Part shown: positions 1 to 64,000 of the stretch, in pieces
Layout: every line of letters starts with the position of its first letter
Numbering within the stretch: the stretch's first letter is position 1
IMG/VR virus record: IMGVR_UViG_3300022591_000004
Span: 31,669 to 95,668 of that record
Length of the DNA stretch: 64,000 nt
Reading direction: 5' to 3' (one strand)
Source of the DNA: a virus
The notes under the pieces: generated by a model
Seen by the model: only the letters and a program-made list of their open reading frames with translations
The model's database searches: none
What the model was told of the DNA's origin: nothing
Translations under genes and position numbers: made by a program

Positions 1-816
1 CTTTTCAATGTTAATTTCTAGCTGGTCGTGGAGCTTAACAAGCTGCTCGGTATCTATAGGGGCACCAGCAAGCTTCATTTCACAAAGAACCTTAAGGACA
101 CCCATCTCTAGGTGCATTACCTTGGTTAACTGTCCTTCTTCTAATTTCTTAACAAGGACATTCTTGTAAAGCAAAAATGTGTACTTAGCGTCAAGGTAAG
201 CGTACTTAGCTACCGTACTGAACGAGTACTTCTCGACCTCTTTACCGACGCCTTTAACCATGTGATAGCCGAACTCTCGAGCTAAGCAGTCATCAAGACT
301 GACCTTGTTCTTGTTCTTGTTATCGTATAAAAACGAAGCTATTAACGTGTCAAAGTAAGGACCTGTGGGGACCTGTCCGTCATAGTATTTAGCCACAGAC
401 GTTAAATCAAAAATTAAGTTGTGACCAACAAGGGTTCTGCCAGTGCCGAACATCAAAGGCTTAAGCGCCTCAAAAACTTCTGCAGGGAATAGCTGCTTAG
501 GTGAAGGGCCAAAGGTAACTGTGGCTTTTTTCTTGTCTTTTGAATAATCGATTTCACGCAAGGTAAGACCTGCTGCAGCTCTTTTTTCGCCAACACCTGT
601 TAGGGGAAACTCTTCTGAGAGAAACTCGCCGTTAGGGTGACCTAATGGGATTACATCTCCTCGCCCGTGTGTTGCGAGAGAAATCCATAAAACTTCGTTT
701 ACTACAGTAATAACTCTTTGTGGACCTACGGTTTCTACGTCATAGGCAAACGCGTCTTGCTGGAGATAATAATTAACTAACTCATCTAACTGTTCTTTGG
801 TCGTAATAATGTTCAT
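1..816 (-). CDS. DNA polymerase family A, N-terminal 3'-5' exonuclease region (runs off the window edge)
   Basis: Not in the ORF track; translated by hand from ATG at 816: MNIITTKEQLDELV...AYDVET (ExoI)...GHNLIFD (ExoII)...YAYLDA (ExoIII). SD AAGGGGA upstream. Confidence 0.9.
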   Translation of the reverse strand, partial: MNIITTKEQLDELVNYYLQQDAFAYDVETVGPQRVITVVNEVLWISLATHGRGDVIPLGHPNGEFLSEEFPLTGVGEKRAAAGLTLREIDYSKDKKKATVTFGPSPKQLFPAEVFEALKPLMFGTGRTLVGHNLIFDLTSVAKYYDGQVPTGPYFDTLIASFLYDNKNKNKVSLDDCLAREFGYHMVKGVGKEVEKYSFSTVAKYAYLDAKYTFLLYKNVLVKKLEEGQLTKVMHLEMGVLKVLCEMKLAGAPIDTEQLVKLHDQLEINIEK

Positions 817-834
817 ATAGTTCCCCTTATGGGC

Positions 835-872
835 GGAAAAGGCAGACCAAGGGGATAGGTCTGCCTTTCCCA
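835..872 (-). promoter_or_regulatory. Hairpin between the SSB and polymerase genes (terminator-like, with an anti-SD loop)
   Basis: Minus strand AAAGGCAGACC-TATCCCCTT-GGTCTGCCTTT. Confidence 0.7.
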
Positions 873-880
873 CATCTATG

Positions 881-1534
881 TTAGACGAGTGCGTCTACGA
901 CTTCGTTAAGCTCTTCAACAGACTTACGAATTACTGACTCAGCAGTAAATGGAACCATCTCTGCAATTGCAGCTTCGGCGGTAGCCTCGTCGATGCTCCA
1001 GTCTTCTTGGAGGTCACGACCCTTAACAGGGTTGAGGATGTAAGTAGTTTGCTGCATCTGACCGCGACGAGCAACTGCCCAATAGTTCTTGGACAATGGG
1101 CCCGCTGGTGAATGATGCGCTGCATGAAGCGACTTAAAGAACAATGGAGAAACGACCATCTTTGTTAGGGTGGTTCCCTCAGGTGTGAGAACCGCTACAG
1201 AGAACGCATACTTCTTCTCTGGCTTGTGGTTAAGACGAACGCAAATTGGGCATCCGCTACCAAGGCACGTGTATGAACGTTGTCCTTCTGTTTTTTCAGT
1301 AAGGAAGTGAAACCCGTAAATAGCGTATGGGCCATCTGGGTCAAGGAACTTGATTACCTGAAGAGTCTCGGTAATCTTGAAGTCTTTTGCAAACTCCTTG
1401 GGCTTAATCAGAGCTTCTGCTGCTTCCCAACCAGACTTAATTGCGTCTGTGGGATTTCCTGTTGGACGGTCATCTACGTTTTCGATAGAAAACTCGTCAA
1501 CCTCTGGAACGAATGAATCTGTTTGAACTGACAT
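881..1534 (-). CDS. Single-stranded DNA-binding protein (T4 gp32-like, Zn-binding)
   Basis: FH...YTCLGSGCPIC zinc motif, RRG..TTY strand, acidic termini, adjacent to the polymerase. Confidence 0.6.
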   Translation of the reverse strand: MSVQTDSFVPEVDEFSIENVDDRPTGNPTDAIKSGWEAAEALIKPKEFAKDFKITETLQVIKFLDPDGPYAIYGFHFLTEKTEGQRSYTCLGSGCPICVRLNHKPEKKYAFSVAVLTPEGTTLTKMVVSPLFFKSLHAAHHSPAGPLSKNYWAVARRGQMQQTTYILNPVKGRDLQEDWSIDEATAEAAIAEMVPFTAESVIRKSVEELNEVVDALV

Positions 1535-1578
1535 GGGTACTGCTCCTTTGTATGTTTGAACTGCTTGGCTTTGAACTG

Positions 1579-2046
1579 CTAGATTTTTGTTTCGGTAGCC
1601 AGGATTTTACTCCAAGCCTCAGCTATCTCCACAGGGAGCTGCTGGTGTTCAGACCATTCTATACGCTTGACTTCTAAAAGTCCAGCCTTATCAAATAAGT
1701 CCACCGCAGCTTCAATCATGGCTCGGCTATAGAGGCGACGCCCCTTATGTTCCTCACCATGCTTGTTCTTTTTCGTAGGTAGGCGGTACGGAGCGGTAGG
1801 AAGGTAACCTAACTTGTTCCACAATCTGATGGAAGCAAATGGCCTTCCTAAAGCTTGAGCTAGTGAACCCGCAGCAAACAACTCAATGTCTTTACCATTG
1901 GATAATGTTTTTACAAAGGGTTTGGCGTCCCAAGCAGGCACGTCTGCTCTGACTTCCTTTACCTTGGGCTCACGTCGCTTTCGTTTACTGCCTGGGTAAA
2001 AGACGTCCAGGTCGGCAAACGTTGAGTCAATGAAGTCGTCGGACAT
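1579..2046 (-). CDS. MerR-like HTH DNA-binding protein
   Basis: LAQALGRPFASIRLWNKLGYLP...GRRLYS matches the MerR winged-HTH pattern. Confidence 0.7.
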   Translation of the reverse strand: MSDDFIDSTFADLDVFYPGSKRKRREPKVKEVRADVPAWDAKPFVKTLSNGKDIELFAAGSLAQALGRPFASIRLWNKLGYLPTAPYRLPTKKNKHGEEHKGRRLYSRAMIEAAVDLFDKAGLLEVKRIEWSEHQQLPVEIAEAWSKILATETKI

Positions 2047-2048
2047 TG

Positions 2049-2438
2049 TTATCCGTTGACTAGAAATGCGTAGGAGACTTTGACAGGGAACATCTTTTCA
2101 ATCTCTTCTTCTGTAAGCAGGTCTTTTGCATATGCAATCATAATCGCATCTTGGTCTAAGGTAGTTACTACCTTAGTGCAGGACTCTTCCAAGCCATGCT
2201 CTTGAAGGATTTGTTTTGCTATATCCATATCGAGGTTTTGAGACTCTTTACGCTGTTTAGTTAACTTGATTCCGTCAACTTCGAGAACGGTATGTCCTCT
2301 AGCGTCTAGCTCACCAATAGCCTCTACTGATTCCAGAAGGCGCTTTTTAAGCTCTGATTCGCGTTCAGATAAGAACTTCATCTGTTGCTTCAGAGCAACG
2401 TATTGCTTTGCGTATTGATTGACTTCTGTTGTGTCCAT
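2049..2438 (-). CDS. Hypothetical protein (N-terminal coiled coil)
   Basis: 129 aa ORF with SD AAGGGGA, in an operon with SSB. Confidence 0.7.
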   Translation of the reverse strand: MDTTEVNQYAKQYVALKQQMKFLSERESELKKRLLESVEAIGELDARGHTVLEVDGIKLTKQRKESQNLDMDIAKQILQEHGLEESCTKVVTTLDQDAIMIAYAKDLLTEEEIEKMFPVKVSYAFLVNG

Positions 2439-2462
2439 TAAATCCCCTTCGATTCATGGACG

Positions 2463-2491
2463 AGATTAGTAGGCTACTTATGCCTTGTCAA
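2463..2491 (-). promoter_or_regulatory. Sigma70/SigA-type promoter driving the 129 aa ORF-HTH-SSB operon
   Basis: TTGACA-N17-TAATCT; the spacer contains the inverted repeat AGTAG-C-CTACT. Confidence 0.75.
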
Positions 2492-2627
2492 CTAGATAGG
2501 ACTCAAGCGCGTCAATAATTACGCTGGTCACAGTTACGCCTTCGCTGGCAGCCTTCTTCTGTACGGCTTTCCAGATGTCGTCAGAAACGCGAATAGTACG
2601 CGTAGGGGTCTTAGGCATATTAGGCAT
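2478..2627 (-). CDS. Ribbon-helix-helix (Arc/CopG-like) regulator, 49 aa
   Basis: Below the ORF-track cutoff: MPNMPKTPTRTIRVSDDIWKAVQKKAASEGVTVTSVIIDALESYLVDKA. -10 TAGACT lies 6 nt before the ATG. Confidence 0.8.
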   Translation of the reverse strand: MPNMPKTPTRTIRVSDDIWKAVQKKAASEGVTVTSVIIDALESYLVDKA

Positions 2628-2675
2628 CCCTATAGTCTAAAGAATACGCGTTAAAAAAAGTCCTTAAAAGGCTTT

Positions 2676-4265
2676 TTATACTGAGGCTAGTTGTAAAAAC
2701 TGGCGCAAACTACCCACTGTAAGGGGTACTCCGCCCTTATCGTCGATACCTTCTCCGTCAATAATAGCGCTAGCCACTGACGTCTTTTGCTGGAGTGATT
2801 CGTACTGGCGCTCTTCAATAGAGCCCGCAATTAATATATCTTGAATGACTATTGAGGGCCAAGTAGAGGACGCACGTTTGATTCGTCCGTTACGTTGAGT
2901 AGCAGCGCCTGAAGACCAAGGTAAATCATAGTTAACCAGTAGATTTGCGGCGGGCAAATCAACGCCATAACCACCTGCATCAGAGCTAATGAGCACCCGT
3001 ACTTCCAGTAACGTGTTGAAAGCAATTTTATTCTCCTCTTTAGTCTTAGCGTCTAACTTACCTGAGTATAGACGGCAACGGTCAGCCCCTAAGCGTTCCG
3101 CTATCTTGTCTAGCATGTCTACATAGGTGGCAAAAATAACTACCTTATTGGCTGGGTTAGCGTCTAGAAAATCAGATACGTACTCTACAAGAGTCTCTAG
3201 CTTGCTAGAGCTGGTAAGACCTTCTAAAAGCCCTTCTTGGACAAGCTCATTAGCATAGCTAGAACCCTCTCCACTGAGCTGTAAAAACTTCTGTGCGCTG
3301 GTACGCAATAAGTCTGGGTGAGAGCACAGCATCTTTAGGGCGCCAATTTTAGACATAATCTTGCCACGCCATTCATCTTCTGGGCCGTTGCGTTTACTCT
3401 CATAGCCGTAGTGAGCCATGATGTTAAACGAGCCACCAAAGAGTGCTTGAGCCTCATCTAAATCAGCAAGCAAGTCTTTTCTAATTCGTTCGTAGAGACG
3501 AGAAGACTTTCTATCAAAGACGACCTTGATAGGGTCTTTGTGGATGGAGTCAGGCAAGAAAGGAGCAACGTCTGGGTCTTTTTGAGATTTGCGAACAGAC
3601 GCAGTTTGCATAATTCCAAAGAGAACGTCTAGATTTTTATAGCGCTCTACTCCACCCCACGAATTGCGAATGATGTATAGCTGGTCAAAGTAATCAAACC
3701 TTTTGAGAACGTCGGGGTCTACAAACTGCATGATAGAGAACAGCTCTTCGGGCTTACCGTTTTCAATAGGAGTTCCCGTAAGAGCAAACTTAAATTCTGC
3801 TGTGCCTAAACGCTTTGTGTATTTAGACCTCTTAGACTTAAAAGACTTGATAGCAGTTGCTTCGTCAAGTACTACAAATCCTCTGGGGAGTTTTTTGACG
3901 AAATCCCAGTCGTTAACAATTTGCTCATAATTGAGGATAATGTAGTCGACTTTGGTGGTTCGCCAATTGTATGCAGCGTCGTACTGCTCTGCTCTTTTAG
4001 CTTTGGTTCCATCAATGACCAAAGCACGTGAAGTACCATCGGTAAATTTCTCAATCTGATTAGCCCACTGATATTTCAGTGATGATAAACAGATTACCAA
4101 ACCAGGCTCTTTAATTTGTCGTGAATCCATAAGCCGTTCTATAGCGGCAATAGTTAACACAGTCTTACCTAAACCTAAATCATAAGCAACGAGCATCTTC
4201 TTGCGCTCGCACATACGTTCTACTGCTTCGGGTTGGTAAGGAAGCAGTGTTCCTTTAAACGACAT
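2676..4265 (-). CDS. SNF2-family helicase
   Basis: LLPYQ, DLGLGKT, LDEA, LTGTP, and the helicase-C motifs GGYGVDL and QRNGRIKR. Confidence 0.92.
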   Translation of the reverse strand: MSFKGTLLPYQPEAVERMCERKKMLVAYDLGLGKTVLTIAAIERLMDSRQIKEPGLVICLSSLKYQWANQIEKFTDGTSRALVIDGTKAKRAEQYDAAYNWRTTKVDYIILNYEQIVNDWDFVKKLPRGFVVLDEATAIKSFKSKRSKYTKRLGTAEFKFALTGTPIENGKPEELFSIMQFVDPDVLKRFDYFDQLYIIRNSWGGVERYKNLDVLFGIMQTASVRKSQKDPDVAPFLPDSIHKDPIKVVFDRKSSRLYERIRKDLLADLDEAQALFGGSFNIMAHYGYESKRNGPEDEWRGKIMSKIGALKMLCSHPDLLRTSAQKFLQLSGEGSSYANELVQEGLLEGLTSSSKLETLVEYVSDFLDANPANKVVIFATYVDMLDKIAERLGADRCRLYSGKLDAKTKEENKIAFNTLLEVRVLISSDAGGYGVDLPAANLLVNYDLPWSSGAATQRNGRIKRASSTWPSIVIQDILIAGSIEERQYESLQQKTSVASAIIDGEGIDDKGGVPLTVGSLRQFLQLASV

Positions 4266-4791
4266 CAAACTCCCCTAGATTGGCTGCAATCTGACCTTTG
4301 AGACCATCCAACCCTGTGTTATTCATAATTACTCGGTCAAACTTCCAATAGTCTAACGCTGACTCTGAAGGATGGTCGTTTACTGGTGAGTAACCTGGTC
4401 GCATAACGCGCCATACTTCACCATTCAAATCTTTGATAGCGCTGGCTTCATTAGGAAACCGAACATCGGTAAAGACGACCTTCTGTGACGAAGATACTCC
4501 CTTCATCGCTTGGTCAATCCAAAAGTTCTCGCCAAACATATCTCGACCTACTTCAGTGCCAAATACTTGTAGAAGACGTCGAGCGTCGGTATAACGCTTG
4601 GCATACTCCCATCCGTGCATGTCAATTATTTCTTGAAGTCGTGTCCCTCCTGCAACAAAAGGGTTTAGCGCGTAAAGAGCGGTACGCATGGGCTCAGCAA
4701 AAGCGCGGTTGTCGTAACCATGCAGTCCAATAAGCATTCCTGCCACGGTGTCCTTGCCAGATTGTGCGTATCCTGATAGACCAATAATCAT
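4255..4791 (-). CDS. Deoxynucleoside monophosphate kinase
   Basis: GLSGYAQSGKDT P-loop, LQVFGTEVGR, TDVRFPNE, HPSE. Confidence 0.9.
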   Translation of the reverse strand: MIIGLSGYAQSGKDTVAGMLIGLHGYDNRAFAEPMRTALYALNPFVAGGTRLQEIIDMHGWEYAKRYTDARRLLQVFGTEVGRDMFGENFWIDQAMKGVSSSQKVVFTDVRFPNEASAIKDLNGEVWRVMRPGYSPVNDHPSESALDYWKFDRVIMNNTGLDGLKGQIAANLGEFDVV

Positions 4792-5717
4792 AAGAAAGCC
4801 CTCTTTCCGTGGATGGAGTGACGTGCGTTGTTTAACCCGAACATTATCTCAGCCTTGCTCATTCCTCCAATGTCCTTCATGTCTGTTTGCTCATAGTTGA
4901 AGAACCAACACTCAAATCCCATGGTGCGCGAATACTCTAATAAAGTCGCTGATGAGCTTATTCCAGCTTCATCATTATCCATAGCAAAGACAACCCTATC
5001 GGCTGAACGAATAAGGTTAATCTGTTCTTTAGATACTCCAGAGCCACAGGTAGAGACGCCGCCTAAGATGCCTACAGAAGCTAAACGAGCTACATCCAAC
5101 GGAGACTCTACAACAATCATTTCAGAGCCGATGTAGCGTTCATAGCCAAATAAACACGAAGACTTACTTACCTTAGGAGGAAAGTTATTAAATCGTCGTT
5201 CTTTAAACCACTTCTCTTGCCAACCAATTAACTTATTAGTAAAAGGGTCGCGTAAGGGCAAAATCCAACTGCTGTTCTTCTCATTCCACAAGATGCCGTA
5301 ATAGTCCGCAGCGACACCTGTCAATCCGCGAGATTTAAGCGCATAGTCTGGAGGGGTAACAAAAGCGCTTAACATAGACTCAGTAACAGGCTCTGTGCGC
5401 TCAGGTAGTGGGGCTGGAGTAATCAGCTTTTGAAACGCTTTGCTAAGGTTGCGTTCCCCGCTGTTTACCCATTGAGTTGCCATCTCTGAATCAAATCCCT
5501 GAACATAAGAAACAAGACTTTGTACACCACCTTTGAAGTGGCAGGAGAAGCAGTTATGAGCACCTGTATCGGCGTTGATAGACCACGAAGGGTTGCTGTC
5601 TAGCTTTCCCTTGCGCTCTAAGTGAGCTGGGCAGTGCCCTTTAATTTCATCGCCGTTGATAGAAACAATCTCAATACCCAGTCTGTCGAGCAGGTCTTCC
5701 ATCTCTTCTACGGTCAT
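4788..5717 (-). CDS. DNA primase (CHC2 zinc finger + TOPRIM)
   Basis: CPAH...CFSC zinc finger; VVESPLD and MDNDEAG TOPRIM motifs. Confidence 0.9.
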   Translation of the reverse strand: MTVEEMEDLLDRLGIEIVSINGDEIKGHCPAHLERKGKLDSNPSWSINADTGAHNCFSCHFKGGVQSLVSYVQGFDSEMATQWVNSGERNLSKAFQKLITPAPLPERTEPVTESMLSAFVTPPDYALKSRGLTGVAADYYGILWNEKNSSWILPLRDPFTNKLIGWQEKWFKERRFNNFPPKVSKSSCLFGYERYIGSEMIVVESPLDVARLASVGILGGVSTCGSGVSKEQINLIRSADRVVFAMDNDEAGISSSATLLEYSRTMGFECWFFNYEQTDMKDIGGMSKAEIMFGLNNARHSIHGKRAFL

Positions 5718-6940
5718 AGGTCGGTCTCGTCAATCTCTCGGAAAGCGCCAGTATTCCAATCCCACAACATGGATACTTCCATGTTTCCTGAGTTACGTGA
5801 AGCAATAACTTTAAGAAGACGAGTGCTGTCTACATTTTCGTCTTCGCGTTGAAGACCAAAAATAACATCCGCGTCTTGGTGGAATGAGGAAGAGTAGCCA
5901 ATAGCGTCAGTTGTTACTTGGCCGTTGCGCATTTTATTTTCCAAAATCTGAGTGGAAATAATGACAGGCTTATTTACACGCTGAGCCAAACGCTTGAGAG
6001 AACGAGTGATATTAGTAAGCGCTTGTGGGCTGCCTGGCTTCTCACCGTTTTCATCAATCATCAAGTACATACCGTCAATGAACACCACATCAGGCTGAAG
6101 TATCTGAATCTTGCTAGCTACCGCTGAAACGGTTGAACCCTCTGTTGCCCCTACCAACCAAAACTTTTCACGCATTTGAGAAACCGCTTTCAGCTTTGCT
6201 TTAACGCGGGACTCTTCTTCGTCTGTTAAAGCTCCGCTTTGATAACGCGTGTGTGAGACACGTGAGCGCATAGCGACATAGCGAGAGAGCTGCTCTTGGT
6301 TCGTCATCTCAAACGACTGAAACATTGGAGTACTACCTTTAAGGTGGATGTTCTGAGCAATCTGCATAGCAAGAGTGGACTTACCCGTCTTTGGCGGTGC
6401 AACAATAATAATCAGTTGACCATTTTGTAATCCATTTGTTGCCTTATCAATCGTAGGAAACCCTGTGGGAACTCCTAGCAATCCTGGATTGCTTTTGCGG
6501 TACAGGTAGTCGTCCCACAACTGCATGGGGTTTTCGGTAATGTCAATGTCAGAAGACTTTGTTAGTCCTTCTTCTTCTAACTTAACTATTCCACGTTGTA
6601 GAGAAATAAGTGCGGCTTCGTGGTCGCGTTCTTTTTCTAATTGGTCAATCGCTTCTCCCACCATACTGATGGTGGCAATCTTGCGACGACGAGCGACAAT
6701 CTCATCTAATAGGTAATCAATACTGTCCTGGACAGGTGCAACTTTGTATGTAGGAAAATTTTCTGTGACTACATCAAGGCTCGGGCACTCGCCATACTTA
6801 GTAAAATGAGATTTAAGAAGAGCCCACACTTTGCGGTCTTCGTTATCCATGAACCATGAGTCATTGACATTGCGCTCAAATAACTTAGTCAGGTCACGTG
6901 TCTCAATGACCTTGCTAAGAAGCAGCTGCTCTTTGTTCAT
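5714..6940 (-). CDS. dnaB: DnaB-like replicative helicase
   Basis: GVPTGF, APPKTGKS Walker A, SFEM, FIDG, QDAD. Likely start MNKEQ at 6940 (ATGA overlap). Confidence 0.92.
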   Translation of the reverse strand: MNKEQLLLSKVIETRDLTKLFERNVNDSWFMDNEDRKVWALLKSHFTKYGECPSLDVVTENFPTYKVAPVQDSIDYLLDEIVARRRKIATISMVGEAIDQLEKERDHEAALISLQRGIVKLEEEGLTKSSDIDITENPMQLWDDYLYRKSNPGLLGVPTGFPTIDKATNGLQNGQLIIIVAPPKTGKSTLAMQIAQNIHLKGSTPMFQSFEMTNQEQLSRYVAMRSRVSHTRYQSGALTDEEESRVKAKLKAVSQMREKFWLVGATEGSTVSAVASKIQILQPDVVFIDGMYLMIDENGEKPGSPQALTNITRSLKRLAQRVNKPVIISTQILENKMRNGQVTTDAIGYSSSFHQDADVIFGLQREDENVDSTRLLKVIASRNSGNMEVSMLWDWNTGAFREIDETDL

Positions 6941-7344
6941 AGTTGTGTGAAGTCCAATCCCCAATGTCCGTACCGTAGCAGCCTAGTCGGTAAATCCAAA
7001 ACCCCAACAACTTCTGGTCGGTATGGCAGTTCAGAGACTAGGTGCTCTACTGATTCATACTTAGTAAAATAACGAAAGGGATTAGTCCCCATCTCATCCA
7101 AGTGGTTAATCATCTCTTGAAGGGCGTCCTCGTTTAAGGTAAAGGATGCAAGCTCCATGGTATACCCCTTATTTTGGGAGTATACGTAAAGACGGCTAAG
7201 TAACGTCCTATTGAGCTTAGCTTCTTTAGACGCTACTGGTATTACTTTAAGAACCTTTTTTACGGTAATGTCGTAATCAAAAAAAGTATCAGTAGTAACG
7301 ATAATGCGCTTAGGCAAATCGTTACTGATGTCCCCTTTGTACAT
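6937..7344 (-). CDS. Hypothetical protein
   Basis: 135 aa ORF tightly packed in the replication operon. Confidence 0.7.
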   Translation of the reverse strand: MYKGDISNDLPKRIIVTTDTFFDYDITVKKVLKVIPVASKEAKLNRTLLSRLYVYSQNKGYTMELASFTLNEDALQEMINHLDEMGTNPFRYFTKYESVEHLVSELPYRPEVVGVLDLPTRLLRYGHWGLDFTQL

Positions 7345-7659
7345 TTACAAAACCTCTGGTATTCCAAACTTTAGTAAGAACTCTCTATTATGTTTAGTAG
7401 AAAGCTTGGCCTTAGCCACATCTGTTTCTGTAACGTTTTTAGATAAAGAAGGCTCATAAATACCGTCATTCATATCCATGCGAAGCTGGACAAGATTAAC
7501 GTGTTTGCACCTTCCTCGCCCTTTGTAATTTGGGCAGGTGCAGACAAGCTTGTCATCAAGGGTAAGACCAACTTCAAAAACGCTGGGTGAAGGGATTTGA
7601 GTGTCGTTCAGAAAAATCTGAAACAACATGATGTCCTCTTGCACTGCACGCTCCTTCAT
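7345..7659 (-). CDS. SWIM zinc-finger protein
   Basis: CTCPNYKGRGRCKH = CxC...CxH. Confidence 0.75.
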   Translation of the reverse strand: MKERAVQEDIMLFQIFLNDTQIPSPSVFEVGLTLDDKLVCTCPNYKGRGRCKHVNLVQLRMDMNDGIYEPSLSKNVTETDVAKAKLSTKHNREFLLKFGIPEVL

Positions 7660-8354
7660 CGTTGAGACCTTCTTAAGTCTAACTCTCCGTCTACGGGAAC
7701 ATAAAGAAACGCTTCTCGTATAAAGCTTCCTGTGGCGTCTCCGTACGTTTCTGCCCAGTTGTCTCGCTTGATATTGCTAGTAACAATCGTAGGCAATCCA
7801 TTGTTGAATCTGGTGCGCAACACATGATGAAGCATATTTTTTTGCCATCCAGACAGACTAGAGTGCTCTTTTCCTATGTCATCAATAATCAAAATTCTAA
7901 TGTTGTAAGCATCATCTCGGCATTCACCAAGCATTCCGTCATACAGGACTTTATCGCTCTCATACGGCTCGTCGTCCATAAGGCGCCCTTTTAGGTCTAA
8001 GACATCGTTAAAGGTGGCAAAGTAACATGGGCGAACAATGACCTTGCCCTCTTGAGGTACAAAAGCCTCTAGTGGAAACGTAGCCATAACCTCTTGGATA
8101 ACCGCCAAAGCAAGGGTAGTTTTTCCTCTACCTGGCTCTCCGTAAAAAAGGATTCCTCGGCCGCATTTAGCCCCTCCAGCCTTCAGGATGTATTCACCTG
8201 ACAAAGCAAGCTTAACCCAGCCTCTAACGGCCTCTAAAGCCTTTTCTGGGGCATCTGTACAGTCACCTAAAGTCCACCCTAAACGAGCTGTGGGTATAGA
8301 GGCGGACTGCACCCATGAACGACGGCGAATTTTTAGGTCTTCTAGCTTAAACAC
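7656..8354 (-). CDS. DnaC/IstB-like AAA+ ATPase (helicase loader)
   Basis: GEPGRGKT, LIIDDIGKE, R..NGLPTIVTSN. Likely GTG start at 8354. Confidence 0.88.
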   Translation of the reverse strand: MFKLEDLKIRRRSWVQSASIPTARLGWTLGDCTDAPEKALEAVRGWVKLALSGEYILKAGGAKCGRGILFYGEPGRGKTTLALAVIQEVMATFPLEAFVPQEGKVIVRPCYFATFNDVLDLKGRLMDDEPYESDKVLYDGMLGECRDDAYNIRILIIDDIGKEHSSLSGWQKNMLHHVLRTRFNNGLPTIVTSNIKRDNWAETYGDATGSFIREAFLYVPVDGELDLRRSQR

Positions 8355-9213
8355 CAAAATCCTCCCCAAACTCTCGTTTCCACTCTTCTTCTGCCTCAAC
8401 CATAGCGGTTGCCAAATCATCTGACGAATTGAGACGGGCTTTGGCTTGAAGAGCTAGCTCAGGAAACCGTTTGATAAAGGTTTTCCACAACATGTCACCG
8501 TTAGTCTCTTTATTGACTTTAAGGGCGCCAAAAAACAACCGCATCATTTCTTGTTCTACTTCTCCGTCAGTGTCGTATGTCTGACGAGCTTTGGACAGGG
8601 CTATAAAAAATCGGCTTCCAGCAAGTTTCCACGGAGGAATCCCCCAAATGGCACTCATCTGAGAAACAAACTCATTAGCGGACTGGTTAACGTTCCAGCC
8701 TTTAGGAGAAGCGGTTTCTCTGTCAACGACGTCTTTAGCGTGTTTTTCTGACTTCTGCTCTTGATAGGTAGCTTTGCGCTCAGCCATCGCTTTAAGGCGT
8801 TCGGCTTGGCGCTCATCAGCATCGGAGCTTGAGGTGCTCTTGAAAAACTCGTACCCCACCTTTTCCTCCAATCGCCCGATTGATGTTTTATTAATATCTA
8901 TAACTGAATTAGCTAATACTTGTATTAAGCTATTCTGCTCACTGTGTAGTATCTGAGGACGGCTTTTCAGGCCCCAGGAAGCCGCCTCCATAAATCCCTT
9001 TTCAGTTACATAACTTACAGTCTTGACCTCATTGTTGACCCGTTCTTTGCGGGTAACAATCAGTCCAGCCTCTCGCAGCTCTTTCAGTGCGGTTCGTATT
9101 GCGTCTCGTCCTTCAGCTACCTCTTCGGCAAGGCGTGCAGCACTGATAGACATATCAGCGTTGATGAAGTACGCCAAAGCACCACGTGCCCGAAGAGATA
9201 GTTTTTTATCCAC
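8347..9213 (-). CDS. Replication initiator-like HTH protein
   Basis: LSLRARG...EGRDAIRTALKELREAGLI winged HTH, immediately upstream of the DnaC-like gene. Confidence 0.65.
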   Translation of the reverse strand: MDKKLSLRARGALAYFINADMSISAARLAEEVAEGRDAIRTALKELREAGLIVTRKERVNNEVKTVSYVTEKGFMEAASWGLKSRPQILHSEQNSLIQVLANSVIDINKTSIGRLEEKVGYEFFKSTSSSDADERQAERLKAMAERKATYQEQKSEKHAKDVVDRETASPKGWNVNQSANEFVSQMSAIWGIPPWKLAGSRFFIALSKARQTYDTDGEVEQEMMRLFFGALKVNKETNGDMLWKTFIKRFPELALQAKARLNSSDDLATAMVEAEEEWKREFGEDFGV

Positions 9214-9776
9214 TATAGTGTCTTTAATGTTTCCTTGAGAGTCTTAACGAGCTCTTCAGCGTTTTTAAGCGCCTTTTCTACTTGAGCCCTAGTGTCTTCT
9301 AGGATAGGTGAGCTTAATGGCAGCTGGTCAGGCTCTTCCTTTACAGCCAGCTTCGGCGTTTCCTTAGGTTCTTCTACCTCATTGAGGGGGACAAGCCCGT
9401 CACAGAGATTAAAGGCGGGAATTTGGCTAGCGATGCAGGACGCCAAAATACTGTTGTCCTCATTCCACAGTAGGTAGGCAACAGAATCCTGACCCGCCAT
9501 AAACTTGATAGCGTCCTCTACAGGATTAAGAGATGGGGATTGCGAGGCGCCAGGAATTCCTATAGTGCTGGCGTCGTCGTTGCAAAAAACCATAAGGTCT
9601 TTGCCTACTTCTTTTGAGTATTGGGCGGCAAAACTTTGGCTCTTAGTAGGTTGCTTGTCGTAAGCAACGACTAGAGTTCCTTCTTCACCTTTTGCGTAAT
9701 AGTGGTCTTCCACCAGGGCTTCAATATTTGCCCGAGTGCTTTCTCCACTACCCGCAACTAAAACGTAATAAGTCAT
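9213..9776 (-). CDS. Hypothetical protein (possible SLOG/Rossmannoid fold)
   Basis: Starts YYVLVAGSG; SD AAGGAGG; the fold guess is weak. Confidence 0.55.
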   Translation of the reverse strand: MTYYVLVAGSGESTRANIEALVEDHYYAKGEEGTLVVAYDKQPTKSQSFAAQYSKEVGKDLMVFCNDDASTIGIPGASQSPSLNPVEDAIKFMAGQDSVAYLLWNEDNSILASCIASQIPAFNLCDGLVPLNEVEEPKETPKLAVKEEPDQLPLSSPILEDTRAQVEKALKNAEELVKTLKETLKTL

Positions 9777-9812
9777 GGGTCCTCCTTTGATGGAGGCACA
9801 GACTACACAGGT

Positions 9813-10097
9813 TTAGCGCTCTTTGCCAACTGCGTGGATAACCGCGGCTTGGTAGGTGTTGATGCGTTCTGCCACGATAACTAACAGAGAGCCAAAAAAT
9901 GCTCCAGAAACAGAGTAAATAATAAAGTTCTTTACTCCGCCTACGTTACTAAGGCCAGTAGCTCCAGCAGAGGTAAGAAGGCATAAAAACGCCCGAATAA
10001 GGCGCATATCCATAAAAGCTTCTAAAACAGAAATAAGTTGGTTAATGACCGCAAAAACAAACGCGGTAAATCCAGAGATAAGAAGTAAGGTCAGCAT
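9813..10097 (-). CDS. Small membrane protein
   Basis: Three hydrophobic segments; -10 TATGAT 6 nt before the ATG. Confidence 0.7.
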   Translation of the reverse strand: MLTLLLISGFTAFVFAVINQLISVLEAFMDMRLIRAFLCLLTSAGATGLSNVGGVKNFIIYSVSGAFFGSLLVIVAERINTYQAAVIHAVGKER

Positions 10098-10109
10098 GAA
10101 CCTATCATA

Positions 10110-12140
10110 CTATGTATTAGGTTGTGCAAAGAACAACTCAAAAGTGCTGCCTGACATTATCCAATCAGGGATTTTAGCGATAAGGCGACTTTCAATAGAA
10201 AATCGGTTTTTATAATAGTGGCTTCTGGAAGCGTCTGTAGTGCCTTCCCAGAATACGTCACTCAGTTCTGCTACGCCGTGTGACCCATCAAAGTACGTGT
10301 TCATACTAGAGCTTTTTTCAAAGAGGGCAGAGTCGACCACAACCTGATTTCCTGTTCCAGCACTTCCAGCAGCGGTGGCGGTCCAGGTTATTCCTACAAC
10401 AGCAGTAGCTGCGGTATCGGGGGCAATATCAGTAACAAAAGGGCGAACAAAGTGGGTAGTCGCTGTCTGAGGCGTACCAGTAGCAGTACTGATTAACGAG
10501 TTACTGCTGTCATACCACTTAATAAACGCAGTGACTGGCGTCGGAGAATCTCCTGCATCAGTCGCACACGAATAAGCACTAAACGTGTAGTCGTTATTTG
10601 CAAGGATGTTCATAGGCGCTGAAGAAAGAGTCACCGTTCCAGCAGAGCTAGCATACATTTCCCCTGCTTCAGTACTGTTAACGACAGAACCCGCCAAACC
10701 CAAAATATCTCTAGGGTCTGTGGAGAGCGCAATAGTTCCGTTATCTACGGACCAAAATGTTTGAGGAAATGCAAAGTTTGGGTTAAGAATTTCGTTAATA
10801 CGAGTGGCAATTAATGTGATTTCTATTTGACGAGCGTCTTGGAAAAAAGTAGCTGAAAAACCAGATTCAAACTGAAGCGCATCAAAGTAGTGCTTTTCTC
10901 CCAAAGATGGGCTGGCAATCTTAATGTTTGGAACGGCAAACGCTGCAGATGAAGGAGCTGTAACAGATGATGTTATACGAGTCCAAGAGCTAGTATTAGT
11001 TGTTGTAGTAGAACCGTAAGAAGATGCAGTTAGCGCGGCGCCTTTAATGTCGTACCAAAGTATTTGCGCATTAACCGCACGACCAGTGGAACCAGCTTTA
11101 CTGTACGCGGTAAAAGTGTAACTAGAGCCTCCTGTTACGGGAATTCCGTAATGAAGCGGCGTATCCCCAGACAATCCAATGATTACGTTTGCGCTAGCAA
11201 CAGCAGATACCTGCAACGTTGCCTTTTGTAGATTAGGGAACTGTGCCTGACTAGAAGATTCAATATAAGGTGTTATAGTAGGTGAGTCTGTAGACAAGTG
11301 TCTTATCAAAGTAGCGTTTGATACAGATACCCAATTACCAATAGTTTGTTCAAAGGAAGAATCGTTTTGGTCCAACATTAAATTTTTTCCTCTAACAATA
11401 GTGTTGTCGTATCCAGCATACGATTTAATAAAGTCTTTTAGTCCTAGTAAAGTTCCTTTAATAAGAAACAAGCGTGAGATATTACGCAAAAAGATTTTAG
11501 ACTGCTTGATTCCTAGTGCAGGTTCGTATTTAAGTCCAAATTCTTGCATAAAGGTAGGAATAAGAAGCCCATTGAGATTGGTTACATCATAACGATTGGT
11601 GATATTTTCAGCAGAGCTTTTGTACACATCTAGTTGAAAAGCAAAGAGAGTGATAAAACGCTGTAAAAAAGTGTTTGTTGATTCTAATGAAGTGTCATTA
11701 GGAATCTGTGAGCTAAGAATTTCAGGCAAGTACCTAAACATTGCCGAAGAAGTTCCGTAATCTTTAACAGAAACTCCAATAGCGTCACCAGCACGCTGCC
11801 AGGTGTAGTGCACAGTTTCTCGTACAAATAAGCTGTAATAATATGGCTTAGCTGGGCCAAGCTTAACGTTATTTGGTACTTGACCCGAATCTAGATAGGA
11901 AGTTCGTGAGGCGCCGTTTTCATCCTCAAACAATACGTCGCCATCTTCAGCGTTTACAGCAAATCCGTATGGGCTGCGAACCAAGCGAATAAAGTCCCAT
12001 GCTCCTGAAGGAGTAAACCACGAAAGCTGAACCTGTTGGTAGTAATAAGGCTTAGCTAGGAAGTTTCCCGCAACGTATTCTGTAAGATTATTGGCACCGT
12101 AATACGCGGTGTCATAATAATCAATTCCATATTTAGCCAA
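10110..12140 (-). CDS. Baseplate/tail protein (P2 gpI-like domain + carbohydrate-binding-like modules)
   Basis: YLPE..FLQRF..IKGTLLGL region and two galactose-binding-like repeats (YTFTAY / YTFSAY...WYD); follows baseplate J. Confidence 0.7.
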   Translation of the reverse strand: MAKYGIDYYDTAYYGANNLTEYVAGNFLAKPYYYQQVQLSWFTPSGAWDFIRLVRSPYGFAVNAEDGDVLFEDENGASRTSYLDSGQVPNNVKLGPAKPYYYSLFVRETVHYTWQRAGDAIGVSVKDYGTSSAMFRYLPEILSSQIPNDTSLESTNTFLQRFITLFAFQLDVYKSSAENITNRYDVTNLNGLLIPTFMQEFGLKYEPALGIKQSKIFLRNISRLFLIKGTLLGLKDFIKSYAGYDNTIVRGKNLMLDQNDSSFEQTIGNWVSVSNATLIRHLSTDSPTITPYIESSSQAQFPNLQKATLQVSAVASANVIIGLSGDTPLHYGIPVTGGSSYTFTAYSKAGSTGRAVNAQILWYDIKGAALTASSYGSTTTTNTSSWTRITSSVTAPSSAAFAVPNIKIASPSLGEKHYFDALQFESGFSATFFQDARQIEITLIATRINEILNPNFAFPQTFWSVDNGTIALSTDPRDILGLAGSVVNSTEAGEMYASSAGTVTLSSAPMNILANNDYTFSAYSCATDAGDSPTPVTAFIKWYDSSNSLISTATGTPQTATTHFVRPFVTDIAPDTAATAVVGITWTATAAGSAGTGNQVVVDSALFEKSSSMNTYFDGSHGVAELSDVFWEGTTDASRSHYYKNRFSIESRLIAKIPDWIMSGSTFELFFAQPNT

Positions 12141-12626
12141 TTACATTCCGCCTAATAGTAAGTTTTCTGTGTAGTCGGTTGCACCTAGCTGAGGGTTAGT
12201 TGCATACAAAATGCCATCTGGACCGATACGCGTCATCACCGTTCCGCTGGAGTTCTTCCATTGCATAAGGTCAGCGGTTTGGCCCGAGGCAGCAGTAATA
12301 GTAATACCTACTGTGCTGGCTGTAGGGGAAATAGTGCTTCCACCAGCCACTTTTACATACTGAGAGTGCGTATCAGCAACGATTCCTGCTTCAATATTTG
12401 CAAGACGAGCAATAACGGTGGAAAAATCACGTCCATCGTTGTACCAAGAAGATGATGCCGTTGGAGAAGTAGAGAGTGAAGGGGTAACTCCCAAAGTGGT
12501 TTCAATAGAAACTACCTCTACACGAAGTGTATTTGGGTCAGCTGCGTCAATAATGTCAACGTTGTTTTGCTTATTAGGCCCAAAGTTAACAACGCTAGCT
12601 GGATATGTAGGTGTGTATGAGGTCAT
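12141..12626 (-). CDS. Baseplate-associated fibre anchor/minor tail protein
   Basis: Likely start MTSYTPTYP at 12626; THSQY; GQTADLMQWKNS; ends LLLGGM. Confidence 0.6.
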   Translation of the reverse strand: MTSYTPTYPASVVNFGPNKQNNVDIIDAADPNTLRVEVVSIETTLGVTPSLSTSPTASSSWYNDGRDFSTVIARLANIEAGIVADTHSQYVKVAGGSTISPTASTVGITITAASGQTADLMQWKNSSGTVMTRIGPDGILYATNPQLGATDYTENLLLGGM

Positions 12627-12634
12627 TTTTATCC

Positions 12635-14371
12635 TTAACTTATGATTCCGCCGAGAGGAGTAATATCGAATACTCCGCGCATAGGGAGCTCGTTTAGTGC
12701 ACAAGAAACAGTATTAACTCCAGTTAACGCTAATGAAGATGTCCAGATATTAGCGCTTGCGTTTGTTCCAGTGCCTCCAGCATTAGCAGACATAGTGATG
12801 GTTCCTGAGCCCTTGTTAATAGCTGTTATTGTCGTACCATCAGGAATAGTTACTGCGCTAGAGATACCTGCGACAAGAGACACATCTTGTCCCACAGCCA
12901 CGTTTAAAAATGAAGATACGCTGCTAATGGTGGGTGAGCCCGCTGTAATGCTCCCTGTAAACGTTGCATCTGCTCGAGTAAGGAGGGTTACATCTACGTA
13001 GTCCACGCCAGGGACAGATGCAGAGATAACGTTGTGAATGTATTGAAGAGCAACCGTTTCTCCAAATACCACATTGTCAAAGTCAAGAAGAGATAGCAAA
13101 GCTGCGTTAATTCCCTTTGTTACATCGCTCTGTTTGTAGTTAGGAAGAATATGCGCGTTTAACGAAATGTTAATAGGTACATAGGTTGGGGGGTTAATAG
13201 TAATTGTCGTAGTAGCGGGAGCCTTATCCGTAATAAAAGTGATGACGTCACCAGATGCGTTAGTAAAGGTTGTTGTCTGACTTCCGTCAGCAGCTACGCC
13301 AGGAGTTCCTAGACTAGAGTCTCCAAAAGGCGCGATATACAGAACAATGCTGTTGTAAGCAGCGCCAGAATCCGCGATAGCTTTGGCTACGGATGGAACC
13401 TGCACAGCAAGCGCTCCAGCGTCAGCTAGTGATACTAGGCGGTTCAGAGCCGTGTACGCTAGGGGAGCATTGATACGAATGCTGTCTGTAGTCTCTGGGT
13501 CAGCTCCACCAGTAGCCGCAGATGCGTTGGTAACTCGTAGTCCTGCAACAACGTTGTTTAGTTGATAGGTCAGCGTTCCTGGACCAACGTTTCCTGAAGC
13601 TCCGCCACCTACGCGGTAAGTAACATAGATAGAGCTTGTAGGAGGAATTCGTCCGCTGATACCGTCGCCAAATGTAATATATGAAACGTTGTTGGCGTCT
13701 GTGGATACAGAGTACACAGGGTCGTTATAGCCAGCATCAATAAGGTAAGAGAGCTCTGTGTACGAAGAACCTGTTGGTACTCCACCGACTAGTGAACCGA
13801 CAATGACGCTTGATGTGTTAGCAATTAAAGGGGACTTAGATAGAGAGAATACCTGGTTAGCATTTCCGTTTGAGTCACCTACATACTCGTAATTAATCGT
13901 AGTTCCTTGAGTAGCGGTAACAGAAACAGATGAGTTAGCTGCCACGCTTACAGGAGTTGTGTTATCTGTTTCAAAAACAATCTGAGTATTGACGCCGTTA
14001 ACAGTAGTGGTAGTAGCCACTTGAGTCTTTGGTCCCACGTTTAGTGTAGAGCCCGTAGAGTTTGTAAATGTTAACGTTACCTTTGCAGGAGCTCCTGGGC
14101 TAGGAGTGTATCCAAGCATGTTAGCAATAGACAATACTGAGCTACGTTGTGTAGCTGTCTGGATAAAGCCTTCGTTGGCTGCTCGGTCGATATAGTAGTT
14201 CAGCATGTCACCCATGTAGGCAAACAGCTCAATAAGGGTGATACCAAAGTCTGAGGCATCTGTACTTGTCCACTCTGGCAAAAGAGACGGAATAAGGTTA
14301 ATCATGTCGTCACGAATAGCAGCATAATCACGTGAGGTGTAGTCCACCTGCGGGATAAAGTTCGATGCCAT
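12635..14371 (-). CDS. Baseplate wedge protein (gpJ / T4 gp6-like)
   Basis: DYTSRDY, DFGITLIELFAY, FGDGISGRIP, YRVGGG, GGADPE. Confidence 0.92.
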   Translation of the reverse strand: MASNFIPQVDYTSRDYAAIRDDMINLIPSLLPEWTSTDASDFGITLIELFAYMGDMLNYYIDRAANEGFIQTATQRSSVLSIANMLGYTPSPGAPAKVTLTFTNSTGSTLNVGPKTQVATTTTVNGVNTQIVFETDNTTPVSVAANSSVSVTATQGTTINYEYVGDSNGNANQVFSLSKSPLIANTSSVIVGSLVGGVPTGSSYTELSYLIDAGYNDPVYSVSTDANNVSYITFGDGISGRIPPTSSIYVTYRVGGGASGNVGPGTLTYQLNNVVAGLRVTNASAATGGADPETTDSIRINAPLAYTALNRLVSLADAGALAVQVPSVAKAIADSGAAYNSIVLYIAPFGDSSLGTPGVAADGSQTTTFTNASGDVITFITDKAPATTTITINPPTYVPINISLNAHILPNYKQSDVTKGINAALLSLLDFDNVVFGETVALQYIHNVISASVPGVDYVDVTLLTRADATFTGSITAGSPTISSVSSFLNVAVGQDVSLVAGISSAVTIPDGTTITAINKGSGTITMSANAGGTGTNASANIWTSSLALTGVNTVSCALNELPMRGVFDITPLGGIIS

Positions 14372-14766
14372 TAGTACTCCTGAATAACGTCGCCAGAACG
14401 GGTAAGGGTTCCTGTCTTCAAAGAAGTTTGAGCTTTTTCTTTATTAGGCAGGGTATAGTCAATTGTAATGGTTAATATGCCTGATTGCTGGTCCATACTG
14501 ACCGACACATTGTTAAGTACGAGGGCGTCTAAGTGCTTGGTGAATACTTCGCGCACGCTTGCAGCCGCTGTGTTAGCCGCGTCTTGTGGAGCCTGAAATA
14601 GAGCGCTTCGTATAGTGCCGCCGTATCCGTTTCTAAATACTCGTTCCCCAACGCCAGTCATAACGGCAGCAGTTACTCGGCTTTGCCAGATTGCTCGTTG
14701 GTCATTGGACGACAGAATTGAGCCCGAAGCATCCACAGAAAAAGGAAGAATTATTGCGCGTTCCAT
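14371..14766 (-). CDS. Baseplate gp25/gpW-like sheath initiator
   Basis: LPF...TGVGERV...YG motif and position. Confidence 0.85.
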   Translation of the reverse strand: MERAIILPFSVDASGSILSSNDQRAIWQSRVTAAVMTGVGERVFRNGYGGTIRSALFQAPQDAANTAAASVREVFTKHLDALVLNNVSVSMDQQSGILTITIDYTLPNKEKAQTSLKTGTLTRSGDVIQEY

Positions 14767-15114
14767 TTAGTACACTCCTACCCATAGAGGAAAGTTGGTA
14801 TCTCCACCTTCAAACATAACCCATACACCTTGACCGATAGACGGAACTTTAATGTGGTCAGAATGTGCTGAGTTTAAAGTTACAGAATGCGTGTGGGACC
14901 CATAGCTTCCCACGCTAGCCGCCGTAGTCGTGTAAGAATCCGTATGGGGGTCGTGCGTAGAGTTTCCTGTAATTGGGTTTACTGGATAGGCCCAGGTTGT
15001 CCAATTTGTATTTAGCACCTGTGGGACCGTAAGGCGAATTTTATTTGCGTTATCAGGGTCCTGGTTATCCTGGCATACGCCTCGGTATATTCCGTAGTAC
15101 ATGTTATCGACCAT
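14767..15114 (-). CDS. Baseplate spike (gp5/gpV OB-fold)
   Basis: YRGV..DNQDP..IRL.VP...VPSIGQGVWVMFEGGD..PLWVG. Confidence 0.85.
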   Translation of the reverse strand: MVDNMYYGIYRGVCQDNQDPDNANKIRLTVPQVLNTNWTTWAYPVNPITGNSTHDPHTDSYTTTAASVGSYGSHTHSVTLNSAHSDHIKVPSIGQGVWVMFEGGDTNFPLWVGVY

Positions 15115-16426
15115 GTGTGTTCACCATTTTTTTCATAACTGCTGCTGGCATCTTTTTCTCTGCAATAGTGGGGGCTTTTAAGTTCCCTCCAGCCCCTACC
15201 CATTGGTGCGTAGGAATGCCCTTGGCAGAGACCTTAGAAACGTTTTTTACTTTAGACACAGGAGCTTTGTATGACTCCTTTACTGTAACTCCGACCTTTT
15301 TTAGCGACGTAGTTGGCAAAGAGTTCTTTTGACGTACTCCAGGGGTGACAACTCTTTTTATAGTCTCGTTGGGAGACACGATGTTTTTGTTATCTGTCCA
15401 CTGAGTAGATAGTCCTAAGGAATCCGCACCTACTGTTATAGTAGTTGTGTATTCAGCGTTGCCTTTAATGTTATGAGATACAGAGAGCACTGTCCAGTAT
15501 CCAGAATACGTAGGGCCTATTCCATCAAGATATACAGGGCTATCAGGCAATAACGAGGGGTTTCCTAAAACAACTGCCTCGCCTCGGTAGGCATATCGGT
15601 TTCTTTCGTCAGCAGCGGTAGCCTCATACTGCGCAATTTCATAGGTAGGTGCTACTACTTTAGTGTGATAAGCGTCAAATATAGGAGCAACTTGCTTTGC
15701 TCTCGTATGGTTAATAGGGGTTTGGTTAACATGGGTATGCTCGGTAACAGACGACCTATCTACGCCACTAACAGCAACTGTAGTTTTAGTTGCATCTGCG
15801 TAAGGAATGGCTTCTCCCACCATAGGAGTGAAAGAGAATATACCTGTAAATTTTACGTCTAACCCTTTCATTATGAAATACGCAGCCTCTTGGCGAGTAT
15901 CAGTAAACTCTTGGGTTAACGGTTGAAAGATGATAGTTGTGTTATCGGCTTTTAAGGAGTACCCGTTTTGTTTTGCTAGTTTTACCATGAACTCCCAGTC
16001 AGACAGACCTGCCTGTGAAATTTGGTCGTACATACGTGGCGTAGGCACTGCAATATACGAAAAGTTATTAGCATTAGCTATATCGGCTATTACTTGGTCC
16101 GCAGTTGTGTTTAACCACACTCTTTGAGATTGTTGCTTAAGTATCCTAGAGGCACCAATAAGGGTGATATCCACATAGTTTTTATCTGGAGCTAGGTCAG
16201 GGACAATATGATGAACATACCCATTAAAAACTCTGTTATTACCTACTCCGCGGATATTAACAGTGACGGGGGTTCCGTCTGAAATTGAGTCGTAAGGGAC
16301 AGCCCAGTCGATAAATCTAACGGTTAAAAGCTCGTGCTCGTACCTAGCCCAAGACGAGTGCAGGCTGTATCCACGACTAGGCGGAATACTTAATGTAGGA
16401 AACTCTACGTTAAGGTAATTAAACAC
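15104..16426 (-). CDS. Baseplate hub (gpD / gp27-like)
   Basis: FNGYV, QAGLSDWEF..KLA, GNPSL, YSGYW.V..V.H. Confidence 0.85.
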   Translation of the reverse strand: MFNYLNVEFPTLSIPPSRGYSLHSSWARYEHELLTVRFIDWAVPYDSISDGTPVTVNIRGVGNNRVFNGYVHHIVPDLAPDKNYVDITLIGASRILKQQSQRVWLNTTADQVIADIANANNFSYIAVPTPRMYDQISQAGLSDWEFMVKLAKQNGYSLKADNTTIIFQPLTQEFTDTRQEAAYFIMKGLDVKFTGIFSFTPMVGEAIPYADATKTTVAVSGVDRSSVTEHTHVNQTPINHTRAKQVAPIFDAYHTKVVAPTYEIAQYEATAADERNRYAYRGEAVVLGNPSLLPDSPVYLDGIGPTYSGYWTVLSVSHNIKGNAEYTTTITVGADSLGLSTQWTDNKNIVSPNETIKRVVTPGVRQKNSLPTTSLKKVGVTVKESYKAPVSKVKNVSKVSAKGIPTHQWVGAGGNLKAPTIAEKKMPAAVMKKMVNTHGR

Positions 16427-16697
16427 GAGGAACCTTAATGATTGTTCCAGGAGCGATATTAATAAAATCTACAATTGTAGGGTTGTACTCAGGTATGACC
16501 CACCACAACTCAGGACGTTTGTAGTACTGGTACGCAATTTGTTCCAGCCGCTCACCCTCGACGTATTGGTGCTCCCACCAGCTGATAAGGCCAGGGGCAT
16601 CTACGTTGTAGTAAACAATAGGGTTGGCGTTGCCATCCTCAGTAATTGCAACAAAGTCAATCAGTTCGTTGTAGTAACGAGAGTTTTGGTAAATCAA
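16419..16697 (-). CDS. LysM / gpX-like baseplate protein
   Basis: EGERLEQIAYQYY..PELWWVI..YNP...PGTIIKVP. Confidence 0.85.
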   Translation of the reverse strand: MIYQNSRYYNELIDFVAITEDGNANPIVYYNVDAPGLISWWEHQYVEGERLEQIAYQYYKRPELWWVIPEYNPTIVDFINIAPGTIIKVPRV

Positions 16698-18175
16698 TTG
16701 CCCACCAACCCACTATTTGTGACCATCTGCGTATTAACACGAAGGTCAATAGTCACACTGACATCTGTTCTAATAGGAATCATATCCCTAGTGAACGCTA
16801 AATGCGTTACGTTTACGCCAGAAAGAACGCCTACAAATTTTTGCTGACCTAAGTCTACACGCACGTAGGCCATTTTTAAGTACCCAATATTAGCTGTAAT
16901 TTTTCCACCGATACCGATAGCATCTTTTCCATTTGTAGACGCATACAGATACTCTAGGTCAGCCTCAGTACCATAAGTAAGAAGGTCAATAACTTTTTGC
17001 TCAATTTCAGTATCAGAACCGCTTGGAGTCCCAATATTGTAATAATCCAAATAGCTTTTTTTAATTACTGGCAGTGTATCTAATTTCTTTTTAGAAGAGC
17101 CAGCATTAGCAAGCTCAATAAGTTTATTGTTAGCGATACTAGCGCCAATATCCATATCGCCTTTCATAGACGCAAAGTCATTAGTGCGGTCTAACCGAAG
17201 AGTAAAGGTCAACGAAGAATTACCTGTTACAAATCCTGTAGATGCTGCAGAGGGGTCAGATGCGTTTGGAGTGATGTTAGAGTTCGTAGACGTATCTTGA
17301 CTAAACGTTTCTGGGTTCCAAATAAACTGAAATCCATAATTATTTGTTGTTGGAGGAGGGGCTGCCTTTCCTTTTTTAGAAGATGCAGTTGTTGGAGTTC
17401 CCGTAGTTGTAGTTCCTAAATAAGGTTGGTACATCCAAATGCGCCCACGACGAGTTTGGTGAAAGTTATCTAACCTTTTATTAGTAGCGTCAGGCGCAAT
17501 ATCATAAGGGTCTACAGGTAGGCTCCATGCGTGAGGAGGCAAGTTCCACATAAAATTATCGGGTGGATTTTCTGGAGGTAACTCTTGAGTTTGAGGTTGC
17601 GCAGGAGGGACCTTCTTTGCTGATGTTCCCGAAAACAAAGTATTAGTGTTTTTATTAATTAGGCTATTATTTTTAGCGAGAGCGGACTTTAAGCTGTTTA
17701 CCTTAGTTTGAATTTTTGACGTTTGGTTAAGCAGGTAAGTAATGTCGCTGTTCAACAACGCTTTGTCAGGAGAGCTTAATGTGCCACTATACGCAGAGGT
17801 TCCTACACGAGCGTGTATCTGTCTGTTATACGTGTTAGTTATAGTGGAGCTTGGGACAGGAGTAGCTAAGGTGTAGTTGGCGCCCCAGTCACTGTCGGTT
17901 ACTATATTTTGCTCCCAAATGATTACTTTGTTGTAGGCAGCAATCTGTTCTTCCATAGTAGTAGCGCTAGCTCTATCACTAGGAAAAAGGTCATTAGAAG
18001 GAATTCCGTAGGTGCTTGTAAGCTGAGCATTGATAGAGTCGTTCGCTTTAATAAGCGTAGATAGTTTAGTATTAGCTTGTTGAGCTTCCAGCGCTAGTTT
18101 GTGTTGGGCGATAGCTTTATCAAGAGTAGTTTGAACGCTAACGGCGCCCTTTTTTGACGTGTTTATGCTTGACAT
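16694..18175 (-). CDS. Tail tube initiator-like protein
   Basis: FQFIWNPET and F..DMIPIRTDVSV motifs; lies between the tape measure and LysM genes. Confidence 0.6.
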   Translation of the reverse strand: MSSINTSKKGAVSVQTTLDKAIAQHKLALEAQQANTKLSTLIKANDSINAQLTSTYGIPSNDLFPSDRASATTMEEQIAAYNKVIIWEQNIVTDSDWGANYTLATPVPSSTITNTYNRQIHARVGTSAYSGTLSSPDKALLNSDITYLLNQTSKIQTKVNSLKSALAKNNSLINKNTNTLFSGTSAKKVPPAQPQTQELPPENPPDNFMWNLPPHAWSLPVDPYDIAPDATNKRLDNFHQTRRGRIWMYQPYLGTTTTGTPTTASSKKGKAAPPPTTNNYGFQFIWNPETFSQDTSTNSNITPNASDPSAASTGFVTGNSSLTFTLRLDRTNDFASMKGDMDIGASIANNKLIELANAGSSKKKLDTLPVIKKSYLDYYNIGTPSGSDTEIEQKVIDLLTYGTEADLEYLYASTNGKDAIGIGGKITANIGYLKMAYVRVDLGQQKFVGVLSGVNVTHLAFTRDMIPIRTDVSVTIDLRVNTQMVTNSGLVGN

Positions 18176-20454
18176 TATGAACTAGCCACCTTTGAGTGTA
18201 TACCTATAGACATAAGCTCTTTTTTAATAAGAGATGCAAGCTTTTGCTCGTCAAATTGTGAACCTTGTGGCACCGTAATAGGAATCGTTATATCCCCATA
18301 TGTGATGGTTGTACCACCATTGTTTGAAGATGGGTCAAGTGTACCATTCTTAGGATTAATAGATAAGTATGATTTTGCCATTTTTGCAGAAGAGTAGTTG
18401 AGGGTTGACGAGCTAGCTCCCTGCCCAATACCAGAGCCACCTGCCATTCCACCGCTCATAGCGGAAGATGGTGAGTACCCCATAAGCTCATTCATGTTAA
18501 GGCCCTGGATGCCACCGCCAGTCATGCCACCCGACAAGCTAGCCATAAAGCTGTTTAGGTCTCCTACAGCTCCGTTGCTTCCTGAACCGTTGAGCAAGTT
18601 GCTGTTAATAGATGTTCCAGTCGCACCATTAATGACGCGTCGTGCAGCCACTACAGTACTGAGGTCTACACCGACGACTTCTACAGCACCGCCTGTATGA
18701 GGCGCCTGAATAATTTGGTTGTTACCCATGTAGATAGCTACGTGACCTGGTGCGTTAGCTGGGCCATCAAAGAACAACAGGTCACCAGGCTGTGCATTGC
18801 GAGGGTCAACCGCTGTACCACAATTTACCTGTGCGTAAGTAGTACGTGGAAGCATCACACCGACCTTGGCAAATGCGTACTGAACAAAAGATGAGCAGTC
18901 AAAACCTACTGTGTTAGAGCCCTGATTAGTTCCCCGTGTAGGGCCGCCAATACTTCCGCCTCCCCATGAATAAGGGGTGCCTACCGCAGATAGACCAGCA
19001 CGTAGAGCGCCAGATACTCCAGACGAGCTTGAAACACTGGTAGTTTGTGGCTTTACTGTTGCGCCTAAACCAAGACCACCAGAAGCCGCTGCCCCTGCAG
19101 CACCAGCTACAGCTGAGGTTCCCGCTAAAATAGCGGCGTCAACGAGTAGGCCTCCGCCAGCAGGGTCAACAATTTCTCCTGCAATTCCTCCAGCAGCCAG
19201 TTCAACGTCTTTTATAATGCTCTTGCCTTTAAACAGGCTACCTATTTTAGAGAATAAACTTTGTCCAGTCTTGCTTCCAGCAAGAGCTTTTCCTGCGCCC
19301 AAAAATCCACCCAAAGCAGATGCAATTCCACCAGCAATTGACTGGCCAATATTATTGTTAAGACCTGTTTCTAGCTTAGCTAGCTGCTTAACAAGCCCTT
19401 GATTTGCGGTCACAATTTGCGCTAATTGATTCGTTGCCTTAACAAGAAGGTTGTTTGCTTCTGTAAATCCTTGAGCCATAGGATTCTGAGCAGCGGCAGT
19501 TAAACCAAACTGAGATTGATTAAGTGCACTTGCGGAGTTAAGAGCCGCGGTAGTCTGACCAGTTGCTGTCGTGCTTGCTTTACTTAGGCTACCTCCTTGA
19601 GCAAATTGAAGTGCTGCAGTCTGTAGTGCTTGGAATAGAGTAGGGTCTCCAGCTGAAGCGGCTTGAAGAAGGTTGTACAAACCGTTTCCAGGCTGAAGGG
19701 CAATAGCAATATTGCTTGCGTTTAGCTTTCCACCTGATTGAGAGACAGCCAAATTCCAAATATCTTTAAAGATAGCGGCTGGACTACGCTCAGCTCCGTT
19801 TGAACCTCGAACTTGAATGCCCATCATACGTAATGTGTTAACGGATTGAGCAGAGTTTAAAGAGGCTGTAGCTTTCATTGCGCTCTGGAAACTGCCCGTA
19901 AGGTTGGATACCTGAGCTACTCCAGGAAGAATCTGACTGTTGTAGCCAGGAAGTCCTGGAAGAACTCCATTGGCCGTTCCTTGCGCAATAGCCTGTTGTA
20001 AATCAGATGAGCTAGAAGAAGTTCCCATGCCCATAATATTTCGTACAGTGGCGTTTACGTTCCCCTGCATCCCTGAAAATTTTGCTTGGGAAGTTAATAG
20101 CTGTGAGGAAACTGCTTGTTGAACAGTAGGAAGGGCGTTAGCAAAAGAGGCTCCCATTCCCAAAGCAGCAGTTCCTAAAGATGAGACAACTCCACCAATA
20201 GTAGAGAGTGCACCCCCACCAGAGCCAAATCCACCAGTAAAGCTTCCTCCGCCAGCTGCTATCGAGGAACCACCACCGCCAAGAACACTACTAAGAAATC
20301 CAGAGGCGCCAGAAGTACCGCCAAGATTCTTAGCGATACTTTTGGTCTTGTCATCCATAGCCCCCAACATAGTAAGGGCTTTTTGCAACGCGGTATTAAG
20401 GTCGGCAACAGCCTTGCTCATAGTGCCAGAGTCCATATTAAACTCGTTAGCCAT
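18175..20454 (-). CDS. Tape measure protein with NlpC/P60 peptidase
   Basis: Ala/Gly/Gln-rich helical body followed by GTPYSWGG..GFDCSS..PGDLLF..GHVAIY..IQAPH. Confidence 0.88.
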   Translation of the reverse strand: MANEFNMDSGTMSKAVADLNTALQKALTMLGAMDDKTKSIAKNLGGTSGASGFLSSVLGGGGSSIAAGGGSFTGGFGSGGGALSTIGGVVSSLGTAALGMGASFANALPTVQQAVSSQLLTSQAKFSGMQGNVNATVRNIMGMGTSSSSSDLQQAIAQGTANGVLPGLPGYNSQILPGVAQVSNLTGSFQSAMKATASLNSAQSVNTLRMMGIQVRGSNGAERSPAAIFKDIWNLAVSQSGGKLNASNIAIALQPGNGLYNLLQAASAGDPTLFQALQTAALQFAQGGSLSKASTTATGQTTAALNSASALNQSQFGLTAAAQNPMAQGFTEANNLLVKATNQLAQIVTANQGLVKQLAKLETGLNNNIGQSIAGGIASALGGFLGAGKALAGSKTGQSLFSKIGSLFKGKSIIKDVELAAGGIAGEIVDPAGGGLLVDAAILAGTSAVAGAAGAAASGGLGLGATVKPQTTSVSSSSGVSGALRAGLSAVGTPYSWGGGSIGGPTRGTNQGSNTVGFDCSSFVQYAFAKVGVMLPRTTYAQVNCGTAVDPRNAQPGDLLFFDGPANAPGHVAIYMGNNQIIQAPHTGGAVEVVGVDLSTVVAARRVINGATGTSINSNLLNGSGSNGAVGDLNSFMASLSGGMTGGGIQGLNMNELMGYSPSSAMSGGMAGGSGIGQGASSSTLNYSSAKMAKSYLSINPKNGTLDPSSNNGGTTITYGDITIPITVPQGSQFDEQKLASLIKKELMSIGIHSKVASS

Positions 20455-20456
20455 GG

Positions 20457-20613
20457 CTACCTACCTCGTCTCTTTATGGCTCTTTCAAGCCAGTTGTTAC
20501 GCTCTCTAAAAGAAAGAGAACGTATGTCACTTAATGTCCAACCTGGAAACGCTCTAGTAAGCGCCTCAAAGGAATCTAATAAGTTTTCGTACTGTTCGCT
20601 GCTATAGGCGAAA
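20457..20613 (-). CDS. Frameshift-accessed C-terminal extension of the tail assembly chaperone (GT-like product)
   Basis: Open +1 frame AYSSEQYENLLDSFEALTRAFPGWTLSDIRSLSFRERNNWLERAIKRRGR with no ATG/GTG/TTG start; ends 2 nt before the tape measure ATG. Confidence 0.75.
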
Positions 20614-21393
20614 CAAAGCTACGAGACTAATAGGAGTATCAACAGATGCTCCACATGCCTCGCAGTTCTTCTTCACCTCCCCAAGGCGTGGGCCTGGGTT
20701 CTTTTCTAAAATTTCATTGATGATAGTTTCGCGGTCCTGCATGCCCAGCTTAAGAACTGTTGATGCTCCCAGTGAGCCCTTGCCGTTTACCGAAAGGACG
20801 CAACCTTCAAGAAGAATGGTATTCAGCTCAGCTGAAGTTTTATCTGCATTCTCTGTTAGTAGCCGTTGCACGTAGCCATTAGGCAAAGTAAGGACTGCTG
20901 TGCCGTTCTTTAACTGAACTTCCCAGTTACGGTCATCGATTGGGTTCTTTAAATAGATGGTTGGGATATCCTCGTTTAAATCAATAGGGACAACAGAGGT
21001 TACTCCGCAGTTACATGTAAACTGATAGTCTGCTGTATCTCCAAAGGTTACTCGACGAATAGCAAGAAGAATTGCATCGCGGTCTGCAGCAAGGATGTCA
21101 TCTAGGTCCTCTTTGCGAACCTTTTCTCCACCAATGCTTACTAACCCTCTTTGAAGAATGGTAGTCAAGACACGTCCTAGACCGCCAGCTTTTGCAATAG
21201 CTTCTTCATCAGCACCATTAAGTTCTCGCACTTCTGCGTACTTAACTAGGGTGCCTTCCTGGGTAATAAAACCCCCAGGAAGGTTAACCTCACTATTTGA
21301 TGGTGGTACCGTTGTTACCTGTGGTGCTGCTTCTTTTGTTACTTCCTCAATAGCAGCGCTAACTGCCTTGGGGTCTTGTGTTAATGTGCTCAC
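20602..21393 (-). CDS. Tail assembly chaperone (T4 gp26-like hub assembly family)
   Basis: VRELNGADEE, DRDAILLAIRRVTFG, C-terminal CEAC; between the tube and tape measure genes. Confidence 0.75.
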   Translation of the reverse strand: MSTLTQDPKAVSAAIEEVTKEAAPQVTTVPPSNSEVNLPGGFITQEGTLVKYAEVRELNGADEEAIAKAGGLGRVLTTILQRGLVSIGGEKVRKEDLDDILAADRDAILLAIRRVTFGDTADYQFTCNCGVTSVVPIDLNEDIPTIYLKNPIDDRNWEVQLKNGTAVLTLPNGYVQRLLTENADKTSAELNTILLEGCVLSVNGKGSLGASTVLKLGMQDRETIINEILEKNPGPRLGEVKKNCEACGASVDTPISLVALFRL

Positions 21394-21417
21394 GTATTAT
21401 GCTCCTTAGAGTGTTAG

Positions 21418-22059
21418 TTAATTAGCGACTCCGCCAGAAGTACTGGCGTCATCGGCTCCTGCTGTAGACATAAAGCCAACAGATAGACCTTCGTGTACAA
21501 GCGTCATTTGCTCGAACAAGATGTTCTGGTCACCAGCGTTTAGGTCTGAGTACTGAAGGGTGGTAATCCAAGCGTTGTGCACCTTGAAGTGCATTTTTGC
21601 TGACTTTACTAAGTCGTCTTTATCGCCCACCTGTGCAGGATGGTCAAGAACGTAGATATCCACATCAACGCGGAAATCTCCACTACCTGCAGCGGTAGCG
21701 ATTCCTTCTCCAGCAGCAGCTGCAAAAAGCCCGCGCATCCACTTGATGCCCTGGTAGTTACCTACAAGGGTACCGTGTTGGAAGGTGATAGGTGTGAAAG
21801 TCGTCATTCCTGGAATCTGGTGAATGGTGGTGTTGTATCCGCCTTCACGGTAAGGAATAGACTGAGTGTTAATTCCCAAACCAGTGATGCTGGTAAAACC
21901 AGCTACGGTTGTAGGGGTGATATCAGTGCTGAAGACTCCTGTGCTTCCGTTCTTAGTCGCCGCAGAAAACTCTGCAATGAACTTAAAGTTACGTAAGGGG
22001 TCTGTCGCAAGACTTGACCAACGTTGGATACTTGATGTTGGAGTTGGGGGTGTTGCCAT
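21418..22059 (-). CDS. Tail tube protein (T4 gp19-like)
   Basis: DPLRNFKF, YREGG..IHQIPG, NAW...DLNA..ILFEQMTLVHEG. Confidence 0.92.
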   Translation of the reverse strand: MATPPTPTSSIQRWSSLATDPLRNFKFIAEFSAATKNGSTGVFSTDITPTTVAGFTSITGLGINTQSIPYREGGYNTTIHQIPGMTTFTPITFQHGTLVGNYQGIKWMRGLFAAAAGEGIATAAGSGDFRVDVDIYVLDHPAQVGDKDDLVKSAKMHFKVHNAWITTLQYSDLNAGDQNILFEQMTLVHEGLSVGFMSTAGADDASTSGGVAN

Positions 22060-22071
22060 TTATTGGGCTCC

Positions 22072-23568
22072 TTACGCCACAGTGACGGTTGCGCCGCCAT
22101 CGAACTGACCGATATTGATTACTACGAACTCAGCTGGACGCTGCAACGCAACGCCTACCTGAATGTTGACCTGACCCGCCTCTACAGTAGACAAGGTGTT
22201 GTTTGAAGAGTCGCACAGCACAAAGAAAGCTTGCTGAGGAGTAGAGCCACGAAGTCCGCCTTGAGACCAGAAATTAGTCAAGAATCCATTAAGGATGCTG
22301 CTAATACGACGGTAAAGAACAGTGTCGTTTGGCTCAAAGATGGCAAAGTTGGTGAGGTCAACAAGCGCCTTCTCTAAGTAGATAAGCGAACGACGTACTG
22401 GTACGTACATACTTGCGTAACCAGACTCAAGTGTGCGAGCGCCCATAACAACGATTCCAGAACCGTTAATATAGCGAATCGCGTTCACTGGAGCTCCAGC
22501 GCTATTTAGAGCGTCCAAGTTAGCGTTAGTTAACGACGGAACTGAAACAGCTCCTGCAAGGCGCACAGAAAGTCCAGCTGGAGCTTTCCATACACCGCGT
22601 GCCTTATCCGTAGCAGCATACTTACCTACAATTGCTCCGCCTGGGTTTGCAGCCGTAATTACTGTTCCTGGCGTGCTATTTGTTGGGTCGTTGATAGTAA
22701 TAGGTGGATAGTAAACTGCTCCGTACGAAGTTTGAGTGTATGCAGCTGACAACGTTAGTTGGTTAGTTACCGTGTCATTGATTGGGTCAATAACAACAAA
22801 TACATCACCACGTGCTGAGGCATACGCCAATAGCTCGTTAACAGATGTTGAGTCGGTTACGCCTGGCGCGTTTAAAATAAGAGACTGTGTAACAGTATCA
22901 AACGCATTAACTCCGCCAGCAATATCAGATGCTCCAGGAGCCGTACCGTCAGCTCCAGATGTTAGGGCTGTCACTGATTGTGGAGAAGGGTTACGAAGAG
23001 CTCCAGAACCAGATGAACCTGCGTCTACAGCTACAATATACGCAGACTGTGAGTTAATCACAGAAGTAGCGTATCGAGCATCAGATGCTGTCATTGACAA
23101 GTTAGTATAGGTTTCTACCTTGTTTGATGCAGCAGTTCCGCCGTAGTACACGATAAGGTCAAAGGTGTTAGCTGAACCTGGTGAGTTCTGGATAAGGATG
23201 TTAATTCCATTCCCCCACGCACCAGGGTTATTAGCCTTGATAGTCAAAGTATTTGCTGGGGATTCTTGGTTATCTTGGAATGTACGGGTTGCCTGTGCAG
23301 TAGAGCCCTTAATTACGCGTGTAACGTACGCTTGGCTTCCACCGTTAGCAAAGTACAAGAACACGGCAAGAGCGAGGCTATTATTAGCTCCCCAACCGCC
23401 GAACTTGTTGAGGTAATCACTCCACGAGCTAACGAGAGTAGGTGTCAGAGGACCACGAGCGTTGACGCCAATAAAAGCGGCTACTGAATCGGAGTTTGCT
23501 CCAACAACAGGTGCGATTGGGTTCAGGGTTTCCTGAACGTACACTCCTGGGCGTTGATATGCAGTCAT
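22072..23568 (-). CDS. Tail sheath protein
   Basis: RPGVYVQE, WKAPAG, GARTL, YVPVRR, FEPND, PAEFV. Confidence 0.95.
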   Translation of the reverse strand: MTAYQRPGVYVQETLNPIAPVVGANSDSVAAFIGVNARGPLTPTLVSSWSDYLNKFGGWGANNSLALAVFLYFANGGSQAYVTRVIKGSTAQATRTFQDNQESPANTLTIKANNPGAWGNGINILIQNSPGSANTFDLIVYYGGTAASNKVETYTNLSMTASDARYATSVINSQSAYIVAVDAGSSGSGALRNPSPQSVTALTSGADGTAPGASDIAGGVNAFDTVTQSLILNAPGVTDSTSVNELLAYASARGDVFVVIDPINDTVTNQLTLSAAYTQTSYGAVYYPPITINDPTNSTPGTVITAANPGGAIVGKYAATDKARGVWKAPAGLSVRLAGAVSVPSLTNANLDALNSAGAPVNAIRYINGSGIVVMGARTLESGYASMYVPVRRSLIYLEKALVDLTNFAIFEPNDTVLYRRISSILNGFLTNFWSQGGLRGSTPQQAFFVLCDSSNNTLSTVEAGQVNIQVGVALQRPAEFVVINIGQFDGGATVTVA

Positions 23569-23583
23569 TATTTATCTCCTTGA

Positions 23584-24201
23584 TTAGGGTTGAACGGGTG
23601 TAAAACCAGTTGGTATGTTCGTAGTAATCCGATTGATTTCAACAGTTTGTACGGTGGATAGGGCGCTATTAGCAGTCGATGGTGTCATCTCACTAATAAC
23701 TCTTACGGTGAAGACGCTTCTAAAGAGGCGTCGTCCATCCTCAATCATGTCTCGCTTAACGAAACCATCGAGGAACATACTGCGGTATGCAGTCTCTGTA
23801 CCAAGCTCATTAGGGACTTCTAGGCTTCCGTATTGGCTTGGAAATTTATTCTGTAGCTGGAAAAGTATGCCGCGGTCATGCCGTGGATGGCGCGAATATG
23901 CAGCTACTTGATAGGTAATGTCATAAGGCAACGGTGTTTGGTAGCGGTAGACAGAGCCTTCTGCAGGTGCGACTGTTCCACGATTGTCGTTGTCATAAAT
24001 CATTCCTGACATCTGACGCTCTTTGGCAGCACGAATGTCAATAAGCTCAATAATAATATAAGGATAGCTTTGAACAGTAACTTCAACGTCTGGGTATCCA
24101 AACCACACTTTGACAGGTCGTACTGACGCCTTTTCATCAGAGACGTTAATTCCCTGAAGCAAGTTCTTCATGGCAGCGTCTTCAGCAAGGATAAAGCTCA
24201 T
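23584..24201 (-). CDS. Tail terminator/completion protein
   Basis: YPYI.IELID...PLPYDITYQV; immediately upstream of the sheath. Confidence 0.7.
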   Translation of the reverse strand: MSFILAEDAAMKNLLQGINVSDEKASVRPVKVWFGYPDVEVTVQSYPYIIIELIDIRAAKERQMSGMIYDNDNRGTVAPAEGSVYRYQTPLPYDITYQVAAYSRHPRHDRGILFQLQNKFPSQYGSLEVPNELGTETAYRSMFLDGFVKRDMIEDGRRLFRSVFTVRVISEMTPSTANSALSTVQTVEINRITTNIPTGFTPVQP

Positions 24202-24542
24202 TAGAACATCCTCATTTCTGCCATGATAGCTACAACGCTATCTTCAAGGATATTTCCTAGGTGTCCACCAACCCGAGCAACAAATGGGCGAATAACAGAT
24301 GAGGAGGCTGAGTTAGGAGTTCCGTACTCTAAGTTGTTTACTTCGTCGTCCAGCTCTTCTGGGTAGGAGACATGTAGCTCTCCGTCCTGAGGCTTGATAG
24401 AAAGGCTAAGCGCAACATCCGCAGGCCATCCCGCAGCAAGAGCAAATTTTTGTAACATGGGGGTGAGTTGTTCAGACGCTTTTTCACTAGCGTCTTTGAC
24501 GGCTGTGCTTACGGCCGCGTTCACTTGCGAAACAATCGCCAC
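24201..24542 (-). CDS. Putative neck/tail completion protein
   Basis: LEYGT...IRPF motif, as in HK97 gp10-like proteins. Confidence 0.5.
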   Translation of the reverse strand: MAIVSQVNAAVSTAVKDASEKASEQLTPMLQKFALAAGWPADVALSLSIKPQDGELHVSYPEELDDEVNNLEYGTPNSASSSVIRPFVARVGGHLGNILEDSVVAIMAEMRMF

Positions 24543-24652
24543 AAAGCAGCAGCGAGAATACCCTTAGCTAACACATGGTTGTCTGGAGCAGAGGGTGCAG
24601 AAAACGCGCCCTGTACAAACTCTTTCTCAGACGGCTTGTCAATTTCAGCCAT
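24521..24652 (-). CDS. Small hypothetical protein, 43 aa
   Basis: MAEIDKPSEKEFVQGAFSAPSAPDNHVLAKGILAAALWRLFRK; SD GGAG; not in the ORF track. Confidence 0.55.
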   Translation of the reverse strand: MAEIDKPSEKEFVQGAFSAPSAPDNHVLAKGILAAALWRLFRK

Positions 24653-24726
24653 AGCAAAACTCCATTCGGAGGGTATTACGCAAGGTACTGCCTGAAGCCC
24701 CGCACAGGACTTCCCTTAAAGTATAA

Positions 24727-24752
24727 AGGCCCCCCTATTTCTAGGAGGGCCT
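24727..24752 (-). terminator. Intrinsic terminator followed by a -10 box (TATACT)
   Basis: AGGCCCTCCTAG-AAA-TAGGGGGGCCT hairpin followed by TTTATACT on the minus strand. Confidence 0.6.
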
Positions 24753-24766
24753 AACTACTAAGTCTT

Positions 24767-24976
24767 TTACTTAGACTTCTTTACCTTAGAGGCTAGTGCC
24801 TTGTCCATCTTGGCATCTGCCTTAGCCGATGGCTTCTTTGCATCCATCTTCTTGTCAGCCTTTTCAAAAGCTGACTTCTGCTTAGGAGACATGCCCTTCA
24901 TTACCTTGGCATCTTGCTTCTTATCGGCCTTCTTAGACATAGGGCCCTTTTTACCGCATCCACATGTAGCGCACAT
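24767..24976 (-). CDS. Small Lys-rich protein with N-terminal CxxCxC
   Basis: MCATCGCG followed by repeated KADKK/KMD units. Confidence 0.7.
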   Translation of the reverse strand: MCATCGCGKKGPMSKKADKKQDAKVMKGMSPKQKSAFEKADKKMDAKKPSAKADAKMDKALASKVKKSK

Positions 24977-25314
24977 TATTCGGCATCCTCTTCTTCGTCG
25001 TCAGAATCATCTTCTGAATCTTCTGAATCATCCCAGTCTTCGTCTGAATCGTCAGAGTCGTCTTCTGAATCATCAGCCTCAATAGCTGAGTCATCTTCTG
25101 AGGTTTCGTCCGCTTCTGGAGCGTCTACTGGGGCTGTTGTCACATCGTCTGCAGGAGCAGCGGCGTCAGCAACAGGAGCAGCGACGTCAGTTGCGTCTAC
25201 TGGAGTTGTTGTATCGTCAGACATTTTTGTACCTTTTTTCCTGGCTAAGCGCCGTTGGTTTTTAGCAGCCCTCTTATGTCGGGCTAAGCTAATTTTAACA
25301 TTATTCTTTTTCAC
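24976..25314 (-). CDS. Disordered protein, basic N-terminus and very acidic C-terminus
   Basis: GTG start overlaps the upstream TGA; alternative start MSDDTT; long D/E/S tract. Confidence 0.65.
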   Translation of the reverse strand: MKKNNVKISLARHKRAAKNQRRLARKKGTKMSDDTTTPVDATDVAAPVADAAAPADDVTTAPVDAPEADETSEDDSAIEADDSEDDSDDSDEDWDDSEDSEDDSDDEEEDAE

Positions 25315-25490
25315 TTCTTACCTTTAGCAGCCATTTTTTCCATCTTAGCCACGCCGTACTTTTTGATGCCAGCGGCAGCTGCTACAGCGGCTGGATTCTT
25401 GGCGCCAGACTTCTTAGCCTTCTTTTCAATCGCTTCAAAGCGCTCTCCTGAACCGAGCTTAGCCTTTTTTGCGGTCTTCTTTTCTGCCAT
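25311..25490 (-). CDS. Small Lys/Ala-rich protein, 59 aa
   Basis: MAEKKTAKKAKLGSGERFEAIEKKAKKSGAKNPAAVAAAAGIKKYGVAKMEKMAAKGKK; hand-translated. Confidence 0.7.
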   Translation of the reverse strand: MAEKKTAKKAKLGSGERFEAIEKKAKKSGAKNPAAVAAAAGIKKYGVAKMEKMAAKGKK

Positions 25491-25611
25491 TTTTCTTACC
25501 TACTTTCTTGGGCAACGTCTTGCCCTGAGGGGTTTCTTTCTGCCATTGTCGTGCCATCTTTGGGTGAGTAGCGTACATCCACCCTTTTTGCGCCTCTGAT
25601 TTAAAAGGCAT
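25459..25611 (-). CDS. Small basic protein, 50 aa
   Basis: MPFKSEAQKGWMYATHPKMARQWQKETPQGKTLPKKVG...; TAATG overlap with the upstream gene. Confidence 0.7.
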   Translation of the reverse strand: MPFKSEAQKGWMYATHPKMARQWQKETPQGKTLPKKVGKKNGRKEDRKKG

Positions 25612-26228
25612 TAAGGCGTTCCTCCATCAATAACTGTTTCTGAAGGGGGAGGCAGCATAATTGTAGGAGAAGGATAAGGAGGGTAAGTGTTTGCTGGTGC
25701 TTCCCAATTGTCAGGTACATTTGAGGCGTAGTCAAGGAATTGAGTGGAGTTGACCATTTCTTCAGGGGCAAGCTGGATACAGTCAACTACTACAAGGGCA
25801 AATCGCTCACCGATAATTCCGCGCTGCTGAACACCATAAGGACGGAAGATTTCGCCCTTCCATAAGATGCGGCCACGGTTTTGGATATCGGGGTTGTTCA
25901 AGACATTAGAGTCAATCTTCTCAATGTCTCGAGAGTTTAAGGTTAGATGAAGAGTATCGGTGTTGTAGAAGCCGCGCTCATCCTGAGGAACTTGACCTTG
26001 AGAAATGACCGCCCGAACGATGGGAAGCTTGTAAGGGCCTTTCCATACGAGACCTTCTGTAGAGCTGCCCGTGTCATAAATAGGGTCTACCGTAGAGTGA
26101 ACGTTGTCGTATACCCACCACAAGGCATGAGTTCCTACTGGGTTCTTGAGGTCCCAGTCAATGCCGTCTTGGATGGCATCAAATTCATAGTCGGCGTCAA
26201 AACGACCGCCAGGAGTATACCCGCGCAT
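25611..26228 (-). CDS. Head closure/neck protein
   Basis: Beta-rich, DPIYD...GFYNTDTL; lies between the head and tail modules; ends TVIDGGTP. Confidence 0.55.
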   Translation of the reverse strand: MRGYTPGGRFDADYEFDAIQDGIDWDLKNPVGTHALWWVYDNVHSTVDPIYDTGSSTEGLVWKGPYKLPIVRAVISQGQVPQDERGFYNTDTLHLTLNSRDIEKIDSNVLNNPDIQNRGRILWKGEIFRPYGVQQRGIIGERFALVVVDCIQLAPEEMVNSTQFLDYASNVPDNWEAPANTYPPYPSPTIMLPPPSETVIDGGTP

Positions 26229-26269
26229 ATAAGTATTATCTCCTACTTGCAGGTAGTTGTAAGGTCTTT

Positions 26270-27253
26270 CTAACGATTGTAGGCAGGAGGAATGTACCGC
26301 TCCATATATGGCCCATAAATAGGATGGACTTTGGCGTACTTGTAAAACCTATCAATTTTGTCTTTATTACTAGGGTCTTTAACAAAAGTTAAATAAGACT
26401 GCTTAATCTCATCAGCGTATTCCTTTTTAGAAAGCAGTTTGGGGTTGGCCCCACTAAGTCGGTAGCTATCTGATTCAACAACAAAGTTTACATTATTTAA
26501 GTACAGATGTGATATAGGGACTACTTGATTAGGAGAAACTAAAGAAAACCCTGCGTCTAGCAAATTCATGGTTTGAATGAGTTCTTCTTCCCAAAATATA
26601 GTTGTTTCAGGAAGACCTGAGTATTCATAGAAATGCTTATTTGAAAACGCGAACTGAGCACTGAACTTTACTGCAGGCAAAAACAGCTCACCTCTTAAAA
26701 ATGAGGGTTCATGCACCAGGTCTTTATCTTCCCAACTAGGCAAACCACCAGCAAATTTAAAGTCTTTTATAAAAAAACAGTACTTAGCAACACGTGGTCG
26801 GTTGTAGTAATCACGCATCCCTGCGTCATCATGCTCGTAAGAAGGAAGATAAGACGTTAAAATCGTCTTCTCATTTTTAGTTTCCTTAACTGCATCTGTA
26901 AACATATCAACAAGTTTGGTATCCCAGTCCTTATCAAACATTGTGTGAGAGTCTATCTGCAGTATGTAATCCTCGTTATTGTACATAGATAAAGCAGTGT
27001 TTCTACCGAACCCAATGCTAGGTGTGTACTCTCCAACTTTAAAGTGTTTAATCTGTATTTGTGGGTACCTTTTTAACGGTAAAACTTTATTGTTAAAGAA
27101 CTCACTTTCGGATAAACCATTGTTTGCAGGAACCTCCATGAATACAAGACCAATTGAAATGTCCTGCGGGTTACTGGCGTTCTCTATGGCTTCCTGAACG
27201 GTAAAGGGCAACTGATTGTCTAAAAAACTAGGTATAGCAATGTAGATAGACAT
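26270..27253 (-). CDS. GT-A glycosyltransferase, GT60-like (Skp1-type GlcNAc transferase family)
   Basis: IYIAIPSF.D, G.GRN, YILQIDSH..F...WD..L, FWEEE, HLY. Confidence 0.75.
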   Translation of the reverse strand: MSIYIAIPSFLDNQLPFTVQEAIENASNPQDISIGLVFMEVPANNGLSESEFFNNKVLPLKRYPQIQIKHFKVGEYTPSIGFGRNTALSMYNNEDYILQIDSHTMFDKDWDTKLVDMFTDAVKETKNEKTILTSYLPSYEHDDAGMRDYYNRPRVAKYCFFIKDFKFAGGLPSWEDKDLVHEPSFLRGELFLPAVKFSAQFAFSNKHFYEYSGLPETTIFWEEELIQTMNLLDAGFSLVSPNQVVPISHLYLNNVNFVVESDSYRLSGANPKLLSKKEYADEIKQSYLTFVKDPSNKDKIDRFYKYAKVHPIYGPYMERYIPPAYNR

Positions 27254-27450
27254 TACTGCTCAACCTCAACAAAGGTGGGGTTGCTTAAAAATAACGCCGC
27301 TAAACGAGGAGTATTAACTTGAAACTTTTCAATAATGACGCCCTCTACAACAACTCCTAATGTTATGGGAGGAAACTCCACATACTCTGTTGGTGGAGGG
27401 GGTAAAAACTTAGCGGATTTTTTCACGAGTAGTCCTTTATCTTTCTCCAT
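27253..27450 (-). CDS. Small hypothetical protein (possible fibre chaperone)
   Basis: 65 aa, RLAALFLSNPTFVEV; downstream of a fibre gene. Confidence 0.55.
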   Translation of the reverse strand: MEKDKGLLVKKSAKFLPPPPTEYVEFPPITLGVVVEGVIIEKFQVNTPRLAALFLSNPTFVEVEQ

Positions 27451-28103
27451 ACTTTTTTATACATGGCTTTTCCTGACCGTGTTTTTGCCGCCAGTAGCGC
27501 TGTTTTTTCAGTGCTTGTCCAGTCTTGGGCATACGTCCAGCTATCACGTTTAATAGGTATTATTTGCGCGTACGGAGTTCCTGCAGGGATTACTCCTTCA
27601 AAACCAGATTTAATAAAAAATGGGATATTTCCCCAAGCGGGGTATACATCAGAGTCCACAATTGCAGACATGGTGGTAAAGGGGAGCTCAAAGCGATTTA
27701 GGGGATGAGTAACCAAACTGCTAAATCCTTTTGGTGTTTTCCATCCCCATTGACTTGGCCAAATTAAATGGTTGTCCTCATGCCCAGCAGGACGAGGAAT
27801 AGTGGTTCCTGTCTGCCCTTTACGCTCACCCACTAAAGGTTCTTTTGATTCCCATTCAAGTTTTAAGTTGCCTTCAGAATCCCGTGAAACAAAAATATCT
27901 TCAGGAGTTACTAGCGCATAACCAGAAATAAGGCCGTCTAAAAATGGAGCACATGTTTTTAGCCCAGGTACTTCTTCCCCGTGAGGGGTCTTGTAATAAC
28001 GTTCTGCACGGGTATACCATTCAGGAATAAGTCCCTTTATTGGTACAGGCCGTTTCCAACTTTTATCCACATTATGACTAGGTATGAACTTTACAAGCTT
28101 CAT
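27423..28103 (-). CDS. Hypothetical protein (DUF6065-like beta protein)
   Basis: PEWY, KTCAPFLD, TPKGFS.L.THP.NR, IPAGTPYAQIIP; function unknown. Confidence 0.6.
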   Translation of the reverse strand: MKLVKFIPSHNVDKSWKRPVPIKGLIPEWYTRAERYYKTPHGEEVPGLKTCAPFLDGLISGYALVTPEDIFVSRDSEGNLKLEWESKEPLVGERKGQTGTTIPRPAGHEDNHLIWPSQWGWKTPKGFSSLVTHPLNRFELPFTTMSAIVDSDVYPAWGNIPFFIKSGFEGVIPAGTPYAQIIPIKRDSWTYAQDWTSTEKTALLAAKTRSGKAMYKKVWRKIKDYS

Positions 28104-28119
28104 GTATGCTCCTTATTAT

Positions 28120-29874
28120 TTAACCCGTTACTTGTGCCGTAAAGCTTCCTATAGTGTTTCCTTGGTTTTGCGGTGATTGGACAAGAATAATACCATGCAG
28201 GTTACCCGAAGGGGTAACGGAGGATGTTGTTGCAGAGCCTACTGATGTGGCAAGCGTGTTGTCGCTATACGCGGTTGCCGTAACCGTATTTCCACTTACT
28301 ACGACTTTTAAAGCAGTAGAAATAGCTGTAAGGGCGGACGAAACTACTGTAGTGACCGTTCCTGCTACAGATTGGTACAAGTTAATCGCGTAGGAAGTTA
28401 CTGCCTTTGAATCAGGCGCTGGATTAGCGTAGGCAGTATACGCGTAGTAGTAGTAGCTTGTAAACGCGCTATTGTATACATAGTATGTATAAGGGGAATA
28501 GTACGAGTACGTGTAGTAATAGTGAGGGGGAGTGTATCCTACGCCATGTATCCAAGCTGTACCGTTGTACGGTCCAGATGTTCCTGCTGGGTGATACGAT
28601 GAGCCTGTTCCTGTAGCCGAGTAAGAGTAGGTATATGCGTAAGTGTATGTATCGTTTTCTACGCTAACAGCGGCCCACCAGTTGTTGGTGTCCTGAACCA
28701 TAAAAGCAATACCAGTACCTAAAGAAGCATTTAGTGAGGTTACTGTAACAAGGGGGCTTTGTAGGTCAACAGCCGCTATGGATGCGCTTGTTGAGCTAAC
28801 AGTATCGTCTGATTCCGCTAATCCACTTTTAGCGTACCAAACTCCTTTAATGGCTTGCCATAAAGTTCCCGATGTAGTTGTGCCCAAAGAACCAGAAGTA
28901 GTGCGATTAAAATCGTCCGTAACAATAGGAATAGGCGCCACCGAGTTAGATGCGGAAGAAGGCAAAGAAGAACCATTTGCATTAACAACAGTAACAGTAA
29001 ACGTGTAAAAAATACTGGGCAAAAAGTTTCCAGTAACTGTGAGTGGGCTAGAGGAGCCCGATACAGTAAGGGGAATACTAGGAGAGCTTGTTACCGTGTA
29101 AGAGGTTATTGACGAACCTCCAGTAGCCCCTGGTGTAAAAGGAATAGAAACTGTCGTAGAGTTTGTAACAGATACAGTGCCAATAACTGGGGCATCAGGA
29201 ACTGTTTTTATTGTTACAGAGGATGATGCGGAAGAGGCGTTTGATATTCCGTTGTCGTTTGTAGCCGTTACTGTAAAGGTATAAGAAGTATTTGAGTTTA
29301 GCCCTGTAACCGTAACAGGGGAGTTTCCCGTTGCAGTAACGCCGCCAGGACTAGATGTTACCGTGTACTGTGTTATTGCTTTTCCACCAGAAGCAGGAGA
29401 GGTAAAAGAAACTGTAGCCCGTCCATTATTAAATCCAGAGCCTGAGTTTACTGCGATAGCAGAGGTTATTGTTGGAGAGTCAGGCACAGATGTAGGGGTT
29501 ACAGATGTAGTTGTAAAAGGCGATGATGAGCCTGCTCCACTTGTACCCCGAACGGAAAATGTGTAGGAAGTACCTGGAGTAAGTCCAGTAGCGATAAGTG
29601 GGTTTTGCGAACTACTTGATGTAACACTGTCTGGGGTAGAGGTAGCCGTAAGCCCTGTAGCTGTTCCTCCAGTAGAAGCAACAGTAATCGGGATAGATAC
29701 TGCCGCGCTATTAAAAGGTCTATTTGTACCAATATCCGTAGGAGTTCCTACCGATAATAAATCAGGAACATCAGGTATCTTTACTGAAGGACGACTTATC
29801 TGGCCCTTTTGATACTGCTTATCTGAAGACGTTCTAGCAGAGGCAGACTCTTCGCTGACGTGTCTAGGACCCAT
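28120..29874 (-). CDS. FN3-repeat fibre/receptor-binding protein with Tyr-rich loop
   Basis: Three FN3 repeats (TGL...YTFTV.A.N..G.S) followed by a beta-sandwich (DDFNR...GVW) carrying a Tyr-rich insertion. Confidence 0.8.
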   Translation of the reverse strand: MGPRHVSEESASARTSSDKQYQKGQISRPSVKIPDVPDLLSVGTPTDIGTNRPFNSAAVSIPITVASTGGTATGLTATSTPDSVTSSSSQNPLIATGLTPGTSYTFSVRGTSGAGSSSPFTTTSVTPTSVPDSPTITSAIAVNSGSGFNNGRATVSFTSPASGGKAITQYTVTSSPGGVTATGNSPVTVTGLNSNTSYTFTVTATNDNGISNASSASSSVTIKTVPDAPVIGTVSVTNSTTVSIPFTPGATGGSSITSYTVTSSPSIPLTVSGSSSPLTVTGNFLPSIFYTFTVTVVNANGSSLPSSASNSVAPIPIVTDDFNRTTSGSLGTTTSGTLWQAIKGVWYAKSGLAESDDTVSSTSASIAAVDLQSPLVTVTSLNASLGTGIAFMVQDTNNWWAAVSVENDTYTYAYTYSYSATGTGSSYHPAGTSGPYNGTAWIHGVGYTPPHYYYTYSYYSPYTYYVYNSAFTSYYYYAYTAYANPAPDSKAVTSYAINLYQSVAGTVTTVVSSALTAISTALKVVVSGNTVTATAYSDNTLATSVGSATTSSVTPSGNLHGIILVQSPQNQGNTIGSFTAQVTG

Positions 29875-29883
29875 GTGAACCCC

Positions 29884-30225
29884 TTAAGCGCTGATGTCGC
29901 CGTATAGTACCCAAGCATCTGTAGAGACTTGAATAAGCTCTGCTCGAGAGTATTGGGCGCGAGTTTTTAATCCAGGTGTTCCGTTGATAGTAACTCCAGA
30001 AGCACCAGCAAAAGTTACTTGTCCAGCACCGTACTGAATAACAGATACTTTGCTACCGACAGGGATTCCTGCCACAGAGTACAAGGGAACGGTAATAGTG
30101 TTTGAGCTGCTGCTCGTCGCCAAGATAACCTTAGAAGCATCTGTTGACGCTAAGGTGTATGAGGAAGATTGCGAGTTAATCGCGCTTGGTTGCCCGATGA
30201 GTCCGCTAACGTTGGAGACAGACAT
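29884..30225 (-). CDS. Fibre connector protein
   Basis: SYTLASTDA..ITVP..QYGAGQVTF..RAQYS..WVLYGD tail-fibre C-terminal type domain. Confidence 0.65.
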   Translation of the reverse strand: MSVSNVSGLIGQPSAINSQSSSYTLASTDASKVILATSSSSNTITVPLYSVAGIPVGSKVSVIQYGAGQVTFAGASGVTINGTPGLKTRAQYSRAELIQVSTDAWVLYGDISA

Positions 30226-30560
30226 TAAGAGAGCTCACTTCCAAAGGCGCTAAATGACATGGTTGCACTAGAGCCGTATACCTGAATTTTATCGCCAGAA
30301 GCTAGAGTCAAACCAAGAGTCAGAACTGTAGAGTCAGAACCAGCAACAGTTGCGCCGTAGATAATCCAGTGTTTAGCGGCAGTAGAGCTGTCTGCTGACG
30401 GACGGACGGCAATGCGGTAGGTAGCTGGGGTTGAAGCTTGGTTACAGATGGTGACTGTAGAAACAATCGCCTGAGCACCTGCGGTGTAAAGGGTGCCTTC
30501 TGTAGTTGCCCCAAGGGTAGCTGTTGCTACTTGACCCAAGACCTTATATGTGGTTGCCAT
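30225..30560 (-). CDS. Fibre adaptor protein (MATTYKVLGQ type)
   Basis: Small beta-sandwich, YKVLGQ..LYT..VSTVTICN..LTLGLTL..SFSAFGSE. Confidence 0.65.
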   Translation of the reverse strand: MATTYKVLGQVATATLGATTEGTLYTAGAQAIVSTVTICNQASTPATYRIAVRPSADSSTAAKHWIIYGATVAGSDSTVLTLGLTLASGDKIQVYGSSATMSFSAFGSELS

Positions 30561-30616
30561 TGATACTCCTTAAATGCGGTAGTTAATTATCTCCATATGG
30601 CGCCTTTTTTGTGCGC

Positions 30617-31180
30617 TTAACTAATCTTGCTGAGGTTGTTTTCTACCGCTGTCTTATACATAGGGGCAAGGTCTTTTTCTAAAAGGTCATTAAAGAGCTG
30701 GATAGACTCGTCCTTGCGCCCAACCCACCATGCGGCAACGGCCTTTTGAAAAGTCAAAACGTACGGGTCTATATACCCTAAGGTGAGGGGTAGAAGGCCA
30801 AGCTCTTGGGTGGAAAAGTACAGGCCAACCTCAGCTGCTGTGTAGGACTCTTGCCACTTTTTATTGCGCTCATAGTATTGCGCCAACACAAACCATGCCT
30901 CTGGACGATTAGGTAGGTAAGCAATTGCTTTGTCTATTAAGTTCTTTACTGTATTGGTGCGATTTTTTTGGCGCTCAAAGCAGTTAGAGGATTCTAATAG
31001 TGCTGCGTAGACAAGCTCTGGGGTTGAATAGTATCCGTACTCAGCAGTGCGTAGGTAAAACGAGACGGCGCTCGCAGTCTGCCCAATCTTTTCGTACTCA
31101 ACTGCAGTCATAAAGCTAAGAGCAGGATTAAATGGGTCGTTGGAAATGTCGACAATTAGTTTGTTAATAGCCTCATACAT
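30617..31180 (-). CDS. TPR-repeat protein
   Basis: Helical repeats AVSFYLR, AIAYLPNRPEAWF.LA.YY; SD GAGGAGG supports a start at 31180. Confidence 0.75.
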   Translation of the reverse strand: MYEAINKLIVDISNDPFNPALSFMTAVEYEKIGQTASAVSFYLRTAEYGYYSTPELVYAALLESSNCFERQKNRTNTVKNLIDKAIAYLPNRPEAWFVLAQYYERNKKWQESYTAAEVGLYFSTQELGLLPLTLGYIDPYVLTFQKAVAAWWVGRKDESIQLFNDLLEKDLAPMYKTAVENNLSKIS

Positions 31181-32171
31181 TGAGTGCCTCCTCGATGAGT
31201 TCATCTACCACTGTAGCTGGCACTTCTAGTACAAAGGCAGCGTTATCAACAAAACCAAAACTAATAATAAGAGAACTGTCATGTACTGCTGCTCCTGCCG
31301 CGAATTCAATTTGACCATCTAAGAATGACCATGACTGTGGGGATACTCCAATTAGGTTAAGCTCAGAATCCCACACACATAAACGATGGCGGTAAGTGCC
31401 ATTTTTTTGCCCCAAGTAATTCTTAAAGAGAACTACCTCATGGGTAATAGCAATATAGTTATCGCCCCACTTGACGAGCTGGCTACCGCCACGTTGGTCA
31501 GCGTTGACTACTTTACCTGGTGTTACCTGTACCTGAGTGCACTTCTCTTCATTAGGGTAAGCCTGAACAACCTCAGTAGGAGAAGTCCACTTGATGTACT
31601 GGTATTCTTTATCAAGAATAGGCATCCAGTTTTTTTCGCAGTAAGACTCTGGATTAACAGGGGCAGGTATGCGAGTGCGCGAAATCTCTTTCGCTGTCCA
31701 TGCATCCTTATCAATCTCTAGCTCAGAAAGCTCCATACGCCCCTGACCATTAGTGGTGGTGTCTCGGCGCACACCAGTTCCGTAATACCTGCCGTCCCAT
31801 TTTACGAGTCGAGCATCTTCTAGACCAACAAATGTCCAGATAGGTTGAACGTCTAACAGGGTAGTGTCGATAAGGGTGTAGTTAATGACGTTGTAGTCTT
31901 TATCCAAACGGCAGAAATAGTTCGCTGTTACTAAGCGTTGGTCTTCTTCTGGATGCAGATAAGAAAGCGGGCCCCAGATGCTAGGAAAGCGCTGGTCGTT
32001 CTCAGCGTGATAAAGGGTGTAGTTGATATGGCGCAAGATACAAAGGATGTCCCCATCATCGTCTATAAAGATAGATGGGTTCATCAGCCCTGTACCCTGA
32101 GTAACCTCAGCGGGGATAATAAGCGGCTTTAATCTACCGCCAGCCTGTACCGATTTTTGCACCAAGTTCAT
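31173..32171 (-). CDS. Five-bladed beta-propeller glycosidase/glycoside phosphorylase-like protein (GH130-like)
   Basis: NPSI, GLEDARL, EKNWMP, RGGS, IEFAAG, SFG..D. Confidence 0.7.
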   Translation of the reverse strand: MNLVQKSVQAGGRLKPLIIPAEVTQGTGLMNPSIFIDDDGDILCILRHINYTLYHAENDQRFPSIWGPLSYLHPEEDQRLVTANYFCRLDKDYNVINYTLIDTTLLDVQPIWTFVGLEDARLVKWDGRYYGTGVRRDTTTNGQGRMELSELEIDKDAWTAKEISRTRIPAPVNPESYCEKNWMPILDKEYQYIKWTSPTEVVQAYPNEEKCTQVQVTPGKVVNADQRGGSQLVKWGDNYIAITHEVVLFKNYLGQKNGTYRHRLCVWDSELNLIGVSPQSWSFLDGQIEFAAGAAVHDSSLIISFGFVDNAAFVLEVPATVVDELIEEALNV

Positions 32172-32187
32172 GGATTAAGTGTAGCGT

Positions 32188-32883
32188 TTATTCCTCAGTA
32201 CGTGTGTTCCACCACATCGTGTAGTAGTCATAATCAAAGTTAAAGCGCTTCATATGCTGAGCGATAGCCCCAGTATGGGCGTGGACAGGAACTCCAACAG
32301 CTTTTAATTTACGAAAAAAGACAATATCTTCGCTGACATATCGGCCCTCAAGACCCTCTTGCTCAGCAAACATTGATTGCTTGGGGTACGCCTCACGAAG
32401 CTTAGGGACGATAGATTTGTGCATAAGCACCAGTCCCATACCAGCGCAATCTACCTTGATAACTTGGTTTTCAGGAAGGGGATGAACATGCTGGATAGTG
32501 AACTCATCCACGTCATTAAAGATGACAGGCATTGGATTAGCTAGGGCTCCTTCATCGCTCTTAGAGATAAAGTAGATTCCACTAATCACAGGGCGCAAAA
32601 CTTTATGGGCTTCAGCCCAAAGAGTTTTGAGGATGTCAATAGTCAAGACGACATCGCTATCTACCCAAAGTAACCAATCGGTCTGTAGGCTATCTGCCCA
32701 GCCATCAAAGACTACCTGGCGTTGGCGACCAATCTGGTTACCTGCACAACGAGCAAAATTCTTAATATTAATTCCTGCCGCCTGAGCGTCAAGAATCGTA
32801 TAAACAAGGCCTTGAGTAAATTTGCCGTCCGTCATTCCCCCATCACACCAAGCGATGGTCAGAGTGTCCTTATTAGATGCCAT
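32188..32883 (-). CDS. GT-A (GT2-like) glycosyltransferase
   Basis: WLLWVDSDV DxD motif, GMGLVL, SEDIVF, H.K. Confidence 0.8.
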   Translation of the reverse strand: MASNKDTLTIAWCDGGMTDGKFTQGLVYTILDAQAAGINIKNFARCAGNQIGRQRQVVFDGWADSLQTDWLLWVDSDVVLTIDILKTLWAEAHKVLRPVISGIYFISKSDEGALANPMPVIFNDVDEFTIQHVHPLPENQVIKVDCAGMGLVLMHKSIVPKLREAYPKQSMFAEQEGLEGRYVSEDIVFFRKLKAVGVPVHAHTGAIAQHMKRFNFDYDYYTMWWNTRTEE

Positions 32884-32926
32884 ATAGTAAAGTCCTTTGT
32901 TAAGGCGTTTACTATATCAGAATACG

Positions 32927-34141
32927 TTAGTTAGACTGGACAATCTGCCAGCTAGTACCGTCAGAGATAAGCTTGCACCATTTACCTGCTGTTGCAGAGA
33001 GGATGGCCGTAGTTGCAGAGCCTCCAGCAAGTGGAACGACGTTACTAGATGCGCTAATTATTGCAGCGGCTGCAGTATTTCTAAAGTTTAGCTCTCGTCC
33101 AGAATAGCTTGATGCTGTCGGTAGTGTTACTGTACATGCAGCTGTAAAAGTAACTGTGTAGTCCGAGCCTAGTACAGTGTACGTTGATGTGGATACGGAT
33201 TTGTAGTTTACCCACAAAGAACCCCACATCTTTATGTATGTACCTGTTGCTGCAGCGTTTCCCGTGTTTGCTGCACTTCCAAGAGAAATTGTAGTAAGGT
33301 TTGCAGTTGCACTAGAACCAATATTAATTGTTTTACCCGAATTAGTTCTGGTGCCAATATTTATAGTCCCGTTAAAAGTGGTAGCGGTTGCAACGTTAAT
33401 GGTGGCAGGCAGAGTTTGTGCAATGGTGTATAAATTGGCTGTGCCACCTGCAGTTATGGCCTGCCAACTATCGCTATACGCACCATTAAACTGCGGGGCT
33501 GTGCCATACACTAAAGGGCCGCTTCCAGTTGAAGACTGTGAGTTAAAAGTAGTAATCCAAGAATTTTGCGTATTTTGTGAATTATCAATACACGTTGCTG
33601 TTATTAAAGACGCCAAAGCAGAGCTCGGTGGGTTTCCTGCTCCACCTTGAAACTGTGGGTTGGAGGTAAAGCCAGCAAGTTGCGTTGTTTGGTCTGATAA
33701 CAATACGTTGTATACGTTACCTGCGCTATTGTTCCAAAAAGTAAATGATTGACCTTTTTGCATAGTAGTTGCGTCAGGTAGGTAGTATGTTAAACCAGTT
33801 CCAGCCCCAGTTCCAGTTACTTCTTGCCAGTTTGTACTTGAACTAGTCAGTGTTACTGTTGAGATATTATCTGCGTTAGTTATGGTAACCGCCGTGGATG
33901 AGCCTCCACCACCACCGCTACCTGATGCACCTTGAACTCCTTGGATACCTTGAATTCCTTGAGTACCAGTTCCTGCTGGGCCTTGTGTGCCTGTGGCTCC
34001 TTGAGAGCCAGTAGTTCCTTGAGCACCAGTGGCAGTGCCAACAGATTGCCAGACAGTGCCTGTCCATACCCACGTACGACCACTGTAGGTATACGTGGTG
34101 ACGTTAGGGGTTAATCCTGTGGTTGGGAAGCTAATTGCCAT
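32927..34141 (-). CDS. Fibre protein with short collagen-like segment
   Basis: MAISFP..WVWTGTVW N-terminus, G-X-Q triplets, TVTLP..GREL..SDGTSW C-terminal domain. Confidence 0.75.
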   Translation of the reverse strand: MAISFPTTGLTPNVTTYTYSGRTWVWTGTVWQSVGTATGAQGTTGSQGATGTQGPAGTGTQGIQGIQGVQGASGSGGGGGSSTAVTITNADNISTVTLTSSSTNWQEVTGTGAGTGLTYYLPDATTMQKGQSFTFWNNSAGNVYNVLLSDQTTQLAGFTSNPQFQGGAGNPPSSALASLITATCIDNSQNTQNSWITTFNSQSSTGSGPLVYGTAPQFNGAYSDSWQAITAGGTANLYTIAQTLPATINVATATTFNGTINIGTRTNSGKTINIGSSATANLTTISLGSAANTGNAAATGTYIKMWGSLWVNYKSVSTSTYTVLGSDYTVTFTAACTVTLPTASSYSGRELNFRNTAAAAIISASSNVVPLAGGSATTAILSATAGKWCKLISDGTSWQIVQSN

Positions 34142-34221
34142 AGGTCTATTCTCTCACTATTCTTACTTTTGAGGTGCTATAGAAGGAAATAATAAGCGGC
34201 TTTAATTTCCTTATAGAGTAA

Positions 34222-34476
34222 CTACTGTTTTTCTGGAAGCTTGACGTGTGTTCGACCTGTTATAGCAGCAGCCTCATATGAGGAAAGGTCCTTACCTGAG
34301 CTTTTAACAAGGTCAGACTCTAGCATTTTTTCAAGTGTTAAAATGCTTTCTTTTAAGTTTACGTAAGCCACAGTATATGAAGCGCTTCTTGGAATCCAGT
34401 TGTTGATAGCCGTAACCAAGCTATCCATGTGAGAGAACGCTTTATCCACAGGCGTTGTGGGGGTTGAATCTGCCAT
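34222..34476 (-). CDS. Hypothetical protein
   Basis: 84 aa, SD GGAGG. Confidence 0.6.
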   Translation of the reverse strand: MADSTPTTPVDKAFSHMDSLVTAINNWIPRSASYTVAYVNLKESILTLEKMLESDLVKSSGKDLSSYEAAAITGRTHVKLPEKQ

Positions 34477-34527
34477 GCGTACCTCCAGGCTATTATGGTC
34501 TTAACAGCATCTATGGTACACTGAAAT

Positions 34528-34983
34528 GTGGAAGAGACACTAGGTAAACACTACTGGGCTACGGAGTTTCCCTACCCCTTGGGCCCTTCCGACAGTAACG
34601 CGGAAGTATTTAAAGAAGAACTTCTGGAGGGAAGCACCCTTCTCTTAGGCTGTACAAGGAAATTAATGCCGTTGAGCGATGTTTACCTGGATATTGACCC
34701 TTGGTATGCTGGGCCCAAAGTACGTGTGGGAAACTGGGTGGATAATACGCAGTTTTATACAAATATTATTGGGGACGGGGTGTTTAACTTGACCCAAGAT
34801 TTGTGTGATGGGGTGCTAGATATGGCGAGTAGATGCTCTAATAACTTTGTGGTTCGGTCCTTTAATTACAAACTAGAAACCATGAAAGTAGCCTCATATT
34901 TTCCAAAGCCAAAAGACTTTGATATCCCACCAAGCAAAACAATTTCTTTTGAAAAGTACAGTTTTTATATATGGAAATTTTAG
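34528..34983 (+). CDS. Class I SAM-methyltransferase-like protein (short/degenerate)
   Basis: LLLGCT..L...LDIDP...GNW...IIGDG.FN; leaderless, TGGTACACT 5 nt before the GTG. Confidence 0.5.
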   Translation: MEETLGKHYWATEFPYPLGPSDSNAEVFKEELLEGSTLLLGCTRKLMPLSDVYLDIDPWYAGPKVRVGNWVDNTQFYTNIIGDGVFNLTQDLCDGVLDMASRCSNNFVVRSFNYKLETMKVASYFPKPKDFDIPPSKTISFEKYSFYIWKF

Positions 34984-36014
34984 CTGACGAAACAGTGGTT
35001 CAAGACCTGTTAAAGTTATTGGACTACCTAGATAAAAGCCAGTGGACACATGTTCCTAGTTTTGAACTTATAAAAGGAATACCTGTCATAACCAGGGCAG
35101 AGCTTAGGAATAAACCTATGAAAAAGGGGATTGCTCGCACCACTACATCGGGCTCCACAGGGGAGCCAGTAACCGTAGAAAAGACTTACTCCGACTATAT
35201 TTGGCATTTGGCTACAAATATACGAGAGATTAGATGGCGTAAATGGGACGTTACCAAAACTCTAGCGTCTATAGCGCCGACCAACAAGCTCGGTGAGTTT
35301 AGCTCTTGGGGAATTCCAAAGGCTATAGAGGCTGAACAAGGTCCCTCTTACACTATAGGACTGGAGCCAATATCAGTTCTTCAAAAGTGGCTAGAAGAAA
35401 TTAGTCCTCATTACATTCATACACGTCCAAGTATTTTAAATGCTTTAGACCTAACCAAACTTTCTAATCTTACGGACACTAAGGGTACAGGTGAGCTTGG
35501 AGGGACTATGTACTCCAGTGAAGAGTTTGGCACAATAGCCATTCAATGTCCCGATAACCCTTCAGTTATGCACGTTATGGAGAACCTTATTGTCGAAACA
35601 GACAAAGATGGTGGGGCTATTATTACTAGCCTTACTAATCCCTATACAAAACGGTATAAACTAGGGGACCACGTTACTTTGGGTGAGTGCACATGTGGAC
35701 GAACTTTACAAACTATTACATCTATAAAAGGTCGAGTCCGTAATATGTTTGTAATGCCTAATGGGGATAAAAAATGGCCCCTTATAGGCTCTCTTGTTTA
35801 CTACGAACAGTTTGGAATTAAACAGTATAAGGCTGTGCAAACTTCTTTATATAATCTAGACTTGTATATTATCTGTAGTCCTTTAGGTGAACGGGAAGAA
35901 GAACTTAAAAAAACAGTCCAAGAATGGCTGGGAGTTAAAATAAATGTAGCTATCAAATACGTTGAGGCATTTGATAGCTACAAATTTGAAGAGTTTATTT
36001 CTTTTATAGAATAG
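34971..36014 (+). CDS. Phenylacetate-CoA ligase/CapK-like adenylate-forming enzyme
   Basis: IPVITRAEL, TTSGSTGEP, YSSEE.G.IA.QC, RYKLGD, CTCGR, IKGR. Confidence 0.85.
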   Translation: MEILADETVVQDLLKLLDYLDKSQWTHVPSFELIKGIPVITRAELRNKPMKKGIARTTTSGSTGEPVTVEKTYSDYIWHLATNIREIRWRKWDVTKTLASIAPTNKLGEFSSWGIPKAIEAEQGPSYTIGLEPISVLQKWLEEISPHYIHTRPSILNALDLTKLSNLTDTKGTGELGGTMYSSEEFGTIAIQCPDNPSVMHVMENLIVETDKDGGAIITSLTNPYTKRYKLGDHVTLGECTCGRTLQTITSIKGRVRNMFVMPNGDKKWPLIGSLVYYEQFGIKQYKAVQTSLYNLDLYIICSPLGEREEELKKTVQEWLGVKINVAIKYVEAFDSYKFEEFISFIE

Positions 36015-37260
36015 TTTGTATCATGCTAACATTTACTGCAGTTGTTCCCGCATCTGTCAAAACAATACTGAGGCTTCCATCAGTTCCTGTTGCTATAGTG
36101 TGATTTATTGTTCCACCTATTTCCACAACGCCAATTTCTGTATAACTACAGCTTGTTGCAACATCATTAGAAATAATTAAAAACTTCGAAATTCTTGAGT
36201 TTGAACCCTGCGACATTCTAACAGTTGTTTCAGTACCAGTGGATGCATATGAGCCTGCAATTTGAAAACTGTCTCCATCATTTGTATATGTTTGATAGAC
36301 GCCAGACACTAACTTACCGTTACTTAAATGAACTGTACCATTAACATACGCATCACCAGAATCGAACCTACTATTAGTAGAAAGGCCTCCGTTGACGTAT
36401 ACGGTGCCATTAATATTTAGATGTTGAGGTGCATCGATTCGCATTCCACCTTCACCTAAAAAGGTGATGTACTCCTGAGGATTAGTAGATGCTCCTGTTG
36501 GGTCAACGTTTCCAATATAAGACGCTACTGATGAGTTGATTCCAGCTCCGCCAATAAACTGTCCCAAAGGACCGCCATAACTAGAGGCGCTTAAAGGGCC
36601 TTGCCAATACGTATTAACAGGGGCAGTGATTCCACGACCAGGAAGACCAAGAAATGAACGAACAGGTATAGCTGTAGCCGTATAATCTCCTTCTGTAGGG
36701 TCGCCATACAAGTAGTGGTCAATCCATGTTTGAATATTTGTCCAGTCTAATCCCGTGCTATACATGCCTTCATACGTATCCCATCTAATAACTTGTGTAG
36801 GGTCATTAGGGTTAACAACGCTTGTCCAACCACTAGAGTCCCAGCTGTTATTTGGAAAGTACCCATAACCGCTGCCAAAAACTCCCATGCCGTAATTAGC
36901 ATACGTACCAACAGCAGTATCCCCACCAAGAGCGGCAAAAGCCTCCGCTAAATTAGGCAGTCTCCAGTCCGTGTACCCGTTCTGATTAAATGCTGCACAA
37001 TATGCCTGCGCATCGGCCCACGTATAGTTTCCTTGGGTACTGAGGACACTAACATCGGCATACATTTCAGAAAAAAGACTTGTAGCAGGGTCGTAGTAAA
37101 AAACAACTCCACCACCAGGACCCGTGTCGCTATAGTTGTAGGTCTTTAGTGCCGCAGAACCGATAGAGCCATCGGTGTTTACTTTTACAACTTGATTAGG
37201 GTTGGAAGAAATAGAACCAACCGAAAGCCCGTTCTTTACTTGAAAGTTTTTATCTGACAT
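36004..37260 (-). CDS. Fibre tip protein with DUF1566/Lcl C-type-lectin-like domain
   Basis: MSDKNFQVKNGL N-terminus; TGPGGG.VFY, TWADAQAYC..GYTDWRLP, PVRSF. Confidence 0.75.
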   Translation of the reverse strand: MSDKNFQVKNGLSVGSISSNPNQVVKVNTDGSIGSAALKTYNYSDTGPGGGVVFYYDPATSLFSEMYADVSVLSTQGNYTWADAQAYCAAFNQNGYTDWRLPNLAEAFAALGGDTAVGTYANYGMGVFGSGYGYFPNNSWDSSGWTSVVNPNDPTQVIRWDTYEGMYSTGLDWTNIQTWIDHYLYGDPTEGDYTATAIPVRSFLGLPGRGITAPVNTYWQGPLSASSYGGPLGQFIGGAGINSSVASYIGNVDPTGASTNPQEYITFLGEGGMRIDAPQHLNINGTVYVNGGLSTNSRFDSGDAYVNGTVHLSNGKLVSGVYQTYTNDGDSFQIAGSYASTGTETTVRMSQGSNSRISKFLIISNDVATSCSYTEIGVVEIGGTINHTIATGTDGSLSIVLTDAGTTAVNVSMIQTIL

Positions 37261-37295
37261 ATAAGTTCACTATCCCTTATGTAGTAGTTATTAGT

Positions 37296-40200
37296 TTATA
37301 AAGATACGCGCTGTACTTTTACAGTGGCGTTTGTATACGTTCCTGATTGAGCGATAGTCGCTGTAAGGGTCATATCAGAACCAGACACAACTGCCTCAAT
37401 AACTGGCTCACCAGTTCCCGCGCCTACTATGTTAATAATTCCATACTCAACATAGTTGACAGACGTTCCATCTGTCTGTACAAGCACCTCAGAGCTTCTA
37501 ATATCTGTACCATGTACGATAGAAACTACGTACTTAAGAGTAGTAAACGAGCTAAGAGCAACAGTGTCAATAACGGCTGTTGCAGAAGAGGTTACTGTAG
37601 TAGTAACTACGGTAGCTCCAGTAGCGCCCTGAGTTCCTTGAGCGCCTTGCGCTCCTTGAATACCTGCGGTGCCTTGGGTACCTATACCCGTAGTTCCTTG
37701 TAAACCCCGAGTTCCTTGAGCTCCAGTTGTACCAGTAGCTCCTTGCGCACCAGTTATGCCCTGAGCACCTGTAGAGCCAGTTGCGCCCTGAGCACCTGTT
37801 GTTCCTGTTGTTCCCTGAGCACCAGTTGAACCAATAGCTCCTTGTGTACCAGTTACTCCCTGAGCTCCAGTTGAACCTTGGGTACCAGTTGTGCCTTGTA
37901 AGCCTGTGGTTCCCTGTGCGCCAGTTGTGCCTTGGATACCTACCGCACCATCAAGGTTTACTGTCCAAGAAGCGTATGTTCCAGAGCCGACAATTCTGTC
38001 ATTAGTAAAGGTAAGAGAGCCTGTACCTGAGTTGTACGCACTAACAGTTCCGTAGACAAGGTTAGAGATAGTGTTAGCTACTACGATGTTTTGACCAACA
38101 GAGTAATTAAGTGCAGTACCTACTGTGATAGTAGTTGTACCAGTTCCTGTTAAAGTAAAGGATGTAGTAGATGAGGTAGCGTACTTATCGCTAGCAGTTC
38201 CTTGAATACCTTGCGTTCCTTGAGAACCTTGGGTACCATTTGAGCCGTTAGTACCTTGAGCACCAGTTGCTCCTTGAGCACCAGTGGTTCCCGTGGTTCC
38301 TTGCGTACCTGTTGAGCCTGTAGAACCCTGAGCTCCAGTAGTTCCTTGCGCACCTGTCGAACCCGTAGAACCCGTATAGCCTTGTGTACCAGTAGCGCCT
38401 TGAGTTCCTTGAGCACCCTGAAGCCCTGTTAAGTTATCGTACGGCTCAAACCACTCTGTACCGTCATAAATATATAGGCGACCATCCGTAGTGTTAAGCC
38501 AAGTAGTTCCTGTTGCAGGAGTAGCAGGAACTGTGGCAGAGACAATGTAGACACCTTGTGCGCCTTGAACGCCCTGGAGTCCTTGTGTTCCCTGGGTGCC
38601 TTGTGCACCTGTTGCACCAGTTGTGCCCTGAGAGCCTGTTGTACCTTGTGTTCCCTGCGCTCCAGTAGTTCCTTGAGAGCCAGTAGAACCAGTACTTCCT
38701 TGAGCACCTGTGTTTCCTGTGGTTCCTTGAGCACCTGTAAATCCTTGAGTACCTTGAGTACCTTGAGTACCTTGAGAACCAGTAGTTCCTTGTGCTCCTG
38801 TAGAGCCTTGGATACCTGTAGTTCCTTGGATACCTTGGGTTCCTTGGATACCTTGGTAATTAACTTGAGTGACGCGAACAAATGCTCCCGCTGATGCAGG
38901 AACTGGAGATGCTGCAGTCGCGTAGTTTAGGTACACGTTTGTGGAATCGGCGTTCCAATACACTTCGTAGTAATCGCCAGCAGTTGCGTTAACTTGCCAT
39001 ACCCAGTTAGTGATTGTTGGGGTAGTGCTAGATACTTCAGAGTCAAAAGCTGTAGATGCTGCAGTGGCGCCGTTTTTAACAAGCCAGAAGTTTGCTACGT
39101 GATTTCCTGCGCCAGTTAAAACGAGTTGACCAGCAAAATCAATCATGTATGTGCCAGTTACTGGCATTGTTACACGAGTAAGGGCAGAACCATTTGATAC
39201 TAGAGTTACACCGTTGTTAATATTGGTAGTGTCAAAAATAACTGCTGCTCCGCCAGTTGTGGCGGTTTGGTCTGCAGTTGAGTAGAAAGAGCCGTAGTTA
39301 GAGATGGCTCCACCAGCACCAGTGGCACCAGTTGCTCCTTGAACACCTACACCAGATGTTTGGGTAAAGACAATATTATCTGTTCCAATACGGATAGTTC
39401 CATCTGAGTTAGAACCGTTTCCAATTTCTAACCAAACGGTTTGTCCGTAAGATGTTCCATCAGTTACGAAGATGTAGTCGCCCTCTTCAACCTGACCAAC
39501 AACATGGTTGTCATAGTCAGTGGCTCGGGTAATCTTCCAAGGCCTACCACCAGGGTTGTTCTTACCAGTATCAGTTACTGTGTAGACACCATTTTGTTTT
39601 TGGTCAGCCTGACCAACAATAAGGAGGCGGTCACCAACAGCTAGATTTGGGGTTGTATATCCGTCTACAGAAAGAACCGCGTTAGCTCCAGCCTGAATGT
39701 AAGCCCCTACGCCCGTTCCGTTTTCGGCATCAGCAGAGCCTGCATAATATGTGCAAGAGTTATCAAGAGGCGTTGTTTGTACAGCCTCTACTGATTGGTG
39801 GGCATTCTGTGAAGATACAGGTCCAACAGCTCCCTGCACACCTTGAGTACCTTGAGTACCTTGAGTGCCCTGGGTTCCTTGCAGACCTTGTGTGCCCTGA
39901 ATACCCTGAGCACCAGTACTGCCCTGTGTGCCAACATAGCCTTGGGTACCCGTTGCTCCTTGAGAGCCAGTAGTTCCTTGCGTACCGTTAACACCTTGTG
40001 TGCCCTGAGAGCCTGTGTTTCCATTAGCTCCTTGCGCACCAGTATTTCCTTGAGTTCCTTGAAGTCCTTGAAGCCCTTGAGAACCAGTATAACCTTGAGT
40101 GCCAGTTAAACCCTGAACTCCTGTGTATCCCTGAGCACCCTGAGTTCCTTGGATACCTTGGGCACCAGTGGTTCCTTGAACAGTAGGAACATTGACATCA

Positions 40201-40541
40201 ATAGTATTTTGCGCTGAATGGTAAGTAAAGTTAATGTTTGTGTGGGTGCCGCTATTGAGGGCATCTGCAACTAATTCGGTGTGAAAGTACTTATTTGTAG
40301 CGCCTTCAAGAAGGTCATCTGTAGAGCCTAAAGCTGCGCCCGAAACAGCATTAGCAATCTCTGTAGCTAAATCTGTGGGTGTAACTGTCGCATAGTCAAG
40401 GTCTCGCCAAGAGTGAATTCCATCGCCAATTTTAAATTTGCCTGTGTTAGTCTCAAAACCAATTTCGCCTTGAGCAAGCTCTGGGTTACTATCGTGCCAA
40501 GTGGTGGAGATACCACGACGTACTTGAATCTTTGTTGCCAT
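37296..40541 (-). CDS. Long collagen-like fibre with Mtd_N-type N-terminal domain
   Basis: MATKIQVRRG..W...NPELAQGEIGFETNTGKFKIGDG; several G-X-Q/T collagen blocks separated by globular domains. Confidence 0.85.
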   Translation of the reverse strand: MATKIQVRRGISTTWHDSNPELAQGEIGFETNTGKFKIGDGIHSWRDLDYATVTPTDLATEIANAVSGAALGSTDDLLEGATNKYFHTELVADALNSGTHTNINFTYHSAQNTIDVNVPTVQGTTGAQGIQGTQGAQGYTGVQGLTGTQGYTGSQGLQGLQGTQGNTGAQGANGNTGSQGTQGVNGTQGTTGSQGATGTQGYVGTQGSTGAQGIQGTQGLQGTQGTQGTQGTQGVQGAVGPVSSQNAHQSVEAVQTTPLDNSCTYYAGSADAENGTGVGAYIQAGANAVLSVDGYTTPNLAVGDRLLIVGQADQKQNGVYTVTDTGKNNPGGRPWKITRATDYDNHVVGQVEEGDYIFVTDGTSYGQTVWLEIGNGSNSDGTIRIGTDNIVFTQTSGVGVQGATGATGAGGAISNYGSFYSTADQTATTGGAAVIFDTTNINNGVTLVSNGSALTRVTMPVTGTYMIDFAGQLVLTGAGNHVANFWLVKNGATAASTAFDSEVSSTTPTITNWVWQVNATAGDYYEVYWNADSTNVYLNYATAASPVPASAGAFVRVTQVNYQGIQGTQGIQGTTGIQGSTGAQGTTGSQGTQGTQGTQGFTGAQGTTGNTGAQGSTGSTGSQGTTGAQGTQGTTGSQGTTGATGAQGTQGTQGLQGVQGAQGVYIVSATVPATPATGTTWLNTTDGRLYIYDGTEWFEPYDNLTGLQGAQGTQGATGTQGYTGSTGSTGAQGTTGAQGSTGSTGTQGTTGTTGAQGATGAQGTNGSNGTQGSQGTQGIQGTASDKYATSSTTSFTLTGTGTTTITVGTALNYSVGQNIVVANTISNLVYGTVSAYNSGTGSLTFTNDRIVGSGTYASWTVNLDGAVGIQGTTGAQGTTGLQGTTGTQGSTGAQGVTGTQGAIGSTGAQGTTGTTGAQGATGSTGAQGITGAQGATGTTGAQGTRGLQGTTGIGTQGTAGIQGAQGAQGTQGATGATVVTTTVTSSATAVIDTVALSSFTTLKYVVSIVHGTDIRSSEVLVQTDGTSVNYVEYGIINIVGAGTGEPVIEAVVSGSDMTLTATIAQSGTYTNATVKVQRVSL

Positions 40542-40757
40542 TTAAGCATTTCCTCCATCAATTGGTTCAGTCCCACCAAAATTTGTGTCTACCATTCCAC
40601 CGTCCATGTTGCCCGTATTTAAGGCGCTCCATGCGCTGCCGTCGTATACGTAAACAGTGTTCTCAGTAGTATTGTAATACAGTTCGCCTGCAGATGTGCC
40701 CGTAGGGTCGCTCGCAGCCGCTAGGAGACCTAGCGGTACGAGGAAGCTACGGGCCAT
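40542..40757 (-). CDS. Small fibre adaptor, 71 aa
   Basis: MARSFLVP, GELYYNTT..VYVYDGSAW, two DGG motifs at the C-terminus. Confidence 0.7.
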   Translation of the reverse strand: MARSFLVPLGLLAAASDPTGTSAGELYYNTTENTVYVYDGSAWSALNTGNMDGGMVDTNFGGTEPIDGGNA

Positions 40758-40769
40758 CTACTTATATCC

Positions 40770-43040
40770 TTAAGCTATTACTACTACTCGGTAGGTATCT
40801 ACGAGTTGAGGTGCTACGGCAAAACCAACTGAAGCTGTAGTTGAGTTTACAGTAATATCGGTTTCAACCTTAGCTCCTGAAGCGTCGTAAACAGATATTT
40901 CAACATCTGCAGTTCCCAAATTGTGAGTGATTGGGAAGCTTGTTGTAGACGCGTTTCCAGTGATAGTTGTTGCGTACTTCTTGCCATCAACATAGCCACG
41001 GGTAGCAACTTCGTTACCTGCAGCAGCTGAGCCAACATACGCGTTACCGTCAGCGTTAAGAACTATGTCTCCGCCGTTCGAGGTAACGTTTACATCGCTC
41101 TGAGCAATAAGGTTCAACTTGTAGGCATTTGACTCTACAGTCATGTCACCTGTTGAGTTGTCTACCGAGATGTGGTTATTTGTTGAACCAGCACCACCAG
41201 CAGATTGGAAGGTAACATCACCTGTGAATGTTGGGGCAGCCTTAGGCGCCTTAGCATCCAACTGTGTCTGGATGTTAGAGGTCACACCATCAAGGTATGA
41301 AATCTCTGTCGAAGAAACAGTTACTGAGTTTACATACGTGAGTGTGTAACTCTGAGAAGGACTCTCATAATTTCCACCCGAAATGTTTGTTGCAGGTAAA
41401 GAAATGGTGTCTATAAAGTTGGTTGTAGGTGTACCATTTTTAGTAAAGGTAACTACGTGGCCATTATTGCCTGTGAACGTTAGTACTGTTCCGTTAGGAA
41501 TAGACGACAAAGTAGAAATGTCGTTTAGTGTCTTAGGGCCAGTTCCAAACTCAACAGTTCCTGAACCACTTGTGTAGAAGTAGGTTGAAGTAGAATCACT
41601 CCACCAATTGCTTCTGTCAACCGTTACGGTAGAACCAACTGTTACTGTTGGGTTATTGAAGGTAGGAGCATCACTAACGGAGATTGTATTTCCGCTAAAT
41701 GAGATGTTTGTACCTGCAGTGTATTCACCAGCAGCAGAGAACTGTGTCCATGTTCCAGCGGTTGCATCAGAAAGAATCCAACCTTGTGCGGCATGAGTTC
41801 CTTCTTCTACGAATACGAAGTCTCCCTTTGCAGGAGTTCCTTCGTCTGTTGCACGAGATAGGCTAACTCCGCCAGCAATATCAGATGCAACATAGATGCC
41901 GTTTTCAGAAGAGGTTGACTGGTCTTTAAGAAGAGCACGGTCTCCATCTGCAAGAGTGACCCCATCAAGAGTGAATACTCCTAACAGGTTAGATACGTTT
42001 GCAGAGGAAGCAACTCGTACAGAGTTCTTAACATTGAGCCCCTGAGCGACACCATCTACGTATGTCTTGGTAGCGATTACTGATGTATCAACAACGAGCT
42101 TAGTGGCGTCTGTGCCATCTGCAGTAAGTCCTGAACCGTAGTTAACAGCAAGACCAGTACCATCAGTTGTAAGGCCGAAGCCCTTGGCTACACCAAGCTG
42201 TGTTCCGTCTCCAGCTGATGTGGAAAGGGTTGAGTCTGGATTAACAACCAAGTTGTTGCTTGAAAGTCCAAGACCATTACCGTAGTTAAGGCTAAGGGCT
42301 CCTGAACCACCATCTACTGCTAGTGGACCATTAACAGAGAGGATTCCAGCGTTATAGCCTTGTGCACCCTGCATACCGTCGGCGCCTTGAGCACCGTCAT
42401 TACCATTGTAACCTTGAGCACCTTGTGCTCCGTCATTACCATTGTAACCTTGAGCACCTTGAACGCCTTGAAGCATAGCGTTGTTGATGTCAAGGATGGT
42501 TGCAATCTGGTTATCTGAAGATACTGAGCCAACGTATGCGTGGTCTCCTGAAGCAGGATTAAGAACAATGTTGTTAGAGGCTGTTACAGTGAAGTCACCA
42601 GAGCCGCCAACGTTTACTGTTGAATCGCCACTCTTGAAGAAACCATCAGTAGATAGCTGTGACTCTACGTTAGAGTAATTAAGGGTAAGGTTGCTTGAGC
42701 CATCGATAGTAAAGTCACTATTAACGCCAAGAATACCTGCGTTGTAACCTTGAGCACCCTGGGCACCATCGTTACCTGCTGCACCTTGGATACCCTGTGT
42801 TCCTTGGGAACCATCATTGCCGTTGGCGCCTTGGATACCCTGAGTACCTTGTGCTCCATCATTACCGATAGATGCGTTGAGCCAAGATGTTCCGTTCCAT
42901 GAACGAAGATAGCCAAGCGTTGTGTCAAAGTAAATCTGACCAATAGCTGGGCTAGATGGCGCGGAAGCCAGATTCTGGATTACCGCATTTTGCAGTTCGA
43001 GCTGCGTTAAATCAATTGGGGTTAAAAACTTACGTGCCAC
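40770..43040 (-). CDS. Fibre protein with collagen-like and beta-repeat segments
   Basis: MARKFLTP, GAQ repeats, ATKTYVD, ENGIYV, C-terminal THNLG domain. Confidence 0.8.
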   Translation of the reverse strand: MARKFLTPIDLTQLELQNAVIQNLASAPSSPAIGQIYFDTTLGYLRSWNGTSWLNASIGNDGAQGTQGIQGANGNDGSQGTQGIQGAAGNDGAQGAQGYNAGILGVNSDFTIDGSSNLTLNYSNVESQLSTDGFFKSGDSTVNVGGSGDFTVTASNNIVLNPASGDHAYVGSVSSDNQIATILDINNAMLQGVQGAQGYNGNDGAQGAQGYNGNDGAQGADGMQGAQGYNAGILSVNGPLAVDGGSGALSLNYGNGLGLSSNNLVVNPDSTLSTSAGDGTQLGVAKGFGLTTDGTGLAVNYGSGLTADGTDATKLVVDTSVIATKTYVDGVAQGLNVKNSVRVASSANVSNLLGVFTLDGVTLADGDRALLKDQSTSSENGIYVASDIAGGVSLSRATDEGTPAKGDFVFVEEGTHAAQGWILSDATAGTWTQFSAAGEYTAGTNISFSGNTISVSDAPTFNNPTVTVGSTVTVDRSNWWSDSTSTYFYTSGSGTVEFGTGPKTLNDISTLSSIPNGTVLTFTGNNGHVVTFTKNGTPTTNFIDTISLPATNISGGNYESPSQSYTLTYVNSVTVSSTEISYLDGVTSNIQTQLDAKAPKAAPTFTGDVTFQSAGGAGSTNNHISVDNSTGDMTVESNAYKLNLIAQSDVNVTSNGGDIVLNADGNAYVGSAAAGNEVATRGYVDGKKYATTITGNASTTSFPITHNLGTADVEISVYDASGAKVETDITVNSTTASVGFAVAPQLVDTYRVVVIA

Positions 43041-43053
43041 TCTGTTATCTCCT

Positions 43054-44022
43054 TTAAGATAGGTAAGCGTTGCCTGCGAATTGGTTTGAGAAGGTGAGAG
43101 TTAATGAGTCCAGAGTGGTGTACGAAATCTCTCCTTCGTAAATTGTACCGCCTGAATCACGAACTGTAACGTTAGGGTAGAACCCTAAGTTATGATTAAC
43201 GACCCAAGTACTAGCCGCCACCGACTGAGTGTGTACGTAAGACACTCGGGAAGTAGTGAAGTACTTGTTTACAGTTCCTTCAGGAAGGTCGTCTGTTGAT
43301 GCAAGGGAAATTCCAGCAATAGCATCAGCTAGTTGCTGGGCAGAAATACCCCCACCTTGTAGACCTTGAATACCTTGAGCACCTTGTGCGCCCTGAGTAC
43401 CCGTACCTGTCGTTCCCTGTAAACCTTGTGTTCCTTGGGTGCCATTTGCACCTTGGATGCCTTGTGCTCCTTGTGAGCCATTAGCTCCTTGAATACCTGC
43501 GGCTCCTTGCACACCTGTAGCGCCTTGAATTCCGCCAGCACCTTGAATACCCTGAGCTCCTACGGGACCAACTGCTCCCTGAATACCTTGAGTTCCGCCA
43601 GCACCTTGAACTCCTGCAGCACCCTGAATTCCTTGAGCGCCTTGTGCTCCCGAACCAGTAGCACCTTGAATGCCTTGAGCACCTGAGATGCTTCCTACGT
43701 TCTCCCAAGCGCTGCCATTCCATACATAAAGCAAACCAGATACTAAGTAAGCATCCCCAGAGTTTCCTGTAGGATGTGCGGCAACAAGTTCAGCTTGAGA
43801 TGAGTACGAACCAAGAATAGAAACAGATTTTCCTGCAATACCTTGTGCACCCTGAATACCAGTACCTGTTGCGCCCTGTATGCCTTGTGCACCCTGCATA
43901 CCTTGTGCGCCTTGTACACCGCGTGCGCCACCCTGTCCTACAACAACAACATTAGGTCCCTGTGGATTAACATTTTGGATGCCGCAGGTGTGACGCGTGC
44001 CCACGCAACGACATCTAGTCAA
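43054..44022 (-). CDS. Collagen-like fibre protein
   Basis: G-X-Q repeats, STDDLPEG..NKYF, C-terminal NHNLG domain. Confidence 0.8.
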   Translation of the reverse strand: MTRCRCVGTRHTCGIQNVNPQGPNVVVVGQGGARGVQGAQGMQGAQGIQGATGTGIQGAQGIAGKSVSILGSYSSQAELVAAHPTGNSGDAYLVSGLLYVWNGSAWENVGSISGAQGIQGATGSGAQGAQGIQGAAGVQGAGGTQGIQGAVGPVGAQGIQGAGGIQGATGVQGAAGIQGANGSQGAQGIQGANGTQGTQGLQGTTGTGTQGAQGAQGIQGLQGGGISAQQLADAIAGISLASTDDLPEGTVNKYFTTSRVSYVHTQSVAASTWVVNHNLGFYPNVTVRDSGGTIYEGEISYTTLDSLTLTFSNQFAGNAYLS

Positions 44023-45085
44023 GGGTCACCTGCTGAGTGGTGAAGACCTGCCCACGAAGATAGGTGTTTTCATAGCTACTGTCGTCTGTGGCTGTTGCCT
44101 GCAGGTCCCAAAATGCGCGAGGAGGAATGTAGGCCGTAGAGCTACGGTCTAGTGACAAACGAAGTTTGCTTAGGCTTTCAGATGTAGAGATAACTTCAAT
44201 ATTAAATGAGGCGTACAAAGAAGGGGCATTGGGATATGTGCGAATTTGCGCTTTCCAAGTAAGGCCCGTGATATCAAACGGAAAGTCTATTTCTTCTGCA
44301 TAAGAGTCACCTTGGTACAAAACAATATCTTGAATCTCTACATAGCTTGGGAAAGGTTCTCGTCCCATAAGGTCATTCTGAATATATACGCGTTCTGGGG
44401 CACGAGAATCGTCAATTTCTTGAGCCATGTACACAGGAACAAGCTTGTTGGTAGTACGAGAAACGCGTCGAAGCGTTCCCATCTCCGTACGCCATAAACC
44501 AATATTAAGCTGAGCACATAGCTGGTGGTACTGGTCCCATCGGTTTTGGATAGTCTCAGTTAGCTGGCGGTACCGTTCAGAGCGCGGAATACTTACGCCA
44601 TCTGGTGCAGCGATATCAATATCAAAAGAGGCGTCTGTAGCAAGTGCCCATAGAGCCTCAATAGTTGCAAGAATAGCAATTGGGTATTCCTCGACAGGAG
44701 GAATAAGTCCGATAGTCATTTGACTACCTAAACCATTTGTTCGTTGATACGTGTGCTGAGTAACAGCGGTATTAACAAAAGTGCATATATCGTCATCTGT
44801 AAAGTAACGAAAAACATTTCCTGTAATAACAACAGAAGAGTTTGCTGGGGGAGCGGTAATAAAGTGAATGACACCGACGTCAGGTTCTGCGGTGTAGCCT
44901 GTCGGGTAGGCTACTGGGGACCCATTAACGGATACTACTAAGGTATTCAGGTCAATAGGGTGAATAGCTAAAGGGTAGTCTTTAGTAGACCCATCTCCCG
45001 TAAAGCTAAGAGCAAACTGTTTTGGCTGGTCACCTAGCTCTAAGCGTACGCGTGAGGTCAAATCGTACAAGTTTGCCACGTACAC
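44015..45085 (-). CDS. Head-tail adaptor with additional Ig-like domains
   Basis: RVRLELGD..YFTDDDI adaptor motif; C-terminal LYQGDS..DITG..WKAQIR (BppU-like) domain. Confidence 0.7.
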   Translation of the reverse strand: MYVANLYDLTSRVRLELGDQPKQFALSFTGDGSTKDYPLAIHPIDLNTLVVSVNGSPVAYPTGYTAEPDVGVIHFITAPPANSSVVITGNVFRYFTDDDICTFVNTAVTQHTYQRTNGLGSQMTIGLIPPVEEYPIAILATIEALWALATDASFDIDIAAPDGVSIPRSERYRQLTETIQNRWDQYHQLCAQLNIGLWRTEMGTLRRVSRTTNKLVPVYMAQEIDDSRAPERVYIQNDLMGREPFPSYVEIQDIVLYQGDSYAEEIDFPFDITGLTWKAQIRTYPNAPSLYASFNIEVISTSESLSKLRLSLDRSSTAYIPPRAFWDLQATATDDSSYENTYLRGQVFTTQQVTLD

Positions 45086-45144
45086 TCCTTACTACGGTAT
45101 ATCCAATGATGACGCTAAATCTCAAAAAAATCTCTACATACGAA

Positions 45145-45167
45145 GAAGGCGCCCCGAAAGGCGCCCA
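45145..45167 (-). terminator. Intrinsic terminator
   Basis: GGGCGCCC-TTTC-GGGGCGCC followed by TTCTT on the minus strand. Confidence 0.6.
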
Positions 45168-45185
45168 CTCCAACCGCATAACGTT

Positions 45186-45548
45186 TTAGATAACGTTTGC
45201 TAGGTAACCTTTTTCTTGAAGGTGCTGAGCAACGTGCTTAGTAACCTTATACTTTTGGCCCTTTTTAAAGTTGTAGTTATTACCCGAGCCAAGGGTCATA
45301 TTCTCGATATCCTCAACTACACGAATAACAACATCTGCGTCATTACTCAATACGGTTGGCTCATCTACGATAACTGTCTGACGGTCTGGAACAGTCGCGT
45401 CAACAACTTCTGTTTCTAGCTTAATCTGTGCCTCGGCTGTTGCCATAGACATAGAACTTGCACGTCCTTGCATCTCTTCGAGGTTAGCTTCGACCATAGC
45501 TTCACGCACACGGCCAGTAACGTCGGAGGGCTTTGCTTTTGCTGCCAT
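45186..45548 (-). CDS. Hypothetical protein downstream of the capsid gene
   Basis: SD GGAG before MAAKAK. Confidence 0.7.
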   Translation of the reverse strand: MAAKAKPSDVTGRVREAMVEANLEEMQGRASSMSMATAEAQIKLETEVVDATVPDRQTVIVDEPTVLSNDADVVIRVVEDIENMTLGSGNNYNFKKGQKYKVTKHVAQHLQEKGYLANVI

Positions 45549-45581
45549 TGTATTTTTCTCCAATTTAATGTCTCGGTTAGA

Positions 45582-45608
45582 TAAGACGGGCCCCGAAGGG
45601 CCCGCCCT
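45582..45608 (-). terminator. Hairpin terminator after the major capsid gene
   Basis: GCGGGCCC-TTCG-GGGCCCGT with a UUCG loop. Confidence 0.75.
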
Positions 45609-45621
45609 TTAAGCTATTTAA

Positions 45622-46692
45622 TTAATTGGTCTCCGCAATGACTACGGCCTGGTCTGTGATTAGGCCAAGTCCGAAGATTGAGTACCAAGCAAGTGCGTGC
45701 TCACGACCGAAGTCCAAGATACCGCCATCGCGGAGCTCGACTGGAAGTGAGATTGCGTGACCGAATGCGTTATCTCCAATGAAGATAGCTGAGTAGCGGT
45801 CAGATGAACCATTACCTGTGTAGGTAGCTGGAGTTGTGTAGCCTCCACCAGGAGTTACTGTTGGGTTAGCAACAGCTGTATCAGTGGTGTAGCTAGTACC
45901 TGCGCCACCAGCAACCTTGAGAACCTGTGTGGTCTCAATGAATACTGTGTCGTACAAGCGGCCGATTTCACCGAGCATGAAGTTACCTGGAGCTGCGTAC
46001 TTGGTGACTTCGATGAACTCAGGATTGTCACGGAGCTTGCGGCTCTGGTGTGGGTGAACGAAGGCAACGTAGGTCTCGCCCAACCGAGGGATGTTCTTGG
46101 TTGAGAGTGTCTCAACTGCATCCTTAACAGTGTGGGTGGTGAGGTTGAAGTTACCTGTCATAGAAGCACGTGAGGTGCCCTTTGTACCGTCTGCGTACCA
46201 GTTGTTGACAGCTGACAAACCAGAACGGTCTTCACCGTAGATGGTTGAGGTAGCTGCGTAGAGGGTATCGCGTGAAAGCTGGTCAAGATAGACAGCCATG
46301 TTGCGACCCAAGAGACGTGAAGCAGAGGCCATAACATCATCGAATGATGCGTTGAGCAAGAGCTCAGACACTGCAAGTGCGTAGCCGTGTTCAGCAACAG
46401 TGATTGAGAACTGTTGTGCGGTCAACGCGTTGGTCTGCATGCGGACACCTTCGACAAGCGGTGAAGCGAAGCCGAGGTTGTTGTAACGCATGAAGTTGAT
46501 TTGAAGACCAGGAGCAACACCGAGTTCAGTCTTCTTGACTGCGAACTGCTCGAAGCGAAGGATAGGCATAGCCTGGAACAAGATTTCCTTGGACCAGATT
46601 GTCTGAATCGCTTGAGTCAGCTGGGTGTTGGTACCTGAGTATGCTGTAGGTGCTGCGGCAAGATTGCCTGTACCTGTAATACTTGATGCCAT
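45622..46692 (-). CDS. Major capsid protein (HK97 fold, N4 gp56-like)
   Basis: WSKEIL..A.P.LRFEQFA, HPHQ..LR, GEIGRL..FIET, DFGRE..AWY; follows the scaffold; strong codon bias. Confidence 0.92.
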   Translation of the reverse strand: MASSITGTGNLAAAPTAYSGTNTQLTQAIQTIWSKEILFQAMPILRFEQFAVKKTELGVAPGLQINFMRYNNLGFASPLVEGVRMQTNALTAQQFSITVAEHGYALAVSELLLNASFDDVMASASRLLGRNMAVYLDQLSRDTLYAATSTIYGEDRSGLSAVNNWYADGTKGTSRASMTGNFNLTTHTVKDAVETLSTKNIPRLGETYVAFVHPHQSRKLRDNPEFIEVTKYAAPGNFMLGEIGRLYDTVFIETTQVLKVAGGAGTSYTTDTAVANPTVTPGGGYTTPATYTGNGSSDRYSAIFIGDNAFGHAISLPVELRDGGILDFGREHALAWYSIFGLGLITDQAVVIAETN

Positions 46693-46735
46693 TTAGCTTT
46701 GACTCCTTGATTGGATTGGATTGGGGGGTTTAGGG

Positions 46736-47527
46736 TTATCCGAACAAGCCCTTTGTCTTCCCCTGAGCACCAGGGCTCAAAAGACGACTTCTGTATTTAG
46801 CGTATTCTTGGACAGACATTGACTGAATGTCTTCAGCCGTAAACTGACGATTCTCCGAATTAGTTTCCAGTGGTCCAGCTGCAGGAAGAGTTGTGCTCGT
46901 TCCACGCATTTCTTTACGGGCATTTTGCATTGCTGCTTGTGCCGATTCGAGAATTCTTGCAGAACGCTCCTTAAGATTATCCACACTAGCTTGAAGTTCT
47001 TCGCGGGTATTGCCTGCGATGAGGTCAACAAGTTCAGGAATAATATTGTCGCGTTCTTGGTCTAACACTTGCTGCCGATATTGCTGCAAGTCTGCATACG
47101 TTCTTTCACGCTCCAGAAGAGCGAAGGCACGTTCGCGTTCCTGACGCTCACGCTCCAACTGCTCTGTCCACTCGGCTTCTTTAAGCTTGATTAAGTCCTT
47201 GGCGTCCAAGTCGTTTTCAAGCTTAGCTTTCTGCTTAGCTTCCTTTTCAGCAGCTTCCGCCGCTTCCTTTTCAGCCTTACGAGCGGCCTTTTCTTCTTTT
47301 TCTTTCTTTAGCGCTGCAACTTCTGCCTTCAGTTGGTCTACAACAGGATAAAGCTTATCCTTTTCTTGTGAACGAACTTTTGCAAGGTCGTCCTCAGTGT
47401 AGAACTTCTGTGTAGAAGTCGGTGCTTCCTCAGTAACAGTAGGTGCGTCAACACCCGACACGTTAACTACTGGAGCGGTATTAGCTTCTGCTTCAAAAGC
47501 AGACGCCATGTTCTCTGCAGTACTCAT
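46736..47527 (-). CDS. Capsid scaffolding protein
   Basis: Charged coiled coil between portal and capsid, ending MSVQEYAKYR; SD AAAGGA. Confidence 0.8.
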   Translation of the reverse strand: MSTAENMASAFEAEANTAPVVNVSGVDAPTVTEEAPTSTQKFYTEDDLAKVRSQEKDKLYPVVDQLKAEVAALKKEKEEKAARKAEKEAAEAAEKEAKQKAKLENDLDAKDLIKLKEAEWTEQLERERQERERAFALLERERTYADLQQYRQQVLDQERDNIIPELVDLIAGNTREELQASVDNLKERSARILESAQAAMQNARKEMRGTSTTLPAAGPLETNSENRQFTAEDIQSMSVQEYAKYRSRLLSPGAQGKTKGLFG

Positions 47528-47642
47528 AGCTATATCCTTTGATTCTAGGGGTCGTTGTCCGAAGTGAGAGCTCATATGACCAAACGGTTGTCTTGCTATA
47601 TTTAATTTTTCTCTAACAGCACGAAAAAATCAGGCTAAACCC

Positions 47643-49364
47643 TTATCTTTCGTACTCTTCTGGATTACGACGTTGAGGCAACATCGTTCCATAAGCTTCA
47701 GTGACTAACTTGTTGCGCAAGTCAGCTTCGCCCATATTTGCTTCCGCAAGGGCCTCATCCATAACAGGTGCTACTGGCTGCATAGGTGCTTGTGCTCCAG
47801 CGCTAGAACCAGGTGTAGGTGCTCCTGGCTGACCCATAGGGGCGCCACCAGTACCAACAAGAGAACCTGTCAATTCTGCAATTTCGGTTTCAATTTGAGT
47901 CTGGAGAAGCTTGAGAGCACCATCTGCTGTAGCGTCGTCCAAGAGCTCTTGACGGATTTCATTGAGCTTCTCAGCAGGAAATTCCTCGCCCAAGGTACGA
48001 AGTGCGCCTTCCTTAGACTCCAGACCAAGGGAAAGAAGGGTCTGGATTTCGTTAAGCGCGATTAATTTATCTAGTGGCAGTGGCTGTGGGAACTGTACAT
48101 AGGAACGATAGGTAAGTGGGTCTTGTGGGTCTAGCTTGTCCAGCTGACCCTTCTTAAGCTTCACATCAGTGGTTGGGTCCCAGGTGAAGGTCTCAGGCTC
48201 TTTGACTGCAAGGCTGAGGAGGATGAGCTCATTAACGCGCTCTAATCCATGTGCGTACTGAATAATCTTCTGGTGATAGCGATTCATCAGCGGTTGAAAT
48301 TGGATAGAGAGTGCTACACCAGAAGTATTTGAAATAGGCTGTGCTTGTCCCAAAGCTGTTTCAGGGACACCAATCATTTCGTGCATGGCCTTCTTAAGCA
48401 TTGCTAGGTATTCCATAGCGCCTTTGAGACCCTGTGAACCGCCTTCAAGGTTTTCTACACGAGCGTCTTTAGGAAGACCTCCCCAGACCTTGTTAGCGCC
48501 CTTCTCTAGCTGAGAGGCCTTTGCGCCAATAATGACAGTAACAGGAGCAGCGTGATAATTAACAATATCCGCAATGTCCGTCGCCGTTTCATTATAGGTT
48601 CGGTTAATGTTGATAATATCGTTGCAGTCCGAGAGACCCCAAGGTGAACCAGAGATACGCACATTAGGAATGTGCACAACAGGGATAACACCAAGAGGGT
48701 TCGGGCGAGAGTCAATAAGTTCATCGTTGATGTACTCCTCAATCATGTCATCCGTCAAGATTTCGGTGTACGTAAATACCTGACGCGTGCCTTCAAGCGA
48801 CGTACCCCAGAAGCGATACTTAAGCTTAAAACGAATAAGACGCTCACGGTCGTGAGGATGGAATTCTGGAAAAGCGAACGACGAGTTAAGAGGTAGGATA
48901 CGGACACGTCCAGGGTGAGTGCGCCCAGCAGAATCCACATAAGCTTCTTCATACGCCACCTTAATAAAGCAGTCGCCTGACACTGAGCCTTGCTGTCCGA
49001 TTTCCCACAGAACAGTGGCTTTGTTGTTGTCTACTTCCCATACCCTCTCAAGCAGGTCTGGCACGATTGCTTCCGTTTCTTTCGGGGAACGGAAGGAGAC
49101 CCCTTTGCCGAAAGTGAAGTTAATAACAAAATCAGTAAAGGCGCGATAATAATTAAGGGCAATTTGAGACTCGCCTACTTGACGGCGATAAGAATAGTGA
49201 TGGCCTAAGTACATAGCCCAGTTGAGGCTATAACGGTTTAGACGAGGGCCGTGAACTTCAAATTCTTCATCCGCTAGCTCTACGAGTCCTAACGGGGAGA
49301 TGGAGATTGTTAAGTCGCTTGACGCCGCTCTATACGAGGGGGGTGAAAAGTCAATCGAACTCAC
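47643..49364 (-). CDS. Portal protein (SPP1 gp6-like)
   Basis: NYYRAF.D...F.FG, NPLGVIPVVHIPN, G.SD, SGVAL; position. Confidence 0.9.
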   Translation of the reverse strand: MSSIDFSPPSYRAASSDLTISISPLGLVELADEEFEVHGPRLNRYSLNWAMYLGHHYSYRRQVGESQIALNYYRAFTDFVINFTFGKGVSFRSPKETEAIVPDLLERVWEVDNNKATVLWEIGQQGSVSGDCFIKVAYEEAYVDSAGRTHPGRVRILPLNSSFAFPEFHPHDRERLIRFKLKYRFWGTSLEGTRQVFTYTEILTDDMIEEYINDELIDSRPNPLGVIPVVHIPNVRISGSPWGLSDCNDIININRTYNETATDIADIVNYHAAPVTVIIGAKASQLEKGANKVWGGLPKDARVENLEGGSQGLKGAMEYLAMLKKAMHEMIGVPETALGQAQPISNTSGVALSIQFQPLMNRYHQKIIQYAHGLERVNELILLSLAVKEPETFTWDPTTDVKLKKGQLDKLDPQDPLTYRSYVQFPQPLPLDKLIALNEIQTLLSLGLESKEGALRTLGEEFPAEKLNEIRQELLDDATADGALKLLQTQIETEIAELTGSLVGTGGAPMGQPGAPTPGSSAGAQAPMQPVAPVMDEALAEANMGEADLRNKLVTEAYGTMLPQRRNPEEYER

Positions 49365-49394
49365 TTAATTCCCTCCGACAAATCTAGTGGGTAA

Positions 49395-49430
49395 ACCATA
49401 GCACAATTATCGACAAATCGTTAAAAAGAT
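49395..49430 (-). promoter_or_regulatory. Portal promoter with near-palindromic site
   Basis: ATCTTTTTAACGA-TTTGTCGATAATT-GTGC-TATGGT; aligns ungapped with 51964-51999. Confidence 0.6.
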
Positions 49431-49434
49431 TAAT

Positions 49435-49749
49435 TTAGAAACGCTTAAAGCTTTCGCCATTAATGTTGTTTTTTCCGATTGGCTTGGTTACTTTTTTCTT
49501 TTGCTGCTCTTCTTGTTTATCTTTTGCTTCTTGCACATAATCACGGAATCGAGGGTCTACTTGGCCCTTGTTCTTTACGAACTGTCCGCCCATTTGAGAG
49601 TACTTAGCATGGACCCAGTGGGCCGCTGCAGGGGACGGATACTTAGCGAATTTAGTGCGAGCTTGCATAGTAATCATGTTCCAAAGTTTTGGATTCGCAG
49701 GCGTTTGGTCTGGCGATTCCTTTACTTCTTTACCTCGGATGAGGGCCAT
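49435..49749 (-). CDS. Hypothetical basic protein
   Basis: PANPKLW...KYPSPAA..W...Y...GG.F. Confidence 0.7.
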   Translation of the reverse strand: MALIRGKEVKESPDQTPANPKLWNMITMQARTKFAKYPSPAAAHWVHAKYSQMGGQFVKNKGQVDPRFRDYVQEAKDKQEEQQKKKVTKPIGKNNINGESFKRF

Positions 49750-49773
49750 GAAAACTCCTTAGATACCTCAAAT

Positions 49774-49797
49774 CCCAGCCCCTAAATAGAGGCTGGG
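49774..49797 (-). terminator. Intrinsic terminator-like hairpin
   Basis: CCCAGCC...GGCTGGG inverted repeat after the 132 aa ORF. Confidence 0.55.
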
Positions 49798-49811
49798 TTC
49801 GAGTAGTTAAA

Positions 49812-50210
49812 TTAGTCTTGGACGACTGATGGGTTAAGACGCTGCTGATGTGAACCGTTGCGAACAACTTCTTCGATGCGGTTATCACCATGGTCAGCAA
49901 ATGCACCGTTTGAGAACTCAGTAAGAGTATCTGGTGCTTCTACCCAAGCTGCTGAACCGACGTGAGCGCGCTCGCGCATTGTCTCCTCAGCTGGCTTTTC
50001 AAATACGTTTGCATTACGGTTTGGACGACCTGCTGCTGGGATATAACCCTGCATTGCGCCCTTTGAGAATTCGTTTGGAACATCGGTGTCTGTTGCGATA
50101 CCTTCTTCAAAACGAAGTGGGCCGCGCTGTCCTGGTGTTGCTGGGGACATCTTGCGGTCGTATACGTTGCCAGGACGTTCTGGCATCTTTGGTGCTGGTG
50201 CAATTGTCAT
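49812..50210 (-). CDS. Hypothetical protein (probably virion-associated)
   Basis: 132 aa, SD AAGGAG, high-expression codon usage. Confidence 0.7.
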   Translation of the reverse strand: MTIAPAPKMPERPGNVYDRKMSPATPGQRGPLRFEEGIATDTDVPNEFSKGAMQGYIPAAGRPNRNANVFEKPAEETMRERAHVGSAAWVEAPDTLTEFSNGAFADHGDNRIEEVVRNGSHQQRLNPSVVQD

Positions 50211-50288
50211 TAATGACTCCTTGTTAGGTTGAGGACCTCGTATAAAAGTGTCCTACAAAACAAGCCAATAATCTGGATAAAATACCTT

Positions 50289-51878
50289 TTATCTAAAGAA
50301 CGGGCTTGAGGACACTTCTACAGAGGGCATCGTTAAGTCCATAGTTAACGAGCACGCAATCGCCAAAGAGTCGGCAAAGTCATCGTGGGCATGCGCTTCA
50401 TCAGGGGCATGAGCCAAAAAGTTTGGGCCCTGAAACTTCGTCTCTAGGTCAGACATCTGCTGATAGAAGCGCTTCCACGTACGTAAACGGCGAGTTTTTG
50501 CATGAGCAGGCCATCCCACCATACGACGGTCGATAAGGGCTTTCAGGTGCTTCCAGCGCTTTGACTGCTCAGACTGGCTACTACCAAGTGAATGAACTTC
50601 AGCTCTAGGAAGAAGAATCTTTAGGCGTTGGGCAACTGCGTCACCTACACCGTTGGCATCTACTCCTACCGCAAGAACGTCATAGCTAGATAGAAACTGA
50701 ACTATCTGGAAGTATTGGTCTTCCCAGTCATCACCTTGTAGTTCTAGCCAGTTTAAGATTCTATGGTCAAAATACCCAAACTCATCTGGGCGGTCCCAAT
50801 CCACCCACACTACGGTTACTACTGTGGAGTCAACCTTACGTGCAGGGTCAATACCTACAACAACAGGGGAACGATGCCACGCCTTTACTGTTTCTTGAGA
50901 CGTGTCTCCGAGCTCATCAAGAACGTTAGAGGTGACGAACATACCTCTATCGAGTAACCACTTACAGTTGTATGACATCTGGAACTCATCTGAGTCCTCA
51001 CCAATGCGCAGCATTTCTTTTTTAATGTACTTGCCGTAGTTAGGGCTTACCTTAGCGACATCTTTGTAATCCCACTGAAAATGGTTTTGACGACCACGAG
51101 CGGTTTGACGGCGCCTATTTAACTGGATAGCTCGGTAAAAATTATTCTTATGAGTAGTCGGAGTACCTGTCTTAATCATGGTTCCGTTATACGCCGCGAG
51201 CATAGGAGAGATAGATTTAGAGACTACGAAGTCATCTGCCTCTTGGCACTCATCAATAACAATAAGATGGAACGACTTAGATTCAATCTTTGCACGAGGG
51301 TTAGCAGTCATCATCATAAGAGATGAGCCAGACTTACGAAGTTTAATCTGTCGAGTAACACCAGCTACTTTACCGATAGAGTCATCAATCTCAGGGTCGC
51401 CCAAAATCTCTAGGGCACGCTCAGAAGTCAACCGATTGACGGTACGACCAAATAACGTTTCTACCTGTGTCTCTACAGGAGCAAACATACCTACCCATAA
51501 ACCGTGCTTAAATTTGCCCAAGAGGTCTGGGTAGTGAGGGGCTAGGTGAGGAAGTAGCACCATAAGCGCAGCTACAGTGTTAGCGATAGTCTCTGATTTG
51601 CCTGACTGACGGGCCGCAAGAGCGGTGATTTCTTCACCGTCATTGATAATTACGGACTCGATAATACGTCGCGCTAAAGGTAGCTGGTAAGGGCGAAGGG
51701 CGTGGTCATCCCCTGGCTCAACGCCTACAAGGGCATCCATAAATTGGATAGTGCGGTCGATAAACCGCTGAACAAATTCTTTAGAAAGTTCATCAAGCTC
51801 TTCTTCCTCATCTTCAGGAGGGGGCGACTCGAACTCGTCTAGCTCTTCGTCTTCGTCAAAAAACTCTTGCTCGCTCAT
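50289..51878 (-). CDS. terL: Terminase large subunit
   Basis: RPYQ, ARQSGKS Walker A, IVIDE Walker B, TGTP, GIDPA and HDDFADS nuclease motifs. Confidence 0.95.
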   Translation of the reverse strand: MSEQEFFDEDEELDEFESPPPEDEEEELDELSKEFVQRFIDRTIQFMDALVGVEPGDDHALRPYQLPLARRIIESVIINDGEEITALAARQSGKSETIANTVAALMVLLPHLAPHYPDLLGKFKHGLWVGMFAPVETQVETLFGRTVNRLTSERALEILGDPEIDDSIGKVAGVTRQIKLRKSGSSLMMMTANPRAKIESKSFHLIVIDECQEADDFVVSKSISPMLAAYNGTMIKTGTPTTHKNNFYRAIQLNRRRQTARGRQNHFQWDYKDVAKVSPNYGKYIKKEMLRIGEDSDEFQMSYNCKWLLDRGMFVTSNVLDELGDTSQETVKAWHRSPVVVGIDPARKVDSTVVTVVWVDWDRPDEFGYFDHRILNWLELQGDDWEDQYFQIVQFLSSYDVLAVGVDANGVGDAVAQRLKILLPRAEVHSLGSSQSEQSKRWKHLKALIDRRMVGWPAHAKTRRLRTWKRFYQQMSDLETKFQGPNFLAHAPDEAHAHDDFADSLAIACSLTMDLTMPSVEVSSSPFFR

Positions 51879-51892
51879 ATCATCCTTATATT

Positions 51893-51958
51893 AAAAGCGG
51901 TAAGCCTGGGTCAGAAACCCAGGCCGACCGTTGCCACACGGGGAGAAGGAAGAGGCAA
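51893..51958 (-). ncRNA. Putative small RNA or attenuator leader upstream of terminase
   Basis: Hairpin with pyrimidine-rich loop UCUUCCUUCUCCCC, then a GC-rich hairpin + UUUU; starts just after a -10 box. Confidence 0.45.
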
Positions 51959-51963
51959 GCATT

Positions 51964-51999
51964 AGCATACACTATTTGTCGACAAAACCATAAATAGAT
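51964..51999 (-). promoter_or_regulatory. Terminase/sRNA promoter with perfect 12 bp palindrome
   Basis: TTTGTCGACAAA at 51975-51986; -10 TATGCT. Confidence 0.6.
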
Positions 52000-52000
52000 A

Positions 52001-52273
52001 CTAGCGTGTCGAACGGCGATGTAACTCGTCTACTACAGCGTGAAGTGCTTCTGCCCCTGCCAATGCTTCGTCAAGAAACTGCTGACTACGATGCTTAGAG
52101 AACATAGACATGCAGCGACCTATTTCGTACAAAGAGTTTTCTACCCACATCTCTAGTTCTGTAGTAGGTATCTTAGCTACTCTCTTAGCTACTTTTTCAG
52201 GGAACGGTTTTACCCATGGTTCAGCCTGTTTCTTAAAAATCAATTCCTGGCGCCCCTTCTTCTCGGTGCTCAT
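52001..52273 (-). CDS. Hypothetical protein
   Basis: Likely start MSTEKK; helical. Confidence 0.6.
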   Translation of the reverse strand: MSTEKKGRQELIFKKQAEPWVKPFPEKVAKRVAKIPTTELEMWVENSLYEIGRCMSMFSKHRSQQFLDEALAGAEALHAVVDELHRRSTR

Positions 52274-52523
52274 CCCTAGCTCCCATAGCCCTAATAAGCA
52301 GCAAGTCAACGTCTTCATCTGTTAATAAATGAGGGTCGTCCACTGTCTTGAAGAGGATGCCTGCATAGTAACCAGGCTTGGTAAAGGGCACTCTAAACAC
52401 TAGGCAGTGACCCTTACGGAAGGGGATATCTGTTTCTTGAGTATGTCCAATTTCTACAATAGGCAAAAAGTGCCGATGGTAGTAGTACAGCTTTCCGCCG
52501 TATAGTGGTCCGAATGTTTTCAT
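52233..52523 (-). CDS. Hypothetical protein
   Basis: 96 aa, SD AAGGAG. Confidence 0.65.
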   Translation of the reverse strand: MKTFGPLYGGKLYYYHRHFLPIVEIGHTQETDIPFRKGHCLVFRVPFTKPGYYAGILFKTVDDPHLLTDEDVDLLLIRAMGARDEHREEGAPGIDF

Positions 52524-52531
52524 AACTCTCC

Positions 52532-52984
52532 TTAAGAGTTAAATAGTACCCTAGTTTGCTCAGGCATCATATTAGGGTCAAAGGGCCCCATGTCGTCGTG
52601 GCTATCTAGTCCAGAGGCTGCAAGATAGCGCCCCGTAGAATTGCTGGCTTTTAAATCGTTCCACATATCGACAGGGATATCGTTGTACTCCCACCAAGTC
52701 CCGTCACGAAACTTAACAACGAGCTTCTCTGCTTCTTTGCTATAAGCAAGTTTTAACGCTCTCGGGCGACTGGGATTACTCGTAGGAGCGGTCATGTTGT
52801 TATAGGTAGGGGGAGTGCCGTAAGTATCTTGGTCTTCGGTAATGAATGTAGTCGGCTCTTGAGGGTCCATGATTTCAAAGTCTGCGTACACCTTTTCATA
52901 CGCACGCATGGCAATATTCTGCACACGGTTCAACCTGTCTTGAGAACCTGTGTAGTAGTTCTTTTGCTTTTTAAACTTGGTCAT
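52532..52984 (-). CDS. KTSC-domain protein
   Basis: LAY....LVVKFRDG..WEY.DIP...W......STGRY. Confidence 0.75.
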   Translation of the reverse strand: MTKFKKQKNYYTGSQDRLNRVQNIAMRAYEKVYADFEIMDPQEPTTFITEDQDTYGTPPTYNNMTAPTSNPSRPRALKLAYSKEAEKLVVKFRDGTWWEYNDIPVDMWNDLKASNSTGRYLAASGLDSHDDMGPFDPNMMPEQTRVLFNS

Positions 52985-53241
52985 TATCCCTCGCAGGTAT
53001 GAAAGTCAGTCTCTGTCTCTAGTACTCGCTCAAAGCATGAAGCGCATCGTAACCATTTAGGGGGCACATAATTATTTTGAGCCGTTCCGCCTAGAGGTAT
53101 ATCATCCCCATATTCAGTGGAATCGTAAGCATCAACAATCTCTGGTTCACGAAAGAGCTCGCGTGGAAATGGGCCTCGAGGGTTTGCTACCTTATCTGGT
53201 ACAGGATGAACTTGAACCGCGTTATGGCGGGTCACTTTCAT
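52984..53241 (-). CDS. Hypothetical protein with CxxC...HxC
   Basis: CASC..HTC at the C-terminus. Confidence 0.6.
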   Translation of the reverse strand: MKVTRHNAVQVHPVPDKVANPRGPFPRELFREPEIVDAYDSTEYGDDIPLGGTAQNNYVPPKWLRCASCFERVLETETDFHTCEG

Positions 53242-53420
53242 TTTGGGCTCTTAGGCGCTGTCTTTGGTTTTGTTTGTGTTGGTTCTACCAAAGGGAAGTG
53301 ACCAGCAGATGCGCGGTCACGAAGCCACACAGGAAGGCAAGAGGCGCAATAATTAGCTGGGCTAACGCCTTTATCTGCGTGTGTGTAGTCCGCAGGATTG
53401 TCGCAGTTATCGCATTTCAT
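53238..53420 (-). CDS. Small zinc-ribbon protein
   Basis: CDNC...CASC; leaderless, TGCTATACT 6 nt before the ATG. Confidence 0.65.
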   Translation of the reverse strand: MKCDNCDNPADYTHADKGVSPANYCASCLPVWLRDRASAGHFPLVEPTQTKPKTAPKSPK

Positions 53421-53436
53421 AAGATGAGTATAGCAA

Positions 53437-53462
53437 AAAAGCGGGCACGAATGCCCGCTTTC
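53437..53462. terminator. Intrinsic terminator
   Basis: AAAGCGGGCA-CGAA-TGCCCGCTTT with a U-tract on the minus strand. Confidence 0.75.
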
Positions 53463-53475
53463 CTGTTAAGTAAGT

Positions 53476-53769
53476 TTACGCCTTTGGAGCGTTAGCGTTA
53501 ATGGTCTTAACCGCGTCAGCTTCTGCAGTAGCGATGCCCTGAGCTACAAGTGCCTCTGGGACGCCAGTCTTCTTAGAGATAGCGTTTGCTACGGAGCTGG
53601 GGTTGAGCTTTGCAAGGGCTGGTACTACCAAACCTGCTGCCAAGGCCCAAAGGACAGACTTATAGTCGTGGTGTCCAGGGGTCTTAAGGGTGACACCAAC
53701 AATACCTACTGCGGTACCTGCGGTGCCGTAAATGTAGTGCTCTACATATGCAAGATACTTCTTGTTCAT
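53476..53769 (-). CDS. Holin-like membrane protein
   Basis: Two hydrophobic helices, LVVPALAKLNP. Confidence 0.5.
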   Translation of the reverse strand: MNKKYLAYVEHYIYGTAGTAVGIVGVTLKTPGHHDYKSVLWALAAGLVVPALAKLNPSSVANAISKKTGVPEALVAQGIATAEADAVKTINANAPKA

Positions 53770-53818
53770 AGTTCTCCTTGATAGACGGAAAGGCCGTGGG
53801 CCTGTTCCAATCGTACCA

Positions 53819-54073
53819 TTAAAGACTGTCGTCGATATGCTGCTCGAATCGACCTTCCAGCTTTGCTACCTTCTCCCCAATAGCAATCTGGTCAGTACGA
53901 AGCTCTTTAAGCATAGGGATAATCTCTTTATTAATCTTATCGTGGATGGAACCGCCACCATTAGGGCGCAGCTCTGAAAGGTACTTTTTAACGAGCCATT
54001 TGATACCCGCTGCCGCAGATACGACTATTGCGATTTCAGCTGAGGTAACGCCAATCCATGCGTCAATGCTCAC
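53819..54073 (-). CDS. Membrane protein with coiled coil (lysis-associated type)
   Basis: One TM helix followed by ELRPNGGGSIHD and a coiled coil. Confidence 0.6.
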   Translation of the reverse strand: MSIDAWIGVTSAEIAIVVSAAAGIKWLVKKYLSELRPNGGGSIHDKINKEIIPMLKELRTDQIAIGEKVAKLEGRFEQHIDDSL

Positions 54074-54205
54074 AAAACAACCACTCTCTATAGTAATTTT
54101 ATTATAGAAGTATAGTTGTCCGTGTAAATTTCACATTTAATAGTATCTATTTATACATTATTATCGGCGTGTTTGTATGCGTTAAAATAATATTTGTTGT
54201 TCAAC

Positions 54206-54290
54206 TTGACTTAACCTGTAACTCTCGTGCTACTGTTGAGTACGACAGAGGTGCTAGCGATAGCGCCTTCGCCAACTGAGAGGAGCAGCG
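54206..54290 (+). promoter_or_regulatory. Promoter and structured leader of the transglycosylase-whiB operon
   Basis: TTGACT...TGCTACTGT (19 nt spacer, extended -10); leader hairpin AGGTGCTA-GCGA-TAGCGCCT; SD GAGGAG. Confidence 0.5.
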
Positions 54291-54833
54291 ATGCTCAATA
54301 TCAGACTTAATCTCACGATTAATCTAAGAAAGGTGTTTGCAGCGGGGTTGGCAGGATTTATATTCTTCGCCCACTTGTTGACACCAGCGTACGCACTGAC
54401 AGTATCGGTCAAGGAGTCGTTACGGGAAAAGCCTGTAACAGTAAATCTCGCCTATCTGACAGTAACTACGACCAAGACGCAAGCAAAGCTGGATATTGCC
54501 AGCTCTTCGGTCAAGTACTTTGACCCACAGACGCTCGCCTTCCTCACCGTGTATGCCAAGGGATGGAAACTTAGCGAGTGGTCCTGCCTTAATAACCTCT
54601 GGAACTCTGAGAGCCACTTCAATCCAAAAGCATTGAATATGGGGTCTCGCGCATTTGGTATCGCGCAGTTCTTGCCAACAACCTGGGAAAACTATAAGGT
54701 TGTCAAGACATCAAGTGCGAAGCTACAAATCCAATACGGACTACGATACATTCAAATGAGATATGGGAGAGCATATGACCCAGCAGGTGCATGCGTTGCA
54801 TGGAAGTTCCACCAAAAGAACGGATGGTATTAA
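54291..54833 (+). CDS. Secreted lytic transglycosylase (SLT/lysozyme-like)
   Basis: Signal peptide (PAYA); WSCL..LW..ES.FNP.A..AFGIAQ..QI.YGL.YI..RYG...GWY. Confidence 0.8.
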   Translation: MLNIRLNLTINLRKVFAAGLAGFIFFAHLLTPAYALTVSVKESLREKPVTVNLAYLTVTTTKTQAKLDIASSSVKYFDPQTLAFLTVYAKGWKLSEWSCLNNLWNSESHFNPKALNMGSRAFGIAQFLPTTWENYKVVKTSSAKLQIQYGLRYIQMRYGRAYDPAGACVAWKFHQKNGWY

Positions 54834-55071
54834 GGCGCCATATTTTGATGGCACCCAACCATGTGCACAAACAGACCCCGAATTGTTTTTCCCCGAACGA
54901 GGCCTAGACGCAATCAAATCTAAAAAGATGGTCAGAGTCATTTGTGGAAGCTGTGACTTTACGGCTGAATGTTTGGAATACTCTTTAACAACAGATGTGC
55001 TCGGTACGTGGGGCGGCCTCCTAGAAAAGGAGCGTCGCGCCATTAAACGAATGAGGCGTAAAGCGTCATAA
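54775..55071 (+). CDS. whiB: WhiB-family Fe-S transcription factor
   Basis: C..TDPELFFP...CGSC.....C...GTWGG..ER; start codon uncertain. Confidence 0.92.
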   Translation: MTQQVHALHGSSTKRTDGIKAPYFDGTQPCAQTDPELFFPERGLDAIKSKKMVRVICGSCDFTAECLEYSLTTDVLGTWGGLLEKERRAIKRMRRKAS

Positions 55072-55072
55072 A

Positions 55073-55104
55073 TAAAAAGCCCCTGATTGCTCAGGGGCTT
55101 TTTT
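55073..55104. terminator. Bidirectional intrinsic terminator
   Basis: AAAAAGCCCCTGA-TTGC-TCAGGGGCTTTTT between convergent genes. Confidence 0.9.
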
Positions 55105-55114
55105 GTATTCGCTA

Positions 55115-56206
55115 TTAGGAAGCGAAGTATGGTGTGATGGTAATTGCAGAACCTGCAGATACCGAAGCAGTTCCACCAGCAACTGATTGGGTCTTGATGG
55201 TGTTTGCACGAGCAGCAACCTTTGCGGTAACTCCTGTGATACCAGAGTGAGCTGTGATATCCGCGTGAGTCTTAGCAAAGCGGAAGTTGTTAGCGTCTGG
55301 AACAACGGTGATGGTGTAGGTACCGTTAAGGTCAGCATCGTATGCTGCTGAACCTGAACCGTTTGTAAAGCCAGCGATTGTTACTACGTCACCAACTGCG
55401 TATCCGTGACCTGTTGATGTAACGGAGGCTACGTTAGAAGCAAGTGATGCGCCAGTAATTGCTGGGGTAACTGCAGAGGCGGTTGTGACAACAAGCTCTG
55501 CATCGTTAAGGGCCTTTTGAGCATTAGCCAAAGGAGCACCAAGAACGCTAGGAACCTTTACATAGTCAACGCCAGCAACAAAAGCACCGTCGTTTGCGGT
55601 CAACTCGTCCGCATAGCGAACGCGACCTGAGATGTTGATGTAGCTACCCGTTCCTGAAGCAGAAACTGTAAAGGTGTAGCGGTTTGCAGAAGCAACAGTC
55701 AAGTTAGTTCCGTCAAGACCAGTGCCAGTAATGTTTACTGTGTCGCCTGCCTTAAGGAAGTTATTTGGAGCTGTGTAAGTCTGTGTGCTGCCATCGCCAG
55801 AAGCTTGGGTGATGATGTATACGCCCTGGTCTGAAGATGTGAAAGATGGGTATGATGCGTAGCCAGACTCTGCAATAACATGGTTATCCATGTGTACAGA
55901 GCGTGTTGGGTTGTTACCAACGGTTACTGCAACATCTCCATAAGCAAGGCTTGAGCTTGCAACCTGAGTAGTTGCTGACCACTGACGGTCGTAGTCTGAG
56001 CCACCGATGTTTGATACTGAGCCGTTACGCTCATCGTTTGGCTGAATTGGGAAGCTACGCCATACGAAGTCTACTGCAAGGTTACCAGCTGAATCTGTAG
56101 CGTGGCCATCTGCGTTTGTTCCGCCAGCCTGTGCTGCAATAGCAACGGAGTAAGCTCCTGTGCCTTGTGCAGAACCCACAGCTGCGGGTGAAGAATAGCT
56201 TGACAT
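55115..56206 (-). CDS. PASTA-domain protein with inserted beta modules
   Basis: VKVPSVLG..LANAQKAL.DAEL...TIKTQSV..GT....GSAITIT; H/N...GD.V.I.G modules. Confidence 0.7.
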   Translation of the reverse strand: MSSYSSPAAVGSAQGTGAYSVAIAAQAGGTNADGHATDSAGNLAVDFVWRSFPIQPNDERNGSVSNIGGSDYDRQWSATTQVASSSLAYGDVAVTVGNNPTRSVHMDNHVIAESGYASYPSFTSSDQGVYIITQASGDGSTQTYTAPNNFLKAGDTVNITGTGLDGTNLTVASANRYTFTVSASGTGSYINISGRVRYADELTANDGAFVAGVDYVKVPSVLGAPLANAQKALNDAELVVTTASAVTPAITGASLASNVASVTSTGHGYAVGDVVTIAGFTNGSGSAAYDADLNGTYTITVVPDANNFRFAKTHADITAHSGITGVTAKVAARANTIKTQSVAGGTASVSAGSAITITPYFAS

Positions 56207-56293
56207 TAAATTACCTCTCTAGAGTTGGTTATAACCCCATGCGCGTTGGGGCATATTAAGTTTACTGTTGGGTGTTTTAGGCGTCCCCCTAGA

Positions 56294-56479
56294 CTAGGAG
56301 GAACTTTCTCCGTTAGCGCCTCTACCAGGAGTGGCATAAACGCCTTTTTTAGCACGAGTATTGGGATTCTTTTCGACAAAGAACTTTCTAATGCCAAACC
56401 GAGAGTCAGAGACCGTAATTGGTTTAGCAATACTGGTTTTGAACTCGGAACGTCGCTTCATACTGACCATCGGTTCCAT
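56294..56479 (-). CDS. Small basic hypothetical protein
   Basis: ORF track; operon packing. Confidence 0.5.
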   Translation of the reverse strand: MEPMVSMKRRSEFKTSIAKPITVSDSRFGIRKFFVEKNPNTRAKKGVYATPGRGANGESSS

Positions 56480-56637
56480 TGAGCGGATTGAGTCTTAACA
56501 CCTGTTACTGAGCCATTAGCACGAGTAAGGGCATCTCTGAATTCCCTATCACTCATCTTGGTACGTTGAATATTCATTTGAGTCATGGACTCAGTAGCCA
56601 AGTCTTCCTTGGGCGCCAAATTTTTTCTTTTAGCCAT
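56458..56637 (-). CDS. Small hypothetical protein
   Basis: Likely start MAKRKNL, overlapping the upstream stop. Confidence 0.55.
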   Translation of the reverse strand: MAKRKNLAPKEDLATESMTQMNIQRTKMSDREFRDALTRANGSVTGVKTQSAQWNRWSV

Positions 56638-57106
56638 TTTCTTCTGATGCTTTTGGAGCATCTCCAAAGTTTGCACTAACGCCATTTCCAAGAGAAATAG
56701 AATTAAATTGTCGTGGCCCAGCGTGGTCTTTAAGAACACGAGAGGAGTAGTCCATTGTTTCATGTTGACGCTGCTGCGCGTTTGAAGCAGCTTCCTCTGC
56801 TTGAGAGTGCTTAAGCTTTGCCATCTTAGTCTCTTGCTTGCGAGTTAAAGAGCTTACTTTTAAGTTGCGTTCGTGGGCTTTGTCGGCCGCACCCTCTGCC
56901 ATTGCACTCTTGATTGCGTGTACACCGATGTCAACTTGTCCTTGGTGCGTAATAAGAGCGGCTCTATCTGCGGCACTAAGACCACCAGAGTTTTTATTTC
57001 CGCCAAATACTGCCTTTGCTGTTTTACCTATTGCAGCAAGTTTTCCAAATTGACGGGCGCCACCTGTAGAAGGGGCCTGATTAAAATTAAATGCTGATTC
57101 GGTCAT
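56630..57106 (-). CDS. Hypothetical protein
   Basis: 158 aa, Ala/Lys-rich. Confidence 0.65.
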   Translation of the reverse strand: MTESAFNFNQAPSTGGARQFGKLAAIGKTAKAVFGGNKNSGGLSAADRAALITHQGQVDIGVHAIKSAMAEGAADKAHERNLKVSSLTRKQETKMAKLKHSQAEEAASNAQQRQHETMDYSSRVLKDHAGPRQFNSISLGNGVSANFGDAPKASEENG

Positions 57107-57108
57107 AT

Positions 57109-57285
57109 CTAATGGTCTCCTAAAGTCTGACCTTTTTCTGCGTAATCAAAGTGTTTTTCTTCGCATTCACGTGCCAATGACGGGACGACATACATCGTCC
57201 CGCACAGGCCACAGGACCAGCGGTTAAAAGCTGGCTTATGCGTGATTGAAGATTTCCTGCCATGTCTTAGGGCCAACAATTCCAT
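57109..57285 (-). CDS. Possible small zinc-finger protein
   Basis: WSCGLCG...CEEKH; start uncertain, overlaps the endolysin end. Confidence 0.35.
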   Translation of the reverse strand: MELLALRHGRKSSITHKPAFNRWSCGLCGTMYVVPSLARECEEKHFDYAEKGQTLGDH

Positions 57286-58039
57286 TGGAATCAAGGCCTG
57301 GGTGACCATCTTGGATAGCAAGAATTGCCTTCTTAGTTGCTGGGCCATATTGACCATCAGCGTCAAGGTCCAAAGCTTCTTGAATAAGCTTAACGGCATC
57401 TCCAGTATCACCAGGCTTTACTTGTCCTGGGAATGGAGGAACTTGCTTTACTACAGGTGTAGCGGGGTCAGCATGAACGCCGTCCTTATAGACTGGGCGA
57501 CCAAAGCCAACAACAGAAGCCCATAGATGGCGCTTGTTATCAACCTTGTATCCACGGACGTTCATGGCGCACTCGCCACCGTTGTTTGGTGAGCCTTTAG
57601 GCTTTGAGTCAGGGGTAGTGTTTCCCTCAACAGTTGTGATAGTTCCATCGCCATTGTCTTTGACCACAATGCCAACATGTTGGATTGGGCTGTCAGGCTT
57701 AGCTGCTGGGATAAAAGAGAAGTAAACGAGGTCGCCTGGTTGTGGGTGTGCGTTAGCTGCATCTGCCCAAGCCCCTGCCTTCTTAAACGCTGCTGCACCT
57801 GCTGGGGTGTAAACAGTATTAGGAAGCTTTACTCCTGCCTTATCCGCGCACCACATCATCAAACTTCCGCACCATGCTTGGAAGTTTGCGCCCGTGAAAG
57901 CGCCATAAAGTGTTTCGTTATCCTTAGGGCCCTCAATAACACCAACCTGTGATTTAGCGACTTCAAGCATACGAGCTGCTGTCCCTGGTTGAGCGGTTGT
58001 TACTGGAGGAACTGGATTTCCTACGTTTCCTAGTGCCAT
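57236..58039 (-). CDS. Endolysin: CHAP amidase/peptidase + peptidoglycan-binding domain
   Basis: AWCG, PGDLV.F, HVGIV, TVEGNT; GDAVKLIQ..L..DG.YGP.T...GIVGPKTW. Confidence 0.9.
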   Translation of the reverse strand: MALGNVGNPVPPVTTAQPGTAARMLEVAKSQVGVIEGPKDNETLYGAFTGANFQAWCGSLMMWCADKAGVKLPNTVYTPAGAAAFKKAGAWADAANAHPQPGDLVYFSFIPAAKPDSPIQHVGIVVKDNGDGTITTVEGNTTPDSKPKGSPNNGGECAMNVRGYKVDNKRHLWASVVGFGRPVYKDGVHADPATPVVKQVPPFPGQVKPGDTGDAVKLIQEALDLDADGQYGPATKKAILAIQDGHPGLDSNGIVGPKTWQEIFNHA

Positions 58040-58047
58040 GTTATTCC

Positions 58048-58449
58048 TTAGTTGTAGTGTGGGTCGTTTTCTGAAGCTGATTCTACAGCTGCGGCAACAG
58101 GTGCTGCAGGGGCAACTACAGGTGCAATAGAGCCATCAGCTGCAGAAACAGTGATGTCGTTTCCTGCTTGACGTGCCTGTACCTGTAGGTCAGCTGCAGT
58201 TGTTGCTTGAGTATCAACAGCGGCAAACGCTGCGTTAATCTCATCAAGAGACAGCTTTCCGTCATCCATGAATCCACGAGCTAGCTTTTCTACAACAGTT
58301 GCACAAGCGGTCAAACCTGCAACAGTCATTGCCTTAAGAGTTGAGATGTGTGCGATTGCACCAGCACCAATAACTCCAAGAGCACTAGCGGTAAACGCTG
58401 CAACAATGCGCATAAGCACATTCCAAAACAGCTTAATATTGTCTTTCAT
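58048..58449 (-). CDS. Holin-like membrane protein
   Basis: Two TM helices, DDGKLSLDEIN; directly upstream of the endolysin. Confidence 0.6.
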   Translation of the reverse strand: MKDNIKLFWNVLMRIVAAFTASALGVIGAGAIAHISTLKAMTVAGLTACATVVEKLARGFMDDGKLSLDEINAAFAAVDTQATTAADLQVQARQAGNDITVSAADGSIAPVVAPAAPVAAAVESASENDPHYN

Positions 58450-58629
58450 TTACTTCTCCTTAGGGTTTCTTAGACGAAATGATGTAATCCAGAGAAAAGT
58501 CGAAATAAGAATCGCCTCTCCGATTACTTTTTTTGCCGAACCTGTCAGAACCAGCCAACCGACAAAGAGACCAAGGAAGGTCCAAATTTGATTAGCTAGG
58601 TCTCGTATAAGCTCTCTAATGAATTTCAT
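58450..58629 (-). CDS. Small two-TM membrane protein, 59 aa
   Basis: MKFIRELIRDLANQIWTFLGLFVGWLVLTGSAKKVIGEAILISTFLWITSFRLRNPKEK; TAATG coupling to the upstream gene. Confidence 0.75.
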   Translation of the reverse strand: MKFIRELIRDLANQIWTFLGLFVGWLVLTGSAKKVIGEAILISTFLWITSFRLRNPKEK

Positions 58630-60944
58630 TAGAATCTCCTTCTCAGTTGAGCTATCTGACCAACAACGAGTGTTGCGACCAGAATCTTCTTTGCCTTCTT
58701 GCGTGTGACGGGGCTCATATCGTTTCCGATGTTCTCTACAGAGACCAAGGCGTGGTTAAGTGCCTGTACCCCTGGAACGGCCGCCAGAGCCCCTTTAACG
58801 GGTGTTTCCACCACGGGGACGGCAATATCGGGGGCATTGAAAGTTGTGCCTCCAGGTTGACCTATAAAGGTCGCTACAGTAGTTATAGCTTCTGGTGGAA
58901 TCGGGAGACCAGAGCCTGGAGGCGGCGGTGGAGGCGTTAATTTGCCGTCCTCGCCTACTACTTGTGGCTGAGACTTAGTACCAAAGAACTGAATACCGCC
59001 GTTCTCAACACCTGGCTTGTCCTCTTGCACGTGAGCCACAAGAACCTCAGCAGGAGGTACACTTGGGACAGTATCCGACAAGCTATTAGGATTATCAGGA
59101 ACGAGGGTTGAAGATGAAGATTCTGGGGTTGGTTCTACCACTGGTGGGGTCGGTTGTGGTGTCGGAGTTGTGGCGGGTGAAGGCTCGGGCGTTGGCTGTG
59201 GTGCTGGGGTTGGTTGTGGCGTCGGTGACGGTGCTGGCGTGGGTTCTGGTGAAGGCGGTGGCGTAGGTGCGATATCAGTTGGCGTCGGTGCTGGCTCAGG
59301 TGAAGCACTTGAAGAGGGTTCAGGTGTTGGAGCAGGGCTTGGTGCAGGAGTGGGTTCTGCGCTTGGAGCGGGAGCTGGAGTTGGCGTTGGAGGAGCTGCA
59401 ACTGGCTCAGGGCTTGGGGCGGGTTGTGGGACAGGGACAGGTTCCACAGGAACAGCGGGCTCTGGTGCTGGCTGAGGAGTCGGTTGAGGTGTGGGAGTCG
59501 GGTCAACTGTTGGACTGGCATCAATCACCGTCACAGAATCAGTTACCGTTGATGTATGAACAACAGGAACAGGTGGAGGAGTAATTGTCACAGAATTTGA
59601 ATCCTGGGACTGACCCTGAGACGTTGAAGTATCTACAGTCGGCTGCGGAGAAGGCGTTAATGAAGTTTCGGGAGTCGGAGTTGAATCGGGAGTCGGAACG
59701 ACAGGAGGCGGAGAGGGTACGATGGGTGAAGCTATCAGAACATCAACAGGGCTAGAAAACTCAGAGTACATTTGCGCACTGTCGTTATCTGAACGAATTT
59801 TAAAGGCATAAGTTTTATCCATTCCATCTTGCGCAATAACATCTGCCCCTAAAGTAATAGATGTTGTCGTAGACGCTACACCCCAACCAGCGTTTGATGG
59901 GTCTGACCAAAACACTGCATAGCGTTCTACAGGTACTCCGCCGTCTACAGGGGCGTCCCACGTTAAAGTGATACTTCCATCGCTATTAGTAACAGCAGAT
60001 AGGTTTTGGGGCGCATTTATCGTAGGCATAGGAATAGCGTTAAGGGCCGCTATATCAGCATCTAAAGTGGCTTGGTCACTTCCTAGTTGTGCTCTAGCTA
60101 GGTCTAAAGCGGCTTGTGCGTCAGTAACAGCCGTGTTTAGTGAGGCTTCGTTATCTTGTGCAGTTTGAATTGCGGGAAGTAGAGAGTCGTCTTTTTGATA
60201 GGTAATCGTAGATGTCTGACCAAACCACGAAGATGGAACAACATTGAGGTTAGTTCCCTGCGTAGCGTAATAGAGCGTAGAACACGCACCTCCGCCATTT
60301 TCGTAGTACCAAGCATCTAATGCGTAAGCTGTACCAGCGGTTAACTGGGTGTATTGGCTCCAAGAACCGTTACAGCCTTTATCACGCCAATCGTTAATAA
60401 TAAGCTGCCCGTTAAGAGTCATATAAAACCCATCGTCAGCAATATTCATAAACCTATACTGACCAGTGGTAGGAACTGTGATAGTTCCTTGATAATGAAC
60501 AACTACATGGTCGTTGTTACATCCAGCAACGCTTCCGCTACCCCAGTTGTTATTAATCTGTGAAAATATCGTAGAGCGACAAAAGGAGCTGTCTGCGGGC
60601 GTTCTGGTGGCATAGCTATTGTAAACCGTTACGGTCAAACCAGAGCCTGACGAGGTAACTACTGGCACTGAGCTGTTGTCGTACGCAGCTTGTGCGGTAG
60701 ACACTGCTGTTGCGCCATCTACGGCCGCTTGAGTAGCTGCAGCTAAGGCGTCAGTTAACGAGGTTACGTTTGCACTATCCGTGGCAACGGTTGCTTGGTC
60801 TTGGGCCACTAATGCGGTGGCAGCGCTAACAGCGGCATGGTACTCATCTAGAGTCATGCCTTTTGCAGGTTCAGCGATTAGTGCAGGAAAAAAAGCGGCG
60901 AATAGTACGACGGATAATGCTGCGAGTACACGCAGAGCTCTCAA
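58629..60944 (-). CDS. Large exported surface protein: signal peptide, coiled coil, PA14, FN3, Pro-rich stalk, C-terminal anchor
   Basis: PA14 motifs ADDGF and YYENGGGA; FN3 APQNL..LTWDAP; ~200 aa P/T/E stalk; KKILVATLVVGQIAQLRRRF end; -10 TATAAT upstream. Confidence 0.8.
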   Translation of the reverse strand: MRALRVLAALSVVLFAAFFPALIAEPAKGMTLDEYHAAVSAATALVAQDQATVATDSANVTSLTDALAAATQAAVDGATAVSTAQAAYDNSSVPVVTSSGSGLTVTVYNSYATRTPADSSFCRSTIFSQINNNWGSGSVAGCNNDHVVVHYQGTITVPTTGQYRFMNIADDGFYMTLNGQLIINDWRDKGCNGSWSQYTQLTAGTAYALDAWYYENGGGACSTLYYATQGTNLNVVPSSWFGQTSTITYQKDDSLLPAIQTAQDNEASLNTAVTDAQAALDLARAQLGSDQATLDADIAALNAIPMPTINAPQNLSAVTNSDGSITLTWDAPVDGGVPVERYAVFWSDPSNAGWGVASTTTSITLGADVIAQDGMDKTYAFKIRSDNDSAQMYSEFSSPVDVLIASPIVPSPPPVVPTPDSTPTPETSLTPSPQPTVDTSTSQGQSQDSNSVTITPPPVPVVHTSTVTDSVTVIDASPTVDPTPTPQPTPQPAPEPAVPVEPVPVPQPAPSPEPVAAPPTPTPAPAPSAEPTPAPSPAPTPEPSSSASPEPAPTPTDIAPTPPPSPEPTPAPSPTPQPTPAPQPTPEPSPATTPTPQPTPPVVEPTPESSSSTLVPDNPNSLSDTVPSVPPAEVLVAHVQEDKPGVENGGIQFFGTKSQPQVVGEDGKLTPPPPPPGSGLPIPPEAITTVATFIGQPGGTTFNAPDIAVPVVETPVKGALAAVPGVQALNHALVSVENIGNDMSPVTRKKAKKILVATLVVGQIAQLRRRF

Positions 60945-60970
60945 TCAATCTCCCATTGACTAGAGCTTAA

Positions 60971-61165
60971 TTATACTAAGGCGAGTTCACCTTCTGGGTC
61001 GTGAATGCCTGTTGACTTTTCACGCAGGTTAACAATCATCTCTCGTCCGTGATGCCCGCAAAAGATTAGCTCACCTGTAGAAAATGTAACGACAATCTTT
61101 CCAGCAGCGCTGCAGTAGTCACATCGGTCTTGAAGCGTTAATTCGCGTTCAATAGTCTCTACCAT
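60971..61165 (-). CDS. Small zinc-binding protein (actinobacterial DRCDxC...FCGHH type)
   Basis: LTLQDRCDYC...LIFCGHH. Confidence 0.65.
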   Translation of the reverse strand: MVETIERELTLQDRCDYCSAAGKIVVTFSTGELIFCGHHGREMIVNLREKSTGIHDPEGELALV

Positions 61166-61527
61166 TATGGCTTCTTTGCTTTAATACCGTGCGATTCAAA
61201 CATTTTACGATTTTCTTTTTTATCATCGTAAGCTTTTTTAACTTTAAATTGACGTGAAATCTTTGTGCTTAGTTCGTGTTCTTTTTCCTTGGGGTCGCTT
61301 TCTGTATCCCCTGTAGGACGAACATCAAGCTCAGCTTTTCCTAAGCCCTCTTTTTTTAACCATGCTTCAGTAGAGCCTTTTTTATTTGCCCCTTCAGCAC
61401 TAAGAACAATCAGATGCTCTTTATCTTCATCCTTACGAGCTTTTTTGACCATGTGTTTAATCGGCTTGCCGCTATCTTTTTTTAGCGTACCGTTAAAGTC
61501 AAAAATGACAGCTTTCTCTTTACTCAT
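61165..61527 (-). CDS. HAD-like (PNK phosphatase-type) protein, probably degenerate
   Basis: IFDFNGTL, VLSA, RPTGD..SD..K, AYDD. Confidence 0.6.
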   Translation of the reverse strand: MSKEKAVIFDFNGTLKKDSGKPIKHMVKKARKDEDKEHLIVLSAEGANKKGSTEAWLKKEGLGKAELDVRPTGDTESDPKEKEHELSTKISRQFKVKKAYDDKKENRKMFESHGIKAKKP

Positions 61528-61672
61528 TGTTTTTTGCTCGGTTAGCCTTTATCTCGTCAATCTCTTTAAGGTATTGATTGGCAGCCTGGAGGTAGCCTGC
61601 AAATAGGGGGTGTGGCGCTTCTTCATTAGGCACACGAGCTGGGTCGTTTGCGCGGTCTTCTGGATTACTCAC
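61520..61672 (-). CDS. Small protein, 50 aa (NDPARV motif)
   Basis: MSNPEDRANDPARVPNEEAPHPLFAGYLQAANQYLKEIDEIKANRAKNNE; GTGA overlap. Confidence 0.6.
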   Translation of the reverse strand: MSNPEDRANDPARVPNEEAPHPLFAGYLQAANQYLKEIDEIKANRAKNNE

Positions 61673-61965
61673 TTTGCCTTCTTTCCTGCTCGGCGCTTAT
61701 TTTCTTTAGCAACATTCTTAGAGTGGCTCATAGCCTGTAGGTTACTTTGTCCATCATGTCCTTTACGACCACCGTTATCTTTATGGTCTACATCGGTATC
61801 ACGAGAAAGCTTCTTGCCTGTCTTGCTTTCATAGTCTACGCGTGCCTTATTAGAAGACGTGGTATGCCACTTTCCGTCCTTACCTTTTGTCTTAAAGACA
61901 TAGATAGGGCGACCACCATTTTCTTTAGAGCCTTTATAAGGCCCAAACCTCTTTGTCTCAGCCAT
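61669..61965 (-). CDS. HNH-motif protein
   Basis: DVDHKDN...NLQAMSHSKN. Confidence 0.65.
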   Translation of the reverse strand: MAETKRFGPYKGSKENGGRPIYVFKTKGKDGKWHTTSSNKARVDYESKTGKKLSRDTDVDHKDNGGRKGHDGQSNLQAMSHSKNVAKENKRRAGKKAK

Positions 61966-62123
61966 TATTTCTTCTTTTTTCTAGATACCGCTATATTATC
62001 GACAGCGTTTGGATAAGGACGACCAGCAGCCTTAGCGCGTGCCTTAGCCTCAGACACCTTCTCTGGTGACATCTTTGTTGACTTCTTCTTTGGGTTTGGG
62101 GTGTCCCATACTTGCTTGGCCAT
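61965..62123 (-). CDS. Small Lys-rich protein, 52 aa
   Basis: MAKQVWDTPNPKKK...AKARAKAAGRPYPNAVDN; TAATG overlaps on both sides. Confidence 0.7.
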   Translation of the reverse strand: MAKQVWDTPNPKKKSTKMSPEKVSEAKARAKAAGRPYPNAVDNIAVSRKKKK

Positions 62124-62380
62124 TAACAATCCCACTTTCTTAGAGCTAGTGCTTTACGGGTTGGCTTTCCGCCTGGACCAATCATAGGCCCTGGCATACC
62201 GCCCATGCGAGCACAGAACGACTTGCGGCGTGATGCAGCTTTAGGAGAGTGCTTAGCCTCTTTAGCAGATACTGGCGGCTTAAGGTGGTGACCTTCACGA
62301 GCAGCAGAAGCACGGCCCTTGGCGTTTAATCCGCCCTCTGGGTTCTTTCCTTCTTTACGTTGCCAAGCTGGAGATGCCAT
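62123..62380 (-). CDS. Small basic phage protein
   Basis: AWQRKEGKNPEGGLNAKGRAS...RRKSFCARM...ALRKWDC. Confidence 0.75.
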   Translation of the reverse strand: MASPAWQRKEGKNPEGGLNAKGRASAAREGHHLKPPVSAKEAKHSPKAASRRKSFCARMGGMPGPMIGPGGKPTRKALALRKWDC

Positions 62381-62605
62381 TTACTTTCCCGTCGTACGGT
62401 GGTACTTCTTAACAGAAGCCACGCCTTGCTTTACAGTCTTGGCGCCAGCCTTTTTTGTTAAATCAATCTTGTCCCACTTAGGGTCATTTTTTCCTGCATG
62501 GTTGACAATAACGTCACCCTTTTTATCTTTGTAGACCTTGTGAACAGCTCCACTGCCTTTATGTGAACCTTTAACTACAACGGTAGCTGGCTTATCTTTT
62601 TTCAT
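62381..62605 (-). CDS. Small Lys-rich protein
   Basis: 74 aa, operon packing. Confidence 0.65.
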   Translation of the reverse strand: MKKDKPATVVVKGSHKGSGAVHKVYKDKKGDVIVNHAGKNDPKWDKIDLTKKAGAKTVKQGVASVKKYHRTTGK

Positions 62606-62796
62606 CGGTTGTACGTCCTTAACTGCTTATTGAGAATGTCTTGTGCTTGTTCAGAAACTTCATAACGACCCTTTTGGTCTTTGACTGCTCCCATAGGACC
62701 GTAGCCCACAGAGCGAAATTCCATAACACGAGAGCGGTTAGAAGGAAATAAGCCTGAACGCATAGCCTTTGTTTTTCCTAAAGCTCTATCCAACAT
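62602..62796 (-). CDS. Small basic protein
   Basis: 64 aa, ATGA overlap. Confidence 0.55.
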   Translation of the reverse strand: MLDRALGKTKAMRSGLFPSNRSRVMEFRSVGYGPMGAVKDQKGRYEVSEQAQDILNKQLRTYNR

Positions 62797-62959
62797 TATT
62801 CATCGCCTCATCTATTTGTCGCTTAAGTGGCACACGGAATGCTGGATGCTTATTGCCTGGATGAGACATGGGCTCATCAAGCGCTTCTTCCATAGCATTT
62901 TTGGCGCCAGATAGGTCTACTACCCGTGCAGGGTCATTGGACTTATCTTCAACGCTCAT
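62786..62959 (-). CDS. Small protein, 57 aa (NDPARV motif)
   Basis: MSVEDKSNDPARVVDLSGAKNAMEEALDEPMSHPGNKHPAFRVPLKRQIDEAMNNVG. Confidence 0.6.
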   Translation of the reverse strand: MSVEDKSNDPARVVDLSGAKNAMEEALDEPMSHPGNKHPAFRVPLKRQIDEAMNNVG

Positions 62960-62979
62960 GTCTTTATTCTCCCGCGTTT

Positions 62980-63213
62980 TTACTCTTTATCGGGGTTAAA
63001 AGCGACTTGATACTCCAGAGTGGCGTTTTCTAGTAAGCCAACGAGGACATACCCCATTTTTCTATGTTTGAGGGCAAAGTGAGCTTTCCACTCCGATGGC
63101 TCAGTAAAGCGCAAAGCACAGCCATTATTAATATCTTGGTAGACGACAGTGGCAAAGAGGCCCAAATCGCCTGGCTCTTCTTGCTGTTCTAGTACCCAAT
63201 TAAGGAAGTGCAT
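62980..63213 (-). CDS. Hypothetical protein (YozE-like start)
   Basis: F..W...Q....GDLG.FA; leaderless -10 TACTTT. Confidence 0.55.
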   Translation of the reverse strand: MHFLNWVLEQQEEPGDLGLFATVVYQDINNGCALRFTEPSEWKAHFALKHRKMGYVLVGLLENATLEYQVAFNPDKE

Positions 63214-63240
63214 TGGATAAAAGTACAGGCTGAAATAAAG

Positions 63241-63345
63241 CTAGTCTTGCTTTAAGTAGTTAACTTCTTCCCTCAAGTACATGACTTCATTCCAGAGCAT
63301 CTCCATGTTGTGCTCTAGGATTTCGATGCGCTCTTCGCTAGTCAC
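63241..63345 (-). CDS. Small coiled-coil peptide, 34 aa
   Basis: MTSEERIEILEHNMEMLWNEVMYLREEVNYLKQD; GTGA overlap. Confidence 0.5.
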   Translation of the reverse strand: MTSEERIEILEHNMEMLWNEVMYLREEVNYLKQD

Positions 63346-63572
63346 AGACCGTTAGCCTTCTTAAATACCTCAACAAAATTTTTGCGCTCTGCAATCTGAG
63401 CCTCGGCTTCTTCTACCTGCTCAGGAGTCAACTTATCCTTACTGGACTCAAAGAGGGACTTGGTAGCCTCTAAAGCGGCATCAAACATGGCGGCTTGCAC
63501 CATACGGCGCTCTTTAATGAACTCTGCTGTGGCAGCGGCTCTAGCGGCGCGCTTCTCGGATGTTTTACTCAT
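63342..63572 (-). CDS. Hypothetical helical protein
   Basis: 76 aa ORF. Confidence 0.65.
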   Translation of the reverse strand: MSKTSEKRAARAAATAEFIKERRMVQAAMFDAALEATKSLFESSKDKLTPEQVEEAEAQIAERKNFVEVFKKANGL

Positions 63573-63721
63573 AGCTCAATTCCAATCCAAAAGAAGAGAA
63601 AGTCAAGGCTTATTGCAAATCGGTCAATAGAGATACCTAGAGCGAATCGGCGCCAAGAACATCCCCAAGATAGGTAAAGGCGTTTTTCAGTAATATGAAT
63701 GCAAGTTTCTTTATGAACCAT
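63569..63721 (-). CDS. Small hydrophobic protein, 50 aa
   Basis: MVHKETCIHITEKRLYLSWGCSWRRFALGISIDRFAISLDFLFFWIGIEL; TGCTACTCT 6 nt before the ATG; ATGA overlap downstream. Confidence 0.55.
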   Translation of the reverse strand: MVHKETCIHITEKRLYLSWGCSWRRFALGISIDRFAISLDFLFFWIGIEL

Positions 63722-63825
63722 GGGGAAAGAGTAGCACAGATTAAAAAATCTCTAGGTCGTCCGTGTAATCCTCAGGGTTACGACAATGAGAGAACTCGTA
63801 TACATATCTGAATAGAGGGGGCACG

Positions 63826-63898
63826 CTGGTCAACTTGGACTCGAACCAAGAACCTGCCGATTAACAGTCGGCTGCTCTGCCAATTGAGCTATAGACCA
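63826..63898 (-). tRNA. tRNA-Asn(GTT)
   Basis: Cloverleaf: D-arm GCTC-AATTGGCA-GAGC, anticodon arm GCCGA-CTGTTAA-TCGGC, T-arm CTTGG-TTCGAGT-CCAAG; one acceptor-stem mismatch; no encoded CCA. Confidence 0.92.
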
Positions 63899-63972
63899 CG
63901 GAACCCCAGCCGTGTGGTCTGCTTGCGCTTCAGGGACGGTTCTGGGGTGTTCAGGATAAGTATATATCTTTG

Positions 63973-64000
63973 TGCACCAAGTAGGAGTCGAACCTACAAC
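63973..64000 (-). tRNA. 3' part of a tRNA truncated by the window edge (identity unknown)
   Basis: T-arm GTAGG-TTCGACT-CCTAC followed by an acceptor strand. Confidence 0.75.

What the first reader, a model, noticed from the sequence alone, without database searches (positions are those of the whole stretch)
36004..45085. Daisy-chain fibre system: each gene's C-terminal domain matches the next gene's N-terminal peptide
Seen, in gene order: adaptor with an extra Ig-like domain -> collagen A ending in an HNLG domain -> fibre B starting MARKFLTP and ending in a second HNLG domain -> 71 aa protein starting MARSFLVP and ending DGG -> collagen C starting with Mtd_N and ending in a KY..SEVL..EYG domain -> lectin protein starting MSDKNFQVKNGL and ending in a degenerate copy of that domain. 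The HNLG -> MARxFLxP pairing occurs twice independently. Collagen C also has an internal P..G..WLNT.DGRLYIY.G..W knot that could take the MAISFP fibre (32927) as a side branch. Inference: a plug-and-socket code assembles a very long, branched head/neck appendage ending in a C-type-lectin tip and allows cassette swapping. I know of no description of this as a system.
Basis: partly seen in the sequence, partly recalled or inferred. Interest (0 to 1): 0.78.

Follow-up and report, generated by a model that had tools for sequence, protein, structure and literature searches.

The report
Modular collagen fibre chain on phage neck
A complete 96-kb phage genome encodes six consecutive proteins, starting with the head-to-tail adaptor, whose conserved ends probably let them join into one long collagen-rich fibre. 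The core three-part cassette recurs in phages of many bacterial phyla but has not been described as a system.

Summary
The sequence observations hold. Genes 44015-36004 (minus strand) encode six proteins:
- an adaptor with a T5-p132/LtfC-like Ig domain
- a collagen protein ending in an "HNLG" beta-sandwich (C1)
- a 756-aa fibre with a conserved N-terminal "plug" and a second HNLG domain (C2)
- a 71-aa plug-only protein with a DGG tail
- a 1081-aa Mtd_N collagen
- an Lcl_C-like tip protein

Gene order is invariant in 80 related viral contigs. The termini stay conserved under purifying selection while the middles vary from 420 to 1097 aa.

The rule "a C1-ending gene is followed by a plug-starting gene" also holds in unrelated phages (Streptococcus T12, Rhodobacter, Dinoroseobacter, Microcystis, Mycobacterium, Thermus, Erwinia). 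It holds too in MAG contigs labelled with more than 12 bacterial lineages: 20 of 24 next genes against 1.5% of background ORFs.

Serial "daisy-chain" assembly is therefore plausible, but no physical contact is shown. Three points weaken the strict plug-and-socket reading:
- HNLG is a very common, often tandemly repeated Ig-like module (19,724 cluster representatives, no Pfam family). It is not a dedicated socket.
- Short cassette members are already labelled capsid or head decoration proteins (PDB 9nx3, phrog_2647).
- The proposed side branch has no support.

First-stage readers of this scan noted similar blocks on other genomes.

Verdict: a new variant of a known kind, namely multi-protein fibres joined by conserved docking ends.

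The parts
44015..45085 (-). 356-aa head-to-tail adaptor-like protein with a C-terminal fibre-anchor Ig domain (whole gene)
   Evidence: Residues 1-232 are 40% identical to Streptomyces phage LuckySocke gp82. AF2 pLDDT is 73.5. The N-domain resembles the KHP30 tail protein 7wmp_m (Z 10.5), the T5 portal complex 9ilp_a (Z 9.5) and the DT57C neck 8hqo_P (Z 9.6).
44018..44356 (-). C-terminal Ig-like domain of the adaptor (aa 244-356), T5 p132 / LtfC-like
   Evidence: Structural matches: T5 7qg9_L Z 11.9, DT57C 8hqz_T Z 11.8, Douge 8zdo_a Z 11.2. Sequence matches: phrog_1084 E 3.8e-13; Pfam LtfC E 0.0087, below cut-off. The domain is absent from LuckySocke gp82, whose phage also lacks the cassette.
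43054..44022 (-). Collagen A (322 aa): Cys/His-rich N-terminus, 42 G-X-Y triplets, hairpin module, TDDL motif, C1 HNLG domain
   Evidence: Pfam Collagen E 8e-15; triplet count. The TTG start overlaps the adaptor stop by 8 nt. Homologues of 104-406 aa keep only the two ends.
43057..43239 (-). C1 HNLG beta-sandwich domain (aa 262-322)
   Evidence: Alignment A2. phrog_30556 E 3e-19. pN 0.12 against pS 0.45 across loci.
40770..43040 (-). Fibre B (756 aa): N-plug, two collagen runs, decoration-protein-like core, ~195-aa insertion, C2 HNLG domain
   Evidence: phrog_2647 'head decoration' E 1.5e-21 over aa 323-476 and phrog_8309 over aa 4-57. In the AF2 model the core and C2 are confident and the rest is poor.
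42870..43040 (-). N-plug of fibre B (aa 1-57, MARKFLTP...)
   Evidence: 414 relatives in IMG/VR; the best 80 kept are 69-86% identical. pN 0.11 against pS 0.63. 56% identical to the N-terminus of Streptococcus phage T12 gp62.
40773..40982 (-). C2 HNLG domain of fibre B (aa 687-756)
   Evidence: Alignment A2. The A2 profile hits the C-terminus of PDB 9nx3_A 'Capsid decoration protein' at E 2e-9. AF2 pLDDT is about 90.
40542..40757 (-). 71-aa plug-only protein (MARSFLVP...) with a DGG tail; its stop codon abuts the collagen C start codon
   Evidence: Matches the fibre B N-terminus at E 6e-7. Sequence read. Homologues of 53-165 aa always precede an Mtd_N gene.
37296..40541 (-). Collagen C (1081 aa): Mtd_N, TDDL motif, 142 G-X-Y triplets in six runs, internal hairpin, C3 domain
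   Evidence: Pfam Collagen E 5e-58. Mtd_N E 5.5e-12. Triplet count.
38442..38546 (-). Internal hairpin 'knot' of collagen C (aa 666-700)
   Evidence: Matches aa 12-43 of the 71-aa protein at E 7e-5. The same motif occurs in collagen A at aa 92-106. No evidence that it docks another protein.
37299..37640 (-). C3 domain of collagen C (aa 968-1081)
   Evidence: Found again only in locus L028, where the next gene also starts MSDKNF.VKNGL.
36004..37260 (-). 418-aa tip protein: conserved 12-residue N-peptide, Lcl_C-like domain (aa 75-171), C-terminal domain weakly like C3
   Evidence: Pfam Lcl_C E 1.4e-7, 32.2 bits, below the 34.9 cut-off. Atlas leads point to Lcl_C clusters. C-terminus against C3: E 3e-4.

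Best explanation
The block encodes one multi-protein, collagen-rich fibre system mounted on the head-to-tail adaptor, that is, at the neck of a contractile-tailed phage.

Proposed assembly order:
- The adaptor carries an extra Ig-like domain of the T5 p132/LtfC kind, whose solved relatives anchor lateral fibres.
- The Cys/His-rich N-terminus of collagen A would dock on that domain.
- The HNLG domain at the end of collagen A (C1) would hold the conserved N-terminal plug of fibre B.
- The HNLG domain at the end of fibre B (C2) would hold the plug-only 71-aa protein.
- The DGG tail of the 71-aa protein would hold the Mtd_N domain of collagen C.
- Collagen C would carry the Lcl_C-like tip protein.

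Shown here:
- domain identities
- invariant gene order
- conserved termini with freely exchanged middles
- purifying selection on the termini
- recurrence of the core cassette (Ig dock -> C1 protein -> plug...C2 protein) across phages of many phyla
- several presence/absence co-variations

Inferred, not shown:
- that the proteins touch each other
- that the contacts run from the C-terminus of one to the N-terminus of the next
- the proximal-to-distal polarity
- the neck location

I put about 0.65 on these products forming one connected assembly, about 0.5 on the first two junctions being as drawn, and about 0.3 on all five being as drawn.
For: - Adaptor fold and p132-like Ig domain. In T5, p132 is a structural Ig protein onto which the fibre pb1 is grafted; the map density attributed to it could be about 50 N-terminal residues (PMC10038345).
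- The BRock-group relative LuckySocke has the adaptor homologue without the Ig domain and has no cassette.
- Order adaptor -> C1 -> plug..C2 -> plug -> Mtd_N holds in 80 loci. The middles range from 104-406 aa, 420-1097 aa and 53-674 aa.
- Purifying selection: N-plug pS 0.63 and pN 0.11; C1 pS 0.45 and pN 0.12. The conservation is therefore protein-level, not a DNA recombination linker.
- Independent lineages show the same adjacency: T12 gp61->gp62, RcMrWorf gp9-gp12, R5C gp038-041, Mvi-JY20 83-85, Phrappuccino gp69-70, YS40 (two junctions in a row) and Yoloswag gp88-85. So do 14 or more MAG loci from more than 12 lineage labels.
- Statistics: p 2e-9 and p 4e-29.
- The Ig dock is a stand-alone gene just upstream of the C1 gene in Mvi-JY20 (phrog_1084 E 3e-22) and, weakly, in RcZahn (E 6e-4). 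In T12 gp61 a neck-protein-like domain (phrog_19519, not phrog_1084) is fused to C1.
- Co-variation: the one fibre-B homologue without C2 (L053) has no plug or Mtd_N gene after it. A DGG-type tail precedes an Mtd_N gene in 20 of 21 distinct cases, and occurs in 0 of 6 plug proteins not followed by an Mtd_N gene. This includes an unrelated 285-aa collagen in L024.
- Mtd itself is a separate trimer mounted on the ends of fibres (PMC2408619).
Against: - No interaction was tested.
- HNLG occurs in 19,724 cluster representatives, often in 2-11 tandem copies with nothing else. That fits a generic Ig-like decoration or adhesion module better than a dedicated socket.
- Short plug..C2 proteins are called capsid/head decoration (PDB 9nx3; phrog_2647). 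The capsid, not the neck, may be the usual site, and C2 might be the virion-binding end.
- All cassettes are homologous, so conserved adjacency can be inherited rather than independently selected.
- In T12, Mvi-JY20 and Phrappuccino nothing plug-like follows C2.
- Structural matches of C2 are unspecific (Z 6-8).
- The only apparent C1-plug fusion (P0046) has the geometry of a stop codon read as Gln.
Confidence: 0.55

Rival explanations
1. Parallel, not serial. The proteins are separate fibres or decoration proteins that each bind the virion (capsid, neck or each other's shafts) on their own. They share N- and C-terminal modules only through common descent and recombination. The HNLG domains are distal Ig-like adhesion modules.
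For: - HNLG is a hugely common repeat module that occurs in arrays.
- Short members are labelled capsid/head decoration.
- Ig-like domains on phages are usually decoration domains (statement in PMC10038345).
- The C2 fold matches are generic.
Against: - A 71-aa plug-only protein, or a 104-aa protein that is little more than a C1 domain, makes little sense as an independent fibre.
- Only one docking domain is visible on the virion core.
- Strict order and presence/absence co-variation of neighbouring ends.
- A receptor-binding distal tip would be expected to vary, yet C1 and C2 are the conserved parts.
Confidence: 0.25
2. Connected assembly with other geometry. The products do form one complex, but either with reversed polarity (an HNLG domain binds the virion and the N-termini point outward) or through C1-C2 pairing of the two paralogous HNLG domains, rather than C-terminus-to-N-terminus joints.
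For: - C1 and C2 are paralogues.
- The HNLG/C2 fold resembles small beta-sandwiches in neck and portal-tail complexes (9efk_AE, 8ck1_B, 8hqo_R). The same chains match aa 18-92 of the adaptor.
- In Hoc-like decoration proteins the C-terminal domain binds the capsid (my own knowledge).
Against: - The first gene product is fused to the adaptor and the last carries the lectin-like domain, which fits proximal-to-distal gene order.
- The T5 fibre N-terminus binds p132.
- Mtd sits at fibre ends.
- T4 long tail fibre genes follow assembly order (PMC5537660 abstract).
Confidence: 0.12
3. The small proteins (the C1 protein in its 104-aa form, and the 71-aa protein) are assembly chaperones for the neighbouring collagen fibres and are not in the virion.
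For: Small genes next to fibre genes are often chaperones (general knowledge: T4 gp38/gp57A, lambda Tfa). Collagen triple helices need registration.
Against: - In this window the C1 protein itself has 42 collagen triplets and is clearly structural.
- The small proteins share their domains with the fibres.
- Known fibre chaperone genes usually lie downstream of their client.
Confidence: 0.08

Closest known systems
Bacteriophage T4 long tail fibre (gp34-gp35-gp36-gp37)
   Same: Several proteins encoded by consecutive genes join end to end into one long fibre, with proximal to distal following gene order (PMC5537660 abstract).
   Different: No sequence relation. The T4 fibre sits on the baseplate and has no collagen. 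Here the anchor is the head-to-tail adaptor, the segments are collagen-like, and the joints are small beta-sandwich and plug modules. Assembly here is inferred only.
T5 / DT57C collar (p132 / LtfC) anchoring L-shaped tail fibres
   Same: The adaptor's extra domain has the p132 fold (Z 11.9). p132 is a structural Ig protein that anchors the fibre, with unmodelled density attributed to roughly 50 N-terminal residues of pb1 (PMC10038345).
   Different: In T5 p132 is a free 140-aa protein forming a dodecameric collar at the tail tip. Here the domain is fused to the adaptor at the neck, and it is a stand-alone gene in Microcystis phage Mvi-JY20. The Pfam LtfC match is below threshold.
Branched receptor-binding protein systems of Klebsiella phages (KP32, K11, KP34) and CBA120 tailspikes
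   Same: A primary fibre carries a branching domain, and a secondary protein docks through a short conserved N-terminal peptide. The modules can be swapped (PMC6872550, PMC13352976).
   Different: The domains differ: the Klebsiella systems use a T4gp10-like branching domain, which is not seen here. Those systems sit on the tail and are branched rather than chained. The interaction there is validated by experiment, whereas here it is not.
RcGTA head spike (Rcc01079 base + Rcc01080 fibre)
   Same: Products of two adjacent genes. The N-terminal nine residues of the fibre plug into the base protein, and the rest is flexible (PMC7296036).
   Different: The base is a pentameric jelly roll on capsid pentons, and the plug is an Ile/Leu-Gly repeat. 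No sequence similarity to C1 or to the N-plug was seen.
Capsid/head decoration proteins of the phrog_2647 / PDB 9nx3 type (e.g. Mycobacterium phage Phrappuccino gp70, Cali gp110)
   Same: Homologous. The fibre B core (aa 323-476) and C2 match this family. In Phrappuccino the gene also follows a gene ending in a C1-like domain.
   Different: Those are about 240-260-aa single-module proteins. Fibre B adds a conserved Mtd_N-like N-plug, two collagen runs and a 195-aa insertion, and it is followed by further chain members. No paper for 9nx3 was found.
Bordetella phage BPP-1 Mtd
   Same: Collagen C starts with the Pfam Mtd_N domain. Mtd is a separate trimer mounted on the ends of tail fibres (PMC2408619).
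   Different: Mtd continues into a C-type lectin variable domain diversified by a retroelement. Collagen C continues into collagen repeats, and no retroelement was examined.

Membership tests
Head-to-tail adaptor (portal-binding neck protein) | Fold shared with solved adaptor/neck proteins | tested here: met
   Model aa 3-197 against KHP30 7wmp_m: Z 10.5, 105 residues aligned. Against DEV head-to-tail 9bgm_B: Z 7.5. Model aa 22-92 against T5 portal complex 9ilp_a: Z 9.5, rmsd 1.5. Moderate scores.
Head-to-tail adaptor (portal-binding neck protein) | Gene position between capsid genes and neck/tail completion genes | tested here: met
   Order is portal, scaffold, MCP, 125-aa protein, then this gene. 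It is homologous to LuckySocke gp82, which lies between the MCP and the sheath.
Head-to-tail adaptor (portal-binding neck protein) | Dodecameric ring bound under the portal | not testable with these tools
   Needs a virion structure.
T5 p132 / LtfC collar Ig domain | p132-type Ig fold | tested here: met
   7qg9_L Z 11.9 (109 residues aligned, rmsd 3.3) and 8hqz_T Z 11.8, well above generic Ig hits at Z 7-8. Foldseek E 6e-8.
T5 p132 / LtfC collar Ig domain | Sequence membership (Pfam PF23926) | tested here: inconclusive
   E 0.0087, 17.1 bits against a cut-off of 27. phrog_1084 E 3.8e-13. A phrog_1084 member (Mvi-JY20 gene 83) also hits phrog_3304 'L-shaped tail fiber protein assembly'.
T5 p132 / LtfC collar Ig domain | Binds the N-terminus of a fibre protein | not testable with these tools
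   Inferred from gene neighbourhood only.
Collagen triple-helix repeat (PF01391) | Long uninterrupted G-X-Y runs above the Pfam threshold | tested here: met
   54.8, 48.8 and 193.1 bits against a cut-off of 27.2. Runs of up to 40 triplets.
Mtd_N (PF18454) | Score above the gathering threshold at the N-terminus | tested here: met
   Collagen C aa 5-41: 45.9 bits against 26.3. The 71-aa protein is only sub-threshold (17.7 bits).
Lcl_C / C-type-lectin-like domain (PF07603) | Score above the gathering threshold | tested here: not met
   32.2 bits against 34.9. Atlas leads agree with Lcl_C but score below 0.9. No PDB sequence hit. It is likely a divergent member but is not filed as one.
phrog_2647 / PDB 9nx3 capsid decoration protein family | Sequence homology of the core and the C-terminal domain | tested here: met
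   Fibre B aa 323-476 against phrog_2647: E 1.5e-21. HNLG profile against 9nx3_A residues 182-241: E 2e-9. Phrappuccino gp70 links the two over its full length, E 9e-20.
phrog_2647 / PDB 9nx3 capsid decoration protein family | Location on the capsid surface | not testable with these tools
   Only the depositor's molecule name is available. 9nx3 is not in the fold library and no paper was found.
Serially assembled multi-protein fibre (T4 long-tail-fibre type) | Consecutive genes whose products are end-to-end neighbours | tested here: inconclusive
   Order, conservation and co-variation fit. No contact data.
Branched RBP system with T4gp10-like branching domain | T4gp10-like domain in the primary RBP | not tested
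   No such Pfam or PHROG hit appeared, but no dedicated search was made. The resemblance is functional only.

The most novel reading that the evidence does not exclude
The C1-type HNLG domain plus the conserved N-terminal plug (M-A-R/K-x-F/L...D/N-L..N.L.N) form a pan-phage 'universal joint'. This would be an ancient, mobile plug-and-socket pair that phages of Actinobacteria, Firmicutes, Proteobacteria, Cyanobacteria, Deinococcota and others use to hang exchangeable fibre segments on the neck or capsid. Paralogous copies (C2 -> second plug, DGG tail -> Mtd_N) would allow true daisy-chaining. The HNLG domain itself would be a major uncatalogued phage domain family.
Probability: 0.35. Interest if true: 0.8.

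Novelty: new variant of a known kind. Interest (0 to 1): 0.6.

Why it matters
If the junction rule reflects real contacts, three things follow.
- It gives a simple, sequence-readable grammar for how many uncultured phages build long surface fibres. That would help annotate thousands of 'hypothetical' structural genes.
- It points to a very common phage domain that has no Pfam entry.
- It offers natural, portable connectors for mounting new binding modules on laboratory phages.

It also raises a question: are 'head decoration' proteins of this family really capsid-bound, or are they carried on a small collagen stalk? Several cultured phages carry the minimal cassette, so the idea can be tested directly.

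Tried and rejected
- DNA-level recombination linker as the reason for conserved termini: rejected. Synonymous sites are near saturation (pS 0.63) while pN is 0.11.
- RcGTA head spike GhsA/GhsB as homologues of the cassette: no sequence relation seen. Kept only as an analogue.
- Rosetta-stone fusion: the one candidate (P0046) joins C1 to the plug through 'QECI'. That is exactly stop + 9 nt + ATG read through, as in L171.
- Frameshift fusion of the adaptor to collagen A: the frames differ by +1, there is no slippery context, and there is an SD-like AGGTGA before the TTG start. Treated as coupled separate genes.
- Fold search for the fibre B C-terminal half: Foldseek found nothing below 1e-3. VIA gave only generic beta-sandwich matches for C2. 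The core domain (aa 20-125 of the model) was barely tested.
- PDB sequence searches returned no hits for the adaptor and the tip protein, only a weak, non-significant match for the collagen A tail, and only collagen low-complexity hits for fibre B.
It was repeated with C1 only.
- The search for a 9nx3 paper failed.
- Side-branch idea (MAISFP fibre on the collagen C knot): no test was possible with 7-kb flanks. The knot is the same hairpin module as in the N-plugs and in collagen A, so a trimer registration role is at least as likely.
- A pseudo-multimer fold made by reading through the stops between fibre B and the 71-aa gene was considered and not run. The tool reports no inter-domain error, so no interface could have been judged.

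Full report
WHAT THE WINDOW IS

The window is part of a complete 95,668-bp virus record with direct terminal repeats. Its structural genes lie on the minus strand. The major capsid protein (45622-46692) is 72-74% identical to that of the Streptomyces phages LuckySocke, Alone3 and BRock, which are contractile-tailed.

The 356-aa protein at 44015-45085 is homologous over residues 1-232 to LuckySocke gp82. The protein at 25611-26228 is homologous to gp83. The roughly 18 kb between them is therefore an island inserted between two neighbouring neck-region genes. The finding covers the first 9 kb of that island.

CHECK OF THE OBSERVATION

All six genes are at the stated coordinates.

- **Adaptor.** It folds into an N-domain resembling solved neck or head-to-tail proteins: KHP30 7wmp_m Z 10.5, T5 portal complex 9ilp_a Z 9.5, DT57C neck 8hqo_P Z 9.6. 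A disordered linker follows, then a C-terminal beta-sandwich. The best matches of that sandwich are the T5 collar protein chain 7qg9_L (Z 11.9), DT57C 8hqz_T (Z 11.8) and a Douge baseplate protein (Z 11.2), clearly above generic Ig hits. Pfam LtfC is a sub-threshold match. phrog_1084 matches at E 3.8e-13.
- **Collagen.** Collagen A, fibre B and collagen C carry 42, 27 and 142 G-X-Y triplets and pass Pfam Collagen.
- **HNLG tails.** The two tails look weak in pairwise BLAST (E 0.035). With relatives added they align over about 65 residues with an invariant His.
- **Plugs.** Fibre B and the 71-aa protein share their N-terminus (E 6e-7).
- **Collagen C** starts with Mtd_N (45.9 bits).
- **Tip protein.** It has only a sub-threshold Lcl_C match, and its C-terminus is weakly like that of collagen C (E 3e-4).
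- **Hairpin motif.** A short motif (G.xY.NT...xY.YdG..W) recurs in the plugs, in collagen A and inside collagen C.

THE SAME BLOCK IN RELATED VIRAL CONTIGS

The 60-residue N-terminus of fibre B has 414 relatives in IMG/VR, and the best 80 kept are 69-86% identical. Those 80 loci show the following.

- The order is always: 125-aa protein, adaptor (both domains), C1 protein, plug..C2 fibre, plug protein, Mtd_N collagen.
- The C1 gene lies directly upstream of the plug gene at 3-29 nt in 76 loci. In three more it lies upstream of an inserted HNH endonuclease. The remaining locus has no upstream sequence.
- Only the ends are kept. C1 proteins range from 104 to 406 aa and fibre B homologues from 420 to 1097 aa. 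Some fibre B homologues have the decoration-like core and some lack it. Plug proteins range from 53 to 674 aa.
- Nei-Gojobori estimates show selection on the protein. For the N-plug, pS is 0.63 and pN 0.11. For C1, 0.45 and 0.12. For C2, 0.64 and 0.23.

Neighbouring ends also co-vary.

- The one fibre B homologue that ends in a ..LLFGGM tail instead of C2 has no plug or Mtd_N gene after it (L053).
- A DGG-type tail precedes an Mtd_N gene in 20 of 21 distinct cases. One of these is an unrelated 285-aa collagen in L024. The tail is absent from all six plug proteins that are not followed by an Mtd_N gene.
- The C3 domain of collagen C recurs only in L028, and there the next gene starts with the same twelve residues as the tip protein.
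- The closest relative (L072) has another collagen C tail and another next gene.
- N-termini of C1 proteins fall into a Cys/His-rich class and an MSQYVRPG class. These track two variants of the adaptor's last residues.

THE CORE CASSETTE IN UNRELATED PHAGES

tblastn against cultured phages found the C1 domain and the plug side by side in very different viruses:

| Phage | Arrangement |
|---|---|
| Streptococcus phage T12 | gp61 (neck-protein-like domain + C1) -> gp62 (plug..coiled coil..C2), located after the endolysin |
| Rhodobacter phages RcMrWorf and RcZahn; Dinoroseobacter phage R5C | small Ig-like protein -> C1 protein -> plug..C2 -> a further fibre. In R5C this sits right after the portal gene |
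| Microcystis phage Mvi-JY20 | gene 83 (phrog_1084, E 3e-22, also phrog_3304 'L-shaped tail fiber protein assembly') -> gene 84 (C1) -> gene 85 (..C2) |
| Mycobacterium phage Phrappuccino | gp69 -> gp70 ('head decoration'), just upstream of the sheath gene |
| Thermus phage YS40 | C1 -> plug..C2 -> plug.., two junctions in a row |
| Erwinia jumbo phage Yoloswag | gp88-gp85 |

A scan of prokaryotic genome bins with the C1 alignment alone gave 19 loci labelled with more than 12 different lineages.

- In 14 or more of 17 informative loci, the C1-ending gene is followed within 1-39 nt by a gene starting with the plug motif and ending in C2. The C1 gene often has a short G-P-P collagen stretch.
- In at least seven loci the third gene again starts with a plug-like or hairpin N-terminus.
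- A crude HMM-based test gives p 2e-9.
- A regex written after seeing the data gives 20 of 24 next genes against 15 of 1017 background ORFs, p 4e-29.
- Two C1 subtypes (..GKAYLS and ..G.ARLI) go with two plug subtypes. This is co-variation, but it is equally expected from co-inheritance.
- Fifty further viral loci show the same two separate genes, 6-36 nt apart.

WHAT TEMPERS THE PLUG-AND-SOCKET READING

- A profile of the HNLG domain finds 19,724 cluster representatives at E <= 0.001 and 5,377 at E <= 1e-10. The best hits carry 2-11 tandem copies. One 670-aa protein is nine copies and nothing else. There is no Pfam family for the domain, and Atlas neighbours are unnamed viral proteins. It is therefore a generic, repeatable Ig-like module.
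- The same profile hits the C-terminus of PDB 9nx3_A, 'Capsid decoration protein' (E 2e-9). Phrappuccino gp70 aligns to that chain over its full length (E 9e-20). The fibre B core matches phrog_2647 'head decoration'. The short form of the second cassette gene is thus already labelled a decoration protein, though I found no paper for it.
- Fold matches of C2 are unspecific (Z 6-8), to small beta-sandwiches of neck, tail and tailspike-assembly proteins.
- In T12, Mvi-JY20 and Phrappuccino nothing plug-like follows C2.
- The only apparent C1-plug fusion is probably a read-through call.
- All cassettes are homologous, so the adjacency is one conserved module seen many times, not many independent inventions.

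MOST LIKELY MECHANISM

My preferred reading is a neck-mounted, multi-segment, trimeric collagen fibre.

- The adaptor ring displays p132-like Ig domains. In T5 this fold is a structural anchor onto which the fibre pb1 is grafted, apparently through its N-terminal ~50 residues (PMC10038345).
- Collagen A docks there through its Cys/His-rich N-terminus.
- Each following product docks through its conserved N-terminal module on the conserved C-terminal module of the previous one.
- The 71-aa protein acts as a plug-only adaptor that converts a C2 end into a site for an Mtd_N protein. Loci in which a long fibre carries the plug directly lack the Mtd_N gene.
- Mtd itself is a separate trimer mounted on fibre ends (PMC2408619).
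- The Lcl_C-like protein would be the distal binding tip.

Shown: anatomy, conservation, order, distribution and co-variation. Inferred: every contact, the polarity and the location.

Rivals are parallel independent decoration fibres, a connected complex with other geometry, and chaperone roles for the small proteins.

COMPARISON WITH WHAT IS KNOWN

The principle is established in several systems:
- the T4 long tail fibre (PMC5537660)
- Klebsiella branched receptor-binding proteins, with a branching domain and a conserved docking peptide (PMC6872550, PMC13352976)
- the RcGTA head spike, in which nine N-terminal residues of the fibre plug into the product of the adjacent gene (PMC7296036)
- the T5 collar

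What is new here:
- the particular module set
- its fusion to the head-to-tail adaptor
- the collagen segments
- the breadth of the minimal cassette
- the size of the unnamed HNLG family

First-stage notes of this scan on other genomes (e1-6076583, e1-6088667) describe similar blocks. They are unchecked and agree with what I see.

LIMITS

- No multimer prediction was available.
- 9nx3 is absent from the fold library.
- The second AF2 model is poor outside the core and C2.
- The regex test is post hoc.

Noticed in passing
window 43981-44022 (-), and loci L002-L081: Collagen A-type proteins begin with a four-ligand Cys/His cluster: CxC..HxC here, and CxxC....CxC or CxC...CxC in relatives. This suggests a small metal-binding knuckle at the end that would meet the adaptor. 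A second class starts MSQYVRPG and has no Cys. The two classes track two variants of the adaptor C-terminus.
   Followed up: partly
loci L013, L019, L039, L046, L053, L062, L068 etc.: Many terminal collagen fibres in related contigs end in a hydrophobic ..DPT.T.LL[YF]GGM stop motif (variants ..FMLGGM..FAMIG). It marks the last fibre of a chain. It is absent from this window's collagen C, which instead has the C3 domain plus a tip gene.
   Followed up: no
loci L014, L019, L068: An HNH endonuclease gene is inserted exactly between the C1 gene and the plug gene. Adjacency itself is therefore not required.
   Followed up: partly
protein library: The HNLG domain has 19,724 cluster representatives at E <= 1e-3 and arrays of up to 11 copies, yet no Pfam family. 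It looks like a large uncatalogued phage Ig-like domain family.
   Followed up: partly
L082 8415-10656 (Streptococcus phage T12 gp61-gp64): In T12-like prophages the C1 / plug..C2 pair sits after the endolysin and just before the convergent speA gene, far from the tail genes. This is an odd place for virion fibre genes.
   Followed up: no
window 40983-41612 (-): Fibre B has a ~195-aa insertion between the decoration-like core and C2 that most relatives lack. AF2 confidence there is below 50.
   Followed up: no
P0046; L171: A database protein reads as a C1 protein fused to a plug fibre through 'QECI'. This is the exact geometry of stop + 9 nt + ATG. It is either a real read-through or fusion, or a contig called with a stop-to-Gln code.
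   Followed up: partly
window 28120-30560 and 32927-34476; L018, L025, L053, L055: Other fibres of the island, and of related contigs, are each preceded by a ~104-120-aa protein starting MA.T.K.L... (here 30225-30560). In L018 the gene directly after such a protein starts MAISQFP.., like the window's MAISFP fibre. This is possibly a second adaptor-plus-fibre pairing.
   Followed up: no
window 43240-43341 and 40266-40367 (-): A shared 'STDDL.EG..NKYF' motif follows the collagen in collagen A and follows Mtd_N in collagen C (53% identical over 34 aa, E 7e-7). In relatives it follows either N-terminal module.
   Followed up: no
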